NCBI GenBank assembly: GCA_051362555.1
Contig: CM120645.1
Location: forward strand, 15,314,001 to 15,378,000
Direction: 5' to 3'
Origin: Lingula anatina
Taxonomy: Eukaryota; Animalia; Brachiopoda
Length of the DNA stretch: 64,000 nucleotides
Made by a program: the position numbers and the translations under genes. Shown one piece after another: positions 1 through 64,000 of the stretch (position 1 is the stretch's first letter; every line of letters begins with the position of its first letter). The notes under the pieces were generated by a model. It was not told where the DNA came from and searched no databases. It saw nothing but the letters and a program-made list of their open reading frames with translations.

Positions 1-1437
1 AATGATACTCCGATGTTTTCCTTCCTCATTGAATTCATGATTTTCTCTGATATTCCTTTCACGTATGGGATTGTGACCTGTCCTTTGGATTTTTCCACTT
101 TCTGCTCTTTCTTGTTTTTGGATATCTTACTTCCTGATCTTTTCATTTCCATTTGATGTTTCACCTTCTTTATTGTCCATTTTGGATAATTACATTGTTT
201 CAATGCTTCTTTTATGATGTTTTCTTCTTCCATCCTGTCCTCTGGTTCGGTCACTAGTTCGTAACAGCCATCTAACAATGTTCTTACTACTGCCAATTTG
301 TGTACTACTGGATGGTGGGATGTGAAATCCAGATACTGGTTAGTGTGAGTTGGTTTTCTGTACACTTTGGTTTTTATGGATCCATCTGCTTTGACTATAA
401 TGTCTGTGTCCAAGAAAGCTATGTGGTTGTCCTTCATTTCTTCATTGGTGAATTTTATGCTGTTGGAGAGGTCAATGCTATTCATGTGTTGGTTCACTGC
501 TGCTGTAGTGCCCTTTGGTATTATTGCCAGGATGTCATCCACATATCTGAGCCATAGGCGTGGCTTGCACCAAAGGGGGCCGTTTTAATGGCTGTTTGCT
601 CCAAATCCTCCATGAAAATGTTAGCTATCAAAGGAGATACCGGACTGCCCATTGCTGTACCGAATTTTTGGTGGTATATTATTCCTCTGAAACTGAAATA
701 TGTTTTTGTTAAAACAAATTCCAATAGTTCCATGATGTCATCAATAGATAGTAGCGTTCTCTGTTTCAGTTTCTTGTTCTCTAGTAGTCTCCTTCTGGTG
801 ATGTCAAGCGCTTGGTCGATGGGTGTGTTGGTGAATAATGAGGTTACATCAAATGATACCAATGTTTCATCTTTTTCAATTCTTAATTCCTTCAAGATCT
901 TGACTAAATGTTTTGAATTTTGAACATGATGTTCTGTGTTCCCTATCAATGGAGCTAGTATGTCCGCTAAACTTCTTGAAAGGTTATATGTTATGGAACC
1001 TGTATAGTCCACTATCGGTCTTAGAGGTGTGTTCTCTTTGTGTACTTTGGGCGTACAATATAGTCTAGGTGTTATTTCTGCTGTGGGATAAAGGAAATGT
1101 TTCTGTTGTTCACTGATTTTTCCTGCTTTTAACAATCTGTTTATGTTGGCAACTACCTTTCTCTTATAAGATTGAGTGGGGTCAACATCCAGCTTACCGT
1201 ATGTACGTGTGTCTGCTAACATGTGTTGTACTTTCTCGTTGTACTCCTCCACGTCCATTATTACCGTTTTTCGTCCTTTGTCCGCCGGTAGTATCATTAT
1301 GTCCTTTTCCTTTCTTAATGTTTTTAATGCCCGTTGTTCTCCCTTTGTTAAATTGGACGCTGGTGTCTTGTTGGACTTTAGGATTGATGTTACCTTCCCT
1401 CTCAGTTGGTCCCGTTTGTTTTCCGGTAGTAGCATGC
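1..1437 (-). mobile_element. Penelope-like retroelement (RT region), 5'-truncated, one frameshift near 575; continues off the left edge
   Basis: ORF 521-1435 has PLE RT motifs (ILPADKG, PKVHK..PLRPIV, SFDVTSLFTN, GTAMGSPVSP). A shifted frame continues RYVDD..FLD..VYRKPTHT.QYL..SHHP..YP..IPYVKG to base 1. Confidence 0.92.
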
Positions 1438-1439
1438 AA

Positions 1440-1594
1440 CAGTCAACAGGTAAATCAAATTTCAGGATCTAGCATAAATGAAACCTTTTTGACTAGCATT
1501 ATTTATTATTGCATCAAAATTGACAAAATGACCTTTTTTTGCATCTTTATTTTCTGTTTTTTGTCTGTACATTTGACAGCTTTGCTGCCTTGTT
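1440..1594 (+). mobile_element. 3' terminus of helentron-like (HINE) element, family A
   Basis: Ends gtctgtacatttgacagctttgctgccttgtt (subterminal IR plus 3' hairpin). The same end occurs at ~35058-35089, ~50173-50202 and on the minus strand at 7639 and 59897. Confidence 0.65.
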
Positions 1595-2060
1595 TCAACA
1601 TATGTGCAACACCGATAAAGCGATAAGTCAAAAACCTTTTTACTTTTTGGCTTGAAACTTAAAGAACTGATGAAAATTCACAATATTCAGGACAAGTTCA
1701 AAAATTAGCATGATCTGGCCATTTTTGAAAAAGTTATGCTGTTTTTTCACTTTTTCAGCATATATACAACACCGATAAAGCGATAAGTGAAAACCCGTTT
1801 TACTATTTGGCTTGAAACTTACAGAACTGATGAATATTTGCAATTCGCAGGTCAAGTTCAAAAATCAGCATGATCAGCCATTTTTATAAAAATTTGCTGT
1901 TTTTTTACACTTTTTTCAGCATATATGCAACACCGTTAACACAATAAGTGGAAAACCATTTTACCTTTTGGCTTGAAACTTACAGAACTGATGAATATTC
2001 ATTATACGCAGGTCAAGTTTCGAAAATCAGCTTGATCAGATCATTTTCACAAAAGTTATA
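1595..2060 (+). repeat. Tandem array of ~160-bp core repeats (about 3 units)
   Basis: The unit ...gcaacaccgataa...ggcttgaaacttacagaactgatgaatattc...caagttcaaaaatcagcatgatc recurs at ~1597, 1758 and 1919. Same monomer at 34200, 48620 and (minus) 63050-63655. Confidence 0.9.
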
Positions 2061-2582
2061 AGGCTTTGTTCACATGGAAAGTCTATTTTCAAAAGATCTA
2101 TTTTCTATTCGCGGTATCTTATGATCACGGTCTGTGACCTGAATATCCCGCAGCGTAATTACTGGCAGCGCTAGCCAGTTACTTATACAAAGCTGTAATT
2201 AATTCTTGGCTGTGCTCGCATTCTATAAAATCTCATTCTCCGTTGCAGCATCACTTGCCATCGGATCATGACGGTTGCACTCGTATCTGTCGTGTGTATA
2301 GCTTCTTCATCTTCTTCGTCATGTTGTTGCATAAAATCGACAAAAACATTTTTCAAAGCAACCGCGATCGCCATTAACTTTCTAACTTCCTACTGCGCTT
2401 GCGTCAAGGTGTCAGAATCTCTTCCGAGCACAGCCGAGAATTAATTACAGCTTTGGAAGTAACTGGCTCGCACTGCCAGTAATTACGCCGCGGGATATTC
2501 AGGGCACAGACCGTGATCACAAGATATACCGTGAATAGAAAATAGATTTTTAGAAAATAGACTTTCCATGTGAACGAAGCCT
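2061..2582. mobile_element. Non-autonomous TIR element (PIF/Harbinger-like) with ~155-bp TIRs
   Basis: aggctttgttcacatggaaagtctattttc... is inverted as ...gaaaatagactttccatgtgaacgaagcct, with TA on both sides. Inserted in the 160-bp repeat array. Confidence 0.85.
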
Positions 2583-2744
2583 TACCTTTTTTTCTGCATA
2601 TATGCAACGCTGATAATGCATTTTAAGGGAAACCGATCAGCCTTTTGTCTTGCAACTCACAGGAGTGGTCAGTCTGACTAATATACAGATCAAGTTTGAA
2701 AATAAAATTGATCAGTTAAGTTTAGATGAAGCTATGCCTTTTTT

Positions 2745-5700
2745 ATGTACAGACACATATAGCTGTCACCTGCGTTTGTCGTCGCCGTCGTTGCCGTCGC
2801 TGTGCACTTACAGAACTGGGCCCAGTTGCACCAACAGGGCGTAAATTTACTCAGATATGACTGTCATTAACCGCAACGCCTGGCATCCGTGTGCCAGGTT
2901 TACTCTCCCTGCTTACGCCCGTTGCACTAAGACAAAAACTGATCGTTGTAACGACGCCCGAGTAACGCTCCGTTGCGTCACTGGCCAGCAATACGTGAAT
3001 GGTATAATTGGGCAAATGAGGAGTTCTCAGCTGCAGTCATAATGGAGTGATGACATAAATAAATACAAAAGGAGCATTTCAGTGACGGAGAAATTCATAA
3101 GCTACATTATTCCATTTTGATTTAGAAATAAGAACGTCAAAATACGTTAACTTTGCTGTTGCCTTGGATATATAGCAATAAAATCGTAAAATATACATAA
3201 TTATAGTATGCTTTTATAGTATGCTGTTGTAAATGAGAAAAACACGTTGGAGGCAGTGCGTACATGTATTTCTATTAATGAATTTGAACACCTTCACATT
3301 TGTTATTGAAACTTTTGAGTCTGAAAATAATGCAAAAATGCCAACATTTCTTTCTTTTTATAATTTTACATCAGTGCCGACAATTTCATAACCTTTTTAT
3401 CTATGGTTACACTGTGAGGTATCATTTAATTCAATCGAGCTTACATCTTGGAGATTAAGAAATACAAGAGACCTAATACATATTATATGAGCCTTAAAAT
3501 GTTGATATTTTAAGCTTTTGTCTCTATGTTTATACATAGTAAAATAGGAAAGTTTGGCGTAGTCAAATGACATTTTATGGCGACAACAATCTCCAGAGCT
3601 TATTTACGCACATGTGCATTCTGCACATGCTCAATTGTGCCCTAGAGGGGTAATCTCCATTGAGGCACATGTTGCTACTTAAACCATGGGGCATCACTGC
3701 CTGGCCTCATTTTGCTTGATTCATTCTGTTCACGCGCATGATACAATTAAGCTACAAGTTATCTCAAATCTTAAACTGAAATCTTCAGTTCAAAAAATTT
3801 CATTTTACCTGCCCCACAAATGAAATTTGTGCAAAATTGTTGGTAAATAATAACTTTTGCTGACTCGTCGCATCATAATTTTTAGGATGATGAGTCTTAT
3901 TAAATATTTGATATATAATTTTTATCCCTAAGGCCATAACATTCAATACAGGCAACAATTTGCTACATTGTTGTTATTGTTAAAACGATTAGGATAGAGG
4001 GGTTAAAAAAAAAAGCGGCCTTGTTTGGCCAAATCACGAACAATCAATAGTCCTTGTTGCCTTCTTTCTTGCTACAGTATGAATGAGACTATAAAAGTTT
4101 GTGGTACACTGAGATGGAGGAGACATAAATGAATGATATAAAATGTGAAGAAAAAATGACTATGGTGAGTTATGGTTTGTCAAAAATTGTGAAAAGAATT
4201 AAAGAAACCATACTGCTGAGAGCCAAGACGTACCTACATGAGTGGTAAGATTTAATTTGAACACATGCATACCGGTATATACATGTAGGGCTTGGCTACA
4301 CACATAATGTACTTAGTAATCACTTATATATATATAGGCCTATATACTACAAGATCACAGTCATATACTCAAATAAAATAAGATTTATGAAGTTTTGTGG
4401 AGGGGGAGTCAAATTTTCATGGGGGGAGTCAGATTTACATTATGAAAATCTGACTGGGGGAGTCAGATTTTCATGGGAGTCAGATTTTCATGTTACAATG
4501 GTCCCTTACTCGCTTCACCTCCACCTGGGTGAGTGTAACTGTGTATGGAACATGCGGAAAAATCATTTTTTCTCAAAATGGAAAGTTTCGCAAAGGTAGC
4601 GCAGTCTATCAGGTATGTAATAATGTTAGATTTAAACTGATATCTGCATGTCAGGTGACCAAGGTGACCGATTACTCATAAATAATAGTTTCTCCAGGTC
4701 TTGAATCTTTCACAGGCAGATTTCATTGACCTTACTGATAGTCATAGCACACACGATATTGCTTGTGTAAAGCATTTGATAGCAAAGATATGTGAGGTAA
4801 CATAGACTTATTTATCCTATGTGGAAGTAAAATTATCAAGGGACTGGGCCTCAGAGGCCCGGTTTCCAGGAAAAGGGAATAACTTTTGGAAAAGTTAATT
4901 TCTACATATGGTGTAAATTATTTCAAAACTAATTATTTATCCATTTATGAGGTATAAGTTGCTTGAGGATTACATGAAAGGAACAGGCTCAAAACCTCAT
5001 GCAAACGAAGAGAGAGCAAAAGATACATGGGTCCGGGCCTGCGAGGCCCCTGAAAGGTGGATGAGGGTTAAAGCATTGTGAATGCTTGGTAGAAAGGTAA
5101 AAAAAAAGTCATGAATAGATATGCTGCATATTACCAAATCTATTCAAGGTAACTTCGACTCATACGAAGCAGCCCAACTGTTGGGTGGCCTGTCCGACCT
5201 TCACCCACCAAATACCTCGACATCCTTATCGACCCTTTTTTTGCTACAAAATAACTTGGTATGTCACAGAAATTTTTTCGGGTGATAATCGCTGGCCACC
5301 GCCAGCCTTTTGTATTATTGTAAAAAGGTGATCTCTCCATGCCCAATATCAATGCCATACCAATCCAAAAAGACAGCGCCCATTCTCTTTATGATTTTAA
5401 TTGTCGTGTAATTTGAAAGTAATTTGACGGCAAAGCGGCCATATTTCCACGTGGCGTTAATACGCATGCGCAGAAATCTCATTTTCCGGCAAATTCAATA
5501 ACGACGTTTGCGACAACCGACTTCATTGGGGGGTGATTTCTTTTTTTTTTCAGAGAACAGACGAAAATCAGTGCGCGCGCAGGATGTCATCCATAAAAAT
5601 AAAAAAGTTCGGCCCTATGGACAGATTTTGATGTAATTTTTAGGAACTGTCAGAAGTGGGCCAAGGAAGAGATGCTTAGTATTTGGTGGTGATCTGGATC

Positions 5701-6790
5701 AATAATCAACAATCAAATATCAATCATCAACATAGCTCAAAAAGCTATGGACCGATTTTGATGAAATTTTCAGGGTAGGTCAGAATTGGGTTAACCTAGA
5801 AATAATTAGTTTTTGGTGGTGATCTGGATCAATAATCAATAATGAAAAAACAATCATCAACATAACTCAAAAAGTTATGGACTGATTTTAATGAATTTTT
5901 CAGGGAAGGTCAGAAATGGGTTAACTTAGAAGTGATTAATTTTTGGTGGTGATCCGGATCAATAATCAATCAATAATCAGTAATAATCAAAAATTGCTGC
6001 CTTGTCAGAGGTCTGTGCTCTCGGAGTACTTTTCTAGTTTAAAGTCATAATAACCCTTCGTTTTGGCTAAAAATTGGATTTTCCTGGAGTAAATAGCAAT
6101 TTTCCCGTACTTCCCAATGGTCAATGACCCCATCCCTGCATTCAAAGTTGGTCCAGGTTTTTTTTCCTAAACCTTTGGTTTTTTTGTTAAAATCTCTTTA
6201 GAGATTTTTTAGATTTTAACTGACGGAGCCCTCTCTGACATTGCATAGTCACACGATATCGAGCGATATTTTCTGGTGACCTACTTAAAAGCTGACAACA
6301 ACAATATGTACTATTTAACAATAATATAAGATTCGTCTTATTGCTCAAAATGCATTTTTAACTACAATGTGTGCAGTTCCGGGCTTTTACGTTTTCCGAC
6401 GCACTGTACAAAAACTCGAAACTTACGTCTGAGGATTGCATCATGCGCCTCCTCTCATATGGTGCTATATGTTATTTCGGTCTCGAATGAACTCGAGAAT
6501 CCATGTGACACCCTAACGTCATTGGCAACGGATGCCTTGACGACCGGTAAGAAAGGCATCGAAAGCCCTATTGACAAGCACAGATTTAAGTTTTACTACA
6601 ATAACAGCCGTTTTATTGGTAAAATACAATGCAATATATTTTCATGAGTTGTTTACAATGTATTTCTTGCAGAATTTTGAATCTCAAAGGAAGAGTTATT
6701 AATTGCTTTAATATTGCATCAAAATTGACAAAATGACCTATTTTGCGTCTTGATTTTCTGTTTTTTTTTTCTGTACATTTGGCAGCTTTT
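2745..6790 (+). mobile_element. Probable family-A HINE copy with nested/captured internal sequence
   Basis: Starts tttttatgtacagacac..gtcgccgtcg (5' end plus microsatellite). A degenerate 3' end ctgtacatttggcagc lies at ~6771-6790. The interior is heterogeneous. Confidence 0.45.
5610..6039 (+). repeat. HINE family B fragment with ~120-bp tandem core repeats
   Basis: Three units of gattttgatgaaattttcagg...tttggtggtgatctggatcaataatcaa, ending gccttgtcagaggtctgtgctctcggagtacttttctagtt as in the copy at 34759-35007. Confidence 0.75.
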
Positions 6791-7034
6791 TTAGTATTAT
6801 ATTAAGTGTTTTTTTTCTTCAGATTAATTCTTAAGCATTTTAATAGTCTTGTTATGGAACTAATTAGATATGTAAAAGTGTTGTTTTGACATTTTCTGCT
6901 TCTTAACAATATTGTTAGTTGATTAGATAAAAATGACGGTAAACCTGCTATCGTGCATTGTTGAATAAAGCATCAAAAATGGAAATGAACTCATATCATT
7001 GCAGTTCGTCAGATTCAATCATTCACTAAGTTAA

Positions 7035-7372
7035 AGGGATAATAACTCTTCATATGAAATCTATATTTCACAATAAAAACAATGTGAATAACTCATAGAA
7101 ATATAATATATTCTGTTTTACGACGAAAACAGCAGTTATAGCTATTATTCTGATATCTGAGCTTGTCTTCAGATCACGTGACCTCCATTGATGGCTATAC
7201 TCTGTTAAAATCTCTTAAGAGATTTTAACAAAAAACCAAACTTTTTAGAAAAAAAACCAGGGACTAACTTTGAATGTAAAAATGGATTCATTAACCATTG
7301 GTAAGCATGGGAAAATTGTTGTTTACTCCAGGAAAATTAATTTTTTGGCCAAAATGAAGAGTTATTATCCCT
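7035..7372. mobile_element. Kolobok-type non-autonomous DNA transposon
   Basis: TTAA|agggataataactcttcat...atgaagagttattatccct|TTAA. Paralogous empty site near 49031. Related copies at ~8636-8980 and (inverted fragment) ~6040-6235. Confidence 0.85.
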
Positions 7373-7812
7373 TTAAGAATCTCAGAATGGAGCAAGTTGG
7401 CATTTAAAATTTTTCTATTGATATTTTTCCTTTGACAACATTTTTTAATTGATCATATAAAAATGACAGTAAATTGATTATTTTGTTTTATGTAAAAAGG
7501 TGTTGAAAATGGAAATAAACTCTTTTCAATACAGCTATCACTTGTTTACATTTTGGGATAAATTATCAAAGTGTGACTCTGAACTCTATGGGTTAGTCAC
7601 ATTTTCTGAATATCCATGATACTTTTATTCTATTATTAAACAAGGCAGCAAAGTTGTCAAATGTACAGACAAAAAGCAGAAAATAAAAATGCAAAAAATA
7701 GGATACTGTCAATTCTGATGCACTAATGTATTATGCTTCACTGCATAGCCAACATCAAATTTTAATTCTGCACAACCGTTGATTAGGATGAAAGTAAAAT
7801 GTGTAACAAGCA

Positions 7813-8027
7813 TTAGACCAAGTTCCCATACCTAACAGGATCAATCCAACTCCAAGGGGTTTCCCACTAAATTGCTTTCAGCTTAAGCAGCTTAGAATTC
7901 TGGCATGCCAGTTTCAGTAGGCGTGACAGACAGCTAAGCCACTTACATTGATTGCAATTTAGTGAGAATCCCCTTGGAGATAGATGGATCCACAGTTAGT
8001 GTGATAGGGTCTGGAAATGGTCCCTAA
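7813..8027. mobile_element. Harbinger-like palindromic MITE family (also ~9271-9500, ~9556-9690, 32482-32960)
   Basis: Imperfect internal palindrome cccactaaattgc...gcaatttagtgaga with TTA/TAA-flanked ends. Absent from the paralogous module at ~61245. Confidence 0.7.
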
Positions 8028-9962
8028 GCCTTCAGGCTGATAAGAGTTAAAGTTCATACTTTGGAAATGCCAGAATGAGAACAAAAAAAAATTGCTTAAA
8101 CTCAATAAAAAAAATATATATATATATGATTCAATAGAGCTGTTTTTCTAATTTGGGCTGTATGTCAATCCTAAGAATCATTCTTGTAAGTAAAAAAAAA
8201 TACAGAAAATGTTACAAAGTAACAGTACAGGGCTCCTGGTGGATGGGAGTGAAAAGTCACATATTGAAAATGCCAGTTTGAAAACTAAACATTGAAAAAG
8301 GAAAAATTACAAAAATATTCCACTAAAGCTGCCATTCAGTCTAGCTGCATTACCATGATATGAATCATGCAACTTGAGTTTGGAGATAATTAATAAAGGG
8401 AAATCTCAACAAGTGTGTTTTATGTAAGCTCATTTAATGGCCACTTCAGACCATATTAGACAAGATGATTACCCAAGGGACGATTACAGACCATTACACC
8501 CATCTTATCCATATGCCACAAACTATGTGCTAGAATGATAAAAATGAAACTTTCACAAAAATTCAAGAAAAAAGCAGAAAATAATAATGCACAAAAAAGG
8601 ATACTGTCAATGCTGATGCAATAATACATTATGCTTAAATGGATAATAACTCTTCGTATGAGATCTATATTTCATGATATAAACAGTATAAACAACTCAT
8701 AGAAATATAATATATTTTGTTTTAACACAAAAAGGGCAGTCATAGCAATTATTCTGATATCTGAGCTTGTCATCAGACCATATATGACCTCCATAGATGG
8801 CTATACTCTGTAAGAGATTATAACAAAAAAAAAAAAAAAAAACCTCTTTAGAAAAAAAAAAACAAAAAAACAGGGACTAAATTTGAATGTAGAAAGGGAT
8901 TCATTAACCATTGGTAAGTATATTGTTTACTCCAGGAAAATTCATCTTTTGGCCAAAACGAACAGTTATTATCCCAAAATTTAACTGCAAAGTCAAGTTG
9001 CAAATATTGCACAACAGTTATGGGGCAAACTCCGTATGTTGGACAGCAACAGCGACAGCAATGATGTGGACCGACAGAATATATACAGATACTTACAGAA
9101 TCTGTATTTAAAAAATTAAAAAAAGAAAAAAGATAACAAAAATATCCTCAAAGCTGCTTTTCAACCATTTAATTTACCGGTAGCTGTGTCAACATGCTTT
9201 GAAACAGCCAAGTGAGATTGAGGTACTGCCATTATAGCATTATACACACATTGTTTTGTCATATGCAATATTAGACTGGGTTCCCACAGATTTAGATCGA
9301 TCCATCTGGATCGACCTAACGACCTGGGGGTTCACACTAAATTGCTGTAAGCTTCCAAGAGCCGAGTGCACACAAAAGTTAATTACCCCATTACAGCTTT
9401 TAGTAGGTATGACAAACATTTAAGCTGGTTAGCTGACAGCAATATAGTGAGACTCCCCAGGGGGATAGATCAATCTAAATATCTGTGGGTATGGTCTCTT
9501 TTTCAACATTTAATACATGATTATCACCAATTCTTAATTATGTGACACTGTTAATTTAGATCCCGTTCCCATATCTAGATCAATCTAGCAGGTTTTCTCA
9601 CTAAATTACATTCAGCTTAAGCTGTTTAAATGTCTGGCATGTCTACTGAAGCTGTTAGGGGGTAATATACTATTGTTTAGCATCTTTTTCAAGGTGCCCA
9701 ATGTCCTCCACCCCTTGTATATTTGAAGCATTAACTCTTTATTTTCTGTCCATCTGAATTTACAAGTGTCCACTGGGGAATAATACCAAAGGTGCTACAA
9801 TTAACCTGCGTCATGTTTGCTCCATATTAACTGTCATAATAACACATTTCTCTTTTCATTTTTTATCTATTTATTTCTTTATTTGGGGGTGGAAGGGGTG
9901 GATCAACATCACCATGACATGAAATAGTAATTAATTTCATGTCATCTTTGCAGATATTCAAA

Positions 9963-11825
9963 ATGGATACTCCAAAATTACAGCAGGAAGAAATAATAGA
10001 ACCAAGCTTTGCCTATCAATTGACTGATGGCATTTATCATATGAAGGAGAAAGGCTTGTTCTGTAATGTTACCATTGAAGTTCAAGGTCAAAAATTTCCA
10101 TGCCACAAAGTTGTTCTGGCTTCCGTTTCAAGTTATTTTGAAGCAAAGTTTACAAGCTCTATAAGAGAGAATAAATCTGCTGAAATTGCCATGCATGGTA
10201 TGGAGGCCCAGGTTTTTGAAACCATATTAGACTTCATCTATACTGGGAAGTGTGAGATTTCCAAAGAGAATGCACAAGCTGTTATGGATGCAGCCAACAA
10301 GCTCCAAATTTTTACTTTGATCAAAATATGTGGCAAGTACATAGCAAGGAATCTAACACCAGAAAACTGTTTGTCTATTTGGCAGTATGCTAATAGCATT
10401 TCCTGCAAAGAGCTCATCCAAAAAACTAAGCAGTTTTCCTTGAAAAACTTTCTGAAAGTTCCATTTTCTTCAGTAACGTCCCTGTCAAAAGATGTCCTTA
10501 TTCAATTCATATCAAGTAATAGTTTGAATATTCAGTCTGAAGATAATGTCGCTCAAATGGCTCTTCAATGGATAGAAGCAGAACCAGAAAGAGAGACCGA
10601 TGCTGTAGAAGTTCTCTTGCATGTTCGATTCTCCTGTATAAGTTCTCGATACCTGATGGAATTAATGGACCATGAAATTATAAAACAAAAAGAGAGCATT
10701 TTAAAGCTTATCCATCAAGCCCAACTTTTCCAGGCAGACCCTACCATGTACCTTGAGATACCATATCCCCAAGCATCACCAAGGGCCTCCTTGAAAAAAC
10801 AAGAGTATGTCTCTCTTCTTGTTGCACAGACTGGTGAAAGTGATGAATATTATTTTAGAGGTGAAAGTGATAAATATTCTTTTAGACAGACCACGAGTTT
10901 GGCCCAACCAAAATGGACATCAAAAGAATTCAGCCACCATAGATTGGTTGGTGCAGCTGTTTGCACAGTTAACTGTAACATTATGGTGTCTGGAGGTAAG
11001 AATGACCCGAGTATATTGACCATTTATGATAAAGCACTTGAGAAAAGAGGTTCCATTGTAATTGAACAGATGCTGTTTGGAAGACAAAACCATACTATGG
11101 TTAGTCTCTGCAGAAAATTAATTGTAATTGGGGGCCTACGACACAATTTTGACCAAATTGCCATAGAAAACTCAGTACATGTCTACAGCATCAGGTTCAA
11201 CAAATGGTACCAAGGAGGTTATCTGGTGACTGGGGTAATGCAACATGCCTCCGTCTCTTTTCAAGGTAAAATCTACACTTTTGGAGGAACAACTGCAATA
11301 TCTGGCTCTCTGCAAGGTGCCATTAACAAGGTTCAAATATACTCTCTGCAAACAAAAACATGTGTCCTGGGCCCACATATACCTTCAGCCATTTCCAAGT
11401 GCAGCGCCACAGTAATGGAAGAGTCCATCTTTGTTGTTGGCCTGGAGGAAATAACTAACTCTGACTCCAACTCTGATGAAGAGAAATATCATGAGCGAAA
11501 CTACAAGGACATCCACATGCAATCATGGTTACCGTATAGAATGATGTTCCAAGATGATAAATACTGTACAGGAAACCGTGTATTCTATCAGTTTAAGCCC
11601 CTAGTTGGAGTGTGGATCAAACTGAACCCACCCACCAACATTACTAATTCAGCTTTGTGTACACATTGTGGAAAAATTTGGAATATTATGGTTGGTTCCC
11701 ACACCAAAGTGTATTCCTACAATTCCCTGGATGATATGTGGGAGAGCAATTCAGAAACAGAGGAGACATACTCAACACCATCAGATATGAAATACTCAGT
11801 GAAATGCATTCAGCTAACTCACTAG
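9963..11825 (+). CDS. Kelch-like (BTB-BACK-Kelch) protein K1, 620 aa, single coding exon
   Basis: BTB (FPCHKVVLASVSSYF, ILDFIYTG), BACK (SEDNV..WI..VRF) and Kelch GG/Y/W motifs. Acceptor tctttgcAG at 9953, ATG at 9963. Confidence 0.93.
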   Translation: MDTPKLQQEEIIEPSFAYQLTDGIYHMKEKGLFCNVTIEVQGQKFPCHKVVLASVSSYFEAKFTSSIRENKSAEIAMHGMEAQVFETILDFIYTGKCEISKENAQAVMDAANKLQIFTLIKICGKYIARNLTPENCLSIWQYANSISCKELIQKTKQFSLKNFLKVPFSSVTSLSKDVLIQFISSNSLNIQSEDNVAQMALQWIEAEPERETDAVEVLLHVRFSCISSRYLMELMDHEIIKQKESILKLIHQAQLFQADPTMYLEIPYPQASPRASLKKQEYVSLLVAQTGESDEYYFRGESDKYSFRQTTSLAQPKWTSKEFSHHRLVGAAVCTVNCNIMVSGGKNDPSILTIYDKALEKRGSIVIEQMLFGRQNHTMVSLCRKLIVIGGLRHNFDQIAIENSVHVYSIRFNKWYQGGYLVTGVMQHASVSFQGKIYTFGGTTAISGSLQGAINKVQIYSLQTKTCVLGPHIPSAISKCSATVMEESIFVVGLEEITNSDSNSDEEKYHERNYKDIHMQSWLPYRMMFQDDKYCTGNRVFYQFKPLVGVWIKLNPPTNITNSALCTHCGKIWNIMVGSHTKVYSYNSLDDMWESNSETEETYSTPSDMKYSVKCIQLTH

Positions 11826-14192
11826 ACATATATACATGACAGGACATACATGTACAATGCTACAATGCTTAATACAAAAACTGCCTTTTGTTAAAAAAGC
11901 CTAAATGAAGGGTAAAATCTTGAAAAAAATGAAGGTGCGAATGTCAAAAATCCATTTATGTGGCCTCTGTAATTGAAGAATTTCAAAATATTTTTGTAAC
12001 AGATAAGTTCTTTTTTACCTATACCCTGCTAGGTCTGAGAGAAGATTACAGTACATAATGTGCCAAGAATATCGTATTTTTGCCCAGGCAACCCGATCTT
12101 GACCACCAGTTCATTGACAACATAACTCATTTTCTGGCACACAGTTGCACCAATGCACATGTGCACTGTCAAAAAATGTGTATGTTTTGCCATTTAAATC
12201 ATCTTCAAACAAACAAACATGCGAGTGAAAGGTGATCTAGATGAAACTGAAAAGGCAATTTCCACATTTGTTAGTGAGCCAAGAGAGACAGGAAGGTAAT
12301 TTTCACATTCCGTCAAGAGACTGAAGATCATCAATGGGAGATTGAGTGCAATCTGAGTGCGATGAAAATGAAATTTTCATACTTTTTCAATGGACTTCAT
12401 TGCTGGATTCATCAGGAGAAGATCAACAGTGACCAAAGCAAGCCTAGAAGGCAATCTTCAAATATTCAGGGTGAGATCATAAGTGATCCAAATGAGACGA
12501 GAAGGCAGCTTTCATAGTTGTTAAGTTGATTGTTGCATGATGTACTAAGGCTCCCTATATACATTATTTCATATCCATTGAAGTAGGGTGAGAAAGTGCA
12601 AATGGTGGGAAATGTACAGTAATGTGCCATGACTTTCTTACAGAATTAAATAATTTGAATAAGGAAAAGATCATTTTAGGCAAAATTCATGAAATGGGAG
12701 AATCTCAGAAATTCAAGATATTTGGATTTCATGAAATTCTTGACCAGAAGTTGTCTGTACCTCACTAGGCTTTATGTTATCTTTTCCCAACGATCTCTGT
12801 GTCAGTTACGATATTGTATAAAAAGGTAGCATTGGTAATTGCAATTCAACAATTACCCCATCACTGTGTAAGGTCCAAGGTGCTAGATAACGATCACAGC
12901 ATTGTTATCAGTAGTGTCGTTTTTCATGAGTGATTCTGGTAGCCAGAAACTTGTGTCGTTTTTAGAAAACGATCCTGGCGCCCAGAACAGGAGTGGAGGG
13001 AGCATCTATCCTGACCAGATAACCTTCTCCGTGGAAGCCGGGCTTATTGTTAATGTTATTCCTCTCTGTGCACTGAAGCGGAGATGACAGCCAATCGATG
13101 TCTATGGAGCACAATTAGCCTTCATCAGTATTAGCATCTACGGCGACCAGGTTTGTTGATTTTAAGATTGTTCGAATTTTAGGAGCCATTTGAGCATAAA
13201 TCACCAATATTTTCAATCCTTGCTTAGTGCTGAAAATGAGAATGAAAAATAACAAATGCATGTTAAAGGCTGGAAATAAATTTTTAGATTTCAAACTTTA
13301 ATGAAACTAATGTGGATGAATGTTGGGTATTTAGATTATTGCAATTATTTGATTTGTTTTACCTGACATAACAATAAATTTTTCAGTTGATTTTTTTTTA
13401 TCTCAATACAAAATCAATTTTCGAACATCATAGAGCTTTACCAACTTTCCAACACCAGTGCCACACTGCTGGGTTGACAATACTCGTCTCCAACATCAGA
13501 AAAAAATCATGCTGATTTTTTCTTATTTTAATGATAAAATGATAAATATGTGAAGGAAAGAAATTTCACAAAATGTACCGCAGAAAAAGAAGCTTTTCCA
13601 ACTCGGACTGCATTTAAGTCCTGTGTTACTTTCCTGTAAGTTTGAGAAGAGTAACTGACATGGTTTTTCTTTAATGGTCACTGGAAAAGGGTTGTCTTCA
13701 ATTTGATGCAATATTACATAATGCTTAATGGCATAATGACCATCACTTTTTAATAATAAAATAAAGTATCATGGATAATCAGAAAATGTAACTAGCAAAA
13801 GTCTTCAGGTCCATGGAAGTTCAGAGTTACACCTTGAAAATGAAAAAATGTAAACAAGAGATGACTGTACTGAAATGAGTTTATTTCCATTTTCAACACA
13901 TTTTTTTCATAAAACAAAATAATCAATTTACTGTCATTTTTATATGATCAACTAAAAAAACTGTTGAAATAAGAAAAATATCAATAGAACAATTTCAAAA
14001 GTCCAATTTGCTCCATTCTGAGATTCTGAACATAGTGAATGATTGAATCTGACAAACTGCAATGATATGAGTTTATTTCCATTATTGACACTATATTACA
14101 CAATACACGATAACAGGTTTACTATCATTTTTATTTAATCAACTAACAATATTGTTAAGAAGCAGAAAATGTCAAAAGAACACTTTCACATT

Positions 14193-16061
14193 TGGTAACG
14201 TGCCAAACAATTTGACTGGTGCAATCAATCCGACCAAAAAAATTATTTTCTAAAGTGATTTTTTCTGGGCTCAAACATTTAGACCAATCGGCAAAATCAT
14301 GTGACAATTTCTTGTTCCCATTGTTTGACCATATTGGCGGCAAGACTAAATTTTCAGGCCAGTGAGATAGATGCTGCATGCCTCGGCCCTTTGTCAATTG
14401 TTGTGCTTTTAATAGCTCTCGTCAAAGAGGAAAAGAACAATTAATTGACGATCTTATCTGGATGCGTGATGTACCTGTTATTTCTTTTGTGCCCGATAAC
14501 AATAATAATGCTTACAAACATACAGTTTGTGCTAATTTAGCAGACTTGCCTCTGCTGACTGATTCGTCAGGCCTGTAACTGCTGGAGGGGGGGGGGGGGA
14601 CATTTTGAAGAATTAAAAGGGTCTGCTTTGGGTTAAACCAAATATCGACAGTGGGTTGGATATGTCATAAAACACGTTCACACAGACCATATAGCGTTTG
14701 CTAGCTATAAGAATTTGTGAGAAGAATAGCTGATTTATACCCCCGTCACACTAGAGGCAGAATGAGCAAGAATGCCATCGGAAAGACAATTCTTTGTGCA
14801 TTCCTGGATATTCAAAGAGCATTTTAAAAATTCCGAGTGCATTTAAAACATTTTTACCCATTCAAATGTGCCTCGGATAAGCTGAAATATTAATTTTGCC
14901 AGCAACTGAACTACATTAGTACGCCATTCAAAGCATATTTTAAATATTCCTACTGCCTACTGACAGTATTATAAATATTCCTAGTTTTCCATCTACATTC
15001 GAACTGCTTTTGAGAGCTAATGCAGACGAAAGTGCATTAATCATTCCAGGCGAATTCAAGCGCATTCTGAGTATTCCAATGGTACTCTTACAATAATTGA
15101 GGTCAATTTGAAATTTTTCCCCGAATTTGGTGCCAATTTTAAAAATTCTTCGTTCAGGCTCATTCTTCTTGATTCCTGCTGATTCTGAATATGTGTGACG
15201 GGGATATAATTTTTAAGATTGATTAAAATATAGATGCAAAAGGGGGATACGTTCTTGGAGTCAAATACCGCAAGATCCTACATTTATTACTAGCCTACAC
15301 AATCATTTGACTGAAGATCAGAGGGATCGATCGCCCAGACTTCTTGGCGCCAAATACTGTGCATTGTCAAATTCTGACGAACATGTGTGAGCTTTTCGCC
15401 TACATGGAAAATAGATTTGTGAACAATAAAAATGACGTCTTCCTCATCTCCTTATAAGAAAATACAGTAGCTTATATGGTAGTAAAATGGGCATGAAACA
15501 TTGATATTATTGAGCGTAATCCGTGAAGAACGCCATTCCTGTGACCCCTCCCCCACAATGGGACCATCTTGATTAACATGTGGTTTGTGCTAGGTTTGCT
15601 GGAGCACACCAGATCAGACCAGTCATCATTTTTGTGTTTGCTTGGTTCTAACTTCAAATTAAAGATGCATCTGTTTTTTAAAAATCATAGCAAATGAATG
15701 CTTATTTTACGTTCGGGTTATAACAGTAGGGTTTTAAATATGTACCAGGACTTGTGCACCGCTTCTGTATAAAAATAAGAAAATCGAAAGAGTCCCAACA
15801 AGATAAGACGGGTAATGTCACGCTTCCAGATAAGATCTTCCTCATTGATGAGAGGTATTGAAAGCACAACAATTGACAAAGGGCTGAAGCATGCAGCACC
15901 TATTTCACTGGCTTGAAAATTTACCGAGTCTTGTCTAGATGGTATGGTCGAACAATTGGACAAGAAAAAATTCTGTCGCATGATTTTGACGATTGGTCTT
16001 TAGAGAATAATTTCTTTGGTCAGATTGATAGCAACGGTCAAACTGTTTGGCACATTACCGT
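14193..16061. mobile_element. Old TIR DNA transposon derivative with ~290-bp diverged TIRs (Tc1/mariner/pogo-like ends)
   Basis: 14193-14480 is the reverse complement of 15808-16061 (ggtaacgtgccaaaca... / ...tgtttggcacattaccgta). No transposase ORF. Confidence 0.7.
14738..15207. mobile_element. MITE nested in the TIR element
   Basis: tacccccgtcacac...gtgtgacggggata termini in a TA context; interior rich in gcattc. Confidence 0.65.
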
Positions 16062-16495
16062 AACTGAATTTTGCTCTATTTACTATTTCTCCCTGGTATT
16101 ACTACTTAGGCTATGATTTGGTTCTATTCATCTGTCTGTCGAATTGTTTTTCAACATAAAACATCATGGAAAAGCTTGTGGACTGATTTTGATGAAATTT
16201 TTAAAAACTGTTGGGAGTAAACTCAGTAAGAAGTGATTAAATTTGGTGGACCAGTGATCCATCATTTAATCAACAGTTTAAGAGGACAACAAGCATCAAT
16301 ATGTTCTTTAGTACCAGGGTATCAAAATCAAGGGAGTTAATTCCTTTAGTCTTATAACACAGGATTAAATGATGTTATAATGCCTGTTGAAAACTATCTG
16401 TGGAGGAGAGATGATCTGTGATCAGTATTTTCTTTGCTGTTCGAGGGAGTGTTAATTGGATTTATCTTTTCTCAATCTTTGTAAGTTAATCCCCT

Positions 16496-16531
<36 letters not shown>

Positions 16532-16912
16532 TGAAAAGGCAGCACAAATTTTATCTAGTAAAAAATAAATCAAACCATAAGGTATCTTTTGTCTGTAGCA
16601 CTGGGCATTACACATTGTGAATGTGCGCAAGTGTCTCGATTCCATAACTCGCCCATACTCGCACCATATAATGCATTGTAGCCTCTATGTGATATCACTA
16701 TTCGCAATACGCAATGCTTGCAAGTTACGGGGCCCTGGTTGATCTACCAATCCCATAACAACTTGATCAGATTCAACTGGCATTATTTGTGTTTGTGTAT
16801 GAGTTGTCCTTTTCCTTTTTTTTCTGATTTTTTAAATGAAAAAATGCATCAACAACACATTATCATGCAAATAGTGTTTAATTTTTATGTTATCTTTGCA
16901 GACATAACTACG

Positions 16913-18769
16913 ATGAACAGGCCAGAATTACCACATGTAGAAATGATAGACCCCAGCTTTGCCTATTTATTGAAAGACGGTATTTGTCAGCTGAAGGAGA
17001 ATGAAACTCTCTGCGATGTAACCATAAAAGTTGAAGGTCAAAATTTCCCATGCCACAAAGTTGTTCTGGCTTCCATTTCAAAATATTTTGAAGCAATGTT
17101 TACAAGTTCTATGAAAGAAGAAAAATCTGCCGAAATAGAACTGAAAGATATGGAACCCCAGGTATTTGAAACCATATTAGAATTCATTTATACAGGAAAG
17201 TGCAAGATATCCACAGAGAATGCACAAGCTGTCATGTATGCAGCAGACATGCTTCAAATTTCTACTTTGATTAAACTATGTGGCAAGTACATAGCAAGGA
17301 ATTTAACGCCAGAAAATTGTCTGCCCATTTGGCAGTTTGCTGATGCCATTCAATGCAGAGAGCTCATCCAGAACAGTATGCATTTTTCCTTACAAAGCTT
17401 TTCAAAAGTTCCATTTTCTTCAGTGACATCACTGTCAAAAAATATTTTTATTCAATACATATCTAATAATGGTTTACGTATTGAATCTGAAGATAATGTC
17501 GCTCAAATTGCTCTTCAATGGATAGAGGCAGAACCAGAGAGAAAGACTGATGCTGTAGAAGTTCTAAATCATGTTCGGTTCTCTTTTGTAAGTTCTCAAT
17601 ATTTGATGGCACTAATGGAACATGATATCATACAGAATGATAAATGCATCTTAAAGCTCCTCCACCAAGCCCAACTTTTCCAGTCAGACCCTACCATGTA
17701 CTTTGAGTTACCATATCCCCAAGCATCACCAAGGGATTCTTTGCAAAGACGAGAGCGTATTGTTTTTATAACTAAAAATTACAACCATATTTGTAAACTG
17801 ACCTCAAGTTTGGCCCAACCAGATTGGAAGTTGGAAGTTGTAAGAAGTATATATTGTTTTAACTCGAGAGATGCGACCATTTGCAGCAGTCCTGCCAACT
17901 CTAAGCTTTATTTGACCGGAGGAATGGCTTACCCAAGGAGACTGACCATGATTGAACTTTCATTAGGCCAGGATGGAACTCACAAAGAACTTCAAGATAT
18001 GGTGATTGGAAGGCAAAACCATACTATGGTAATACTTGGTGAGTGTTTATATGTGACTGGGGGTCTACAAGTCAAAGAAACTGTCACAAGACTACTGCCA
18101 TTTCAGCTAGGTAACAATGTAAGTACCATAGAAGCCTCAGTTCATGTCTACAGCATCAGGTTCAACAAATGGAGACCAGCAGGTAATCTGCTTACTGGGG
18201 TAATGCAACATGCCTCTGTCTCTTTTCAAGGTAAAATCTACACTTTTGGAGGAACAACTGCAAAATCTGGCTCTCTACAAGGTGCCACTAACAAGGTTCA
18301 AATATACTCCCCAAAAACAGGAGAATGTAAGCTGGGCCCACAAATACCTTCAGCTATTTCCATGTGCAGCGCCACAGTAATGGAAGAGTCCATTTTTGTT
18401 GTTGGTGTTGAAGAAAAACTGGATTCAGATTCCAACTCTGATAAAGATGATGACTGTGGTTCTAAAGAAGAGGATGAAAAAAATCCAGTATTCTATCAGT
18501 TCAAGCCCCTAGATGGATTGTGGATCAAACTCACCTCACCCATCAACATAACAAATTCAGCTCTATGTACATTTCATGGAAAAATCTGGAATATTGTGGT
18601 TGGTTCTGAGTTCAAAGTGTACCTCTACAACCATTTGAATGATATGTGGGAGAGTAATACTGATGACTCCGAAGATTCATATGAATTGGAAGATCCAGAT
18701 GAATCAGAAGATCGTGATATATCAGAAATTCTGAATGATTCAGTAAAGTGCATGCAGATAACTTACTAG
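16913..18769 (+). CDS. Kelch-like (BTB-BACK-Kelch) protein K2, 618 aa, single coding exon
   Basis: Same architecture as K1. Acceptor tctttgcAG at 16901, ATG at 16913 aligned with paralog starts. Confidence 0.93.
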   Translation: MNRPELPHVEMIDPSFAYLLKDGICQLKENETLCDVTIKVEGQNFPCHKVVLASISKYFEAMFTSSMKEEKSAEIELKDMEPQVFETILEFIYTGKCKISTENAQAVMYAADMLQISTLIKLCGKYIARNLTPENCLPIWQFADAIQCRELIQNSMHFSLQSFSKVPFSSVTSLSKNIFIQYISNNGLRIESEDNVAQIALQWIEAEPERKTDAVEVLNHVRFSFVSSQYLMALMEHDIIQNDKCILKLLHQAQLFQSDPTMYFELPYPQASPRDSLQRRERIVFITKNYNHICKLTSSLAQPDWKLEVVRSIYCFNSRDATICSSPANSKLYLTGGMAYPRRLTMIELSLGQDGTHKELQDMVIGRQNHTMVILGECLYVTGGLQVKETVTRLLPFQLGNNVSTIEASVHVYSIRFNKWRPAGNLLTGVMQHASVSFQGKIYTFGGTTAKSGSLQGATNKVQIYSPKTGECKLGPQIPSAISMCSATVMEESIFVVGVEEKLDSDSNSDKDDDCGSKEEDEKNPVFYQFKPLDGLWIKLTSPINITNSALCTFHGKIWNIVVGSEFKVYLYNHLNDMWESNTDDSEDSYELEDPDESEDRDISEILNDSVKCMQITY

Positions 18770-20058
18770 TCAGACATGCAAGCTACATAGACACAAAGGG
18801 GACTTAAAGGCACGACCATGGATATAGATAATTGTTCTTAAAAAGGCTACAAAAATTTTTTTTTTAATGTAATTGTTTTATTCTGGATTGGTTATTAATG
18901 TGAAAAAATGACACTGATTTTATTTTAAATTGACAACTACCTCTGTTGTAAATGCCCCTAGAGAGGTTTATGAACAATCAACAGTCAAAGCAAAACTTGT
19001 TGGCCCCAAACCCAATATCAATTAAGTAATAGTGAAGTGGGGCCAGCGATACTTATAAAATCTGCGCATGCACTAGCAAACCAGGTGACCAATGTACAGC
19101 TATGGAGACCAAGATAGACATCTTAATTAAGAGTTTATCCAGAACACTTGAACGTCACCTTCAAACCTGAGGCAATTTTCTGTGACTGAAGATTAGAGTA
19201 GGTCACCAAAGGTGGTTCCCCAAGTGGTGGGAAGCCCAGTTTTTTAGCAAGAATATGGGTGGTTTACATCTTGAAGACATACATAGTTATATCAGACAAT
19301 ACTACAATGTATCATATAACATTATATTACTATATTATACATTATAACATTCTATCCCTGTATACAATTCACTTAAATTGATGTGAAGAAAAGCTGGAAT
19401 TCTATTTAAATTGTTTGTTACCTGCTATTTCATAATTATTTCATGTTACACTACCTAGCTGCCATCATGATGACCCCAAAAATTTAACTTGCTATTTGGT
19501 TAAACTTAAAAGAAGACTGGTAGCCTAGGCAGATTTCATGAAAAAATATTCTGAAAGCAATTAAATAAAAAAGTTTTAGTTAAACTTTTAATGTTTTGAG
19601 ATGTTAGTCACTTTTCACATTTGTTATGTACACTTAACTGTACTGCAATGTTTTGACCGGTCTTAACATATAGTAATATTACTTGGAGGGGGAGGGGGCA
19701 TGTTACATGTGTGGGTTCTGTTAAGATGACTTTCATATGTAAAACCTCTAAAATTGTTGGTGTGCAAATACATATTAGGAAGATATGCATGCTATAACTC
19801 AAAGATATGCCACAGATTATAGATACCTAGTTTTTATAATGAAAATTATTAGAACTATACGTATCTTATTGTTTTTGTGTCTTAATGAGAAATTATTTTT
19901 TATAAACAACATCAACAACAAAAGGTATTGTAGGTCAGAAACATTTTTGATAACAGTAAGGGGTTCTGACATATTTCAAATAAAATGACTATATGGGGTA
20001 GTCCTTGTGAGTTTAGATTTAAATAGATCCAATGGATTCACTGAATTTGAAAAAAAAA

Positions 20059-20061
<3 letters not shown>

Positions 20062-20128
<67 letters not shown>
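20062..20128. repeat. (TA)n microsatellite
   Basis: Direct reading. Confidence 0.98.
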
Positions 20129-20129
<1 letters not shown>

Positions 20130-20215
20130 TAAAATGCCCAAAATATTACTATTCCTTTAGTCAAAAGAACAACTTGTTCAGTATTAGCCTGGTTAATTAA
20201 CTACTGTATACAGGG

Positions 20216-23200
20216 TGTAACTGACAAGTAGCATAATTGTAGTATCGGTGTTGATGGTTTTTAGTTTTTGCCCAGCACGTGCCATGTTAACTTTTTTAGA
20301 CAGTCTCGCAACGAGTTTCAAGTTGTTTCCAGTTGAAAGTTGATGTAAGTTGACTTAAGTTGATGAAACTTTATGTAACTGATACAAGACAATACACAGT
20401 ACCAGTTGATGTTACCAGTTGATGTTATATATCGTTGACAGTTGAATAAAATTGATCGACACCCGCAACAGTGAAACTCGAGAGATCTAAAGGTCAAAGG
20501 TCAAAGATAAAAAAAAAAAAAATGGACGTGCAACAAAAAATGGAAGACATAGAAACGGCCAGCTTATTTAGCAGTTTGAGCACAAGCTCAACTGAAGCTC
20601 GCTTGAAAGCGAAGGCAAAACGGATGGCCATTGAGGCAGAATTGGCATCTTTTGAAGTGAAGAAACATTTGGACGAACAGGAATTGAAATTGAAACAACA
20701 AAGGGAGAAACTCAAGTTGGACACTGAAAGAGCAAAATTGTTAGCAGAGGAAACTGCGTATGCTGAAGCTGAGATGGAGACCAGTGCCCCAATTTCATCT
20801 ACGAAACAGGACATTCAGGTAAATTCCACCAACTTGACTCAAAACCAGAGTAGTCATGATGTGATTCATCATTTAGTGAACTCTATACAAATTCCTAAAG
20901 TTGAAATAGACAAATTTGACGGAGACCCTCTTCAGTATTGGAATTTTATCAAAACTTTTGAAAATAGTGTGGAGAAAGAAACTGTGGACAGCGGCGCAAG
21001 ATTAATTCGTTTGCTTCATTATACCAGTGGAAAGGCTCATGGTGTAATTCAGTGTTGTGCTGTAATGAACCCTGAAGATGGATATAAAAAGGCTAAAGCA
21101 TTGCTTAAGGAAAGATTTGGTTCAGCCTATACTATTACGGAGACATGGGTTAAGAAAATCACGACAGGCCCAGCCATAAAGGCAAATGATGTCACAAAAT
21201 TGAGGGATTATGCCGACGAGTTAAGGACATGTGCTGAAACGCTTGAAGCAATGGGAAATTCCTCAGAGTTGAGCACACAAAGCTCACTGGTCAAAATCAT
21301 TGAACGTCTCCCTGGTTATTTGCAGCACAAATGGAAACAAGAAGTACGTAAGATAAGAAAGGAAGGAAGGTGCCCAGATATTAAAGATGTCACTGCATTT
21401 GTTGTTGAAAATGCAGAAATAGCAAATGATCCAGTGTATGGTGGCCTAGCACATGTGAAAAGGAGTGACAGTCGCAGTGATTCACAGAGGCGACCCAACA
21501 ACCGATGGAGTTACAGTATTACAGCTACCAGCTCACAGCCTAAGGGTGACACCAGTTCACAGCCTTATGGTGACACAAGAAAATCTATTCAGTCACCATG
21601 CATTAAGTGTGGCAGCAGTCATTCATTATTTGGGTGTACAGAATTCAAAGCCATGAAATTGCCTGAGAGACTCAAATTTGCCAATGACAATAAACTGTGT
21701 TACAACTGTTTAAAGCCAGGACATTTCTCTGAGATGTGTAGATTACAACGTACGTGCTCAGTGCAAGGGTGCAATCAAAAACACACTAAATTCTTGCACC
21801 AGGTGAAGCCAACTGTTACAAGGGAACCAGTTCATGAAGATTTATCTCACATTCAGACAGGGCTTAACACTTCTCTCAGTGCTGTAAATGAAGTTTCGTA
21901 TGGAGCTCATGGGACCAGAAAGGAAAGTGGTATGCGAATTGCCTTGCCAATAGTACCAGTGAAAGTGAAAGTTCCAGGAAAAGCACAGTTTGTGCACACC
22001 TATGCGTTGCTGGACTCTGGATCCACCAGTACTTTTTGCTCAGAAGAGTTGAAGCAGTCTATTGGTGCACAGGGTGAAAATACAGTGTTAAAGCTTACGA
22101 CCTTAGAAAAGGAACAGAGTGTCTCAGAGACTGTAGTGATCAGTTTACAGATTTCTGATTTAGAACACAAAAATGTGATTGATTTGCCAGTTGTGTATAC
22201 AAGACCATCATTACCTGTAAACATGGAAAACATGGGTCGTGCAGAGGACATCAGAAAGTGGAGTCACTTACAAGATGTGAATTTTCCCGAAATAGATCAC
22301 ATGAATGCCAAGGTGAGCATAATAATTGGGCAAGACAATCCAGAGGTGCTTATGCCTATTGATGTGAAGAGAGGTCAAAGTCCAAATGAGCCATATGCGA
22401 CAAAAACTGTGTTGGGCTGGACATTAAATGGACCGCTTGGTGGCAAGCGTAGACATGTTGCCACGGCAACATTTATTCAGGCAGATCGTGAGCTGAATGA
22501 GCAATTGGAGCAGTTTTGGAAAATAGAAGGCCATGGAACATTGATATCTGATAAAAAGGGTTTATCAATTGAAGACAAGCGGGTCATCGCTTTATGGGAA
22601 GATAAGATTCAACATGACGAGCATTACAGTTTACCGATACCATTTAAAGACAGGCAGCCTCAATTTCCGCCAAACAAGCAGATGGCCGAGCAACGCCTAG
22701 ACAGCTTAAAGCGAAAATTGTCACATGATCCTAACTTACATCAAGCGTACACAGAATTCATGGAGGACTTAATTGACAAAGGTTATGCAGAACAAGTCAG
22801 CCCTGAGGAAGTTGACAAAGAAGACGGCAGTGTATGGTACCTACCCCACCATAATGTTGTGAACCTCAAAAAACCAGACAAAGTAAGGGTAGTATTTGAC
22901 TGTAAAGCTAGCCATCAGGGTGTCTCATTGAATAGTCAAGTTCTACAGGGGCCAGACATTGTGAATTCTTTATTAGGTGTATTGTTACGCTTTAGACAGC
23001 ACCCTATAGCCATCATGTCTGACATAGAAGCCATGTATCATCAAGTGAAGGTACCAGAAGTGCAGAGAGATTCTCTTCGTTTTCTATGGTGGCCTAAAGG
23101 AGATCTGGAAAGAGAAGAGAAAGTTTATCGAATGACAGTACATTTGTTCGGTGGCAAATGGAGTCCCAGTTGCTGTAATTTTGCATTGCAACGCACAGCA

Positions 23201-26200
23201 GAAGACAACAAAGGTCATTATGACACAGAAGTAGTCAATACTGTTTTACAGAATTTTTATGTAGATGACTGTTTAAAGTCAGTAATGGGTGAAACAGAGG
23301 CAATTACCATGGTCAGTCAATTACAGAGTCTGCTGCAAACAGGAGGTTTCCACCTGACGAAGTGGATTAGCAACAGCAGAGAAGTGTTATCCAAGATACC
23401 AGACAAAGACAAAGCCAAGCCTATAAAGAATCTTGATTTGAATTTACAGGCCTTGCCGACAGAACGTGCTCTTGGTGTTTGCTGGGACATAGAAGTGGAC
23501 AGCTTCACCTATAAAATGGATCTTGAGAAGAAACCATTGACCAAGAGAGGCCTTTTAAGTGTCATCAGTTCTATTTATGACCCCCTGGGCTTTATTTCTC
23601 CCTTCACTATCAGAGCGAAGAAGATGTTACAAGATTTAACACGTAATAAGATAGGTTGGGATGAAACTGTGCCTTATAAAACCCAGGTAGAGTGGTCAAG
23701 TTGGAAGGACAGCTTGCCCAAGATGAAAGAAATGAAAGTACCAAGATGTGTACAGCCAGTACAGCCTGAGAAGATTGCCAGCATTCAGTTACACCATTTT
23801 TCTGATGCGTCTACCATGGCTTATGGTGTTGTAAGTTACCTCCGTGTACAGGACATCTCAGGTCAGATACATACTTCATTGTTGATGTCAAAGGCTCGGT
23901 TGGCACCGATCAAGCAGCTTACAATTCCGCGTCTCGAGCTTACAGCAGCTACTATGGCAGTCAGATTAGATTACATGATACGACAGGAACTCACTTTTCC
24001 TGTGGACAGTTCAATATTTTGGACAGACAGCTTGTGTACTTTGAGTTACATTCGAAGTGAAGATAAACGATTTCAAACATATGTTGAAAACAGAGTCTCT
24101 GTCATCAGAGAAGGTTCAATTCCGTCACAGTGGCACTACATCGATTCAAAGAGGAACCCAGCTGACGATTGCACAAGGGGACTCGCTGCCCATGAAATGG
24201 TTAACAGTATCAGATGGATTGAAGGACCAGAATTTCTTAAGCAGACTGAGTGCCACTGGCCAGAAACTCCAGATGTTAAGGGAGTTTCAGATGAAGATAA
24301 AGAGTTAAAGAGACCAAAGACATGTCTAGCACAAAGAAGTGAGTCAGTACAAGAATCAGTGATAGATAAGATTCTAAAACGTCGATCTTTGTGGAAAAAG
24401 CTGAAGAAAGATGTTGCTGTGATACTACGCTTCAAACAGTGGTTAATAGCAAGACATAGAAGAGAAAAGGTGAATGTACCCACAGGTCCACTTTCAGTGG
24501 AAGAAACAGAAAAGGCAGAGTTAGAAATCTTGAAGTATATCCAAGGGCAACACTTTGGGAAAGAGCTCTCAGAAATTAATCGAGCTGTAAACAGTCAGAG
24601 TGGTGTTAAACGTGCAAGTAAGCTGTTTAAGCTTGCACCAGTGATGCATTCTTCAGGTGTGTTAGTAGTTGGTGGTAGATTGAACAATTCAGCTATTTCA
24701 GAAGGGATAAAAAATCCAGTGATTTTACCACAGCACCATATTGTAGATTTGATAATTGAAGAGCAACACAAAGCCTTAGGACATAGTGGACGGGAATATG
24801 TGCTTTCTGAATTGAGACAGAACTATTGGATTATAGGAGCAAGGAAATCCATTCGCAGAGTGATCAGCAAGTGTGTCAAATGTAAGCGAAACAATGCGTT
24901 ACCATGTCAGCAAAGAATGGCTGATTTGCCAGCAGCTAGAGTTACACCCAATGAACCATGTTTTACTTATGTGGGTGTGGACTATTTTGGTCCATTTTTT
25001 ATTAAACGTGGAAGGTCAGAGGTTAAGAGGTATGGGTGTTTATTTTCATGTTTAGCATCAAGAGCAGTGCATATTGAAATAGCACAATCACTAGATACTT
25101 CATCATTTATTAATGCCCTGCAGCGTTTCATCAGTAGACGTGGAAAACCCAAGAAAATATTTTCAGACAATGGAACTAACTTTGTTGGTGCAGAGCGTGA
25201 ATTGAAGGCAGCTGTCACAGAATGGAATCAGAGTAAGATACATGATTATTTACACCAGAACCACATAGATTGGCATTTTAACCCACCTAGTGCTTCACAT
25301 ATGGGTGGTGTATGGGAAAGATCCATCAGAACTGTTAGAAAGGTATTAAGAGGTGTTGTGACAGAACAGGTTTTAGATGATGAGAATCTTGTCACTTTAA
25401 TGTGCATTGTGGAAGCAATTGTGAATGGGCGTCCGTTGACACAGGTGTCCAGTGATCCCAATGATTTGGAAGCGTTGACCCCAAACCACTTGTTATTGTT
25501 ACGTTCTGGGTCTGTGCTCCCACCAGGTAATTTTGACAAGACAGACACATATAGCAAGCGCAGATGGAAGCAGGTTCAGTATTTGGCAAACATTTTCTGG
25601 TGCAGGTGGATAAAAGAATACTTACCTACCCTGCAAAGTCGTCAAAAGTGGTTGGAGCCAAAGCGAAATTTGAATATTGGTGATATTGTGTTAGTGATTG
25701 ATGAAGATGTTCCTAGAAATGTGTGGGCAATTGCTAGAGTGATAAATACTTACCCAGGAAAGGATGGACTTGTTCGCACAGTTCAGATTAAGACTAGGAA
25801 TTCTATATTGATGCGACCAATACATAAACTGTGCTTGTTAGAGGAAGCGCAATAAATGAACAAACATTATAGTGTGCAACTGTAGTTTTAAGGGGAATCC
25901 CCGTCGAGGAGCCATCAGTTGACTTGAGTGAACTTTTTATGTTTAGACTGGCACATTGTATAAGCTCTGGACTGGATTAATTTCAGTGTTATGGACTGTT
26001 AAATGTATAGAATCTTTAAAATTAAGACTGTTTTCACATTTTGTTTAAAAAGGAAAGGGTTTGTTTTCATGTGAATGACAGGTTGACATGTGTGAGAGAG
26101 ATAGATATGCTTACAATGTTGGTTTATGTTATGTTCAGTAATTGCTCATAAACTTTGATGCATAATGCTTATAGACATATAGTGATGGTTATTGAGTTTA

Positions 26201-26616
26201 AAATTGTTTAATAGGGAAGGTAAAGTTAAGTTAACAAAATTGTTTTGATATATATATGTATGTAGTATGGTAATGGATGTTAAATTTTTGGATTTGTGTT
26301 AGAGTTTTGATATTAAATGATAGTTTAAGTAAATTGTGGGATTCACAATTTAAGGGAGCCATGTAACTGACAAGTAGCATAATTGTAGTATCGGTGTTGA
26401 TGGTTTTTAGTTTTTGCCCAGCACGTGCCATGTTAACTTTTTTAGACAGTCTCGCAACGAGTTTCAAGTTGTTTCCAGTTGAAAGTTGATGTAAGTTGAC
26501 TTAAGTTGATGAAACTTTATGTAACTGATACAAGACAATACACAGTACCAGTTGATGTTACCAGTTGATGTTATATATCGTTGACAGTTGAATAAAATTG
26601 ATCGACACCCGCAACA
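20216..26616 (+). mobile_element. Full-length BEL/Pao LTR retrotransposon with identical 255-bp LTRs and 5-bp TSD CAGGG
   Basis: LTRs 20216-20470 and 26362-26616 (TG...CA; no differences seen). CAGGG at 20211-20215 and 26617-26621. Purine run aagggag precedes the 3' LTR. Confidence 0.97.
20522..25855 (+). CDS. BEL/Pao gag-pol polyprotein, 1777 aa, uninterrupted
   Basis: Three Cys/His knuckles, protease ALLDSGS, RT YVDD, RNase H HHFSDAS/WTDS, integrase HHCC plus VDYFGP/SDNGTNF/GGVWER, and BEL C-terminus RPIHKL. Confidence 0.96.
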   Translation: MDVQQKMEDIETASLFSSLSTSSTEARLKAKAKRMAIEAELASFEVKKHLDEQELKLKQQREKLKLDTERAKLLAEETAYAEAEMETSAPISSTKQDIQVNSTNLTQNQSSHDVIHHLVNSIQIPKVEIDKFDGDPLQYWNFIKTFENSVEKETVDSGARLIRLLHYTSGKAHGVIQCCAVMNPEDGYKKAKALLKERFGSAYTITETWVKKITTGPAIKANDVTKLRDYADELRTCAETLEAMGNSSELSTQSSLVKIIERLPGYLQHKWKQEVRKIRKEGRCPDIKDVTAFVVENAEIANDPVYGGLAHVKRSDSRSDSQRRPNNRWSYSITATSSQPKGDTSSQPYGDTRKSIQSPCIKCGSSHSLFGCTEFKAMKLPERLKFANDNKLCYNCLKPGHFSEMCRLQRTCSVQGCNQKHTKFLHQVKPTVTREPVHEDLSHIQTGLNTSLSAVNEVSYGAHGTRKESGMRIALPIVPVKVKVPGKAQFVHTYALLDSGSTSTFCSEELKQSIGAQGENTVLKLTTLEKEQSVSETVVISLQISDLEHKNVIDLPVVYTRPSLPVNMENMGRAEDIRKWSHLQDVNFPEIDHMNAKVSIIIGQDNPEVLMPIDVKRGQSPNEPYATKTVLGWTLNGPLGGKRRHVATATFIQADRELNEQLEQFWKIEGHGTLISDKKGLSIEDKRVIALWEDKIQHDEHYSLPIPFKDRQPQFPPNKQMAEQRLDSLKRKLSHDPNLHQAYTEFMEDLIDKGYAEQVSPEEVDKEDGSVWYLPHHNVVNLKKPDKVRVVFDCKASHQGVSLNSQVLQGPDIVNSLLGVLLRFRQHPIAIMSDIEAMYHQVKVPEVQRDSLRFLWWPKGDLEREEKVYRMTVHLFGGKWSPSCCNFALQRTAEDNKGHYDTEVVNTVLQNFYVDDCLKSVMGETEAITMVSQLQSLLQTGGFHLTKWISNSREVLSKIPDKDKAKPIKNLDLNLQALPTERALGVCWDIEVDSFTYKMDLEKKPLTKRGLLSVISSIYDPLGFISPFTIRAKKMLQDLTRNKIGWDETVPYKTQVEWSSWKDSLPKMKEMKVPRCVQPVQPEKIASIQLHHFSDASTMAYGVVSYLRVQDISGQIHTSLLMSKARLAPIKQLTIPRLELTAATMAVRLDYMIRQELTFPVDSSIFWTDSLCTLSYIRSEDKRFQTYVENRVSVIREGSIPSQWHYIDSKRNPADDCTRGLAAHEMVNSIRWIEGPEFLKQTECHWPETPDVKGVSDEDKELKRPKTCLAQRSESVQESVIDKILKRRSLWKKLKKDVAVILRFKQWLIARHRREKVNVPTGPLSVEETEKAELEILKYIQGQHFGKELSEINRAVNSQSGVKRASKLFKLAPVMHSSGVLVVGGRLNNSAISEGIKNPVILPQHHIVDLIIEEQHKALGHSGREYVLSELRQNYWIIGARKSIRRVISKCVKCKRNNALPCQQRMADLPAARVTPNEPCFTYVGVDYFGPFFIKRGRSEVKRYGCLFSCLASRAVHIEIAQSLDTSSFINALQRFISRRGKPKKIFSDNGTNFVGAERELKAAVTEWNQSKIHDYLHQNHIDWHFNPPSASHMGGVWERSIRTVRKVLRGVVTEQVLDDENLVTLMCIVEAIVNGRPLTQVSSDPNDLEALTPNHLLLLRSGSVLPPGNFDKTDTYSKRRWKQVQYLANIFWCRWIKEYLPTLQSRQKWLEPKRNLNIGDIVLVIDEDVPRNVWAIARVINTYPGKDGLVRTVQIKTRNSILMRPIHKLCLLEEAQ

Positions 26617-27283
26617 CAGGGGAGCTAGTACAGTTTTGGTCCCAACTTGTATAATTTATAATATTGCACAGGGAAGATAGTTCCATTATTATTAGGGAAC
26701 AATGTGGGCAATTTTAACTCTGATAGTCTTAAACTGGCTGGACTATGGTTTTATTAAAAAAACTAGTAATATGTATATGGTCCTTCTATTAGATTATAAT
26801 CATCTGGTTGTAAGAATAAAAGCATGAGCAGATGAAAATGCACATATGAAATCAATCTTCAGGGCTGTATTTTTTCCAGTTACTAGCATTTTATCTAAAA
26901 ATGTCAAAATATGCAAATTCCAATGACAAATTGATAGTTACTACTCATATTTATGGGAGACGGCTTTTTTAAGACTGTAGATATTTGAACACCATTGTAA
27001 AAGCCAGGTTGAAGGTTGATTTCCTGATAGCGATGGTGAAAGTGTGCCAAAAATCGTGAATGTGGTTTTAGCAGGAATTTTGGTGGGTTTACATCATACG
27101 AAGTAATAAGCATTCAATTTTGTATTATATCATGTAACATTATATTACTATATGATATTGTATTATCTCATTATATATTACATAATTATAAAGCATACAC
27201 AAGTACTGATGGAGTGTTTTCATAGAATTGTAATTGTGAACTTGGTTTTATTTACTTTCACTGAAGTGAAGAAGAAATGGGAT

Positions 27284-27624
27284 CACTAGTGGGCTGGATT
27301 TGGTCTTAAAGTGCACTTTAAGTTCACAAGTGATCTTACACAATCTTAAACATTACAGCAGTAGTCTTAAAATGGACTGAATCTGCTTTTAAGATCAAAA
27401 ATGATCTAACATCTACTTAAGTGTTCAAGCACGTTTCCTCCCCTCACAATGGGGGATACCTCCCCTAACAACAGAGGACACCTCTGCTCACAATAGGAGA
27501 ATGTGTAAGGGGAGACAATTTAATTGGCTGTTAGACCAGAAATAGTCTTACTCATGTTTTAAGATCATGTAAGACTATTTGTGAACTTAAATTGCACTTT
27601 AAGACCAAATCAAGCCCACTAGTG
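27284..27624. mobile_element. MITE with CACTA termini (EnSpm/CACTA-like)
   Basis: cactagtgggctggatttggtcttaaagtgca...tgcactttaagaccaaatcaagcccactagtg. Absent from paralogous flanks at ~41680 and ~54120. Flanks gat/aat. Confidence 0.8.
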
Positions 27625-28229
27625 AATTCTATTGACCTGTATAGTTTTTTACAGAATTGTAGTCATATATTTGGCTTTATTACTTTCACTGAAGTGAAGA
27701 AAAAATGGGATTCTAATGACAGGTTTAATTTTTCATCAGCTGGTTATGTTAACAAATTTAATTTGCCTAAAAACGGCTATTATTATAATCAAAACAGCTG
27801 ATTATCTACTAGTAATTTCTCATTTTATTAATGTCTGACATGATGGCTCAAAAGTTTAATTTGCAATTTAGCAATAAAACTGGTAACGGACCAATCCAAG
27901 GCAGATTTCATGAAAATAGGTTATGTGACCATTCAGGTAAAAACCTTATGCACAGCTTCTTTTGAAAAAAAATTCAACTGTGTGAAAATTGTTGAAGGCT
28001 TAATAAAGAATATATCTCCTGATGTTTTATGTTCTTACCTTGTATGGAGTTACTCTTTGTGTGCAGTGTTTTGTATTCATATGGGACATGGTATGTACAG
28101 AATTCTCCTCTATACTTCTGCCCCTCCCTTCCCCCCAAAAGAATCCTGTATTCTTTTGAATTTGATAAATTGGTGGAGGTACCAAACTTTTAATAATATT
28201 GTTTAAAAGGAAGATCCCAGACTTTCACA

Positions 28230-29600
28230 ATGAAAAAATATTCTCCTAAAGAAACACGAAGTTATACATCAGCTGCCAGAAAAATGGATAGAGACATCAT
28301 AAAAGATAAATTGAGAACTATCAATGAAGATGTCGGAGAGAATGAAAATGATAAAAATCCAGAAAGCACAAAGGCAGCAAAATTAATACCAGATGCTATG
28401 ATGTCGCCAATTTACATGAGTTCAGTAACTATAACACCAAGCAGACAGCATTCTCCACTGCAAGCTACTGGTATCAGCAAACCAACTGCAGTGATGGAAA
28501 ACTACACCATGATTCTGAGTGTACTTCCAAAGGCAATGAGTACAGAGAGCCAGCAGTTCCCATGGCATCCAAGTGATCAAGGAACCTCTATGCGGGCAAG
28601 TGTTCATCAGACCCCAGAAGTAACAACAGCTACGAGACATTTTCCACCTTATGACAATCTCCTAACCACAACAGCAAGTCCAGAAGTTCCCCATACATCA
28701 TCAGCTAGCCAGTCAACGAATAGAGAGCAACAGATAAACAATTCTGTTGTTATTACAATTCCTCAACATGTAAGCCCACTGCCATTTCAAGGAGAAAGTT
28801 GTGAAAATGGAAGGGAATGGATAGAGAAGTACATTCAATATTGTACACTAATGAAATATTCAAATGAACAGAAAGTGTCACTTTTTCAATTTTTTATGAC
28901 TGGAAAAGCAAGACAATGGTTTCTATCTTTGGAAGACAATGTGAAAAATAATTTTGATTCTTTAGTAACACATTTCAAACAGAGATATGGTGAAAATAAT
29001 CTATCTATCAGAGCCAAAATGGTTCATTTATTTTCTTTGAAGCAAAATTGTGAAAATGTACAAGACTACATTGCAAAAATGATAAATCTAGGGAAAGACA
29101 CAAATCTTCCCGAAGAACATCTCAAAATGGCTATCATAAATGGTTTAGATAGTAGCATTAAAACAATAGTGGTGCAGCAAAATCCAAGATCAATTAATGA
29201 CTTGATAAAATCTTCAGTCTTAGCAGAAAATGCTGTCAAGGAAAATAACTCAGCTACTGTAAGTGCACTTGAGCACAGCATTGAGAAAGTAGTAGAGAAT
29301 AGTTTACATAAAATGATTGACATGTTTCAAAACTTGAAGTGTGAAAATGCAGAGGTTAGTGTTGCAAATGGCACAGACAAATCTAATTCGCAACAAGTTT
29401 ACTTTCAGACGGGAGGAAGAACATATAACCCTCCGAACAGAAATTCTAGGCCATGGCAGAGCTGGCGCAGAAGAGAAGCAAGATGCAGTTATTGTGGTGA
29501 GTACCATCCTCCAAACAAATGTAGAGCTAAAAACAAACAATGTTTTAATTGTAGGAAAATAGGTCATTTTGCGGTGGTTTGCCAATCTGTTAAACAATAG
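28230..29600 (+). CDS. Gypsy gag (456 aa)
   Basis: Retrotransposon capsid-like region (PFQG..WIEKY..GKARQWF..LKQ..VQDY) and C-terminal knuckle CFNCRKIGHFAVVC. Confidence 0.85.
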   Translation: MKKYSPKETRSYTSAARKMDRDIIKDKLRTINEDVGENENDKNPESTKAAKLIPDAMMSPIYMSSVTITPSRQHSPLQATGISKPTAVMENYTMILSVLPKAMSTESQQFPWHPSDQGTSMRASVHQTPEVTTATRHFPPYDNLLTTTASPEVPHTSSASQSTNREQQINNSVVITIPQHVSPLPFQGESCENGREWIEKYIQYCTLMKYSNEQKVSLFQFFMTGKARQWFLSLEDNVKNNFDSLVTHFKQRYGENNLSIRAKMVHLFSLKQNCENVQDYIAKMINLGKDTNLPEEHLKMAIINGLDSSIKTIVVQQNPRSINDLIKSSVLAENAVKENNSATVSALEHSIEKVVENSLHKMIDMFQNLKCENAEVSVANGTDKSNSQQVYFQTGGRTYNPPNRNSRPWQSWRRREARCSYCGEYHPPNKCRAKNKQCFNCRKIGHFAVVCQSVKQ

Positions 29601-32330
29601 GGGTACGGGCACAATGTGAAATCTTCAATCTCTGATCAAAATGTGGACATGAGTGAAATTTTTTCTGAAGATCCCCAAAACAACAATTTAATTCAGGTTT
29701 TTATTGGCAAAAATTCAGTTTTATCCTTAGTTGATACAGGAGCAAGTATATCCTGTATATCCAAGAAGACATTTGAAAGAATAGATTCAGAATTCAAAAG
29801 TTCTATGCAAAGTTCAAAAATCAAAAGTATATCTGGTGTAGGAGGTCAAAAATATAACACCTTAGGTCAAACCCTTTTGAAACTGAAGATTGGGTGTCAA
29901 ACATTTTCTCATATTTTTCATGTTTTTAAAAATTTACCTAGAGGAATCATTTTGGGTTTAGATTTTTTGAAAACAAATGGAGCCATCATTGACTTGAATG
30001 ATAATTCTCTGTATTTTCAAGGAAACAGAAATAAACATATTTTGCAAAAACCTAATTATATTGGTTTAGTAAGAACATCTAGCAAGGTAGTTCTGGAACC
30101 TAGATCCGAAACTATTATTCCAGTCAGGGTGGCAAGAATCAATAGAATCAAAAATAGCTGTTTGTTAGTAGAACCTACTAATACCAAATTTATGTTGGCA
30201 AAGTCAGTTTTACAACCAAAGAAGGGTTCAACAGTATGTAGAATTTACAATCCAACAGAGAGATCCATTGTTATTCCCAAAAATAAGGTTTTAGCCAAAG
30301 CAACTGCAGTAGAACGTGAGAAAATTTATAGTTTAGAGAACAAAGCAAGTATTGATATGAATATCTCAGGAGATGATACTAGTGTAGTTAAGGATAAACA
30401 ATCTCAGAATGTTTATGCTAATGAAGTAGTGAAGAACATGGGAATTGACCTTTCATCATCTGATGTGACGGAGACTCAGAGAATTGTTTTGACAAAGTTC
30501 TTAGCACAAAATAGAGATGTTTTTGCATTGTCTTTGGAAGAATTAGGAGAGGTTAAAATTTCAGGTCATGTTATCGAAACTGGAAATGCACTACCTCAAA
30601 GACAAGCTCATTATAGGCAGACACCAGCTAACAGAGCTGAGATAGAAAGACAAACGGATGAAATGTTGAAGTATGGAATCATAGAAGAATCTAGTAGTCC
30701 ATGGGCAAGTCCTGTAGTCTTAGTAAAAAAGAAAGATGGTACATTAAGATTTGCTATAGACTATCGTGGACTAGCTTAACAGTGTTACTCAGCCTATTCA
30801 TTTTCCATTACCAAGATTGTCTGATATTTTTGACACTGTAGGAGAAAGTGAAAGTAGGTATTTCTCTTCATTGGACTGTGCGAGTGGTTATTGGCAAATT
30901 CCGTTAGATCCAGAATCTCAACCTAAAACAGCTTTTGTTACTCATCATGGGCATTTTCAATTTAAGCGTTTAGCTTTCGGCCTTCGAAATGCCGGTGCGA
31001 CATATCAGTCTGTTATGGCAAGAATTCTCAAAGATTTAAATTGGAAATGTGCTTTGACATACATAGATGACATACTAGTTTTTAGTAAGACCTTTGAGGA
31101 ACACCTAGAACATCTTGAGTTGATATTTCAGAATTTGAGAGAGGCAAACATGACTTTAACACCAAACAAATGTAAATTTGTCACAGAAAGAATTAAATTT
31201 TTGGGACATGTTATTTCCAAAAATGGCATAGAAGTTGATATGTCAAAGGTTGAGGCAGTGAAGAAAATTCAAAAACCAAAAAATCAAAAAGAAATGAAAA
31301 GTTTTCTTGGAATGGCCAATTATTACAGAAGATTTGTTAGAGATTATGCTAAAATAGCATTTCCTCTATGTAGATTAACAAGAGATTCAGAAAAATTTGA
31401 GTGGACTGAGGAAACAAATAAAGCCTTTAATGAGTTAAAGGCCCAGTTAGTGAAAGCTCCAATTTTAGCTTTTCCAAATATGAATAAGCCTTTCAAGTTG
31501 ACTACTGATGCATCTGATTTTGCGATTGGTTACATGTTGAGTCAGATTGGTGATGACAATAGAGAGCATGCAATTGCATACGGTGGAAGAGTTTTAAGAA
31601 GTTCAGAAAAGAATTACTGCACGTCAGAAAAGGAATGTCTTGCACTGGTTGAGGGTGTAAAGAACTTTAGAAAAGATTCGACTGAAGTATTTTTGGCCCA
31701 CTGTTTACAAGGATGTCAAACATTACGTAAAATCCTGTGAAGTTTGTCAAAGGTCAAAAAGAAAATATCACCATCATCCATCTCCATTGCAACCATTACC
31801 TATCAATGATGTTTTCCATACATGGCATATGGACATTTTAGGGCCACTACCAGAGACAAATGAGAGATATAAATATATTTTGTTAGTGGTAGAGTCATTT
31901 TCTCGTTGGCCGGAGGCATTTCCATTGAAAACTCAAGAGGCTTCTGAAATTGCAGAAATATTGTATTCTCAAGTCTTTACTCGATATGGGGCACCAAAGG
32001 TTTTAGTTTCAGATAGAGGTGCAAACTTTAGGTCAAAGTTGGTTAAAGCTTTGTGTGACATCTATCAGATAGAAAGAGTGTGTACTTCTGCATATCATCC
32101 ACAAAGTAACAGTGTGTGTGAGAGAATGAACAGTTTCATTAGCCAAGCTTTGAGATCAATCTGTGCGAAAAATCAAAAAGATTGGGCATCTGTACTTCCT
32201 TCAGTGATGATGGCATACAGATCAACACCATCAACTGCCACTGGTTATTCACCTTTTCATATATTGTTTGGAATGGAAATGGAGACTCCTTTTGATAGGA
32301 TAGTTAAGCCAGAGAAAGATATAACATCAT
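29601..32330 (+). pseudogene. Gypsy pol, disrupted (4-bp insertion ~30771, internal deletion ~31670, 3' truncation)
   Basis: Protease LVDTGAS, RT SPWASP/YIDD, RNase H TDAS..EKECLA, integrase MDILGP/SDRGANF/HPQSN..ER, split across frames. Confidence 0.9.
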
Positions 32331-32481
32331 CTTTACTTTTATTGAATTTTGATCAGTACTATATGGCTTACCTCATTCTATTTTTTTCACTGAAGTGGCA
32401 TACAGCTATAGATGAGTATAATGCCTTTGTAATGGCCATTGTTTCATATTATTTTGATACTTACAACTTCTAATCTGCCTG

Positions 32482-32960
32482 TAAGGGGCCATTTCCAGAC
32501 CCTATTGTACTAACTGTAGATCAATCTATGTCTGAGGGGATTCTCGCTAAATTGCAATGCAGTTAAGCAGCTTAAATGTCTGTCACACCTGCTGAAGCAG
32601 CTAAGGGGTATTAAATTACTGTTTAGCAGCTTCAGTAGATGGCCAGACAACTAAACAGCTTAAGCTGAAAGCAATTTAGTGAGAAAGCCCTCAGAGATGC
32701 ATCAATCCTGTTAGATCAATCTAGGTTTGGGAACCCAGTCTAAGGGCGCATTCCCATAGATTTTAGATTGATCTATCCCTGTGGGGAGTCTCACTAGATT
32801 ACTGTCAGATAATCTGGCTTAAATGTCCGTCCCACCTACTACAAGCTGTAAGGGGGTTATTAACTTTCGTGCCTGCTCGGCTGACAGCTATTTAGAGTGA
32901 ACCCCCAGGGAGTTAGGTCGATCTAGTTGGATCTATCTTATCTCAGGGAATGGGGTCTAA
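32482..32960. mobile_element. Two adjacent Harbinger-like MITEs joined at TAA
   Basis: taaggggccatttccagac...gggaacccagtc|taa|gggcgcattccc...gggaatggggtctaa; related to copies at 7813 and 9271. Confidence 0.65.
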
Positions 32961-33099
32961 GGCTTCAGTCCAAATGTTCTCCCCACCCACTTGCTCTTGT
33001 ATAATTATATATATTTTTATATAATATTATTTTAGATATCCTCTCTGGTTTCACAGCATTGTGGGCACTGTCAGTGTTGAGAGACTAAGTGTTAATTTG

Positions 33100-33480
33100 T
33101 GCTGTGAGTCTGATCCTCTTTCTGGGAACATGTACAGTACATTTACACCACCAAGAATGGCTAACAAGTCTCATTCATTATTGTCAGTCTTTTGCAAAGA
33201 TCAGCCTTTTGAAGAGCGTCTCTATTCTTTATTGTTAGCAGTTTCATGTTTCCTCCTCTTTTATTTGCCAGACCTTTTGACACAATATACCTTTGTTGAT
33301 TTTTACATTGTCTGTGTAAGAGGTATACCTCCCCTGACTATGACCCAGCTTGCATTGTTCTTGATTTTTTTTACCTTTAGGGCCCATTTGGCAGTTGTGA
33401 GGTGCACTTTATCATAGGGGTTATTTGTTGATTTTCCCCAAAACCAGTTCTTCACAATAAGCACTTATAACGGGAACGTA
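33100..33480 (-). mobile_element. Highly decayed non-LTR retrotransposon remnant (post-RT domain, RTE-X-like)
   Basis: Minus-strand translation NPYDKVHLTTAKWALKVKK...(fs)GRY-PL resembles the EKVHL.FCK..LGV..GELGRYPL motif. Many stops. Confidence 0.4.
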
Positions 33481-33673
33481 TAGTGTTAATACACCTATGG
33501 CTTTTTATTTCAAGGTGCATGAATTTCTAAAAAAAGTAGTCCTTTTGTATTTGGCGGAAGAGTTAAGCCACACCACAACTAAATTAATACAGCAGATCCA
33601 GTCCACAGTTCTTGGAACTTCGAAAAAAGTTGACAAGAGGAAAAATCTCACAAGTAGATCCTTAGATACTTAC

Positions 33674-33760
33674 CTGGCAGTGGTATATGTTTATCCTCCA
33701 TAGAAGTAAGTGCCTTCATTTTTTGTCTAGATTTATTCTCCTATGCTTTAGGCTGTGGTC
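33674..33760 (-). pseudogene. MCM10: Orphan disabled MCM10 exon
   Basis: AG/GT-bounded 87-bp exon encoding ..GTYFYGG*TYTTA with stops and a frameshift. Near-identical to 48080-48166. Confidence 0.7.
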
Positions 33761-34135
33761 CTGTATTATAAGAAAAGGTTATCAAGATGTTTGACTATTT
33801 CAAAGTGAAAGAGGAAGCAAAAAGTTGGTGGAAAAAATATCACTAAAATAGGTATAAAGTGAAAGAATTAAAAGATTGGTCTTAAATTTAATATACATAC
33901 ATATGCATTCACATACATATGTACACTTAAGGGATCTTTGCCCCCATATCTCCCCTGACAGAGAAGCAATTTTATACTGACAAATCATTGTGTAACCCAT
34001 CTTGGATCCACTGTTTTGTATCATTTCATATTAAAAACAAATCATGATATCTTGGAATGGCAATCCATCTTCTTGATATTTCATAAGGAATTTTCGTTAA
34101 CAGGTACTTTTATGTCAGAAATTTTTTTCATTTTT

Positions 34136-35089
34136 ATGTACAGACACAGATGTGTCTGTACATATAACCGTCACCTGCATCTGGCATCGCCAGTGCATCT
34201 CACCGATAACATGTAAGTGGAAAACCATTTTACCTTTTTGCTGGAAACCTACAGAACTGATGAATATACATAAAATGCAGGTCACAAAAATCAAAAATCA
34301 TCATGAACAGGCCATTTTTGTAAAATTATGTTGTTTTTTCCGCCTTTTTTCAGCATATATGCAACACTGATAACACATTTCGAAGAAAACCGATAGGTCT
34401 CATGTCTTGAAACCTTCATGTTCAAATGGCTAGATTAAAAATTTCAATAGCAGCTTTATTGGAAAATTTTTTGTTATGTTTTCTTTTTTCAAACACTGAC
34501 TTTTAATTCCCATCCACTTGAGGTTCTATTCATTTAATGTATTTCCACATAAGCAGTTGTATTGGTTTTTATGTCTTTAAACATTATGTAATATTATTTT
34601 ATGCACTGTCATCATTTTTCAAATATTGGGATTTTCATTATGTGAATTTGAACTCTCCCATATGGTCCTGAAATTGTAATTTTATTGACCATGTTACCTG
34701 TTGTGCATGATTAAATTTTAGTGTTGATTGACTGTGCTGTTATAAGCATTATTTATTATTACCTCCGCCAAGGAGGTTATGTTTTCAACCCTGTTTGTCT
34801 GTCTGTCATTCTGTCTGTTTGTCATCAACACAACTCAAAAAGTTATGGGCCGATTTTGATGAAATTTTCAGGAACTGTCAGAAGTGGGCCAAGGAACAGA
34901 TAATTATTTTTTGGTGGTGATCTAGATCAATAATAAATCAATAATCAATAATAATCAAAAATTGCTGCCTTGGCAGAGGTCTGTGCTCTGGGAGTGCTTT
35001 TCTAGTTACATCAATATTGACAAAATGACCTTTTTTCTGCATCTTTATTTTCTTTTTGTCTGTACATTTGACAGCTTTGCTGCCTTGTT
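34136..35089 (+). mobile_element. Family-A HINE (~0.95 kb) with nested family-B HINE (34759-35007)
   Basis: 5' atgtacagacacagatgtgtctgtacat palindrome after a T-run, one core repeat, 3' subTIR plus hairpin. Nested element reads ttacctccgccaaggagg..gtctgtctgtc..ccttggcagaggt..tttctagtt. Confidence 0.75.
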
Positions 35090-35353
35090 AATACTGCTCA
35101 ACTGAGAATATAGGTAGCACTGGAAAAATATTACTTTTGTACATTTCCTATAATATATAATATGCTTAGAATTTATAGCTGAAACAGGAAAGTTCGGCCA
35201 GTATGTTATTGCTTTGAAAATTATTAAATCTACATGTGTCTATGATTATAAATAATAACAGTTTGTAGTGTTCACAAATATAATTCCCAGACATGTAAAT
35301 TAATTTGATTAGAGTCGATTGCTTGTGCACTCGACTCGTTTTATGGCCTTACC

Positions 35354-35700
35354 TGTAGTCATGTAACTTAAGTGGACGTGTGCAATTTGAATAATTAAAA
35401 TTAGTATGTACCGCCAAATACTGCAGCACAGAATCCACCTATAGATAAGAAATACGTATAAAAGATGTCTAGAAATAATATTGGGGGGGAGACTGAAGAA
35501 GACTCGAAGGTGACCGCTCGACGGAGCTATGGGAGACGGCTTAGAAGTTGGAGGCTTCACGTATAGAACATGTAGTTAGAGATCGTCAACGAATAAACCA
35601 TTAAACTGGTCATTATGTGGACTTGGGTTTTCTTTGCGCGACATTACGTAAATCTGACACGAACTGTGGAATTTCGAATTGCGTTATCCACTGAGTAAGT
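35354..35700 (+). promoter_or_regulatory. Candidate promoter/first exon or solo-LTR-like segment upstream of K3
   Basis: Locally CpG-richer; TATAAAAG at 35457, AATAAA at 35592, donor-like GA|GTAAGT at 35695, about 375 bp before the K3 acceptor. Confidence 0.3.
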
Positions 35701-36081
35701 TTAAAACGTAATGTCCTATTTCGAGCCCACGCTTGAATTAAGCGTTCTAAATTATATAAGTTTAGGACATTCATCTCATATGTATATGTAAAGGTACATA
35801 ACAAGGTACTGCATATATTTCACATACAAGAACACAGGCTTGTGCTTAATGCATTTCTATACCTTAGACATGTATACAATAGTTATACTATGATGCAAGC
35901 GTAGATCCAATTCTGTGGGAGGTTCAGTTATGTCTATATATTACAGTGAGCTTTGCATGCTACCTTCATCAAAACGATGGGTTTATTTTATTTTTTGTCT
36001 TTATTTGTGAGATTGCATCAATGTCACATTATTTGCTTGCAAAAAGTGACCACTGTAATGTTGTCTTTGCAGATCTCCAGG

Positions 36082-37932
36082 ATGGATATTTCCAAATTAC
36101 AGCACAAAGAAATAATGGAACCAAGCTTTGCCTATCAATTGACATACGGCATTTATTGTCTTAAGAAAAAAGACTTTCTCTGTGATGTAACCATAGATGT
36201 TGCAGGGCAGAAATTCCCATGCCACAAAGTTGTTCTAGCATCTATTTCAAGCTACTTTGAAAGAATGTTTGCAAGCTCTATGAAAGAGAGTGAATCTGCT
36301 GAAATTACTATGAAAGATATGGAGCCACTGGTGTTCGCAACCGTATTAGACTTCATCTATACAGGAAAGTGCAAGATTTCTACCGAAAATGCAAAAGATG
36401 TTATGAATGCAGCAAACATGCTTCAAATTTTTGCTTTGATCAAAATATGTGGCAAGTACATAGCAGAAAATCTGACTCCCCAAAATTGTTTGCCTATTTG
36501 GCACTTTGCAGATGCCATTAATTGCAAAGAACTCATCCTGAAAGCTAAGAAATTATCCTTAAAAAGTTTTTTGCATGTCCCATCTCACTTGGTGGAACCC
36601 CTTTCAAAAGATATTTTCATCAATTACATTTCCAATAATGGTTTGAATATTCAATCTGAAGACAGCGTGGCTCAAGTTGCTCTTCAATGGATAGAGGCAG
36701 AACCAGAGAGAAAGACTGATGCTGTTGAAGTTCTCTCTCATGTTCGGTTCTCTTTGCTAAGTTCCCGATATTTGATGACACTTATGGACCATGAAATCAT
36801 GAGAAATAATGGAGACATCACTAAGCTTCTCCGCCAAGCCCAACTTTTCCAGTTAGACCCTACCATGTACTTTGAGTTACCATATCCCCAAGCATCACCA
36901 CGATATTCCTTGAAAAGACGAGAGTATGTCCTACTTCTCGGTACAAAAAATGATGGCACCTCTTTTTCAAGACAGACTTTGCATTTGGACCAGCCAAAAT
37001 GGATATCTGAACAAAATGATATCAGGGGCATCAGTGATGCAGCCATTTGCAGCAGTGCTGTGAACTCTGAGGTTTTTGTATCTGGAGGACAGGAAAACCC
37101 AAAAAGATTGATCATGTACAAGGCTGAGATTGGACCTGGAAGCAGCAGCCAGCTTCAAACCATTCTGACTGAAAGGATACACCATACCATGGTAATACTA
37201 GGGGGATGTTTGTATGGAATTGGTGGTTTGGAACTACGTCAAGAACAGTCTTCCACAAATTCAACTCCCAGAACCCAGCAACTTAAAACAATAAAAGTTA
37301 TCTCAACATTAGTTGAAGTCTACAACATCCACCAGAACAAATGGAGACCAGCAGGTGATCTGCTTACTGGAGTTTGGCAGCATGCCTCTGTCTCTTTTCA
37401 AGATAAAGTCTACACCTTTGGAGGGGCAACATATCATTCTCTGAAAAATGCCACTAAGAAGGTTCAGATATACTCCCCGCAAACACGAGAATGTGTACTG
37501 GGCCCAGAAATACCTTCAGCGATTGTCATGTGCAGTGCCACAGTAAAGGAAGAGTCCATCTTTATTATTGGCGTGGAGGTAGGGATCAAGCTCCCGCCTA
37601 ATTCTGAAGAACAGGAAGAGCCGGACTCTGGTCCTGGTCATGAAGAAAAGGATGATGAGGAGGAGATCTTTGAAGGATACCCTGCATTCTATCAGTTCAA
37701 GCCCCTAGATGGAGTGTGGAGCAAACTCAACCCACCCATCAATATATCTAATTCAGCTCTGTGTACATTTCATGGAAAAATCTGGAATATTGTGGTTGGT
37801 TCTGAGATCAAAGTGTATTCCTACAATCTCCTGAGTGATGTGTGGGAGGGTAATTCTGATGACTCAGAAGATCCAGATGAATCAGAAGATCATGATGATT
37901 ATTCAGTAAAATGCATGCAGATAACTTACTAG
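36082..37932 (+). CDS. Kelch-like (BTB-BACK-Kelch) protein K3, 616 aa, single coding exon
   Basis: Same architecture. Acceptor tctttgcAG at 36072, ATG at 36082. Confidence 0.93.
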   Translation: MDISKLQHKEIMEPSFAYQLTYGIYCLKKKDFLCDVTIDVAGQKFPCHKVVLASISSYFERMFASSMKESESAEITMKDMEPLVFATVLDFIYTGKCKISTENAKDVMNAANMLQIFALIKICGKYIAENLTPQNCLPIWHFADAINCKELILKAKKLSLKSFLHVPSHLVEPLSKDIFINYISNNGLNIQSEDSVAQVALQWIEAEPERKTDAVEVLSHVRFSLLSSRYLMTLMDHEIMRNNGDITKLLRQAQLFQLDPTMYFELPYPQASPRYSLKRREYVLLLGTKNDGTSFSRQTLHLDQPKWISEQNDIRGISDAAICSSAVNSEVFVSGGQENPKRLIMYKAEIGPGSSSQLQTILTERIHHTMVILGGCLYGIGGLELRQEQSSTNSTPRTQQLKTIKVISTLVEVYNIHQNKWRPAGDLLTGVWQHASVSFQDKVYTFGGATYHSLKNATKKVQIYSPQTRECVLGPEIPSAIVMCSATVKEESIFIIGVEVGIKLPPNSEEQEEPDSGPGHEEKDDEEEIFEGYPAFYQFKPLDGVWSKLNPPINISNSALCTFHGKIWNIVVGSEIKVYSYNLLSDVWEGNSDDSEDPDESEDHDDYSVKCMQITY

Positions 37933-38131
37933 ACAGACATGCAAGCTTTGACACAAAGGGGACTAAAATGCACGACCGTGGAGTACAGATAACTGTACTT
38001 TAAAAAGGCTATAAAAAGGTTTTTCTTATGTAATTGTTTATTCTGGATTGGTTATTAATTTGAAAAAAAATTACACTGATTTCATTTTATAATTCAAACT
38101 GACAACTGCCTCTGTTGTACATGTTTATGCC

Positions 38132-38304
38132 GGGGCCATAGCGATAGTCCGAAGGTTCAATAGTCCGAAGGTTCATTGGTCCAAATGTTCACTATAGAAC
38201 CTTCGGACCAATGAACCCTTGATTAAAAAATCGATAAAAATGTTACCACTTTTCGGACCAATGAACCTTCGAACCAATGAACCTTCGGACTATCGAGACG
38301 CCCC
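38132..38304. mobile_element. Foldback/MULE-like MITE with ~15-bp subterminal repeats
   Basis: ggggc...gcccc ends, repeats atagtccgaaggttc / gaaccttcggacca, 8-9-bp duplication tttatgcc. Absent from K2 and K4 flanks. Confidence 0.85.
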
Positions 38305-39066
38305 CTTTATGCCCCTAGAGAGGTTTTTGAACAATCAACAGTCAAAGCAAAACTTGTTGGCTACTGACCCAATATTAAGTAATAGTGAAGTGGACCAGTG
38401 ATATTTATAAAACCTTCATGTGACCAATGTACAGCTATGGAGACCAAGAGAGACATCTTAATTAAGAGTTTTTCAATATAACTTGGACATCACCTTCAAA
38501 CCTGCAGCTTCCTGTGACTGAAGATTAGAGTGAGTCACCAAAGGTGGTTCCCCAAGTGGTGGGAAGCCCTGTGTTTTAGCAAGAATATGGGTGGTTTACA
38601 TCTTGAAGACATACTTAGTTATATCAGACTATACTACAATGTATCATATAACATTATATTACTATATTATACATTATAACATTCTATCCCTGTATATAAT
38701 TCACTTAAATTGATGTGAAGAAAAACTGGAATTCTATTCACATTGTTTGTTACCTGCTAATGAACAAATTTAATTTTGATAAAACAGCTATTAGTAAACA
38801 CCTAATTATTTCATGTTACACTACCTGCCATCATGCTGACCCCAAAAATTTAACTTGCTATTTGGTTAAACTTAAAAGAAGACTGGTAGCCTCGGCAGAT
38901 TTCATGAAAAAATGTGATTACATGTAAAAAAAAGTGATAGGTCAACTTGTTAATGTTTGAAATAATTCACCTGTGTGAAAATTACTCAGGGCTTATGAAG
39001 GATTTATATCCTGATGTTTTGAGGTTAAGTCCCTTTTCACATTATTATGTACACTTATCTGTATCA

Positions 39067-40495
39067 GTCTGCCTATAGAGAAGGCCACAGCACTGAGACA
39101 GCTCTACTTCGAGTCCATAACGAGATAATGCTTGCCCTGGATAAACAAAGAAATGTCATTTTAGTTCTTCTAGACCTTTCAGCGGCTTTCGATACCATAG
39201 ATCATAATATTCTTCTTCACAGGTTGCAGCATCGTTTTAGAGTGAATGGACTTGCACTTAGTTGGTTTACCTCTTACCTGAAAAACAGAACACAAAGGGT
39301 TTCAATAGAGTCGGTTTTATCTCAGCCAGTTAACTTGGAGTACGGTGTCCCACAAGGGTCTGTGTTAGGTCCGATCCTGTTCTCATTATACATGTTACCT
39401 GTAGAAGATATCATACTAAAGCATGGTCTGAACACTGTTATTTTTGCAGATGACACACAAGTATATATTACATGCAAGAGCAGCCAGTCTGCAACAATCA
39501 CTTCTATGGAGACTTGTCTTGCAGAGATTCGAGAATGGATAAAAGTGAACATGTTGGCTTTAAATGATAGTAAGACTGAGTTGATATGGTTTACATCAAG
39601 GTTCAAGGCAAATAGAAAAAATGTAGCAAATGCCAACATTTGCATAGGAGATGTTCTTATAAAACCATCTAGTTCTGTAAAAGATCTGGAGTTACCCTCG
39701 ATGAAAATGGCACTATGGGCAAGCGTGTATCTGAAGTGTGTAAATCAGCATCTTATGCACTATGGCGCATTGGAAAAATAATGAAAGTGTTAGATAACAA
39801 AACCACTGAAAAATTAGTACATGCATTTATATCATCAAGATTAGATTACTGCAATAGTCTCCTCTTTGGTATTTGTGACTATCAGATTAAAAAGTTACAA
39901 GTTATTCAAAACTCAGCTGCAAGACTGGTTTGTCAAATTAAGTACAATAGTACACACCATATCACTCCCATTCTGAAAGAATTACACTGGCTGCCTGTGA
40001 AGCAGAGGATTGATTTTAAAGTACTCTGTATTATTTTTAAGGCGATCCATTCACAAGGACCATTATATTTATCTGATCTTATCTGTTTTAACTTACCACG
40101 GTGGTCCACACGTTTTAATACTGAGAATGATTTTATTTTAGAACATTCTGTTTTAGAGAAGGGGTGCCTAAAAAGTTATGGAGATCGTGCTTTTATAATC
40201 TACGCCCCAAAAGTGTGGAATGGTCTACCAAATTTTATTAGGAAAACAGAAGACTTTGACAATTTTAAATCTCTTTTAAAGACCCACTTTTTTAATTCTG
40301 TCTATATCTCTTAGATTTTATTTTAATATATATATATGTTTTTTTTTAATAAGATTGATTTTTAGTAGTGTAAATTTTAAATGGTTTCCAATGAGAGTTT
40401 ATGATTAAAATATTGTAGTCATTTTAATGACTTTAGTATATTAGCCATTATTGTAAGGCGCCTTGAGATAGAATGTAAGGCGCCATATAAGAATC

Positions 40496-40523
<28 letters not shown>
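39067..40523 (+). mobile_element. 5'-truncated L2/CR1-group LINE (RT), one frameshift near 39690
   Basis: QSAYR..HSTETAL, LDLSAAFDTIDH, GVPQGSVLGP, FADD, SRLDYCN, LHWLP, LKTHFF. 3' end gtaaggcgccttgag..aaggcgccatataa followed by (TTA)n. Flanked by tatca; empty site at ~53182. Confidence 0.93.
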
Positions 40524-40526
<3 letters not shown>

Positions 40527-40529
40527 CAC

Positions 40530-43500
40530 GATGTTTTGACAGGTACTAACATGTAATTATACTACTTGGGGGAGGGGGCATGTTACATGTGCGAGTTCTG
40601 TTTAGATGACTTTCATATGTAAAAGTCGGTCCTCACCTTGCTTGGAGTTCAACTCTTTGTGAGCAGGTTTTTCTTTTGTAGCCATTTTGCACATGGTATG
40701 TACAGAATTCTCCTTGACTCCTGAAAACAAACTGCTGGTAACAAATATTCTGTTTTAAAAAGGTGTCTTTTTATATCCATATATGTTATGTGGTATAAAT
40801 GACCTCGAGGTGCAGGAGAGAAATTCTGATAAATCAGAAGATTATTATGAATCAGAATGGGATTCAGACAACTTATTAGAAAGATATGCATGCCATGACT
40901 CAAAGATATGGCACATAATAGTATTATAGATCGCATTCACAACGAGTTGAGCCAGGCTTTACAAATCCTGGGGACTAAATATGGCGGACAAACATGAAAG
41001 AAAAACCGCCTAATCTTTTAATAGTCTCTCCGCCTCTCATACTCCTCCCCATGAGTCGTCCCAATGGAGCCGAAATTTAATGACTGTAGCCCCGCAGTGA
41101 CGACTCATGGAGAGGTGTGTGAGAGGCAGAGAGACTATTAAAAGATTAGGTGGTTTTTCTTTCATATACGTCTGCCATATTTAGTCCCCAGGATTTGTAA
41201 AGCCTGGCTTGTTGTGAATGCGGTAATAGATGCTTGGTTTTTATATTATTTTATATTATTTTTATAATCAGAGCTATATTTATCATATTGTTTTTGTGCC
41301 TTTTTTCTTTCTGTGCTGTTTGGCATGGCATAGCACATGATACAATGGCTTTTATTTTATAAGCTTAATGAGAAATTATTTTTTGAAAACAACATCAACA
41401 AAAAAGATATTGCAGTTCAGAAACGCTTTGATTACAGTAAGGGGTTCTGAGATATTTCGAATAAAAATGACTAAATGGGATAGTCCTTTTGAGTTTGGAC
41501 TGAAATATAACCAATGGATTCACTGAAATTTTTGAAAAAAAGTTTTATATATATTGCTGTATTATCTCATTATATATTACATAATTATAAAGCACACACA
41601 AGTTCTGATGAAGTGTTTTCATAGAATTGTAATTGTGAACTTGGGTTTTATTTACTTTCACTGAAGTGAAGAAGAAATGAGATTCTAATGACCTGTTAAG
41701 GTTTTTGTAGAATTGTAATCATATACTTGGCTTTATTTACTTCAAATGATGTGAAGAAAAATGAATCTAATGATCTGTTTAGTTTTTCATCAGCTGATTA
41801 TGTCAACAAATTTAATTTGTCTAAAAATGGCTATTATTATCATCAAAATAGCTGATTATCTACTAGTAATATCTCATGTCATTAACATCTGACATGATGC
41901 CTCAAAATATTAACTTACAATTTAGCAAAACCAAAATAATACTGGTTACCCAGGCAGATTTTGTGAAAAAGGATTATGAGAGCATTCAGTCATGTAAACT
42001 ATATGCACAGCTTGTTTTAAAATAAATGTTCAAACTAATTTACCTGTCTGAAAATTGCTCAGGACTTATGAACAATTTCTCTCCTGATGTTTGATATGGC
42101 AAAAATCTCAGTTCTGAAATATCTCTCTCCTTACCTTGTCCAGACTTTATCTTTTTGTGTGCATTGTTTTGTATCCATATTAGACATGGTTTGTACAGAA
42201 TTCTCCTCAGCTCCTGAAATCTGAACACCAATATTGGTTACAAATATCCTGTCTTTTTCTATCAATATGTAAATTGGTATGCCTATGAATCAAGGGAGGA
42301 TTTCTTACAGACAGACTTATCTGATAATTGATCAGTACTATACAACTTATTTCAGTATTTTTTTTTCATTGTGGCAAGTGGCATCCAGTTGTGGATGAGT
42401 ATACCTTTGTAATGACCACTGTTTCATTTTTTACATCAGAATACAATGAACTAGAAAAATCTCTCACTTCAACTTGATTGTATGTTGAAAAGATCCAAAC
42501 AATGTGTACTTGTAGACCTTTGCTAAATAAACCTTTAACTGTCTCAATAGTTTAGTAGTATTTTCAAATTTTCATACCTTTCCTGAATATATATCTGACA
42601 CCCGTACCTTTTCAGAGGCAGGCATTGTTTAGGCATGGAGCGCAGTTCTGCAAATGCTTGAAACCTCCCCAAAACCTTCAGTCCTTTTTCACTAAATGTC
42701 CTCTTGTCTTTAACAGGGTTCACTCTTTACATACATTTTATGACCAACACCAGAAAGTAATAGATTTGTCTTTATTATAACATATCTGTAGGTAAATAAT
42801 TCTGGTGTATCAAATAAGAAATTACTGATACAGACAAATTGCCATTCCGTTTCTATAAAATAATAAAAACTAATTTGTTTGTGAAATGCATACAAATGTT
42901 TCTTTAATTGGACACTCACTGATACCATTGATAGCAATAATGAAATCACAGCTTACTAAGACCATGCTGTATCTCAGTATACAGTAAAATCATTTCAAGT
43001 ATGCACACATATACTGGGCATAATACTGTCCATGACGGGAGAGAAGTCATCAATATAGGTCTCAAACTCAAGGTGACATAGTTTGAACAGTTTCCATATC
43101 AAGTCTTCATTCATTACATAACAATGATTTAGTGTGATAAAGTATCACAGACTGTTTCTTTTTATTACTAGCTGTCAGTTAATAAATATCATCATCAGTC
43201 ATTTTATTTGCTGTTTCAAATCAGGAGATTTTATCTCAGGAATTTCTCCTCCACTCCTCGTAGTAAAAGTTTTTCACTGTCTAGTAGTGGTCCTTTCTTC
43301 TCCTAAAATAGCATATACATAAATTAGAATGTGTTTGGAGGCTCAATATAATTACATTGCATTCAGTACTTCATATCAATACAAAATGTTTCTCCCAATT
43401 GACTTGACAGACAACTAAATACTGGAGAACTCTAATTTTAATTTTTTCTTGAAGAGTTAAACTATTTCCATTCAAAAATATGAAAGTGTTATTTTTGTTA

Positions 43501-46500
43501 ATATCATTTAGACAGATGATATAAGTGCAGAAAAATCATATGGATTATCAGAAAAGCAAAATTCAGAGTTATTTACCTTCCACATAGACGTTTTCTCATA
43601 CTTGAATTCACCACAACCACTAGAATAAATATTGTGGCATTTTGTAATTCTTTCTTTTTAAAATTATTTTATTTTTATCATTTTCACAGGATTACAAGGA
43701 GTATACCCCCTCCCCCATCAGAGTACAAATTATCTTTATTACTGCACTATTTCCTCAATTATTCTGTTCATTAGTCAGAAATCATAAGCAAATATTAAAT
43801 TTTAAAAATTGGACTAGGTTATATGGAATTCATGAAAATGAGTGTTGGCTTGTCCAAAAACCATCTACATCAAGTCCAGTGTAACTAGAGTTTTCTATCC
43901 ATTCTTTAGTATAGCTATTTCATCTCTTATGACCTGTAAATTCCATTTTTACCTGCAGTTTTTGGTAGGAAGCATTCCAAATGCTATGGTTCTTTTACCA
44001 CAAGGTACACATTTGAAGAATTTTTTCATGGCTTCTTTTCGGACTAATGTGTGCCCTTCTTCCTTGCATCTGTCGGCCGCACTCTGTGCCATGTACTTAC
44101 ACTGCCAATACAAAAATTTATTTCAAAAAAAGATTCATTCTAAATCTAAGGTACGTGGTTTTAAAAAACTGTAGTTATGATATACAATCATATGTATATC
44201 TATGTGACAACCTGCATAGTAATTACAAGTTACTGTTATGACTGTTTCATTAAGTGCTACAAAAAAAATATATGAAAAAAAAATTACAATAAACATATTG
44301 GCATAAATCTTTATAAACTGTCCTAAATTAGGGCCTTGTTATCTTATAGCATTTTCAAGGTAAAATTTAAGGTAAAAAATGCACACACAAACTCTATTTC
44401 ACAGTCCAGCTGCTCACCTGTTTACACACTACCACTGAACACTTCACCTCCAATGTGTTGCTCATTTTATCTTCATACTTTTCACGTTTTTCAAGCTCAC
44501 CAAAATATTTTTCCTGTTGCTCCATCTCAATCTAAAATTATCAGACAAGCAGGAAATTGCAAGTTTTGGTAAAAATACCTAATTTCATAAAATAAAAGTA
44601 TAATACACTGCATCATAACTGGAGAAAAACAAAAACACTATCCTATTTCAAAAATAAATAAATAATAAAACATGCTGAATAAAATTGCAAGACAAGAAAA
44701 ATATCAAACAAAAACATGTGAAAGTACATTTTATGTTACCTCAGACACAGCGCCAGAGTGTGAAGATTTCGCATTCAATAATCGTTTAAATTCCTCAGAA
44801 TTAGGATCAAGGTCACCTAATAACCTTGACCTTTTTTTAGGTGGTTCTGTAGAATTCCCGTTTTGTCCAGAACCAGTTTCTGTAATGGAAAAGAGACAGA
44901 GTACAAATTTACATATCACTGCAATAGTTTTGGTGAATATCTGTATCTTTGGAATGAGACAACAAAGGTGTCAGGAACATTTGCATAGAAAACAAGAAAA
45001 ATATTTTGATCACTTCAGTTTCCATTGTTAAAGGCTTTAACTGAGAGAAGAGAATTACTTACTCTTAATATCAAAATACTCATGTTTTTACTTCAGTACA
45101 CTGCAAACCATGGTGTCGTTGTATGGTCATATCTTGTAATAAATACTTTTGAACAAATTATCTTATATCATATTCAGTTTGAAATGAATAAGAAAATTAA
45201 TATACCTTTAGTTGCTTCTTCCATGGCAAACCTTTTTCTTTTAGCTTCCAAAGTTTCCGGAGATTTTTTCTTCTTAATGGCATTAGGATCTTGTCTCTCC
45301 AGTCCACCCTTTGCCTGCACCTTGGCTACAGCTTTTTTCTATAGTTGAAAAATTACTGAATAATTCACAGCTCTAGGTACGCTTTTGGTAATTTCCTGCT
45401 TGCAAATATGTAAAAATTACTCAGAGAGAGCAGACCTTTACCAAGACAATTCAATTCTTATTCTAGTCAAATAATTAACTAGTAAGAACTAACCATTAAT
45501 CAATTAATGGATCATCAACAAAAAATCACTTTTAAGTTAGTCCACTTGTAAACCATCTTAAAAATATCATAAGCTTGTCACAAATGAACAAACAAACAGA
45601 TGCAAAAATATAACATATTGGTGGAGGTAAAAATCACATACATTAAAGGTACATACGAACCGAGCATCGGTGAAGCGTGGATTCCCAGTAACACATGTAA
45701 ACCACTTCTACTAGATTCTTATATGACTCAAATAAATTCGACATGTCAAGGGATAAACTGAATAGATCACTCGATCACCCATAAAAGACCTTTTGACTGC
45801 TCCTTTCCTTAAATTTATGGTTGTAAATTTAACCTACTTTCGTGACCTACTTTTCTGCCCCATTGACCAATACAGCTTAGAATGCCAGCAGAAAAATCCG
45901 TTCAAACATCATTTTCGGGTAGAATTAAACAATGCCTTTTGGTAATTCTCTTAGTTATACTACTTGAAACCATATGCTGGCATTTGGTTGGTTTTTGTGA
46001 CAAAAAATTGACTTTGTATGCATCTTTAATTCATACTCGATTCTTAATAATTAAAATTTGAGCTGAAAATTTGCATATCTATGCCAACTAAGAGTGATAA
46101 GTTTTGTATTGTAATTTTTATGATAATACGTCTTCAATATGCCAAATAATCATCACATAAGACATTTACCTTTGCAGCTGCCACACTATCATTTCTCCTT
46201 GCAGAAAGGGGTCTCTGCAAGGGGGAATCCTCGAGAAAAATTTCCCCCTTGTCGCCCCCCAATCCTTTCCCTAGTTGAGGAACGCAGTCAAGGGGGTTCA
46301 CATGCTGTTGAGGTACACCAGTGGTACCAGAGAGGGTTTTCTGTCTCTTCATCCTTTCTGCGTGCTCTCTCTGGGTTTGTTGTAACAGTTGCTTTGGAGT
46401 GATGGAAATGATTGGTTTGTTCTGTTTTTCAGCTGGAGAGAAGGAGAAAACAATGACCTCTGTATTACCTCAATGGCAAATCTTGTTACTAAAACGGCTG

Positions 46501-47600
46501 TTAATTTCAGCTAAACAAGAATTCCTTTGTAATTTTTAAAATCATGATGTGCTGTTCAGGAATAAAAGTCATTCATTAAAATTCAATAATATAGCTACCC
46601 AGCTGGTTCAGAGGGGTTCATCAATTTTCAGGAACAGGAAGCTTGTTGATCAGCTAAAATAGAAATTATGAAGGCACAAACCTTTGGCCCTTGCTTCAAT
46701 TCCATCCTTTTTCTCCAAATGTTTCACAAAATTCAAAGCACCAGCAGAAGGTGTGGAAATCAGATCATGACTAAATATAAATAAATAATGATAATTATAA
46801 ATTTTAAAAATTAAAAATCTAAACAATCAAACTATCAATCAATAAGTGAATCAAGTGTTTTAGAAAATATAAAATCCAGAGATAATTCAATGAAAAAATA
46901 TAATTTTACATTGATACGATTTCAATCAATCAAACAAAATCTTGTTGACACATAAATATCACCAATAAGTATCAGTGCTGTGGATAATGAACTTACAGTG
47001 CCTTTTGCTTGTCTGACAGAGCTTTCAATTTGGCTTCATCTTGTGGCTGAATGGGGTGAAGAAAGCTCATTGTTGTTGCCTTTCCTTCCTTCATATTGTG
47101 TTGTTTGAGAGTCTGGATGGACACTTTGTCTTTCTTCTTCTGGGTCTTTACACTGAGAAGAGAAAATACATTGAAAGTGAAAGAGATGAATAAAAAAAAA
47201 GTTTAAAAACAAAGAAATTATATTTGGCAAGTTATATGGTGAATGACAAAGGGTTAAACCATTTTTACCTTTTTATGCATATTACCGATTAATATAAAGT
47301 TTACTTGCAATAGGATGAATTATGCATCCAAATACCACAAAATCCCAAATACATTTGAAACACGAGTTCCACCAGTTGGAGCATTACACACCAGAAGGAT
47401 AAGCTCCTAGTGCAGGTAGCCATGATAAAAAGTGTACAGTTACACACAATGGCTGATAATTACGATACATACATGTAAGCCCATATGTGAAAAAAAATCA
47501 GACTTATTTTTTCGGGCGTATTATTCTACAAATGGATATATCAAAACTGCAGAAAATAAAAATTTAAGCCCAGGAAAAATGTTTAATTCTGTTGCTTTAG
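40530..47600 (+). repeat. Segmental duplication paired with ~53187-63835 (core offset exactly 12,400 bp)
   Basis: ORF track and sequence repeat at +12,400 (e.g. 43842/56242, 46134/58534). Confidence 0.97.
40926..41227. mobile_element. ~300-bp palindromic MITE
   Basis: atagatcgcattcacaac...gttgtgaatgcggtaat with ~130-bp arms. Absent from the paralogous site at ~53681. Confidence 0.85.
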
Positions 47601-48166
47601 CATAGCTGTCAGTAACTTCCTGAGACCTTTTTCTGGTGGTATAAACTGCTATAAAAATTTACATTTCTTGTAACCGTCACATGCGGTTCAGTTGCCATCA
47701 TGTGACGTTCTATATAGAATACATACAGACAATGAATTTGAATCACTTGTTGACTGGCTGTTGACCTACATGCAGTCCACGCCTATCTTTTAATTTAGTA
47801 AAATTGAAAACCTCACACCCATGGTGTCAATTTAGGACAGTATGATAACAGCCTAACAAACTTATCAGTCTTGTCTAGTCGAACTAGTTCATATCAACAC
47901 ATAGTATCAATACACGGTGGACTTAACCTCATTTCAAAGTAGTCCCTTGGTGAAAGGATTTATGCTGATTAAGCCACAACTATCGGGTACAGCAGATCCA
48001 ACGCACAAGAAGTCTAGTGATCGACATGCAAAAAAAGTCATCAAGAGAAAATCTTAAAACTAGATATCAATATACTTACCTAGCAGTGGTATATGTTTAT
48101 CCTCCATAGAAGTAAGTGCCTTCATTTTTTGTCTAGATTTATTCTCCTATGCTTTAGGCTGTGGTC
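43231..48166 (-). pseudogene. MCM10: 5'-truncated MCM10 duplicate. Exons 48166-48080 (disabled), 47152-46997, 46770-46682, 46432-46170, 45338-45206, 44879-44740, 44531-44418, 44101-43953, 43619-43577, 43302-43231
   Basis: GT-AG exons with consistent phases splice to ...SEEFKRLLNAKSSH..QEKYFGELEKRE..VKCSVVVCKQCKY..KFFKCVPCGKRT..GCGEFKYEK..EKKGP..LLLRGVEEKFLR*, matching the metazoan MCM10 C-terminal zinc domain. The upstream exon has stops and no further 5' exons were seen. Confidence 0.88.
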
Positions 48167-48548
48167 CTGTATTATAAGAAAAGGTTATCAAGATGTTTGA
48201 CTATTTCAAAGTGAAAGAGGAAGCAAAAAGTTGGTGGAAAAAATATCACTAAAATAGGTATAAAGTGAAAGAATTAAAAGATTGGTCTTAAATTTAATAT
48301 ACATACATATGCATACACATACATATGTATACTTAAGGGATCTTTGCCCCCATATCCCCCCCCTGACAGAAAGCAATTTTATACTGAAAAATCAGTGTGT
48401 AACCTATCTCTGCACTTGGATTCACTGTTTTGTATGATTTAGTATTAAAAACAGGTCATGATATCTTGTGTGGCAATCCATTTTCTTGATATTTTCATAA
48501 GGAAATCTTGTTAAAAAGTACTTTTAATTAAGAATTTTTTTCATTTTT

Positions 48549-50202
48549 ATATACAGACACAGATGTGTCTGTACATATAGCCATCATCTGTGTCTGTTGT
48601 AGCCACCATGCACTTTCACTGGTAACATGTAAGTGGAAAAACCATTTTACCTTTTGGCTGTAAACTTACAGAACTGATGAATATACATCAAAGGCATGTC
48701 AAGTTTAAAAATCAGCATGATCGGGCCATTTGTTTAAAAGTTGGGCTGTTTTTTTTTTTTTCGCTTTTTTCAACATATATGAAACACTGATAACAGGTAA
48801 GAAAAACCGAAAGGCCTATAGTATTACAACCTACAGGAGTGATCAATCATACTAAAATTCACCTTGAGTTCGAAAATCGGCATGATCGGGCAATTTTTTA
48901 AAAAAGTTGTGTTTTTTTTATTGCTAGTTGATTATATAAAATGATGGTAAACTTGTCATCGTGTATTGTGTAATAAAGTGTCAAAAATGGAAATAAACTC
49001 ATATCATTGCAGTTTGTCAGCTTCAATCATTCACTATGTTCAAAATCTCAGAATGGAGCAAATTTGTCATTTAAAATTGTTGTATTGATATTTTCCTTAT
49101 TTGATCATATAAAAATGACAGTAAATTTTTATTTTATTTTATGTAAAAAGGTTGTTGAAAATGGAAATAAACTCTTCCTTGTTTACATTTGGCATTTTTA
49201 GTGTGTGACTGAACTTCCATGGGCTTGAGGACCTTTGCTAGTCACATTTTCTGAATATCCATGATACTTTTATTTTTTTTTATTATAATTATAATATTAA
49301 AAAAAAATTTTATTATAATTATATTATTAAAAATTGATGGCCATTATGCTGTTAAGCATTATGTAATATTGCATCAAAATTGTTTTTGGCACTGCCTTCA
49401 TAGCACCCTGAGCTTCAGAGATAACTTGCCACTAACCTCTTCACTATAGCCTATCTTCATCGTGTCAAGATAGGCTATAGTGAAGAGGTTAGTGGCAAGT
49501 TATCTCTGAAGCTCAGGGTGCTTCATAGTGACCATGTCAATTACTCTCCTTAAAGGAAAGAAACAGGGCTAAAATGCACCCTGGGTTAGCAATTGAAAGC
49601 AGTTTTTCTGGAATTGATTCATTTTTGTGAAATTTTTATTTTTCACATATTGGCATTTTCAGCATAGGACTTAGAACTCCCACGAGCATGAAGCCGAATG
49701 GTAATCAAATTCTTCAAATGTACAAGTTATTTACAGTAGATAATGAAAAATAATGTAATATTGCATCAAATTTGACAAAAAAAAAAAAATAAATAAATAA
49801 ATAATTTTGTGCTCTGCTACCACAAACATTATGAAAAGAACTTTGTTACTTATTCTTTTTACTAATTGCAAGAATGATTTTTAGGATTAACATACCACTC
49901 AAATTAGAAAACCTGCTCTATTAGATTATCTTTTCTAGTGAATTTATGCATTTTTTTTGGGAAATTTTCATTTTTTTTTCTCATTCTGGCAATTGTAAAA
50001 TGTGAATTTGAACTCTCATGGGCCTGAACCCTTATGCTTGTTACAAATTTTACTTACATCAGTATTACTGTTGTGCATAATTAAAATTTGATGTGGACTT
50101 TGCTTTTAAGTATGTATTATTCCATTAGAAATGATAGTGGCCTACTTTGTACATTATTAATTTCTGCTTTTTGTCTGTGCATTTGACAGCTTTGCTGCCT
50201 TG
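48549..50202 (+). mobile_element. Family-A HINE (~1.65 kb)
   Basis: Same 5' palindrome and insertion point as the 34136 copy, core repeats, and 3' end gtctgtgcatttgacagctttgctgccttg. Confidence 0.75.
49404..49520. mobile_element. 117-bp perfect hairpin MITE with 8-bp TSD (hAT-like)
   Basis: 54-bp perfect arms plus 9-nt loop, CA...TG ends, CTTCATAG at 49396-49403 and 49521-49528. Confidence 0.9.
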
Positions 50203-50327
50203 ATTTTTAGCATATTTTAATCCACTGTTATTCAAATAAGCTTTGCTCCTTTGTTTTGTATAATGTATTGTTATCAAATTTATATTTAACAAACATTCAT
50301 TTGATTTCTTCTTTGTAGAATTCCAGA

Positions 50328-52223
50328 ATGGATACTTACGAATTTAAGGAAAAAGAGGTACAGGACCTAAGCTTTGCCTATCAAATGATAAATGGCATAC
50401 ATCGGCTGAAGAAAGCCAACACTTTATCAGACATAACCATAGATGTTGCAGGGCAGAAATTCCAATGCCACAAAGTTGTTCTAGCTTCCATTTCAAGTTA
50501 TTTTGAAGTGATGTTTACAAGCTCTATGAAAGAGGAAAAATCTGCTGAAATTGCCATGAAAGGTATAGAACCTCTTGTATTTAAAACAATATTAGACTTC
50601 ACCTATACTGGAAAGTGCAAGATTTCCACAGAGAATGCACAAGCTGTAATGGATACTGCAAACATGCTTCAAATTTTTGCTTTGATCAAAATATGTGGCA
50701 AGTACATAGCAGAAAATCTAACTCCCCAAAACTGTTTGCCCCTTTGGCAGTTTGCAGATGCCATTGATTGCAGAGAGCTCATCCAGAAAACCATGCATTT
50801 TTCCTTAAAGAATTTTTTGCAAGTGCCATCTCCTTTGGTGGTATCCCTGTCAAAAGATTTCTTCATTCAATACATATCAAGTGATAGTTTGCACATTCAT
50901 TCGGAAGACAGTGTGGCTAAAATTGCTCTTCGATGGATAGAGGCGGAACCAGAAAGAAAGACTGATGCTGCTGAAGTTCTCTCCCATGTTCGGTTTTCCA
51001 TGTTAAGCTCAAGATATATGATGGTATTTTTGCAGCATGAGATCATAAGAAATAATGAACCAATTCTGAAGCTTATCCAACAAGCCCAACTTTTTCAGTC
51101 AGACCCTACCATGTACTTTGAGTTACCATATCCCCAAGCATCACCAAGGTATTCCTTGAAAAGACGAGAGTATGTCCTTCTTCTCACCACAACAAATGAT
51201 AGCACCTCTTCTTCTAGACAGACCTTGAGTTTGATCAGCCCAAAATGGGTATTGCAACAAAGAGAAATTAAGGGCTTTGGTGGTGCAGCCATTTGCAGCA
51301 GCACTGTCAACTCTGAGGTTTTTGTGTCTGGGGGAAAGGATAACCCAGAGAGATTGATCATGTACAAGGCTGAGCTTGGGCTCCAATGTGAAAAAGAGCT
51401 TGCAACAATGCTGACTAGAAGGCAAAACCATACTATGGTAATAATAGGTGGCTGTTTACATATTATAGGGGGTTTAGAGATTGTTTCTTCAACCAAAAAT
51501 GTTCAGACTGGTTTTGTCACAAATAGGCTTGAAGGAGGGTTCAGTTTTGGTGTTTCTGCCTCATTTGGTTTTGGTTCTTCTGCCACAATTCAACCTGCAC
51601 AAGTATCTACCACTGCAGTTTCCAAGATTGAAGTCTACAACATCCAGCAGAACAAGTGGAGACCAGCAGGTAATCTGCTTACTGGAGTTTGGCAACATGC
51701 CTCTGTCTCTTTTCAAGATAAAGTCTACACCTTTGGAGGGACAACTGACAAATCTGGCTCTCTGAAAGATGCCACTAACAAGGTTCAGATATACTCCTCG
51801 CAAACAGGAGAATGTGTGCTGGGCCCAGATATACCTTCAGCCATTTCCAAGTGCACTGCTACAGTGATGGAAGAGTCCATCTTTATCATTGGCTTGGAGG
51901 TAGAGATCAAGCCCCTGCCTAATTCTGAAGAACATGAAGAGGAACAGGATGATGATGAGGAAGTCTATGAAGAAAACCGAGTATTCTATCAGTTCGAGCC
52001 CCTAGATGGGGTGTGGATCAAACTCAACCCACCCACCAACATAAATTCAGCTCTTTGTACATTTCATGGAAAAATCTGGAATATTGTGGTTGGTTCTGAG
52101 ACCAAAGTTTACCTCTACAACCATCAGAATGATGTGTGGGAGGGTAATTCTGATGACTCTGAAGATCCAGATAAATCAGAAGATGTGAATAATTCAGTAA
52201 AGTGCATGCAGATAACTTACTAG
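50328..52223 (+). CDS. Kelch-like (BTB-BACK-Kelch) protein K4, 631 aa, single coding exon
   Basis: Same architecture. Acceptor tctttgtAG at 50318, ATG at 50328. Confidence 0.94.
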   Translation: MDTYEFKEKEVQDLSFAYQMINGIHRLKKANTLSDITIDVAGQKFQCHKVVLASISSYFEVMFTSSMKEEKSAEIAMKGIEPLVFKTILDFTYTGKCKISTENAQAVMDTANMLQIFALIKICGKYIAENLTPQNCLPLWQFADAIDCRELIQKTMHFSLKNFLQVPSPLVVSLSKDFFIQYISSDSLHIHSEDSVAKIALRWIEAEPERKTDAAEVLSHVRFSMLSSRYMMVFLQHEIIRNNEPILKLIQQAQLFQSDPTMYFELPYPQASPRYSLKRREYVLLLTTTNDSTSSSRQTLSLISPKWVLQQREIKGFGGAAICSSTVNSEVFVSGGKDNPERLIMYKAELGLQCEKELATMLTRRQNHTMVIIGGCLHIIGGLEIVSSTKNVQTGFVTNRLEGGFSFGVSASFGFGSSATIQPAQVSTTAVSKIEVYNIQQNKWRPAGNLLTGVWQHASVSFQDKVYTFGGTTDKSGSLKDATNKVQIYSSQTGECVLGPDIPSAISKCTATVMEESIFIIGLEVEIKPLPNSEEHEEEQDDDEEVYEENRVFYQFEPLDGVWIKLNPPTNINSALCTFHGKIWNIVVGSETKVYLYNHQNDVWEGNSDDSEDPDKSEDVNNSVKCMQITY

Positions 52224-53557
52224 CCAGACATGCTATGACACAAAGGGACTTAAATGTATGACCATATAGTATAGATAACTGTACTTAAAAAGGCTATAAA
52301 AATGTTTATTTTTCTTATGTAATTGTTTTATTCTGGATTGGTTATTAATTTGAAAAAACGACACTGATTTTATTTTAAATTGACAACTACTTCTGTTGTA
52401 CATGCCCCTAGAGAGGTTTATGAACAATCAACAGTCAAAGCAAAACTTGTTGGCCCCAAACCCAATATCAAGTAATAGTGAAGTGGGGCCAGCGATACTT
52501 ATAAAATCTGCGCATGCACTAGCAAACCAGGTGACCAATGTACAGCTATGGAGACCAAGATAGACATCTTAATTAAGAGTTTTTCAATATCACTTTGACA
52601 TCACCTTCAAACCTGAGGCAATTTTCTGTGACTGAAGATTAGAGTAGGTCACCAAAGGTGGTTCCCCAAGTGGTGGGAAGCCCAGTGTTTTAGCAAGAAT
52701 ATGGGTGGTTTAAATCTCAAAGACATACTTAGTTATATCAGAAAATACTACAATGTATCATATAACATAATATTACTATATGTATATTATTACATTCTAT
52801 CCCTGTATAATAATTCACTTAAATTGATGTGAAGAAAAACTAAAATTCTATTCACATTGTTTGTTACCTGCTAATAAACAAATTTAATTTTGATAAAACA
52901 GCTATTAGTAAACACCTAATTATTTCATGTTACACTACCTGCCATCATGCTGACCCCAAAAATTTAACTTGCTATTTGGTTAAAATTAAAAGAAGACTGG
53001 TAGCCTAAACAGATTTCATTAAAAAATGCTCTGAAAGCAATTAAATAAAAAAGTTTTAGTTCAACTTATTAATGTTTGAAATAATTTACCTGTGTGAAAA
53101 TTACTCAGGGCTTATGAAGGAATTATATCCTGATGTTTTGAGATGTTAGTCCCTTTTCACATTATGATGTGCACTTATCTGTATCACAATGTTTTGACTG
53201 GTCCTAAATTGTAATTATATTGCTTGGGGGAGGAGGGGCATGTTACATGTGTGGGTTCTGTTTATATGACTTTCATATGTAAAAGTCAGTCTATTACATT
53301 GTTAACATCTGAAATTGTTGGTGTGCAAATATGTATATCGCATGCTGTGAAAAGGGTAAGATCTTCAATGAAGTTATAAAATATCTCTCTCCTCACCTTG
53401 CTTGGAATTCAACTCTTTGTGAGCAGGTTTTTTTGTAGCCATTTTGCATATGGTATGTACAGAATTCTCCTTGACTCCTGAAAACATACTGCTGGTAACA
53501 AATATTGTTTTAAAAAGGTGTCTTTTTATATCCATATATGTTGTATAAATGACATCC

Positions 53558-53640
53558 AGGTGCAGGAGAGAAATTCTGATAAATCAGAAGATTATGAATC
53601 AGAATGGGATTCAGTTAAGTGCATGCAGATAACTTATTAG
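53558..53640 (+). pseudogene. Relic 3' end of an additional kelch paralog (more decayed copy at ~40810-40879)
   Basis: Translates ERNSDKSEDYESEWDSVKCMQITY*, matching the K2-K4 C-terminus SVKCMQITY*. Confidence 0.75.
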
Positions 53641-55630
53641 AAAGATATGCATGCTAGGACATAAAGATATGACACAGATTATAGATACTTGGTTTTTATA
53701 TTGAAAATAGTGAGAACTATATTTATCATATTGTTTTTGTGTCTTTTTTCTTTTTGTACTGTTTGGCATGGCGTAGCACATGACACAATGGCTTTTATTT
53801 TATGTGCTTAATGAGAAATAATTTTTTGAAAACAAAATCAACAAAAAAGATATTGCAGTTCAGAAACGCTTTGATTACAGTAAAGGGTTCTGAGATATTT
53901 CGAATAAAAATGACTAAATGGGATAGTCCTTTCCAGTTTAGACCTAAATATATCCAGTGGATTCACTGAATTTGAAAAAAAAGTTTTATATATATTGCTG
54001 TATTATCTCATTATATATTACATAATTATAAAGCACACACAAGTACTGATGAAGTGTTTTCATAGAATTGTAATTGTGAACTTGGGTTTTATTTACTTAT
54101 ACTGAAGTGTAGAAGACATGAGATTCTAATGACCTGTTAAGGTTTTTATAGAATTGTAAGCATATACTTGCCTTTATTTACTTCAACTGATGTGAAGAAA
54201 AAATGGGATTCTAATGACCTGTATAGTTTTTTATCAGCTGATTATGTCAACAAATTTATTTTGTCTAAAAATGGCTATTATTATAATCAAAACAGGTGAT
54301 TATCTACTACGCGTAGTAAGATCTCATGTCATTAATACCTGACATGATGCCTCAAAAGATTAACTTGCAATTTAGCAAAACTAAAATAATACTGGTTACC
54401 CAGGCAGATTTTGTGAAAAAGTATTATGAGAGCATTCAGTCATGTAAACTATATGCACAGCTTGTTTTAAAATAAATGTTCTCATTTACCTGTCTGAAAA
54501 TTGCTCAGGACTTATGAAGAATTTCTCTCCTGATGATTGATATGGCAAAAAACATCAGTCTTGTCCAGAGTTCATCTCTTTGTGTGCAGTGCTTTGTATC
54601 CATATGGGACATGGCTTGTACAGCATTCTCCTCGGTTCCTGAAATCCGAACACCAATATTGGTTACAAATATCCTGTCTTTTTCTATCAATATGTAAATA
54701 GGTATGCTTATGAATCAAGGGAGGATTTCTTACAGACAGACTTATCTGATAATTGATCGGTACTATACAGCTTACTTCAGTATTGTTTTTCATTGTGGCA
54801 AGTGGCATCCAGTTGTGGATGGGTTTGTAATGACCACTGTTTCATTTTTTACATCAGAATACAATGAACTAGAAAAATCTCTCACTTAAACTCGATTCTA
54901 TGTTGAAAAGATCCAAACAATGTGTACTTGTCTCAATAGTTTAGTAGTATTTTCAAATTTTCATACCTTTCCTGAATATATATCTGACACCTGTACCTTT
55001 TCAGAGGCAGGTATTGTTTAGGCATGGAGCGCAGTTCTGCAAATGCTTGAAACCTCCCCAAAACCTTCAGTCCTTTTTCACTAAATGTCCTCTTGTCTTT
55101 AACAGAGTTCACTCTTTATATACATTTTATGACCAACACCAGAAAGTAATAGATTTGTCTTTATTATAACATATTTGTAGGAAAATAATAATGGTGTATC
55201 AAATAAAAAATTACTGATACAGACAAATTGCCATTCCATTTCTATATAGTTTTAATAAAATAATAAAAACTAATTTGTTTGCCAAATGGATACAAATGTT
55301 TCTTTAATTGGACACTCACTGATACCATTGATAGCAATAATTAAATCACAGCTTACTAAGACCACGCTGTATCTCAGTATACAGCAAAATTGTTTCAAGT
55401 ATGGATACCACAACTGGGGATAATATTGTCCATGACTGAGGAGAAGCCATCATTATAGGTCTCAAACTCAAGGTGACATAGCTTGAACAGTTTCCATATC
55501 AAGTCTTCATTCATTAAATAATGATGATTTAGTTTGATTAAGTATCACAGAATGTTCCTTTTTATTGCTAGCTGTCAGTTAATAAATATCACCATCAGTC
55601 ATTTTATTTGCTGTTTCAAATCAGGAGATT

Positions 55631-58600
55631 TTATCTCAGGAATTTCTCCTCCACTCCTCGTAGTAAGAGTTTTTCACTGTCAAGTAGTGGTCCTTTTTTC
55701 TCCTAAAATAGCATATACATAAATAAGAATGTGTTTGGAGGCTCAATATAATTACATTGTATTCAGTACTTCATATCAATACAAAATGTTTCTCCCAATT
55801 GACTTGACAGACAACTAAATACTGGAGAACTCTAATTTTAATTTTTTCTTGAAGAGTTAAACTATTTCCATTCAAAAATATGAAAGTGTTATTTTTGTTA
55901 ATATCATTTAGACAGATGATATAAGTGCAGAAAAATCATATGGATTATCAGAAAAGCAAAATTCAGAGTTATTTACCTTCCACATAGACGTTTTCTCATA
56001 CTTGAATTCACCACAACCACTAGAATAAATATTGTGGCATTTTGTAATTCTTTCTTTTTAAAATTATTTTATTTTTATCATTTTCACAGGATTACAAGGA
56101 GTATACCCCCTCCCCCATCAGAGTACAAATTATCTTTATTACTGCACTATTTCCTCAATTATTCTGTTCATTAGTCAGAAATCATAAGCAAATATTAAAT
56201 TTTAAAAATTGGACTAGGTTATATGGAATTCATGAAAATGAGTGTTGGCTTGTCCAAAAACCATCTACATCAAGTCCAGTGTAACTAGAGTTTTCTATCC
56301 ATTCTTTAGTATAGCTATTTCATCTCTTATGACCTGTAAATTCCATTTTTACCTGCAGTTTTTGGTAGGAAGCATTCCAAATGCTATGGTTCTTTTACCA
56401 CAAGGTACACATTTGAAGAATTTTTTCATGGCTTCTTTTCGGACTAATGTGTGCCCTTCTTCCTTGCATCTGTCGGCCGCACTCTGTGCCATGTACTTAC
56501 ACTGCCAATACAAAAATTTATTTCAAAAAAAGATTCATTCTAAATCTAAGGTACGTGGTTTTAAAAAACTGTAGTTATGATATACAATTATATGTATATC
56601 TATGTGACAACCTGCATAGTAATTACAAGTTACTGTTATGACTGTTTCATTAAGTGCTACAAAAAAAATATATGAAAAAAAAATTACAATAAACATATTG
56701 GCATAAATCTTTATAAACTGTCCTAAATTAGGGCCTTGTTATCTTATAGCATTTTCAAGGTAAAATTTAAGGTAAAAAATGCACACACAAACTCTATTTC
56801 ACAGTCCAGCTGCTCACCTGTTTACACACTACCACTGAACACTTCACCTCCAATGTGGTGCTCATTTTATCTTCATACTTTTCACGTTTTTCAAGCTCAC
56901 CAAAATATTTTTCCTGTTGCTCCATCTCAATCTAAAATTATCAGACAAGCAGGAAATTGCAAGTTTTGGTAAAAATACCTAATTTCATAAAATAAAAGTA
57001 TAATACACTGCATCATAACTGGAGAAAAACAAAAACACTATCCTATTTCAAAAATAAATAAATAATAAAACATGCTGAATAAAATTGCAAGACAAGAAAA
57101 ATATCAAACAAAAACATGTGAAAGTACATTTTATGTTACCTCAGACACAGCGCCAGAGTGTGAAGATTTCGCAGTCAATAATCGTTTAAATTCCTCAGAA
57201 TTAGGATCAAGGTCACCTAATAACCTTGACCTTTTTTTAGGTGGTTCTGTAGAATTCCCGTTTTGTCCAGAACCAGTTTCTGTAATGGAAAAGAGACAGA
57301 GTACAAATTTACATATCACTGCAATAGTTTTGGTGAATATCTGTATCTTTGGAATGAGACAACAAAGGTGTCAGGAACATTTGCATAGAAAACAAGAAAA
57401 ATATTTTGATCACTTCAGTTTCCATTGTTAAAGGCTTTAACTGAGAGAAGAGAATTACTTACTCTTAATATCAAAATACTCATGTTTTTACTTCAGTACA
57501 CTGCAAACCATGGTGTCGTTGTATGGTCATATCTTGTAATAAATACTTTTGAACAAATTATCTTATATCATATTCAGTTTGAAATGAATAAGAAAATTAA
57601 TATACCTTTAGTTGCTTCTTCTTTGGCAAACCTTTTTCTTTTAGCTTCCAAAGTTTCCGGAGATTTTTTCTTCTTAATGGCATTAGGATCTTGTCTCTCC
57701 AGTCCACCCTTTGCCTGCACCTTGGCTACAGCTTTTTTCTATAGTTGAAAAATTACTGAATAATTCACAGCTCTAGGTACGCTTTTGGTAATTTCCTGCT
57801 TGCAAATATGTAAAAATCACTCAGAGAGAGCAGACCTTTACCAAGACAATTCAATTCTTATTCTAGTCAAATAATTAACTAGTAAGAACTAACCATTAAT
57901 CAATTAATGGATCATCAACAAAAAATCACTTTTAAGTTAGTCCACTTGTAAACCATCTTAAAAATATCATAAGCTTGTCACAAATGAACAAACAAACAGA
58001 TGCAAAAATATAACATATTGGTGGAGGTAAAAATCACATACATTAAAGGTACATACGAACCGAGCATCGGTGAAGCGTGGATTCCCAGTAACACATGTAA
58101 ACCACTTCTACTAGATTCTTATATGACTCAAATAAATTCGACATGTCAAGGGATAAACTGAATAGATCACTCGATCACCCATAAAAGACCTTTTGACTGC
58201 TCCTTTCCTTAAATTTATGGTTGTAAATTTAACCTACTTTTGTGACCTACTTTTCTGCCCCATTGACCAATACAGCTTAGAATGCCAGCAGAAAAATCCG
58301 TTCAAACATCATTTTCGGGTAAAATTAAACAATGCCTTTTGGTAATTCTCTTAGTTATACTACTTGAAACCATATGCTGGCATTTGGTTGGTTTTTGTGA
58401 CAAAAAATTGACTTTGTATGCATCTTTAATTCATACTCGATTCTTTATAATTAAAATTTGAGCTGAAAATTTGCATATCTATGCCAACTAAGAGTGATAA
58501 GTTTTGTATTGTAATTTTTATGATAATACGTCTTCAATATGCCAAATAATCATCACATAAGACATTTACCTTTGCAGCTGCCACACTATCATTTCTCCTT

Positions 58601-59558
58601 GCAGAAAGGGGTCTCTGCAAGGGGGAATCCTCGAGAAAAATTTCCCCCTTGTCGCCCCCCAATCCTTTCCCTAGTTGAGGAACGCAGTCAAGGGGGTTCA
58701 CATGCTGTTGAGGTACACCAGTGGTACCAGAGAGGGTTTTCTGTCTCTTCATCCTTTCTGCGTGCTCTCTCTGGGTTTGTTGTAACAGTTGCTTTGGAGT
58801 GATGGAAATGATTGGTTTGTTCTGTTTTTCAGCTGGAGAGAAGGAGAAAACAATGACCTCTGTATTACCTCAATGGCAAATCTTGTTACTAAAACGGCTG
58901 TTAATTTCAGCTAAACAAGAATTCCTTTGTAATTTTCAAAATCATGATGTGCTGTTCAGGAATAAAAGTCATTCATTAAAATTCAATAATATAGCTACCC
59001 AGCTGGTTCAGAGGGGTTCATCAATTTTCAGGAACAGGAAGCTTGTTGATCAGCTAAAATAGAAATTATGAAGGCACAAACCTTTGGCCCTTGCTTCAAT
59101 TCCATCCTTTTTCTCCAAATGTTTCACAAAATTCAAAGCACCAGCAGAAGGCGTGGAAATCAGATCATGACTAAATATAAATAAATAATGATAATGATAA
59201 ATTTTAAAAATTAAAAATCTAAACAATCAATTGCAAACTATCAATCAATAAGTGAATCAACTGTTTAAGAAAATATAAAATCCAGTTATAATTCAATGAA
59301 AAAATATAATTTTACATTGATACGATTTCAATCAATCAAACAAAATCTTGCTGACATATAAGTATCACCAAAAAACATCAGTGCTGTGGATTATGAACTT
59401 ACAGGGCCTTTTGCTTGTCTGACAGAGCTTTCAATTTGGCTTCATCTTGTGGCTGAATGGGGTGAAGAAAGCTCATTGTTGTTGCCTTTCCTTCCTTCAT
59501 ATTGTGTTGTTTGAGAGTCTGGATGGACACTTTGTCTTTCTTCTTCTGGGTCTTTACA
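55631..59558 (-). CDS. MCM10: MCM10, last nine coding exons (59558-59403, 59170-59082, 58832-58570, 57738-57606, 57279-57140, 56931-56818, 56501-56353, 56019-55977, 55702-55631); 5' part presumably beyond the window
   Basis: Open, phase-consistent GT-AG exons encoding the MCM10 C-terminal region. The upstream intron extends to the window edge. Confidence 0.88.
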
Positions 59559-60619
59559 CTGAGAAGAGAAAATACATTGAAAGTGAAAGAGACGAATAAA
59601 AAAAAAGTTTAAAAACAAAGAAATTATATTTGGCAAGTTATATGGTGAATGACAAAGGGTTAAACCATTTTTACCTTTTTATGCATATTACCGATTAATA
59701 GAAAGTTTACTTGTAATAGGATGAATTATACATCCAAATACCACAAAATCCCAAATACATTTGAAACACGAGTTCCACCAGTTGGAGCATTACACACCAG
59801 CAGGATAAGCTCCTAGTGCAGGTAGCCATGATAAAAAGTGTACAGTTGCACACAAAGGCTGATAATTTAATACATACATGTAAGCCCATATGTGAAACAA
59901 GGCAGCAAAGCTGTCAAATGTACAGACAAAAAACAGGAAAAAAAGATGCAAAATAGGTCAATTTGTCAATTTTGATGCAATAATAAATAATGCTTATAAT
60001 AGCACAGTCTGTCAACAGTGATTTTTAATCATGCACAACAGGTAACATGGTCAATAACAGGAGCAGATCCAGAGATATTTTCTGACAGTATTCCAAAGTA
60101 TCTATGTTGATCCATCCTCCATTTTGATGGTCTTCCAACAGAAAAAAAAATAGATACCAGTCAATATAAACTTAATAACCTGACTGTCTTCCGGAAGACC
60201 CAGAAGATGGTCTCAATCCACCCCTTCAATAAGATTACAGTTTCAGGACCATGAGAGACTAAAGTCACATGATGAAAGTCTCAATATTTGAAAAATGATG
60301 ACAGTGCATAAAATAATATAACATAATGTTTAAAGACATAAAAAACAATACAACTGCTTATGTGGAAATACAGAAAATGAGCAGAGCCTCAGGTGTATGG
60401 AAGTTATAAGTCACAAATGCCAGTGTTTGAGAAAAAAATTAACAAGGCAGCAATTGTTGATTATTATTGATTATTGTCCTCTTTGGCCCACTTCTGACAG
60501 TTCCTGAAAATTTCAGCAAAATCGGTCCATAACTTGTTGAGTTATGTTGATGACAGACAAACAGGGGTGAAAATATAACCTCCTTGGCAGAGGTAAATAT
60601 AATTCCAATGAAGCTGCTA

Positions 60620-60642
60620 TTCAAACTTTTAATCTTTGAGTT

Positions 60643-60704
<62 letters not shown>

Positions 60705-60741
60705 TAAGTTTATATATATTCAAACCTTTAATCTTTGAGTT

Positions 60742-60833
<92 letters not shown>

Positions 60834-60870
60834 AACTCAAAGATTAAAAGTTTGAATATATATAAACTTA
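60620..60870. repeat. Two (TA)n tracts with duplicated and inverted flanks
   Basis: tcaaacttttaatctttgagtttga precedes both tracts, and its reverse complement follows the second. Confidence 0.9.
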
Positions 60871-61804
60871 TTTGCAATATTAAACAAAATTTACCTGCAT
60901 AATAATCACTGATTCCTTATTATTAATCTAGCAGAGAGCTTTATCTTTGGGAGTTTACAGGGAAATATCAACAAGTGTGCTTTATGTAATCTCATTTAAT
61001 GGCCTATCAATTAGGCAAATTACTTTATAACACTGAAATTAGCTAAGTGATACTCAAGGGAAATTTACAGACTAACCCTCTCAAAGGTCTTTCAGGCCCA
61101 TAAGTCACAACTTAAGAAAAGCACAAAACAATAATGCACAAAATAGGAGACTACCAATTCTGATGCAATAATACATTATGTTTAACTGCACAGTCAACAT
61201 TAAATTTTAATCTTGCACAACAGGTAACACCGACGAAAGTAAAAGCATAAGGCTTCAGGCCCATCAGAGTTTATGCTTAGAAAGTGCCAGAATGAGTAAA
61301 ATGAAAATTTCACACAAAATTGCATAAAATTCAATAATAAATGATAACCCAATTGACCTGGCTTTCTAATTTGAACTACATGCCAATCCTAAAAATCATA
61401 CTAATAAGTTAAATATAATAATAAACACAGTTTTCTTTTCATAATGTTTGCAGTAGCAGTGCAAAAAGATTATTGTCAATTTTGATGTAACATTACATAA
61501 TAAATTATAGAATAATTATCACCAATTTTTGATTATTGACTATAAATAGCATGGACATGTAGAAAATTTGATTACCATACGGCTTCATGTCCATGGGAGC
61601 TCCGAGTCCCACAATGAAAATGCCAAAAAGATAATGAATATTTCACTAAAATGTATAACTTCCAGAAAAAGAAGCCAATTAGACTGCTTTTCCAACTCGG
61701 GCTACATTTTAGTCATGTGTTTCTTTTTTGAAAGTTTGACAATCATAAGAAACACGGTTTTCCCATAATGATCATGGCAGCAGCACCAAAAATTGTGTTT
61801 TCTT

Positions 61805-62630
61805 CTATTTTGATGCAACATTACATAATGCTTAACAGCATAATGACCATCAATTTTTAATAATAAAATATACGTGTCATGGATTTTCAGAAAATGTGAC
61901 TAGTATGGGTCTTCAAGCCCGTGGAGGTTCTAAGTTGCACCTTGAAATTGCCAATAAGTGAAAAATTAAATTTTCACAAAAAACTGTTAAATTGCCAGAA
62001 AAATTTACCAAACAGACTGCATTGCCTACTGAAGCTGTATGTTAGACCCATGTTTCTTTCCTGTAAGTTTGAGAACACAAGTGACAAGATTTCCCTTAAA
62101 TGGTCATCATAGGAGCAGTGCCCTAAATAGGGGTTTCTTCAAATTTTGATGCAGCGTTACATAATGTTTAACAGCATAATAACCATCAAATGTTATTAAT
62201 AAAATATTAGTAACATGGACATTCAGAAAATGTGACAAGCAAAGGTCTTCAGGATCATGGAACTTCAAAGTCACACCTTGAAAATGCCAACATGTGAAAA
62301 ATTAAATTTTCACAAAAAACTGTTTAACTGCCACAAAAAATTAGCAAACAGACTGCATTGCCTACTGAAGCTATATTTTAGTCCCATGTTTCTTTACTGT
62401 AAGTTTGAAAACAGTAAGTGACATGATTTTCCTTAAATGGTCATCATGGGAGCAGTGCCCAAAATAGGGGTTTCTTCAAATTTTGATACAATATTACATA
62501 ATGTTTAACAGCATAATGACCATCAATTTTTAATTATAAAATATTAGTATCACGGATATTCAGAAAATGTGACTAGCAAAGGTCTTCAGGCCCATGGAAA
62601 TTCAAAGTCACATCTTGAAAATGCCAAAAT
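61805..62630. repeat. Diverged ~340-bp tandem repeats inside the HINE
   Basis: tttgatgcaacattacataatg..cagcataatgaccatc recurs at ~61810, 62145 and 62482. Confidence 0.8.
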
Positions 62631-63049
62631 GTAAACAAGACAGCACTGTTCTGAAATGGGTTTATTTCCATTTTTAACACTTTTTTAACATAAAAAAAAA
62701 TAAACATTTTACTGCCATTTTTATATGACCAACTAAGAAAATTGATGAGATAGGAAAAGTATCAATAGAACAGTGTTAAATGTCCAATTTCCTCCATTCT
62801 GAGATTCTGAACATAGTGGATGTTTGAATCTGACAAACTGCAATGATATGAGTTTATTTCCATTTTTGACACTTTATTACACAATACATGATAACAAGTT
62901 TACCATGTTTTTTACATAATCAACTAACAATGTTGTAAAGATGCAGGAAATGTCAAACAAACACTTTTACACATCTTATTAGTTCAATAATGAGACTGTT
63001 AACATGCCTGATAATTGAATCTGAGGAAATGTGAAAAAACAGTATAACT

Positions 63050-63655
63050 TCTAAAATAATGGCCCGATTATGCTGATTTTCGAACTCAACCTACATTTTA
63101 GTAAGATTGACCGCTCCTGTGAGTATAATGACAATTGGCCAATCCGTTTTTCTTATATTGTGTTATCAGTGTTGCATTTATATTGAAAAAAAAGTGAAAA
63201 AACAGCATAAATTCCCTAAAAATGGCCCAATCATGCTGATTTTCGAACTTGACCTGCGTATTATGAATATTCATCAGTTCTGTAAGTTTCAAGCCAAAAG
63301 GTAAAATGGATTTCCACTTCTCGTGTTATCGGTGCTGCATATATGCTGAAAAAAGTGAAAAAACTGCATAAATTCCCTAAAAATGGCCCGATCATGCTGA
63401 TTTTCGAACTTGACCTGCGTATTATGAATATTCATCAGTTCTGTAAGTTTCAAGTCAAAAGGTAAAATGGTTTTCCACTTATCGTGTTATCGGTGCTGCA
63501 TATATGCTGAAAAAAGTGAAAAACAGCATAAATTCCCTAAAAGTGACCTGATCATGCTGATTTTCGAACTTGACCTGCGTATTATGAATATTCATCAGTT
63601 CTGCAAGTTTCAAGTCAAAAGGTAAAATGGTTTTCCACTTATCGTGTTATCGGTA
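63050..63655 (-). repeat. ~160-bp core tandem repeats (about 3.5 units)
   Basis: ttttcgaacttgacctgcgtattatgaatattcatcagttctg at 63240, 63401 and 63561. Confidence 0.93.
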
Positions 63656-64000
63656 AAAGTGCACGGCGACGGCAGACGCAGATGATGGCTATATGTACAG
63701 ACACATCTGTGTCTGTACATAAAAATCAGACTTATTTTTTCGGGCCTATTGTTTTACAAATGGATAGATCTATATCAAAACTGAAGAAAATAAAAATCTA
63801 AGCCCAGGAAAAAGCTTTAATTCTGTTGCTTTAGTGTTCAAGAAAGGCCCACACTGTAGACCTATTATACTCCCCCCTCCCCACTTAAAAAGTTAAATTC
63901 AACTTTTAAGCTTTATCATGAGTGGTGGCAATATCATGAGTGGTGGCAAAAGCTCAAATTTTTGTAGTAAGTTTGAAGACAAAAGGTCAAACAATTGCCT

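What the first reader, a model, noticed from the sequence alone, without database searches (positions are those of the whole stretch)
20295..20491. BEL/Pao element with no tRNA PBS: candidate Tf1-like self-priming
Seen: the bases after the 5' LTR (GTGAAACTCGAGAGATCTAAA, 20471-20491) lack the TGG that pairs with tRNA CCA. They are instead complementary to the LTR itself. CGAGTTTCA (20312-20320) pairs with TGAAACTCG (20472-20480), TCTC (20304-07) with GAGA (20482-85), and TTTAGA (20295-300) with TCTAAA (20486-91). GTTGT (20322-26) can also pair with GCAAC (20465-69) at the LTR end. An initiator-like CAGT at 20301-04 would put the transcript start at the beginning of this paired segment, and cleavage after 20320 would leave a 3'-OH one base from the LTR edge. 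Known: S. pombe Tf1 and Tf1/sushi chromoviruses prime minus-strand synthesis with their own mRNA 5' end after RNase H cleavage, aided by an adjacent R-U5 stem. Inference: an analogous tRNA-independent mechanism in a BEL element. I am not aware of this being described for Belpaoviridae but cannot check. The element is intact and recent, so it must have a working primer.
Basis: partly seen in the sequence, partly recalled or inferred. Interest (0 to 1): 0.88.

Follow-up and report, generated by a model that had tools for sequence, protein, structure and literature searches.

The report
Self-primer site in BEL/Pao retrotransposon
An intact, recently inserted BEL/Pao jumping gene has no tRNA landing site and instead carries there nine letters that match its own terminal repeat, and its relatives keep the same self-match with different letters, so this group likely starts copying itself with a piece of its own RNA.

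Summary
Observation confirmed. The element is an intact BEL/Pao copy: identical 255-nt LTRs, CAGGG target duplication, one long ORF. No TGG follows the 5' LTR. Positions 20472-80 are the exact complement of LTR 20312-20 (109 of 20,000 shuffles match as well). Alone that is modest. The support comes from relatives: 13 of 44 scanned loci (about 10 families, 8 different sequences; 0.6 expected) have a post-LTR site complementary over 11-14 nt to a splice junction predicted inside their own LTR. Four more carry the match without an intron. A profile of the 12 nt upstream of 16 relatives' primers ranks 20312 first of 243 LTR positions, so the window's 9-mer is the positional homologue. Self-priming is therefore likely (about 0.72). 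Not shown: the transcript start, the cleavage and the primer itself. The outermost TTTAGA helix probably lies upstream of the start, RNA reads were too few, and one sister copy changes G20480. This is a short, intron-less variant. The scan already noted the same mechanism on other DNA (8 notes, at least 3 genomes). Eight literature searches found no report for BEL/Pao, and ICTV lists tRNA priming.

The parts
20211..20215 (+). 5' target-site duplication CAGGG
   Evidence: sequence, (repeated at 26617-26621)
20216..20470 (+). 5' LTR, 255 nt, TG...CA
   Evidence: 100% identical to the 3' LTR
20301..20304 (+). Initiator-like CAGT; candidate start site A20302 (inferred)
   Evidence: sequence; 2 sense reads of run X6 begin at about 20304, possibly one molecule or a clipped alignment
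20309..20311 (+). CAA motif directly before the primer; alternative candidate start at A20310 (inferred)
   Evidence: C 13/16, A 14/16, A 13/16 at the same three places in 16 relatives
20312..20320 (+). Candidate self-primer, 9 nt, no intron
   Evidence: exact complement of 20472-80; ranked 1 of 243 by a profile built from relatives only
20304..20307 (+). Possible 4-bp extension pairing with 20482-20485; exists only if the RNA starts at or before 20304
20295..20300 (+). TTTAGA, complementary to 20486-91 but upstream of both candidate start sites; probably not functional (inferred)
20322..20326 (+). 5' arm of a short stem (4 Watson-Crick + 1 G-U) with LTR end 20465-20469
20445..20450 (+). AATAAA polyadenylation-signal-like hexamer
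   Evidence: sequence
20471..20471 (+). 1-nt spacer G between LTR end and primer site (opposite A20321, a mismatch)
   Evidence: sequence; relatives have spacers of 0-3 nt
20472..20480 (+). Non-tRNA primer-binding site (candidate)
   Evidence: no TGG start
20522..25855 (+). Single gag-pol ORF (ATG at 20522): DUF1759, three Cys-His boxes, protease, RT, Peptidase_A17 region, integrase, DUF5641
26352..26358 (+). Polypurine tract AAGGGAG, 3 nt before the 3' LTR
   Evidence: sequence; relatives have a similar tract
26362..26616 (+). 3' LTR
26617..26621 (+). 3' target-site duplication CAGGG

Best explanation
This intact BEL/Pao element has no tRNA primer site and likely primes minus-strand DNA synthesis with a short piece of its own RNA: LTR bases 20312-20320 are complementary to 20472-20480 just past the LTR. 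Shown: the element's anatomy, the complementarity, family-specific matching in relatives, and the positional homology of 20312. Inferred: transcription starts at 20302-20310; the 5' end folds back onto the site, helped by a short stem at the LTR end and possibly by TCTC/GAGA; a cut near 20320/20321, by the element's RNase H as in Tf1, frees a 3'-OH; RT then copies G20471 and the LTR back to the cut. In most readable relatives the 11-nt primer would be formed only after an intron in the LTR is spliced out (4+7 nt). This copy is a shortened, intron-less version.
For: Exact 9-bp match at offset 1, seen in 109 of 20,000 shuffles. Blind scan of 44 loci: 13 have a match of 11 nt or more across a GT..AG joint, 0.6 expected from 100 shuffles each. 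These are about 10 families with 8 different sequences. Contiguous 10-12-nt matches occur in L008, L010, L019 and L017 (found by eye). In the swap matrix of 17 rows each site matches its own LTR at least as well as any other, with one exception: the L011 site scores 10 on itself and 11 on L001. Other high off-diagonal cells are families with the same or near-same site. The window's site scores 9 on itself and at most 7 elsewhere. In the Gag tree the window lies in a 38-row clade (SH-aLRT 95) that holds both spliced and contiguous types. The upstream profile from 16 relatives ranks 20312 first of 243 and first of 245 positions (12- and 10-nt widths) and second of 249 (6-nt width). The LTR end was fixed independently of pairing in L038 and L047/L065.
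Against: The core is only 9 bp against 11-13 in relatives, with a mismatch at the base next to the LTR. The helix probability is 0.99 when folding ends at or before 20525, but 0.04 or less when the fold runs to 20560 or beyond (start 20310). At +220 nt, 7 of 11 relatives likewise fall to 0.11 or less, so this does not single out the window. All 3 X4 reads over the site carry G20480A, which breaks the outer pair unless 20312 also changed, and 20312 was not covered; 0 of 7 X6 reads carry it. No close relative (over 50% Gag identity) could be read as DNA, so covariation within this family itself is untested. L041 and the degenerate copy L038 gave no exact match, L065 matched exactly only on the 7-nt exon-2 side, and L057-59 showed no convincing site. 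Splicing in relatives is predicted from motifs only.
Confidence: 0.72

Rival explanations
1. Same primer sequence, but supplied in trans: from a short LTR transcript (solo or 3' LTR) or from the second packaged genome, not by fold-back of the same molecule.
For: Sequence complementarity cannot tell cis from trans. The long-range helix is outcompeted in longer folds.
Against: A stem joining the base after the primer to the LTR end is predicted here and in L001, L003, L016 and L033, which fits a cis fold.
Confidence: 0.12
2. The helix is structural (leader closure, packaging, poly(A)-signal or translation control), and DNA synthesis is primed some other way.
For: No cleavage or primer was observed. 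LTR-leader pairings are common in retroelements (general knowledge).
Against: The pairing sits 0-3 nt from the LTR end in every matched family, where synthesis must begin, and ends there sharply at about 11 nt. No TGG site is present.
Confidence: 0.09
3. A host tRNA fragment or other small RNA is the primer, and the 9-bp self-match in this copy is chance.
For: The host tRNA set could not be searched (no genome; no tRNA gene in the window). Half-tRNA priming exists in Copia (PMC6317226, passages).
Against: At least 8 different site sequences in relatives each match their own LTR. The independent profile picks 20312.
Confidence: 0.07

Closest known systems
Tf1/Tf2 of Schizosaccharomyces pombe, Tj1 of S. 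japonicus and the Tf1/sushi group (Ty3/gypsy)
   Same: No tRNA site; the post-LTR site is complementary to a segment in the element's own 5' LTR. In Tf1 the first 11 bases pair and RNase H cuts between bases 11 and 12 (PMC7175516 and PMC4600332, passages). Relatives here show 11-nt matches.
   Different: Different superfamily (Pao-type domains). The core is 9 bp here. The primer probably begins 2-10 nt after the cap, not at base 1 (inferred). In relatives the primer is split by a predicted intron. There is no experimental evidence here.
Belpaoviridae / BEL-Pao retrotransposons (Sinbad-like signature)
   Same: Domain set and order, LTR and genome size, polypurine tract (PMC8742986, whole text). 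Triple Cys-His box and ALLDSGS motif as described for Sinbad (PMC554778, passages).
   Different: ICTV describes an 18-nt site for tRNA-Arg or tRNA-Gly and tRNA-primed replication; this element and its relatives lack it.
Plant Tcn1 (gypsy) and TAR/Houba/Osr-1 (copia), predicted self-priming
   Same: Self-priming predicted from LTR complementarity outside yeast (PMC6317226, passages), so it has been proposed in two superfamilies already.
   Different: Not BEL/Pao; no splice-built primer in the passages read.

Membership tests
BEL/Pao (Belpaoviridae) | gag-pol with protease, RT, RNase H, integrase in that order and Pao-type domains | tested here: met
   Pfam DUF1759, Asp_protease_2, RVT_1, Peptidase_A17 (E 1e-50), Integrase_H2C2, rve, DUF5641
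BEL/Pao (Belpaoviridae) | LTRs 0.2-1.2 kb, genome 4.2-10 kb, polypurine tract | tested here: met
   255-nt LTRs, 6,401 nt in all, AAGGGAG before the 3' LTR
BEL/Pao (Belpaoviridae) | 18-nt site for the 3' end of tRNA-Arg or tRNA-Gly (ICTV description) | tested here: not met
   no TGG after the LTR. The element is called BEL/Pao-type by its domains only; it does not fit the described priming mode.
BEL/Pao (Belpaoviridae) | RT phylogeny with ICTV exemplars | not tested
   no reference sequences were fetched; the tree holds only Gag segments of hits
Sinbad lineage | triple Cys-His box with third finger CX2-4CX3HX4H and ALLDSGS protease motif | tested here: met
   read from the translation against PMC554778 passages; these motifs are shared with other Pao-like elements, so this is a resemblance and not a placement
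Tf1/sushi group | Ty3/gypsy chromovirus ancestry | tested here: not met
   Pao-type Pfam domains, no Ty3 capsid match; not a member
Tf1-type self-priming (mechanism) | post-LTR site complementary to own LTR, no tRNA site | tested here: met
Tf1-type self-priming (mechanism) | primer is the 5' end of the mRNA | tested here: inconclusive
   a handful of reads; 2 begin at about 20304; the motif favours 20310 or 20302
Tf1-type self-priming (mechanism) | adjacent stem between R and U5 | tested here: inconclusive
   5-bp stem predicted here (probability 0.92 in short folds, 0.03 in a longer one) and in some relatives, not in all
Tf1-type self-priming (mechanism) | RNase H cleavage releases the primer | not testable with these tools
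   3 X4 segments begin at 20321-22 but may be alignment clips of a divergent copy

The most novel reading that the evidence does not exclude
A whole marine clade of BEL/Pao retrotransposons has dropped tRNA priming and primes with its own RNA. In most families the host spliceosome builds the primer by joining two LTR exons, so only spliced genomes can be copied. The intron survives because the cut lies downstream of the junction and the primer region is recopied from the unspliced 3' LTR. This element is an intron-less, 9-bp descendant of that system.
Probability: 0.6. Interest if true: 0.85.

Novelty: new variant of a known kind. Interest (0 to 1): 0.68.

Why it matters
ICTV describes Belpaoviridae as tRNA-primed and their replication as poorly understood. 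A self-priming clade would make BEL/Pao the third LTR superfamily with this route. It would explain why primer-site finders miss these elements, and it would put them outside control by tRNA fragments (inference). The splice-built primer in relatives would tie reverse transcription to host splicing, which none of the papers read describes. The prediction is exact to the base and testable by 5'-end mapping.

Tried and rejected
No host genome was held, so sister copies and host tRNAs could not be read. The window has no tRNA gene and no other copy of this LTR. An exhaustive GT/GC..AG search in the window's LTR found no junction matching the site over 8 nt or more, so a splice-built primer is rejected for this copy. 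Viral contigs: 9 and 45 candidate stretches, none confirmed. Genome contigs: 3 distant loci, not informative. Run search: no RNA holder listed; same-species raw reads were laid instead. Rfam gave one chance hit (SNORD99, 17.6 bits against a cut-off of 60). Of 77 loci only 44 had enough sequence upstream of Gag to be scanned. Many of the 31 misses start inside the LTR or lack it. In 5 of 15 loci rechecked by eye (L013, L018, L022, L032, L035) the exon-2 side matched over 6-7 nt; L065 did too, and 9 gave nothing. In one search a pattern picked the wrong donor for L007 and L044 and was one base off for L033; one search corrected this. The reading 'reads starting at 20321 show the cut' was rejected as unproven, because 2 of the 5 reads run on into unlike sequence. 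Four Tf1 primary or review papers were not held. Earlier-note look-ups by place and by sequence were empty. No supplements were opened; element tables in supplements or Repbase reports could already mention this feature.

Full report
Anatomy. The finding lies at the 5' end of a 6,401-nt LTR retrotransposon. Its LTRs, 20216-20470 and 26362-26616, are 255 nt and identical, and CAGGG flanks both ends. One frame is open from 20456 to 25855, with the first ATG at 20522. It carries DUF1759, protease, RT, Peptidase_A17, integrase and DUF5641, the BEL/Pao set. The closest Gag hit is 92% identical and labelled Lingula anatina, so the host is probably that brachiopod or a near relative (inference). No host genome was held.

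Observation. The bases after the LTR lack TGG. The 9-, 4- and 6-bp pairings are exact; the fourth stem has one G-U. The minimum-energy fold of 20290-20495 reproduces them, but with z = -1.42 only. A match of 9 nt or more starting 0-3 nt after the LTR arose in 109 of 20,000 LTR shuffles, and the duplex energy was reached in 6 of 2,000. Against this, 19 of 839 internal 21-mers pair with the LTR equally well. The single copy is suggestive, not decisive. No splice join in this LTR gives a junction match of 8 nt or more.

Relatives. A Gag-protease alignment fetched 74 metagenome loci and 3 genome-contig loci; the best metagenome segments were 29-53% identical. Of the 77, 44 had enough upstream sequence to scan. 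Earlier scan notes suggested that the primer can be split by an intron, so I scanned for both contiguous and spliced matches without fixing the site beforehand. Thirteen of 44 loci have a perfect complement of 11-14 nt between a site 0-3 nt after a CA and a GT..AG junction upstream. Shuffles gave 0.6 expected. After merging duplicates (L003/L006, L023-25) this is about 10 families with 8 different site sequences, mostly 4 nt from exon 1 and 7 nt from exon 2. Two more loci reach 10 nt. L008, L010, L019 and L017 carry contiguous 10-12-nt matches (L017 by eye). In the swap matrix each site fits its own LTR at least as well as any other, apart from L011 (10 on itself, 11 on L001). The window's site scores 9 on itself and at most 7 on 16 others. 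The LTR end was fixed from a 3' LTR running into flank in L038 and L047/L065, giving spacers of 2 and 3 nt, so the window's 1-nt spacer is in range. Misses: L041 and the degenerate L038 had no exact match, L065 only on the exon-2 side, and L057-59 no convincing site. Many other loci lack the needed part of the LTR. Splicing is predicted from motifs, not seen in RNA.

Is the window's 9-mer the same thing? In a quick Gag tree (56 rows, 314 columns; six duplicate loci and many proteins left out) the window falls in a 38-row clade with SH-aLRT 95 that contains spliced and contiguous types. Spliced types also occur outside this clade. Its nearest rows are proteins whose DNA could not be fetched. 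A profile of the 12 nt upstream of the primer in 16 relatives, with the window excluded, ranks 20312 first of 243 LTR positions. The signal is mainly a CAA just before the primer. I chose the register for three loci by hand and had seen the window's motif, so this test is only semi-blind.

Start site and fold. The conserved C-A suggests a start at 20310; the CAGT suggests 20302. Both exclude the TTTAGA helix from the RNA. The 9-bp helix has probability 0.99 in folds from 20310 ending by 20525 and at most 0.04 in folds to 20560 or beyond. Seven of 11 relatives also lose their helix in long folds, so equilibrium folding neither confirms nor excludes it.

RNA reads. Seven same-species runs were laid, about 6% of each except about 25% of X7. 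Coverage was 2-23 reads per run. From bin depths, two sense reads in X6 begin at about 20304, and three sense segments in X4 begin at 20321-22, which is the predicted cut. The X4 reads come from a copy 90-95% alike, and 2 of 5 run on into unlike sequence, so these may be clips. They also carry G20480A, whose partner base was not covered. The RNA data are inconclusive.

Mechanism. Most likely (0.72): the 5' end of the RNA folds onto 20472-80, a cut near 20320/21 frees a 3'-OH, and RT copies one spacer base and then the LTR. The cut, the enzyme and the start site are inferred from Tf1. For relatives, a cut downstream of the junction would explain why an intron in the repeated region survives copying (inference). 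Rivals: the same primer in trans (0.12), a structural helix with another primer (0.09), a host RNA with a chance match (0.07).

Comparison and novelty. ICTV (PMC8742986, whole text) gives tRNA-Arg or tRNA-Gly priming for the family. Tf1 uses its first 11 bases with RNase H cleavage (PMC7175516, passages). Tj1 is proposed to do likewise (PMC4600332, passages), and plant Tcn1 and TAR elements are predicted to self-prime (PMC6317226, passages). Term searches in the Sinbad paper (PMC554778) and the BEL/Pao survey (PMC3118150) found no mention of primer sites. PMC8220671, PMC3601003, PMC13524379 and PMC9094657 (passages) added nothing on this point. Eight library searches listed no paper describing self-priming in BEL/Pao. 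Subscription papers, supplements and Repbase reports were not seen. The element works like Tf1 but is not a Tf1/sushi member. The scan has noted the same mechanism in other genomes; those notes served as leads only. Verdict: new variant of a known kind, interest 0.68.

Noticed in passing
window 28171-32473: Broken Ty3/gypsy element (gag, protease, RT-RNase H, integrase in four frames) with an ordinary TGG-starting site near 28171; no LTR pair found.
   Followed up: partly
window 9918-11825, 16682-18769, 35950-37932, 50319-52223: Four single-ORF BTB-BACK-Kelch paralogues, about 75-87% alike in DNA; the BEL element sits between the second and third.
   Followed up: no
window 20345-20405: Intron-like signals (GTAAGT donor, CAG acceptors at 20399 and 20405) downstream of the predicted cut; no spliced joint was listed. 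An X4 copy lacks about 20354-20403 and has changed the donor.
   Followed up: partly
L010, L011, L017, L044: Related families differ by presence or absence of the LTR intron at exactly the primer's 4|7 position.
   Followed up: partly
window 20515-20785: Run X5 has a peak of 23 mostly sense reads confined to the start of gag. A named host gene model (P0049) begins with this gag start, so a copy may be exonised.
   Followed up: no
L017 about 370-1030: A 64-nt perfect inverted duplication involving the LTR region.
   Followed up: no
window 521-1468 (-) and 39029-40314 (+): Fragments with reverse-transcriptase matches, probably non-LTR elements.
   Followed up: no
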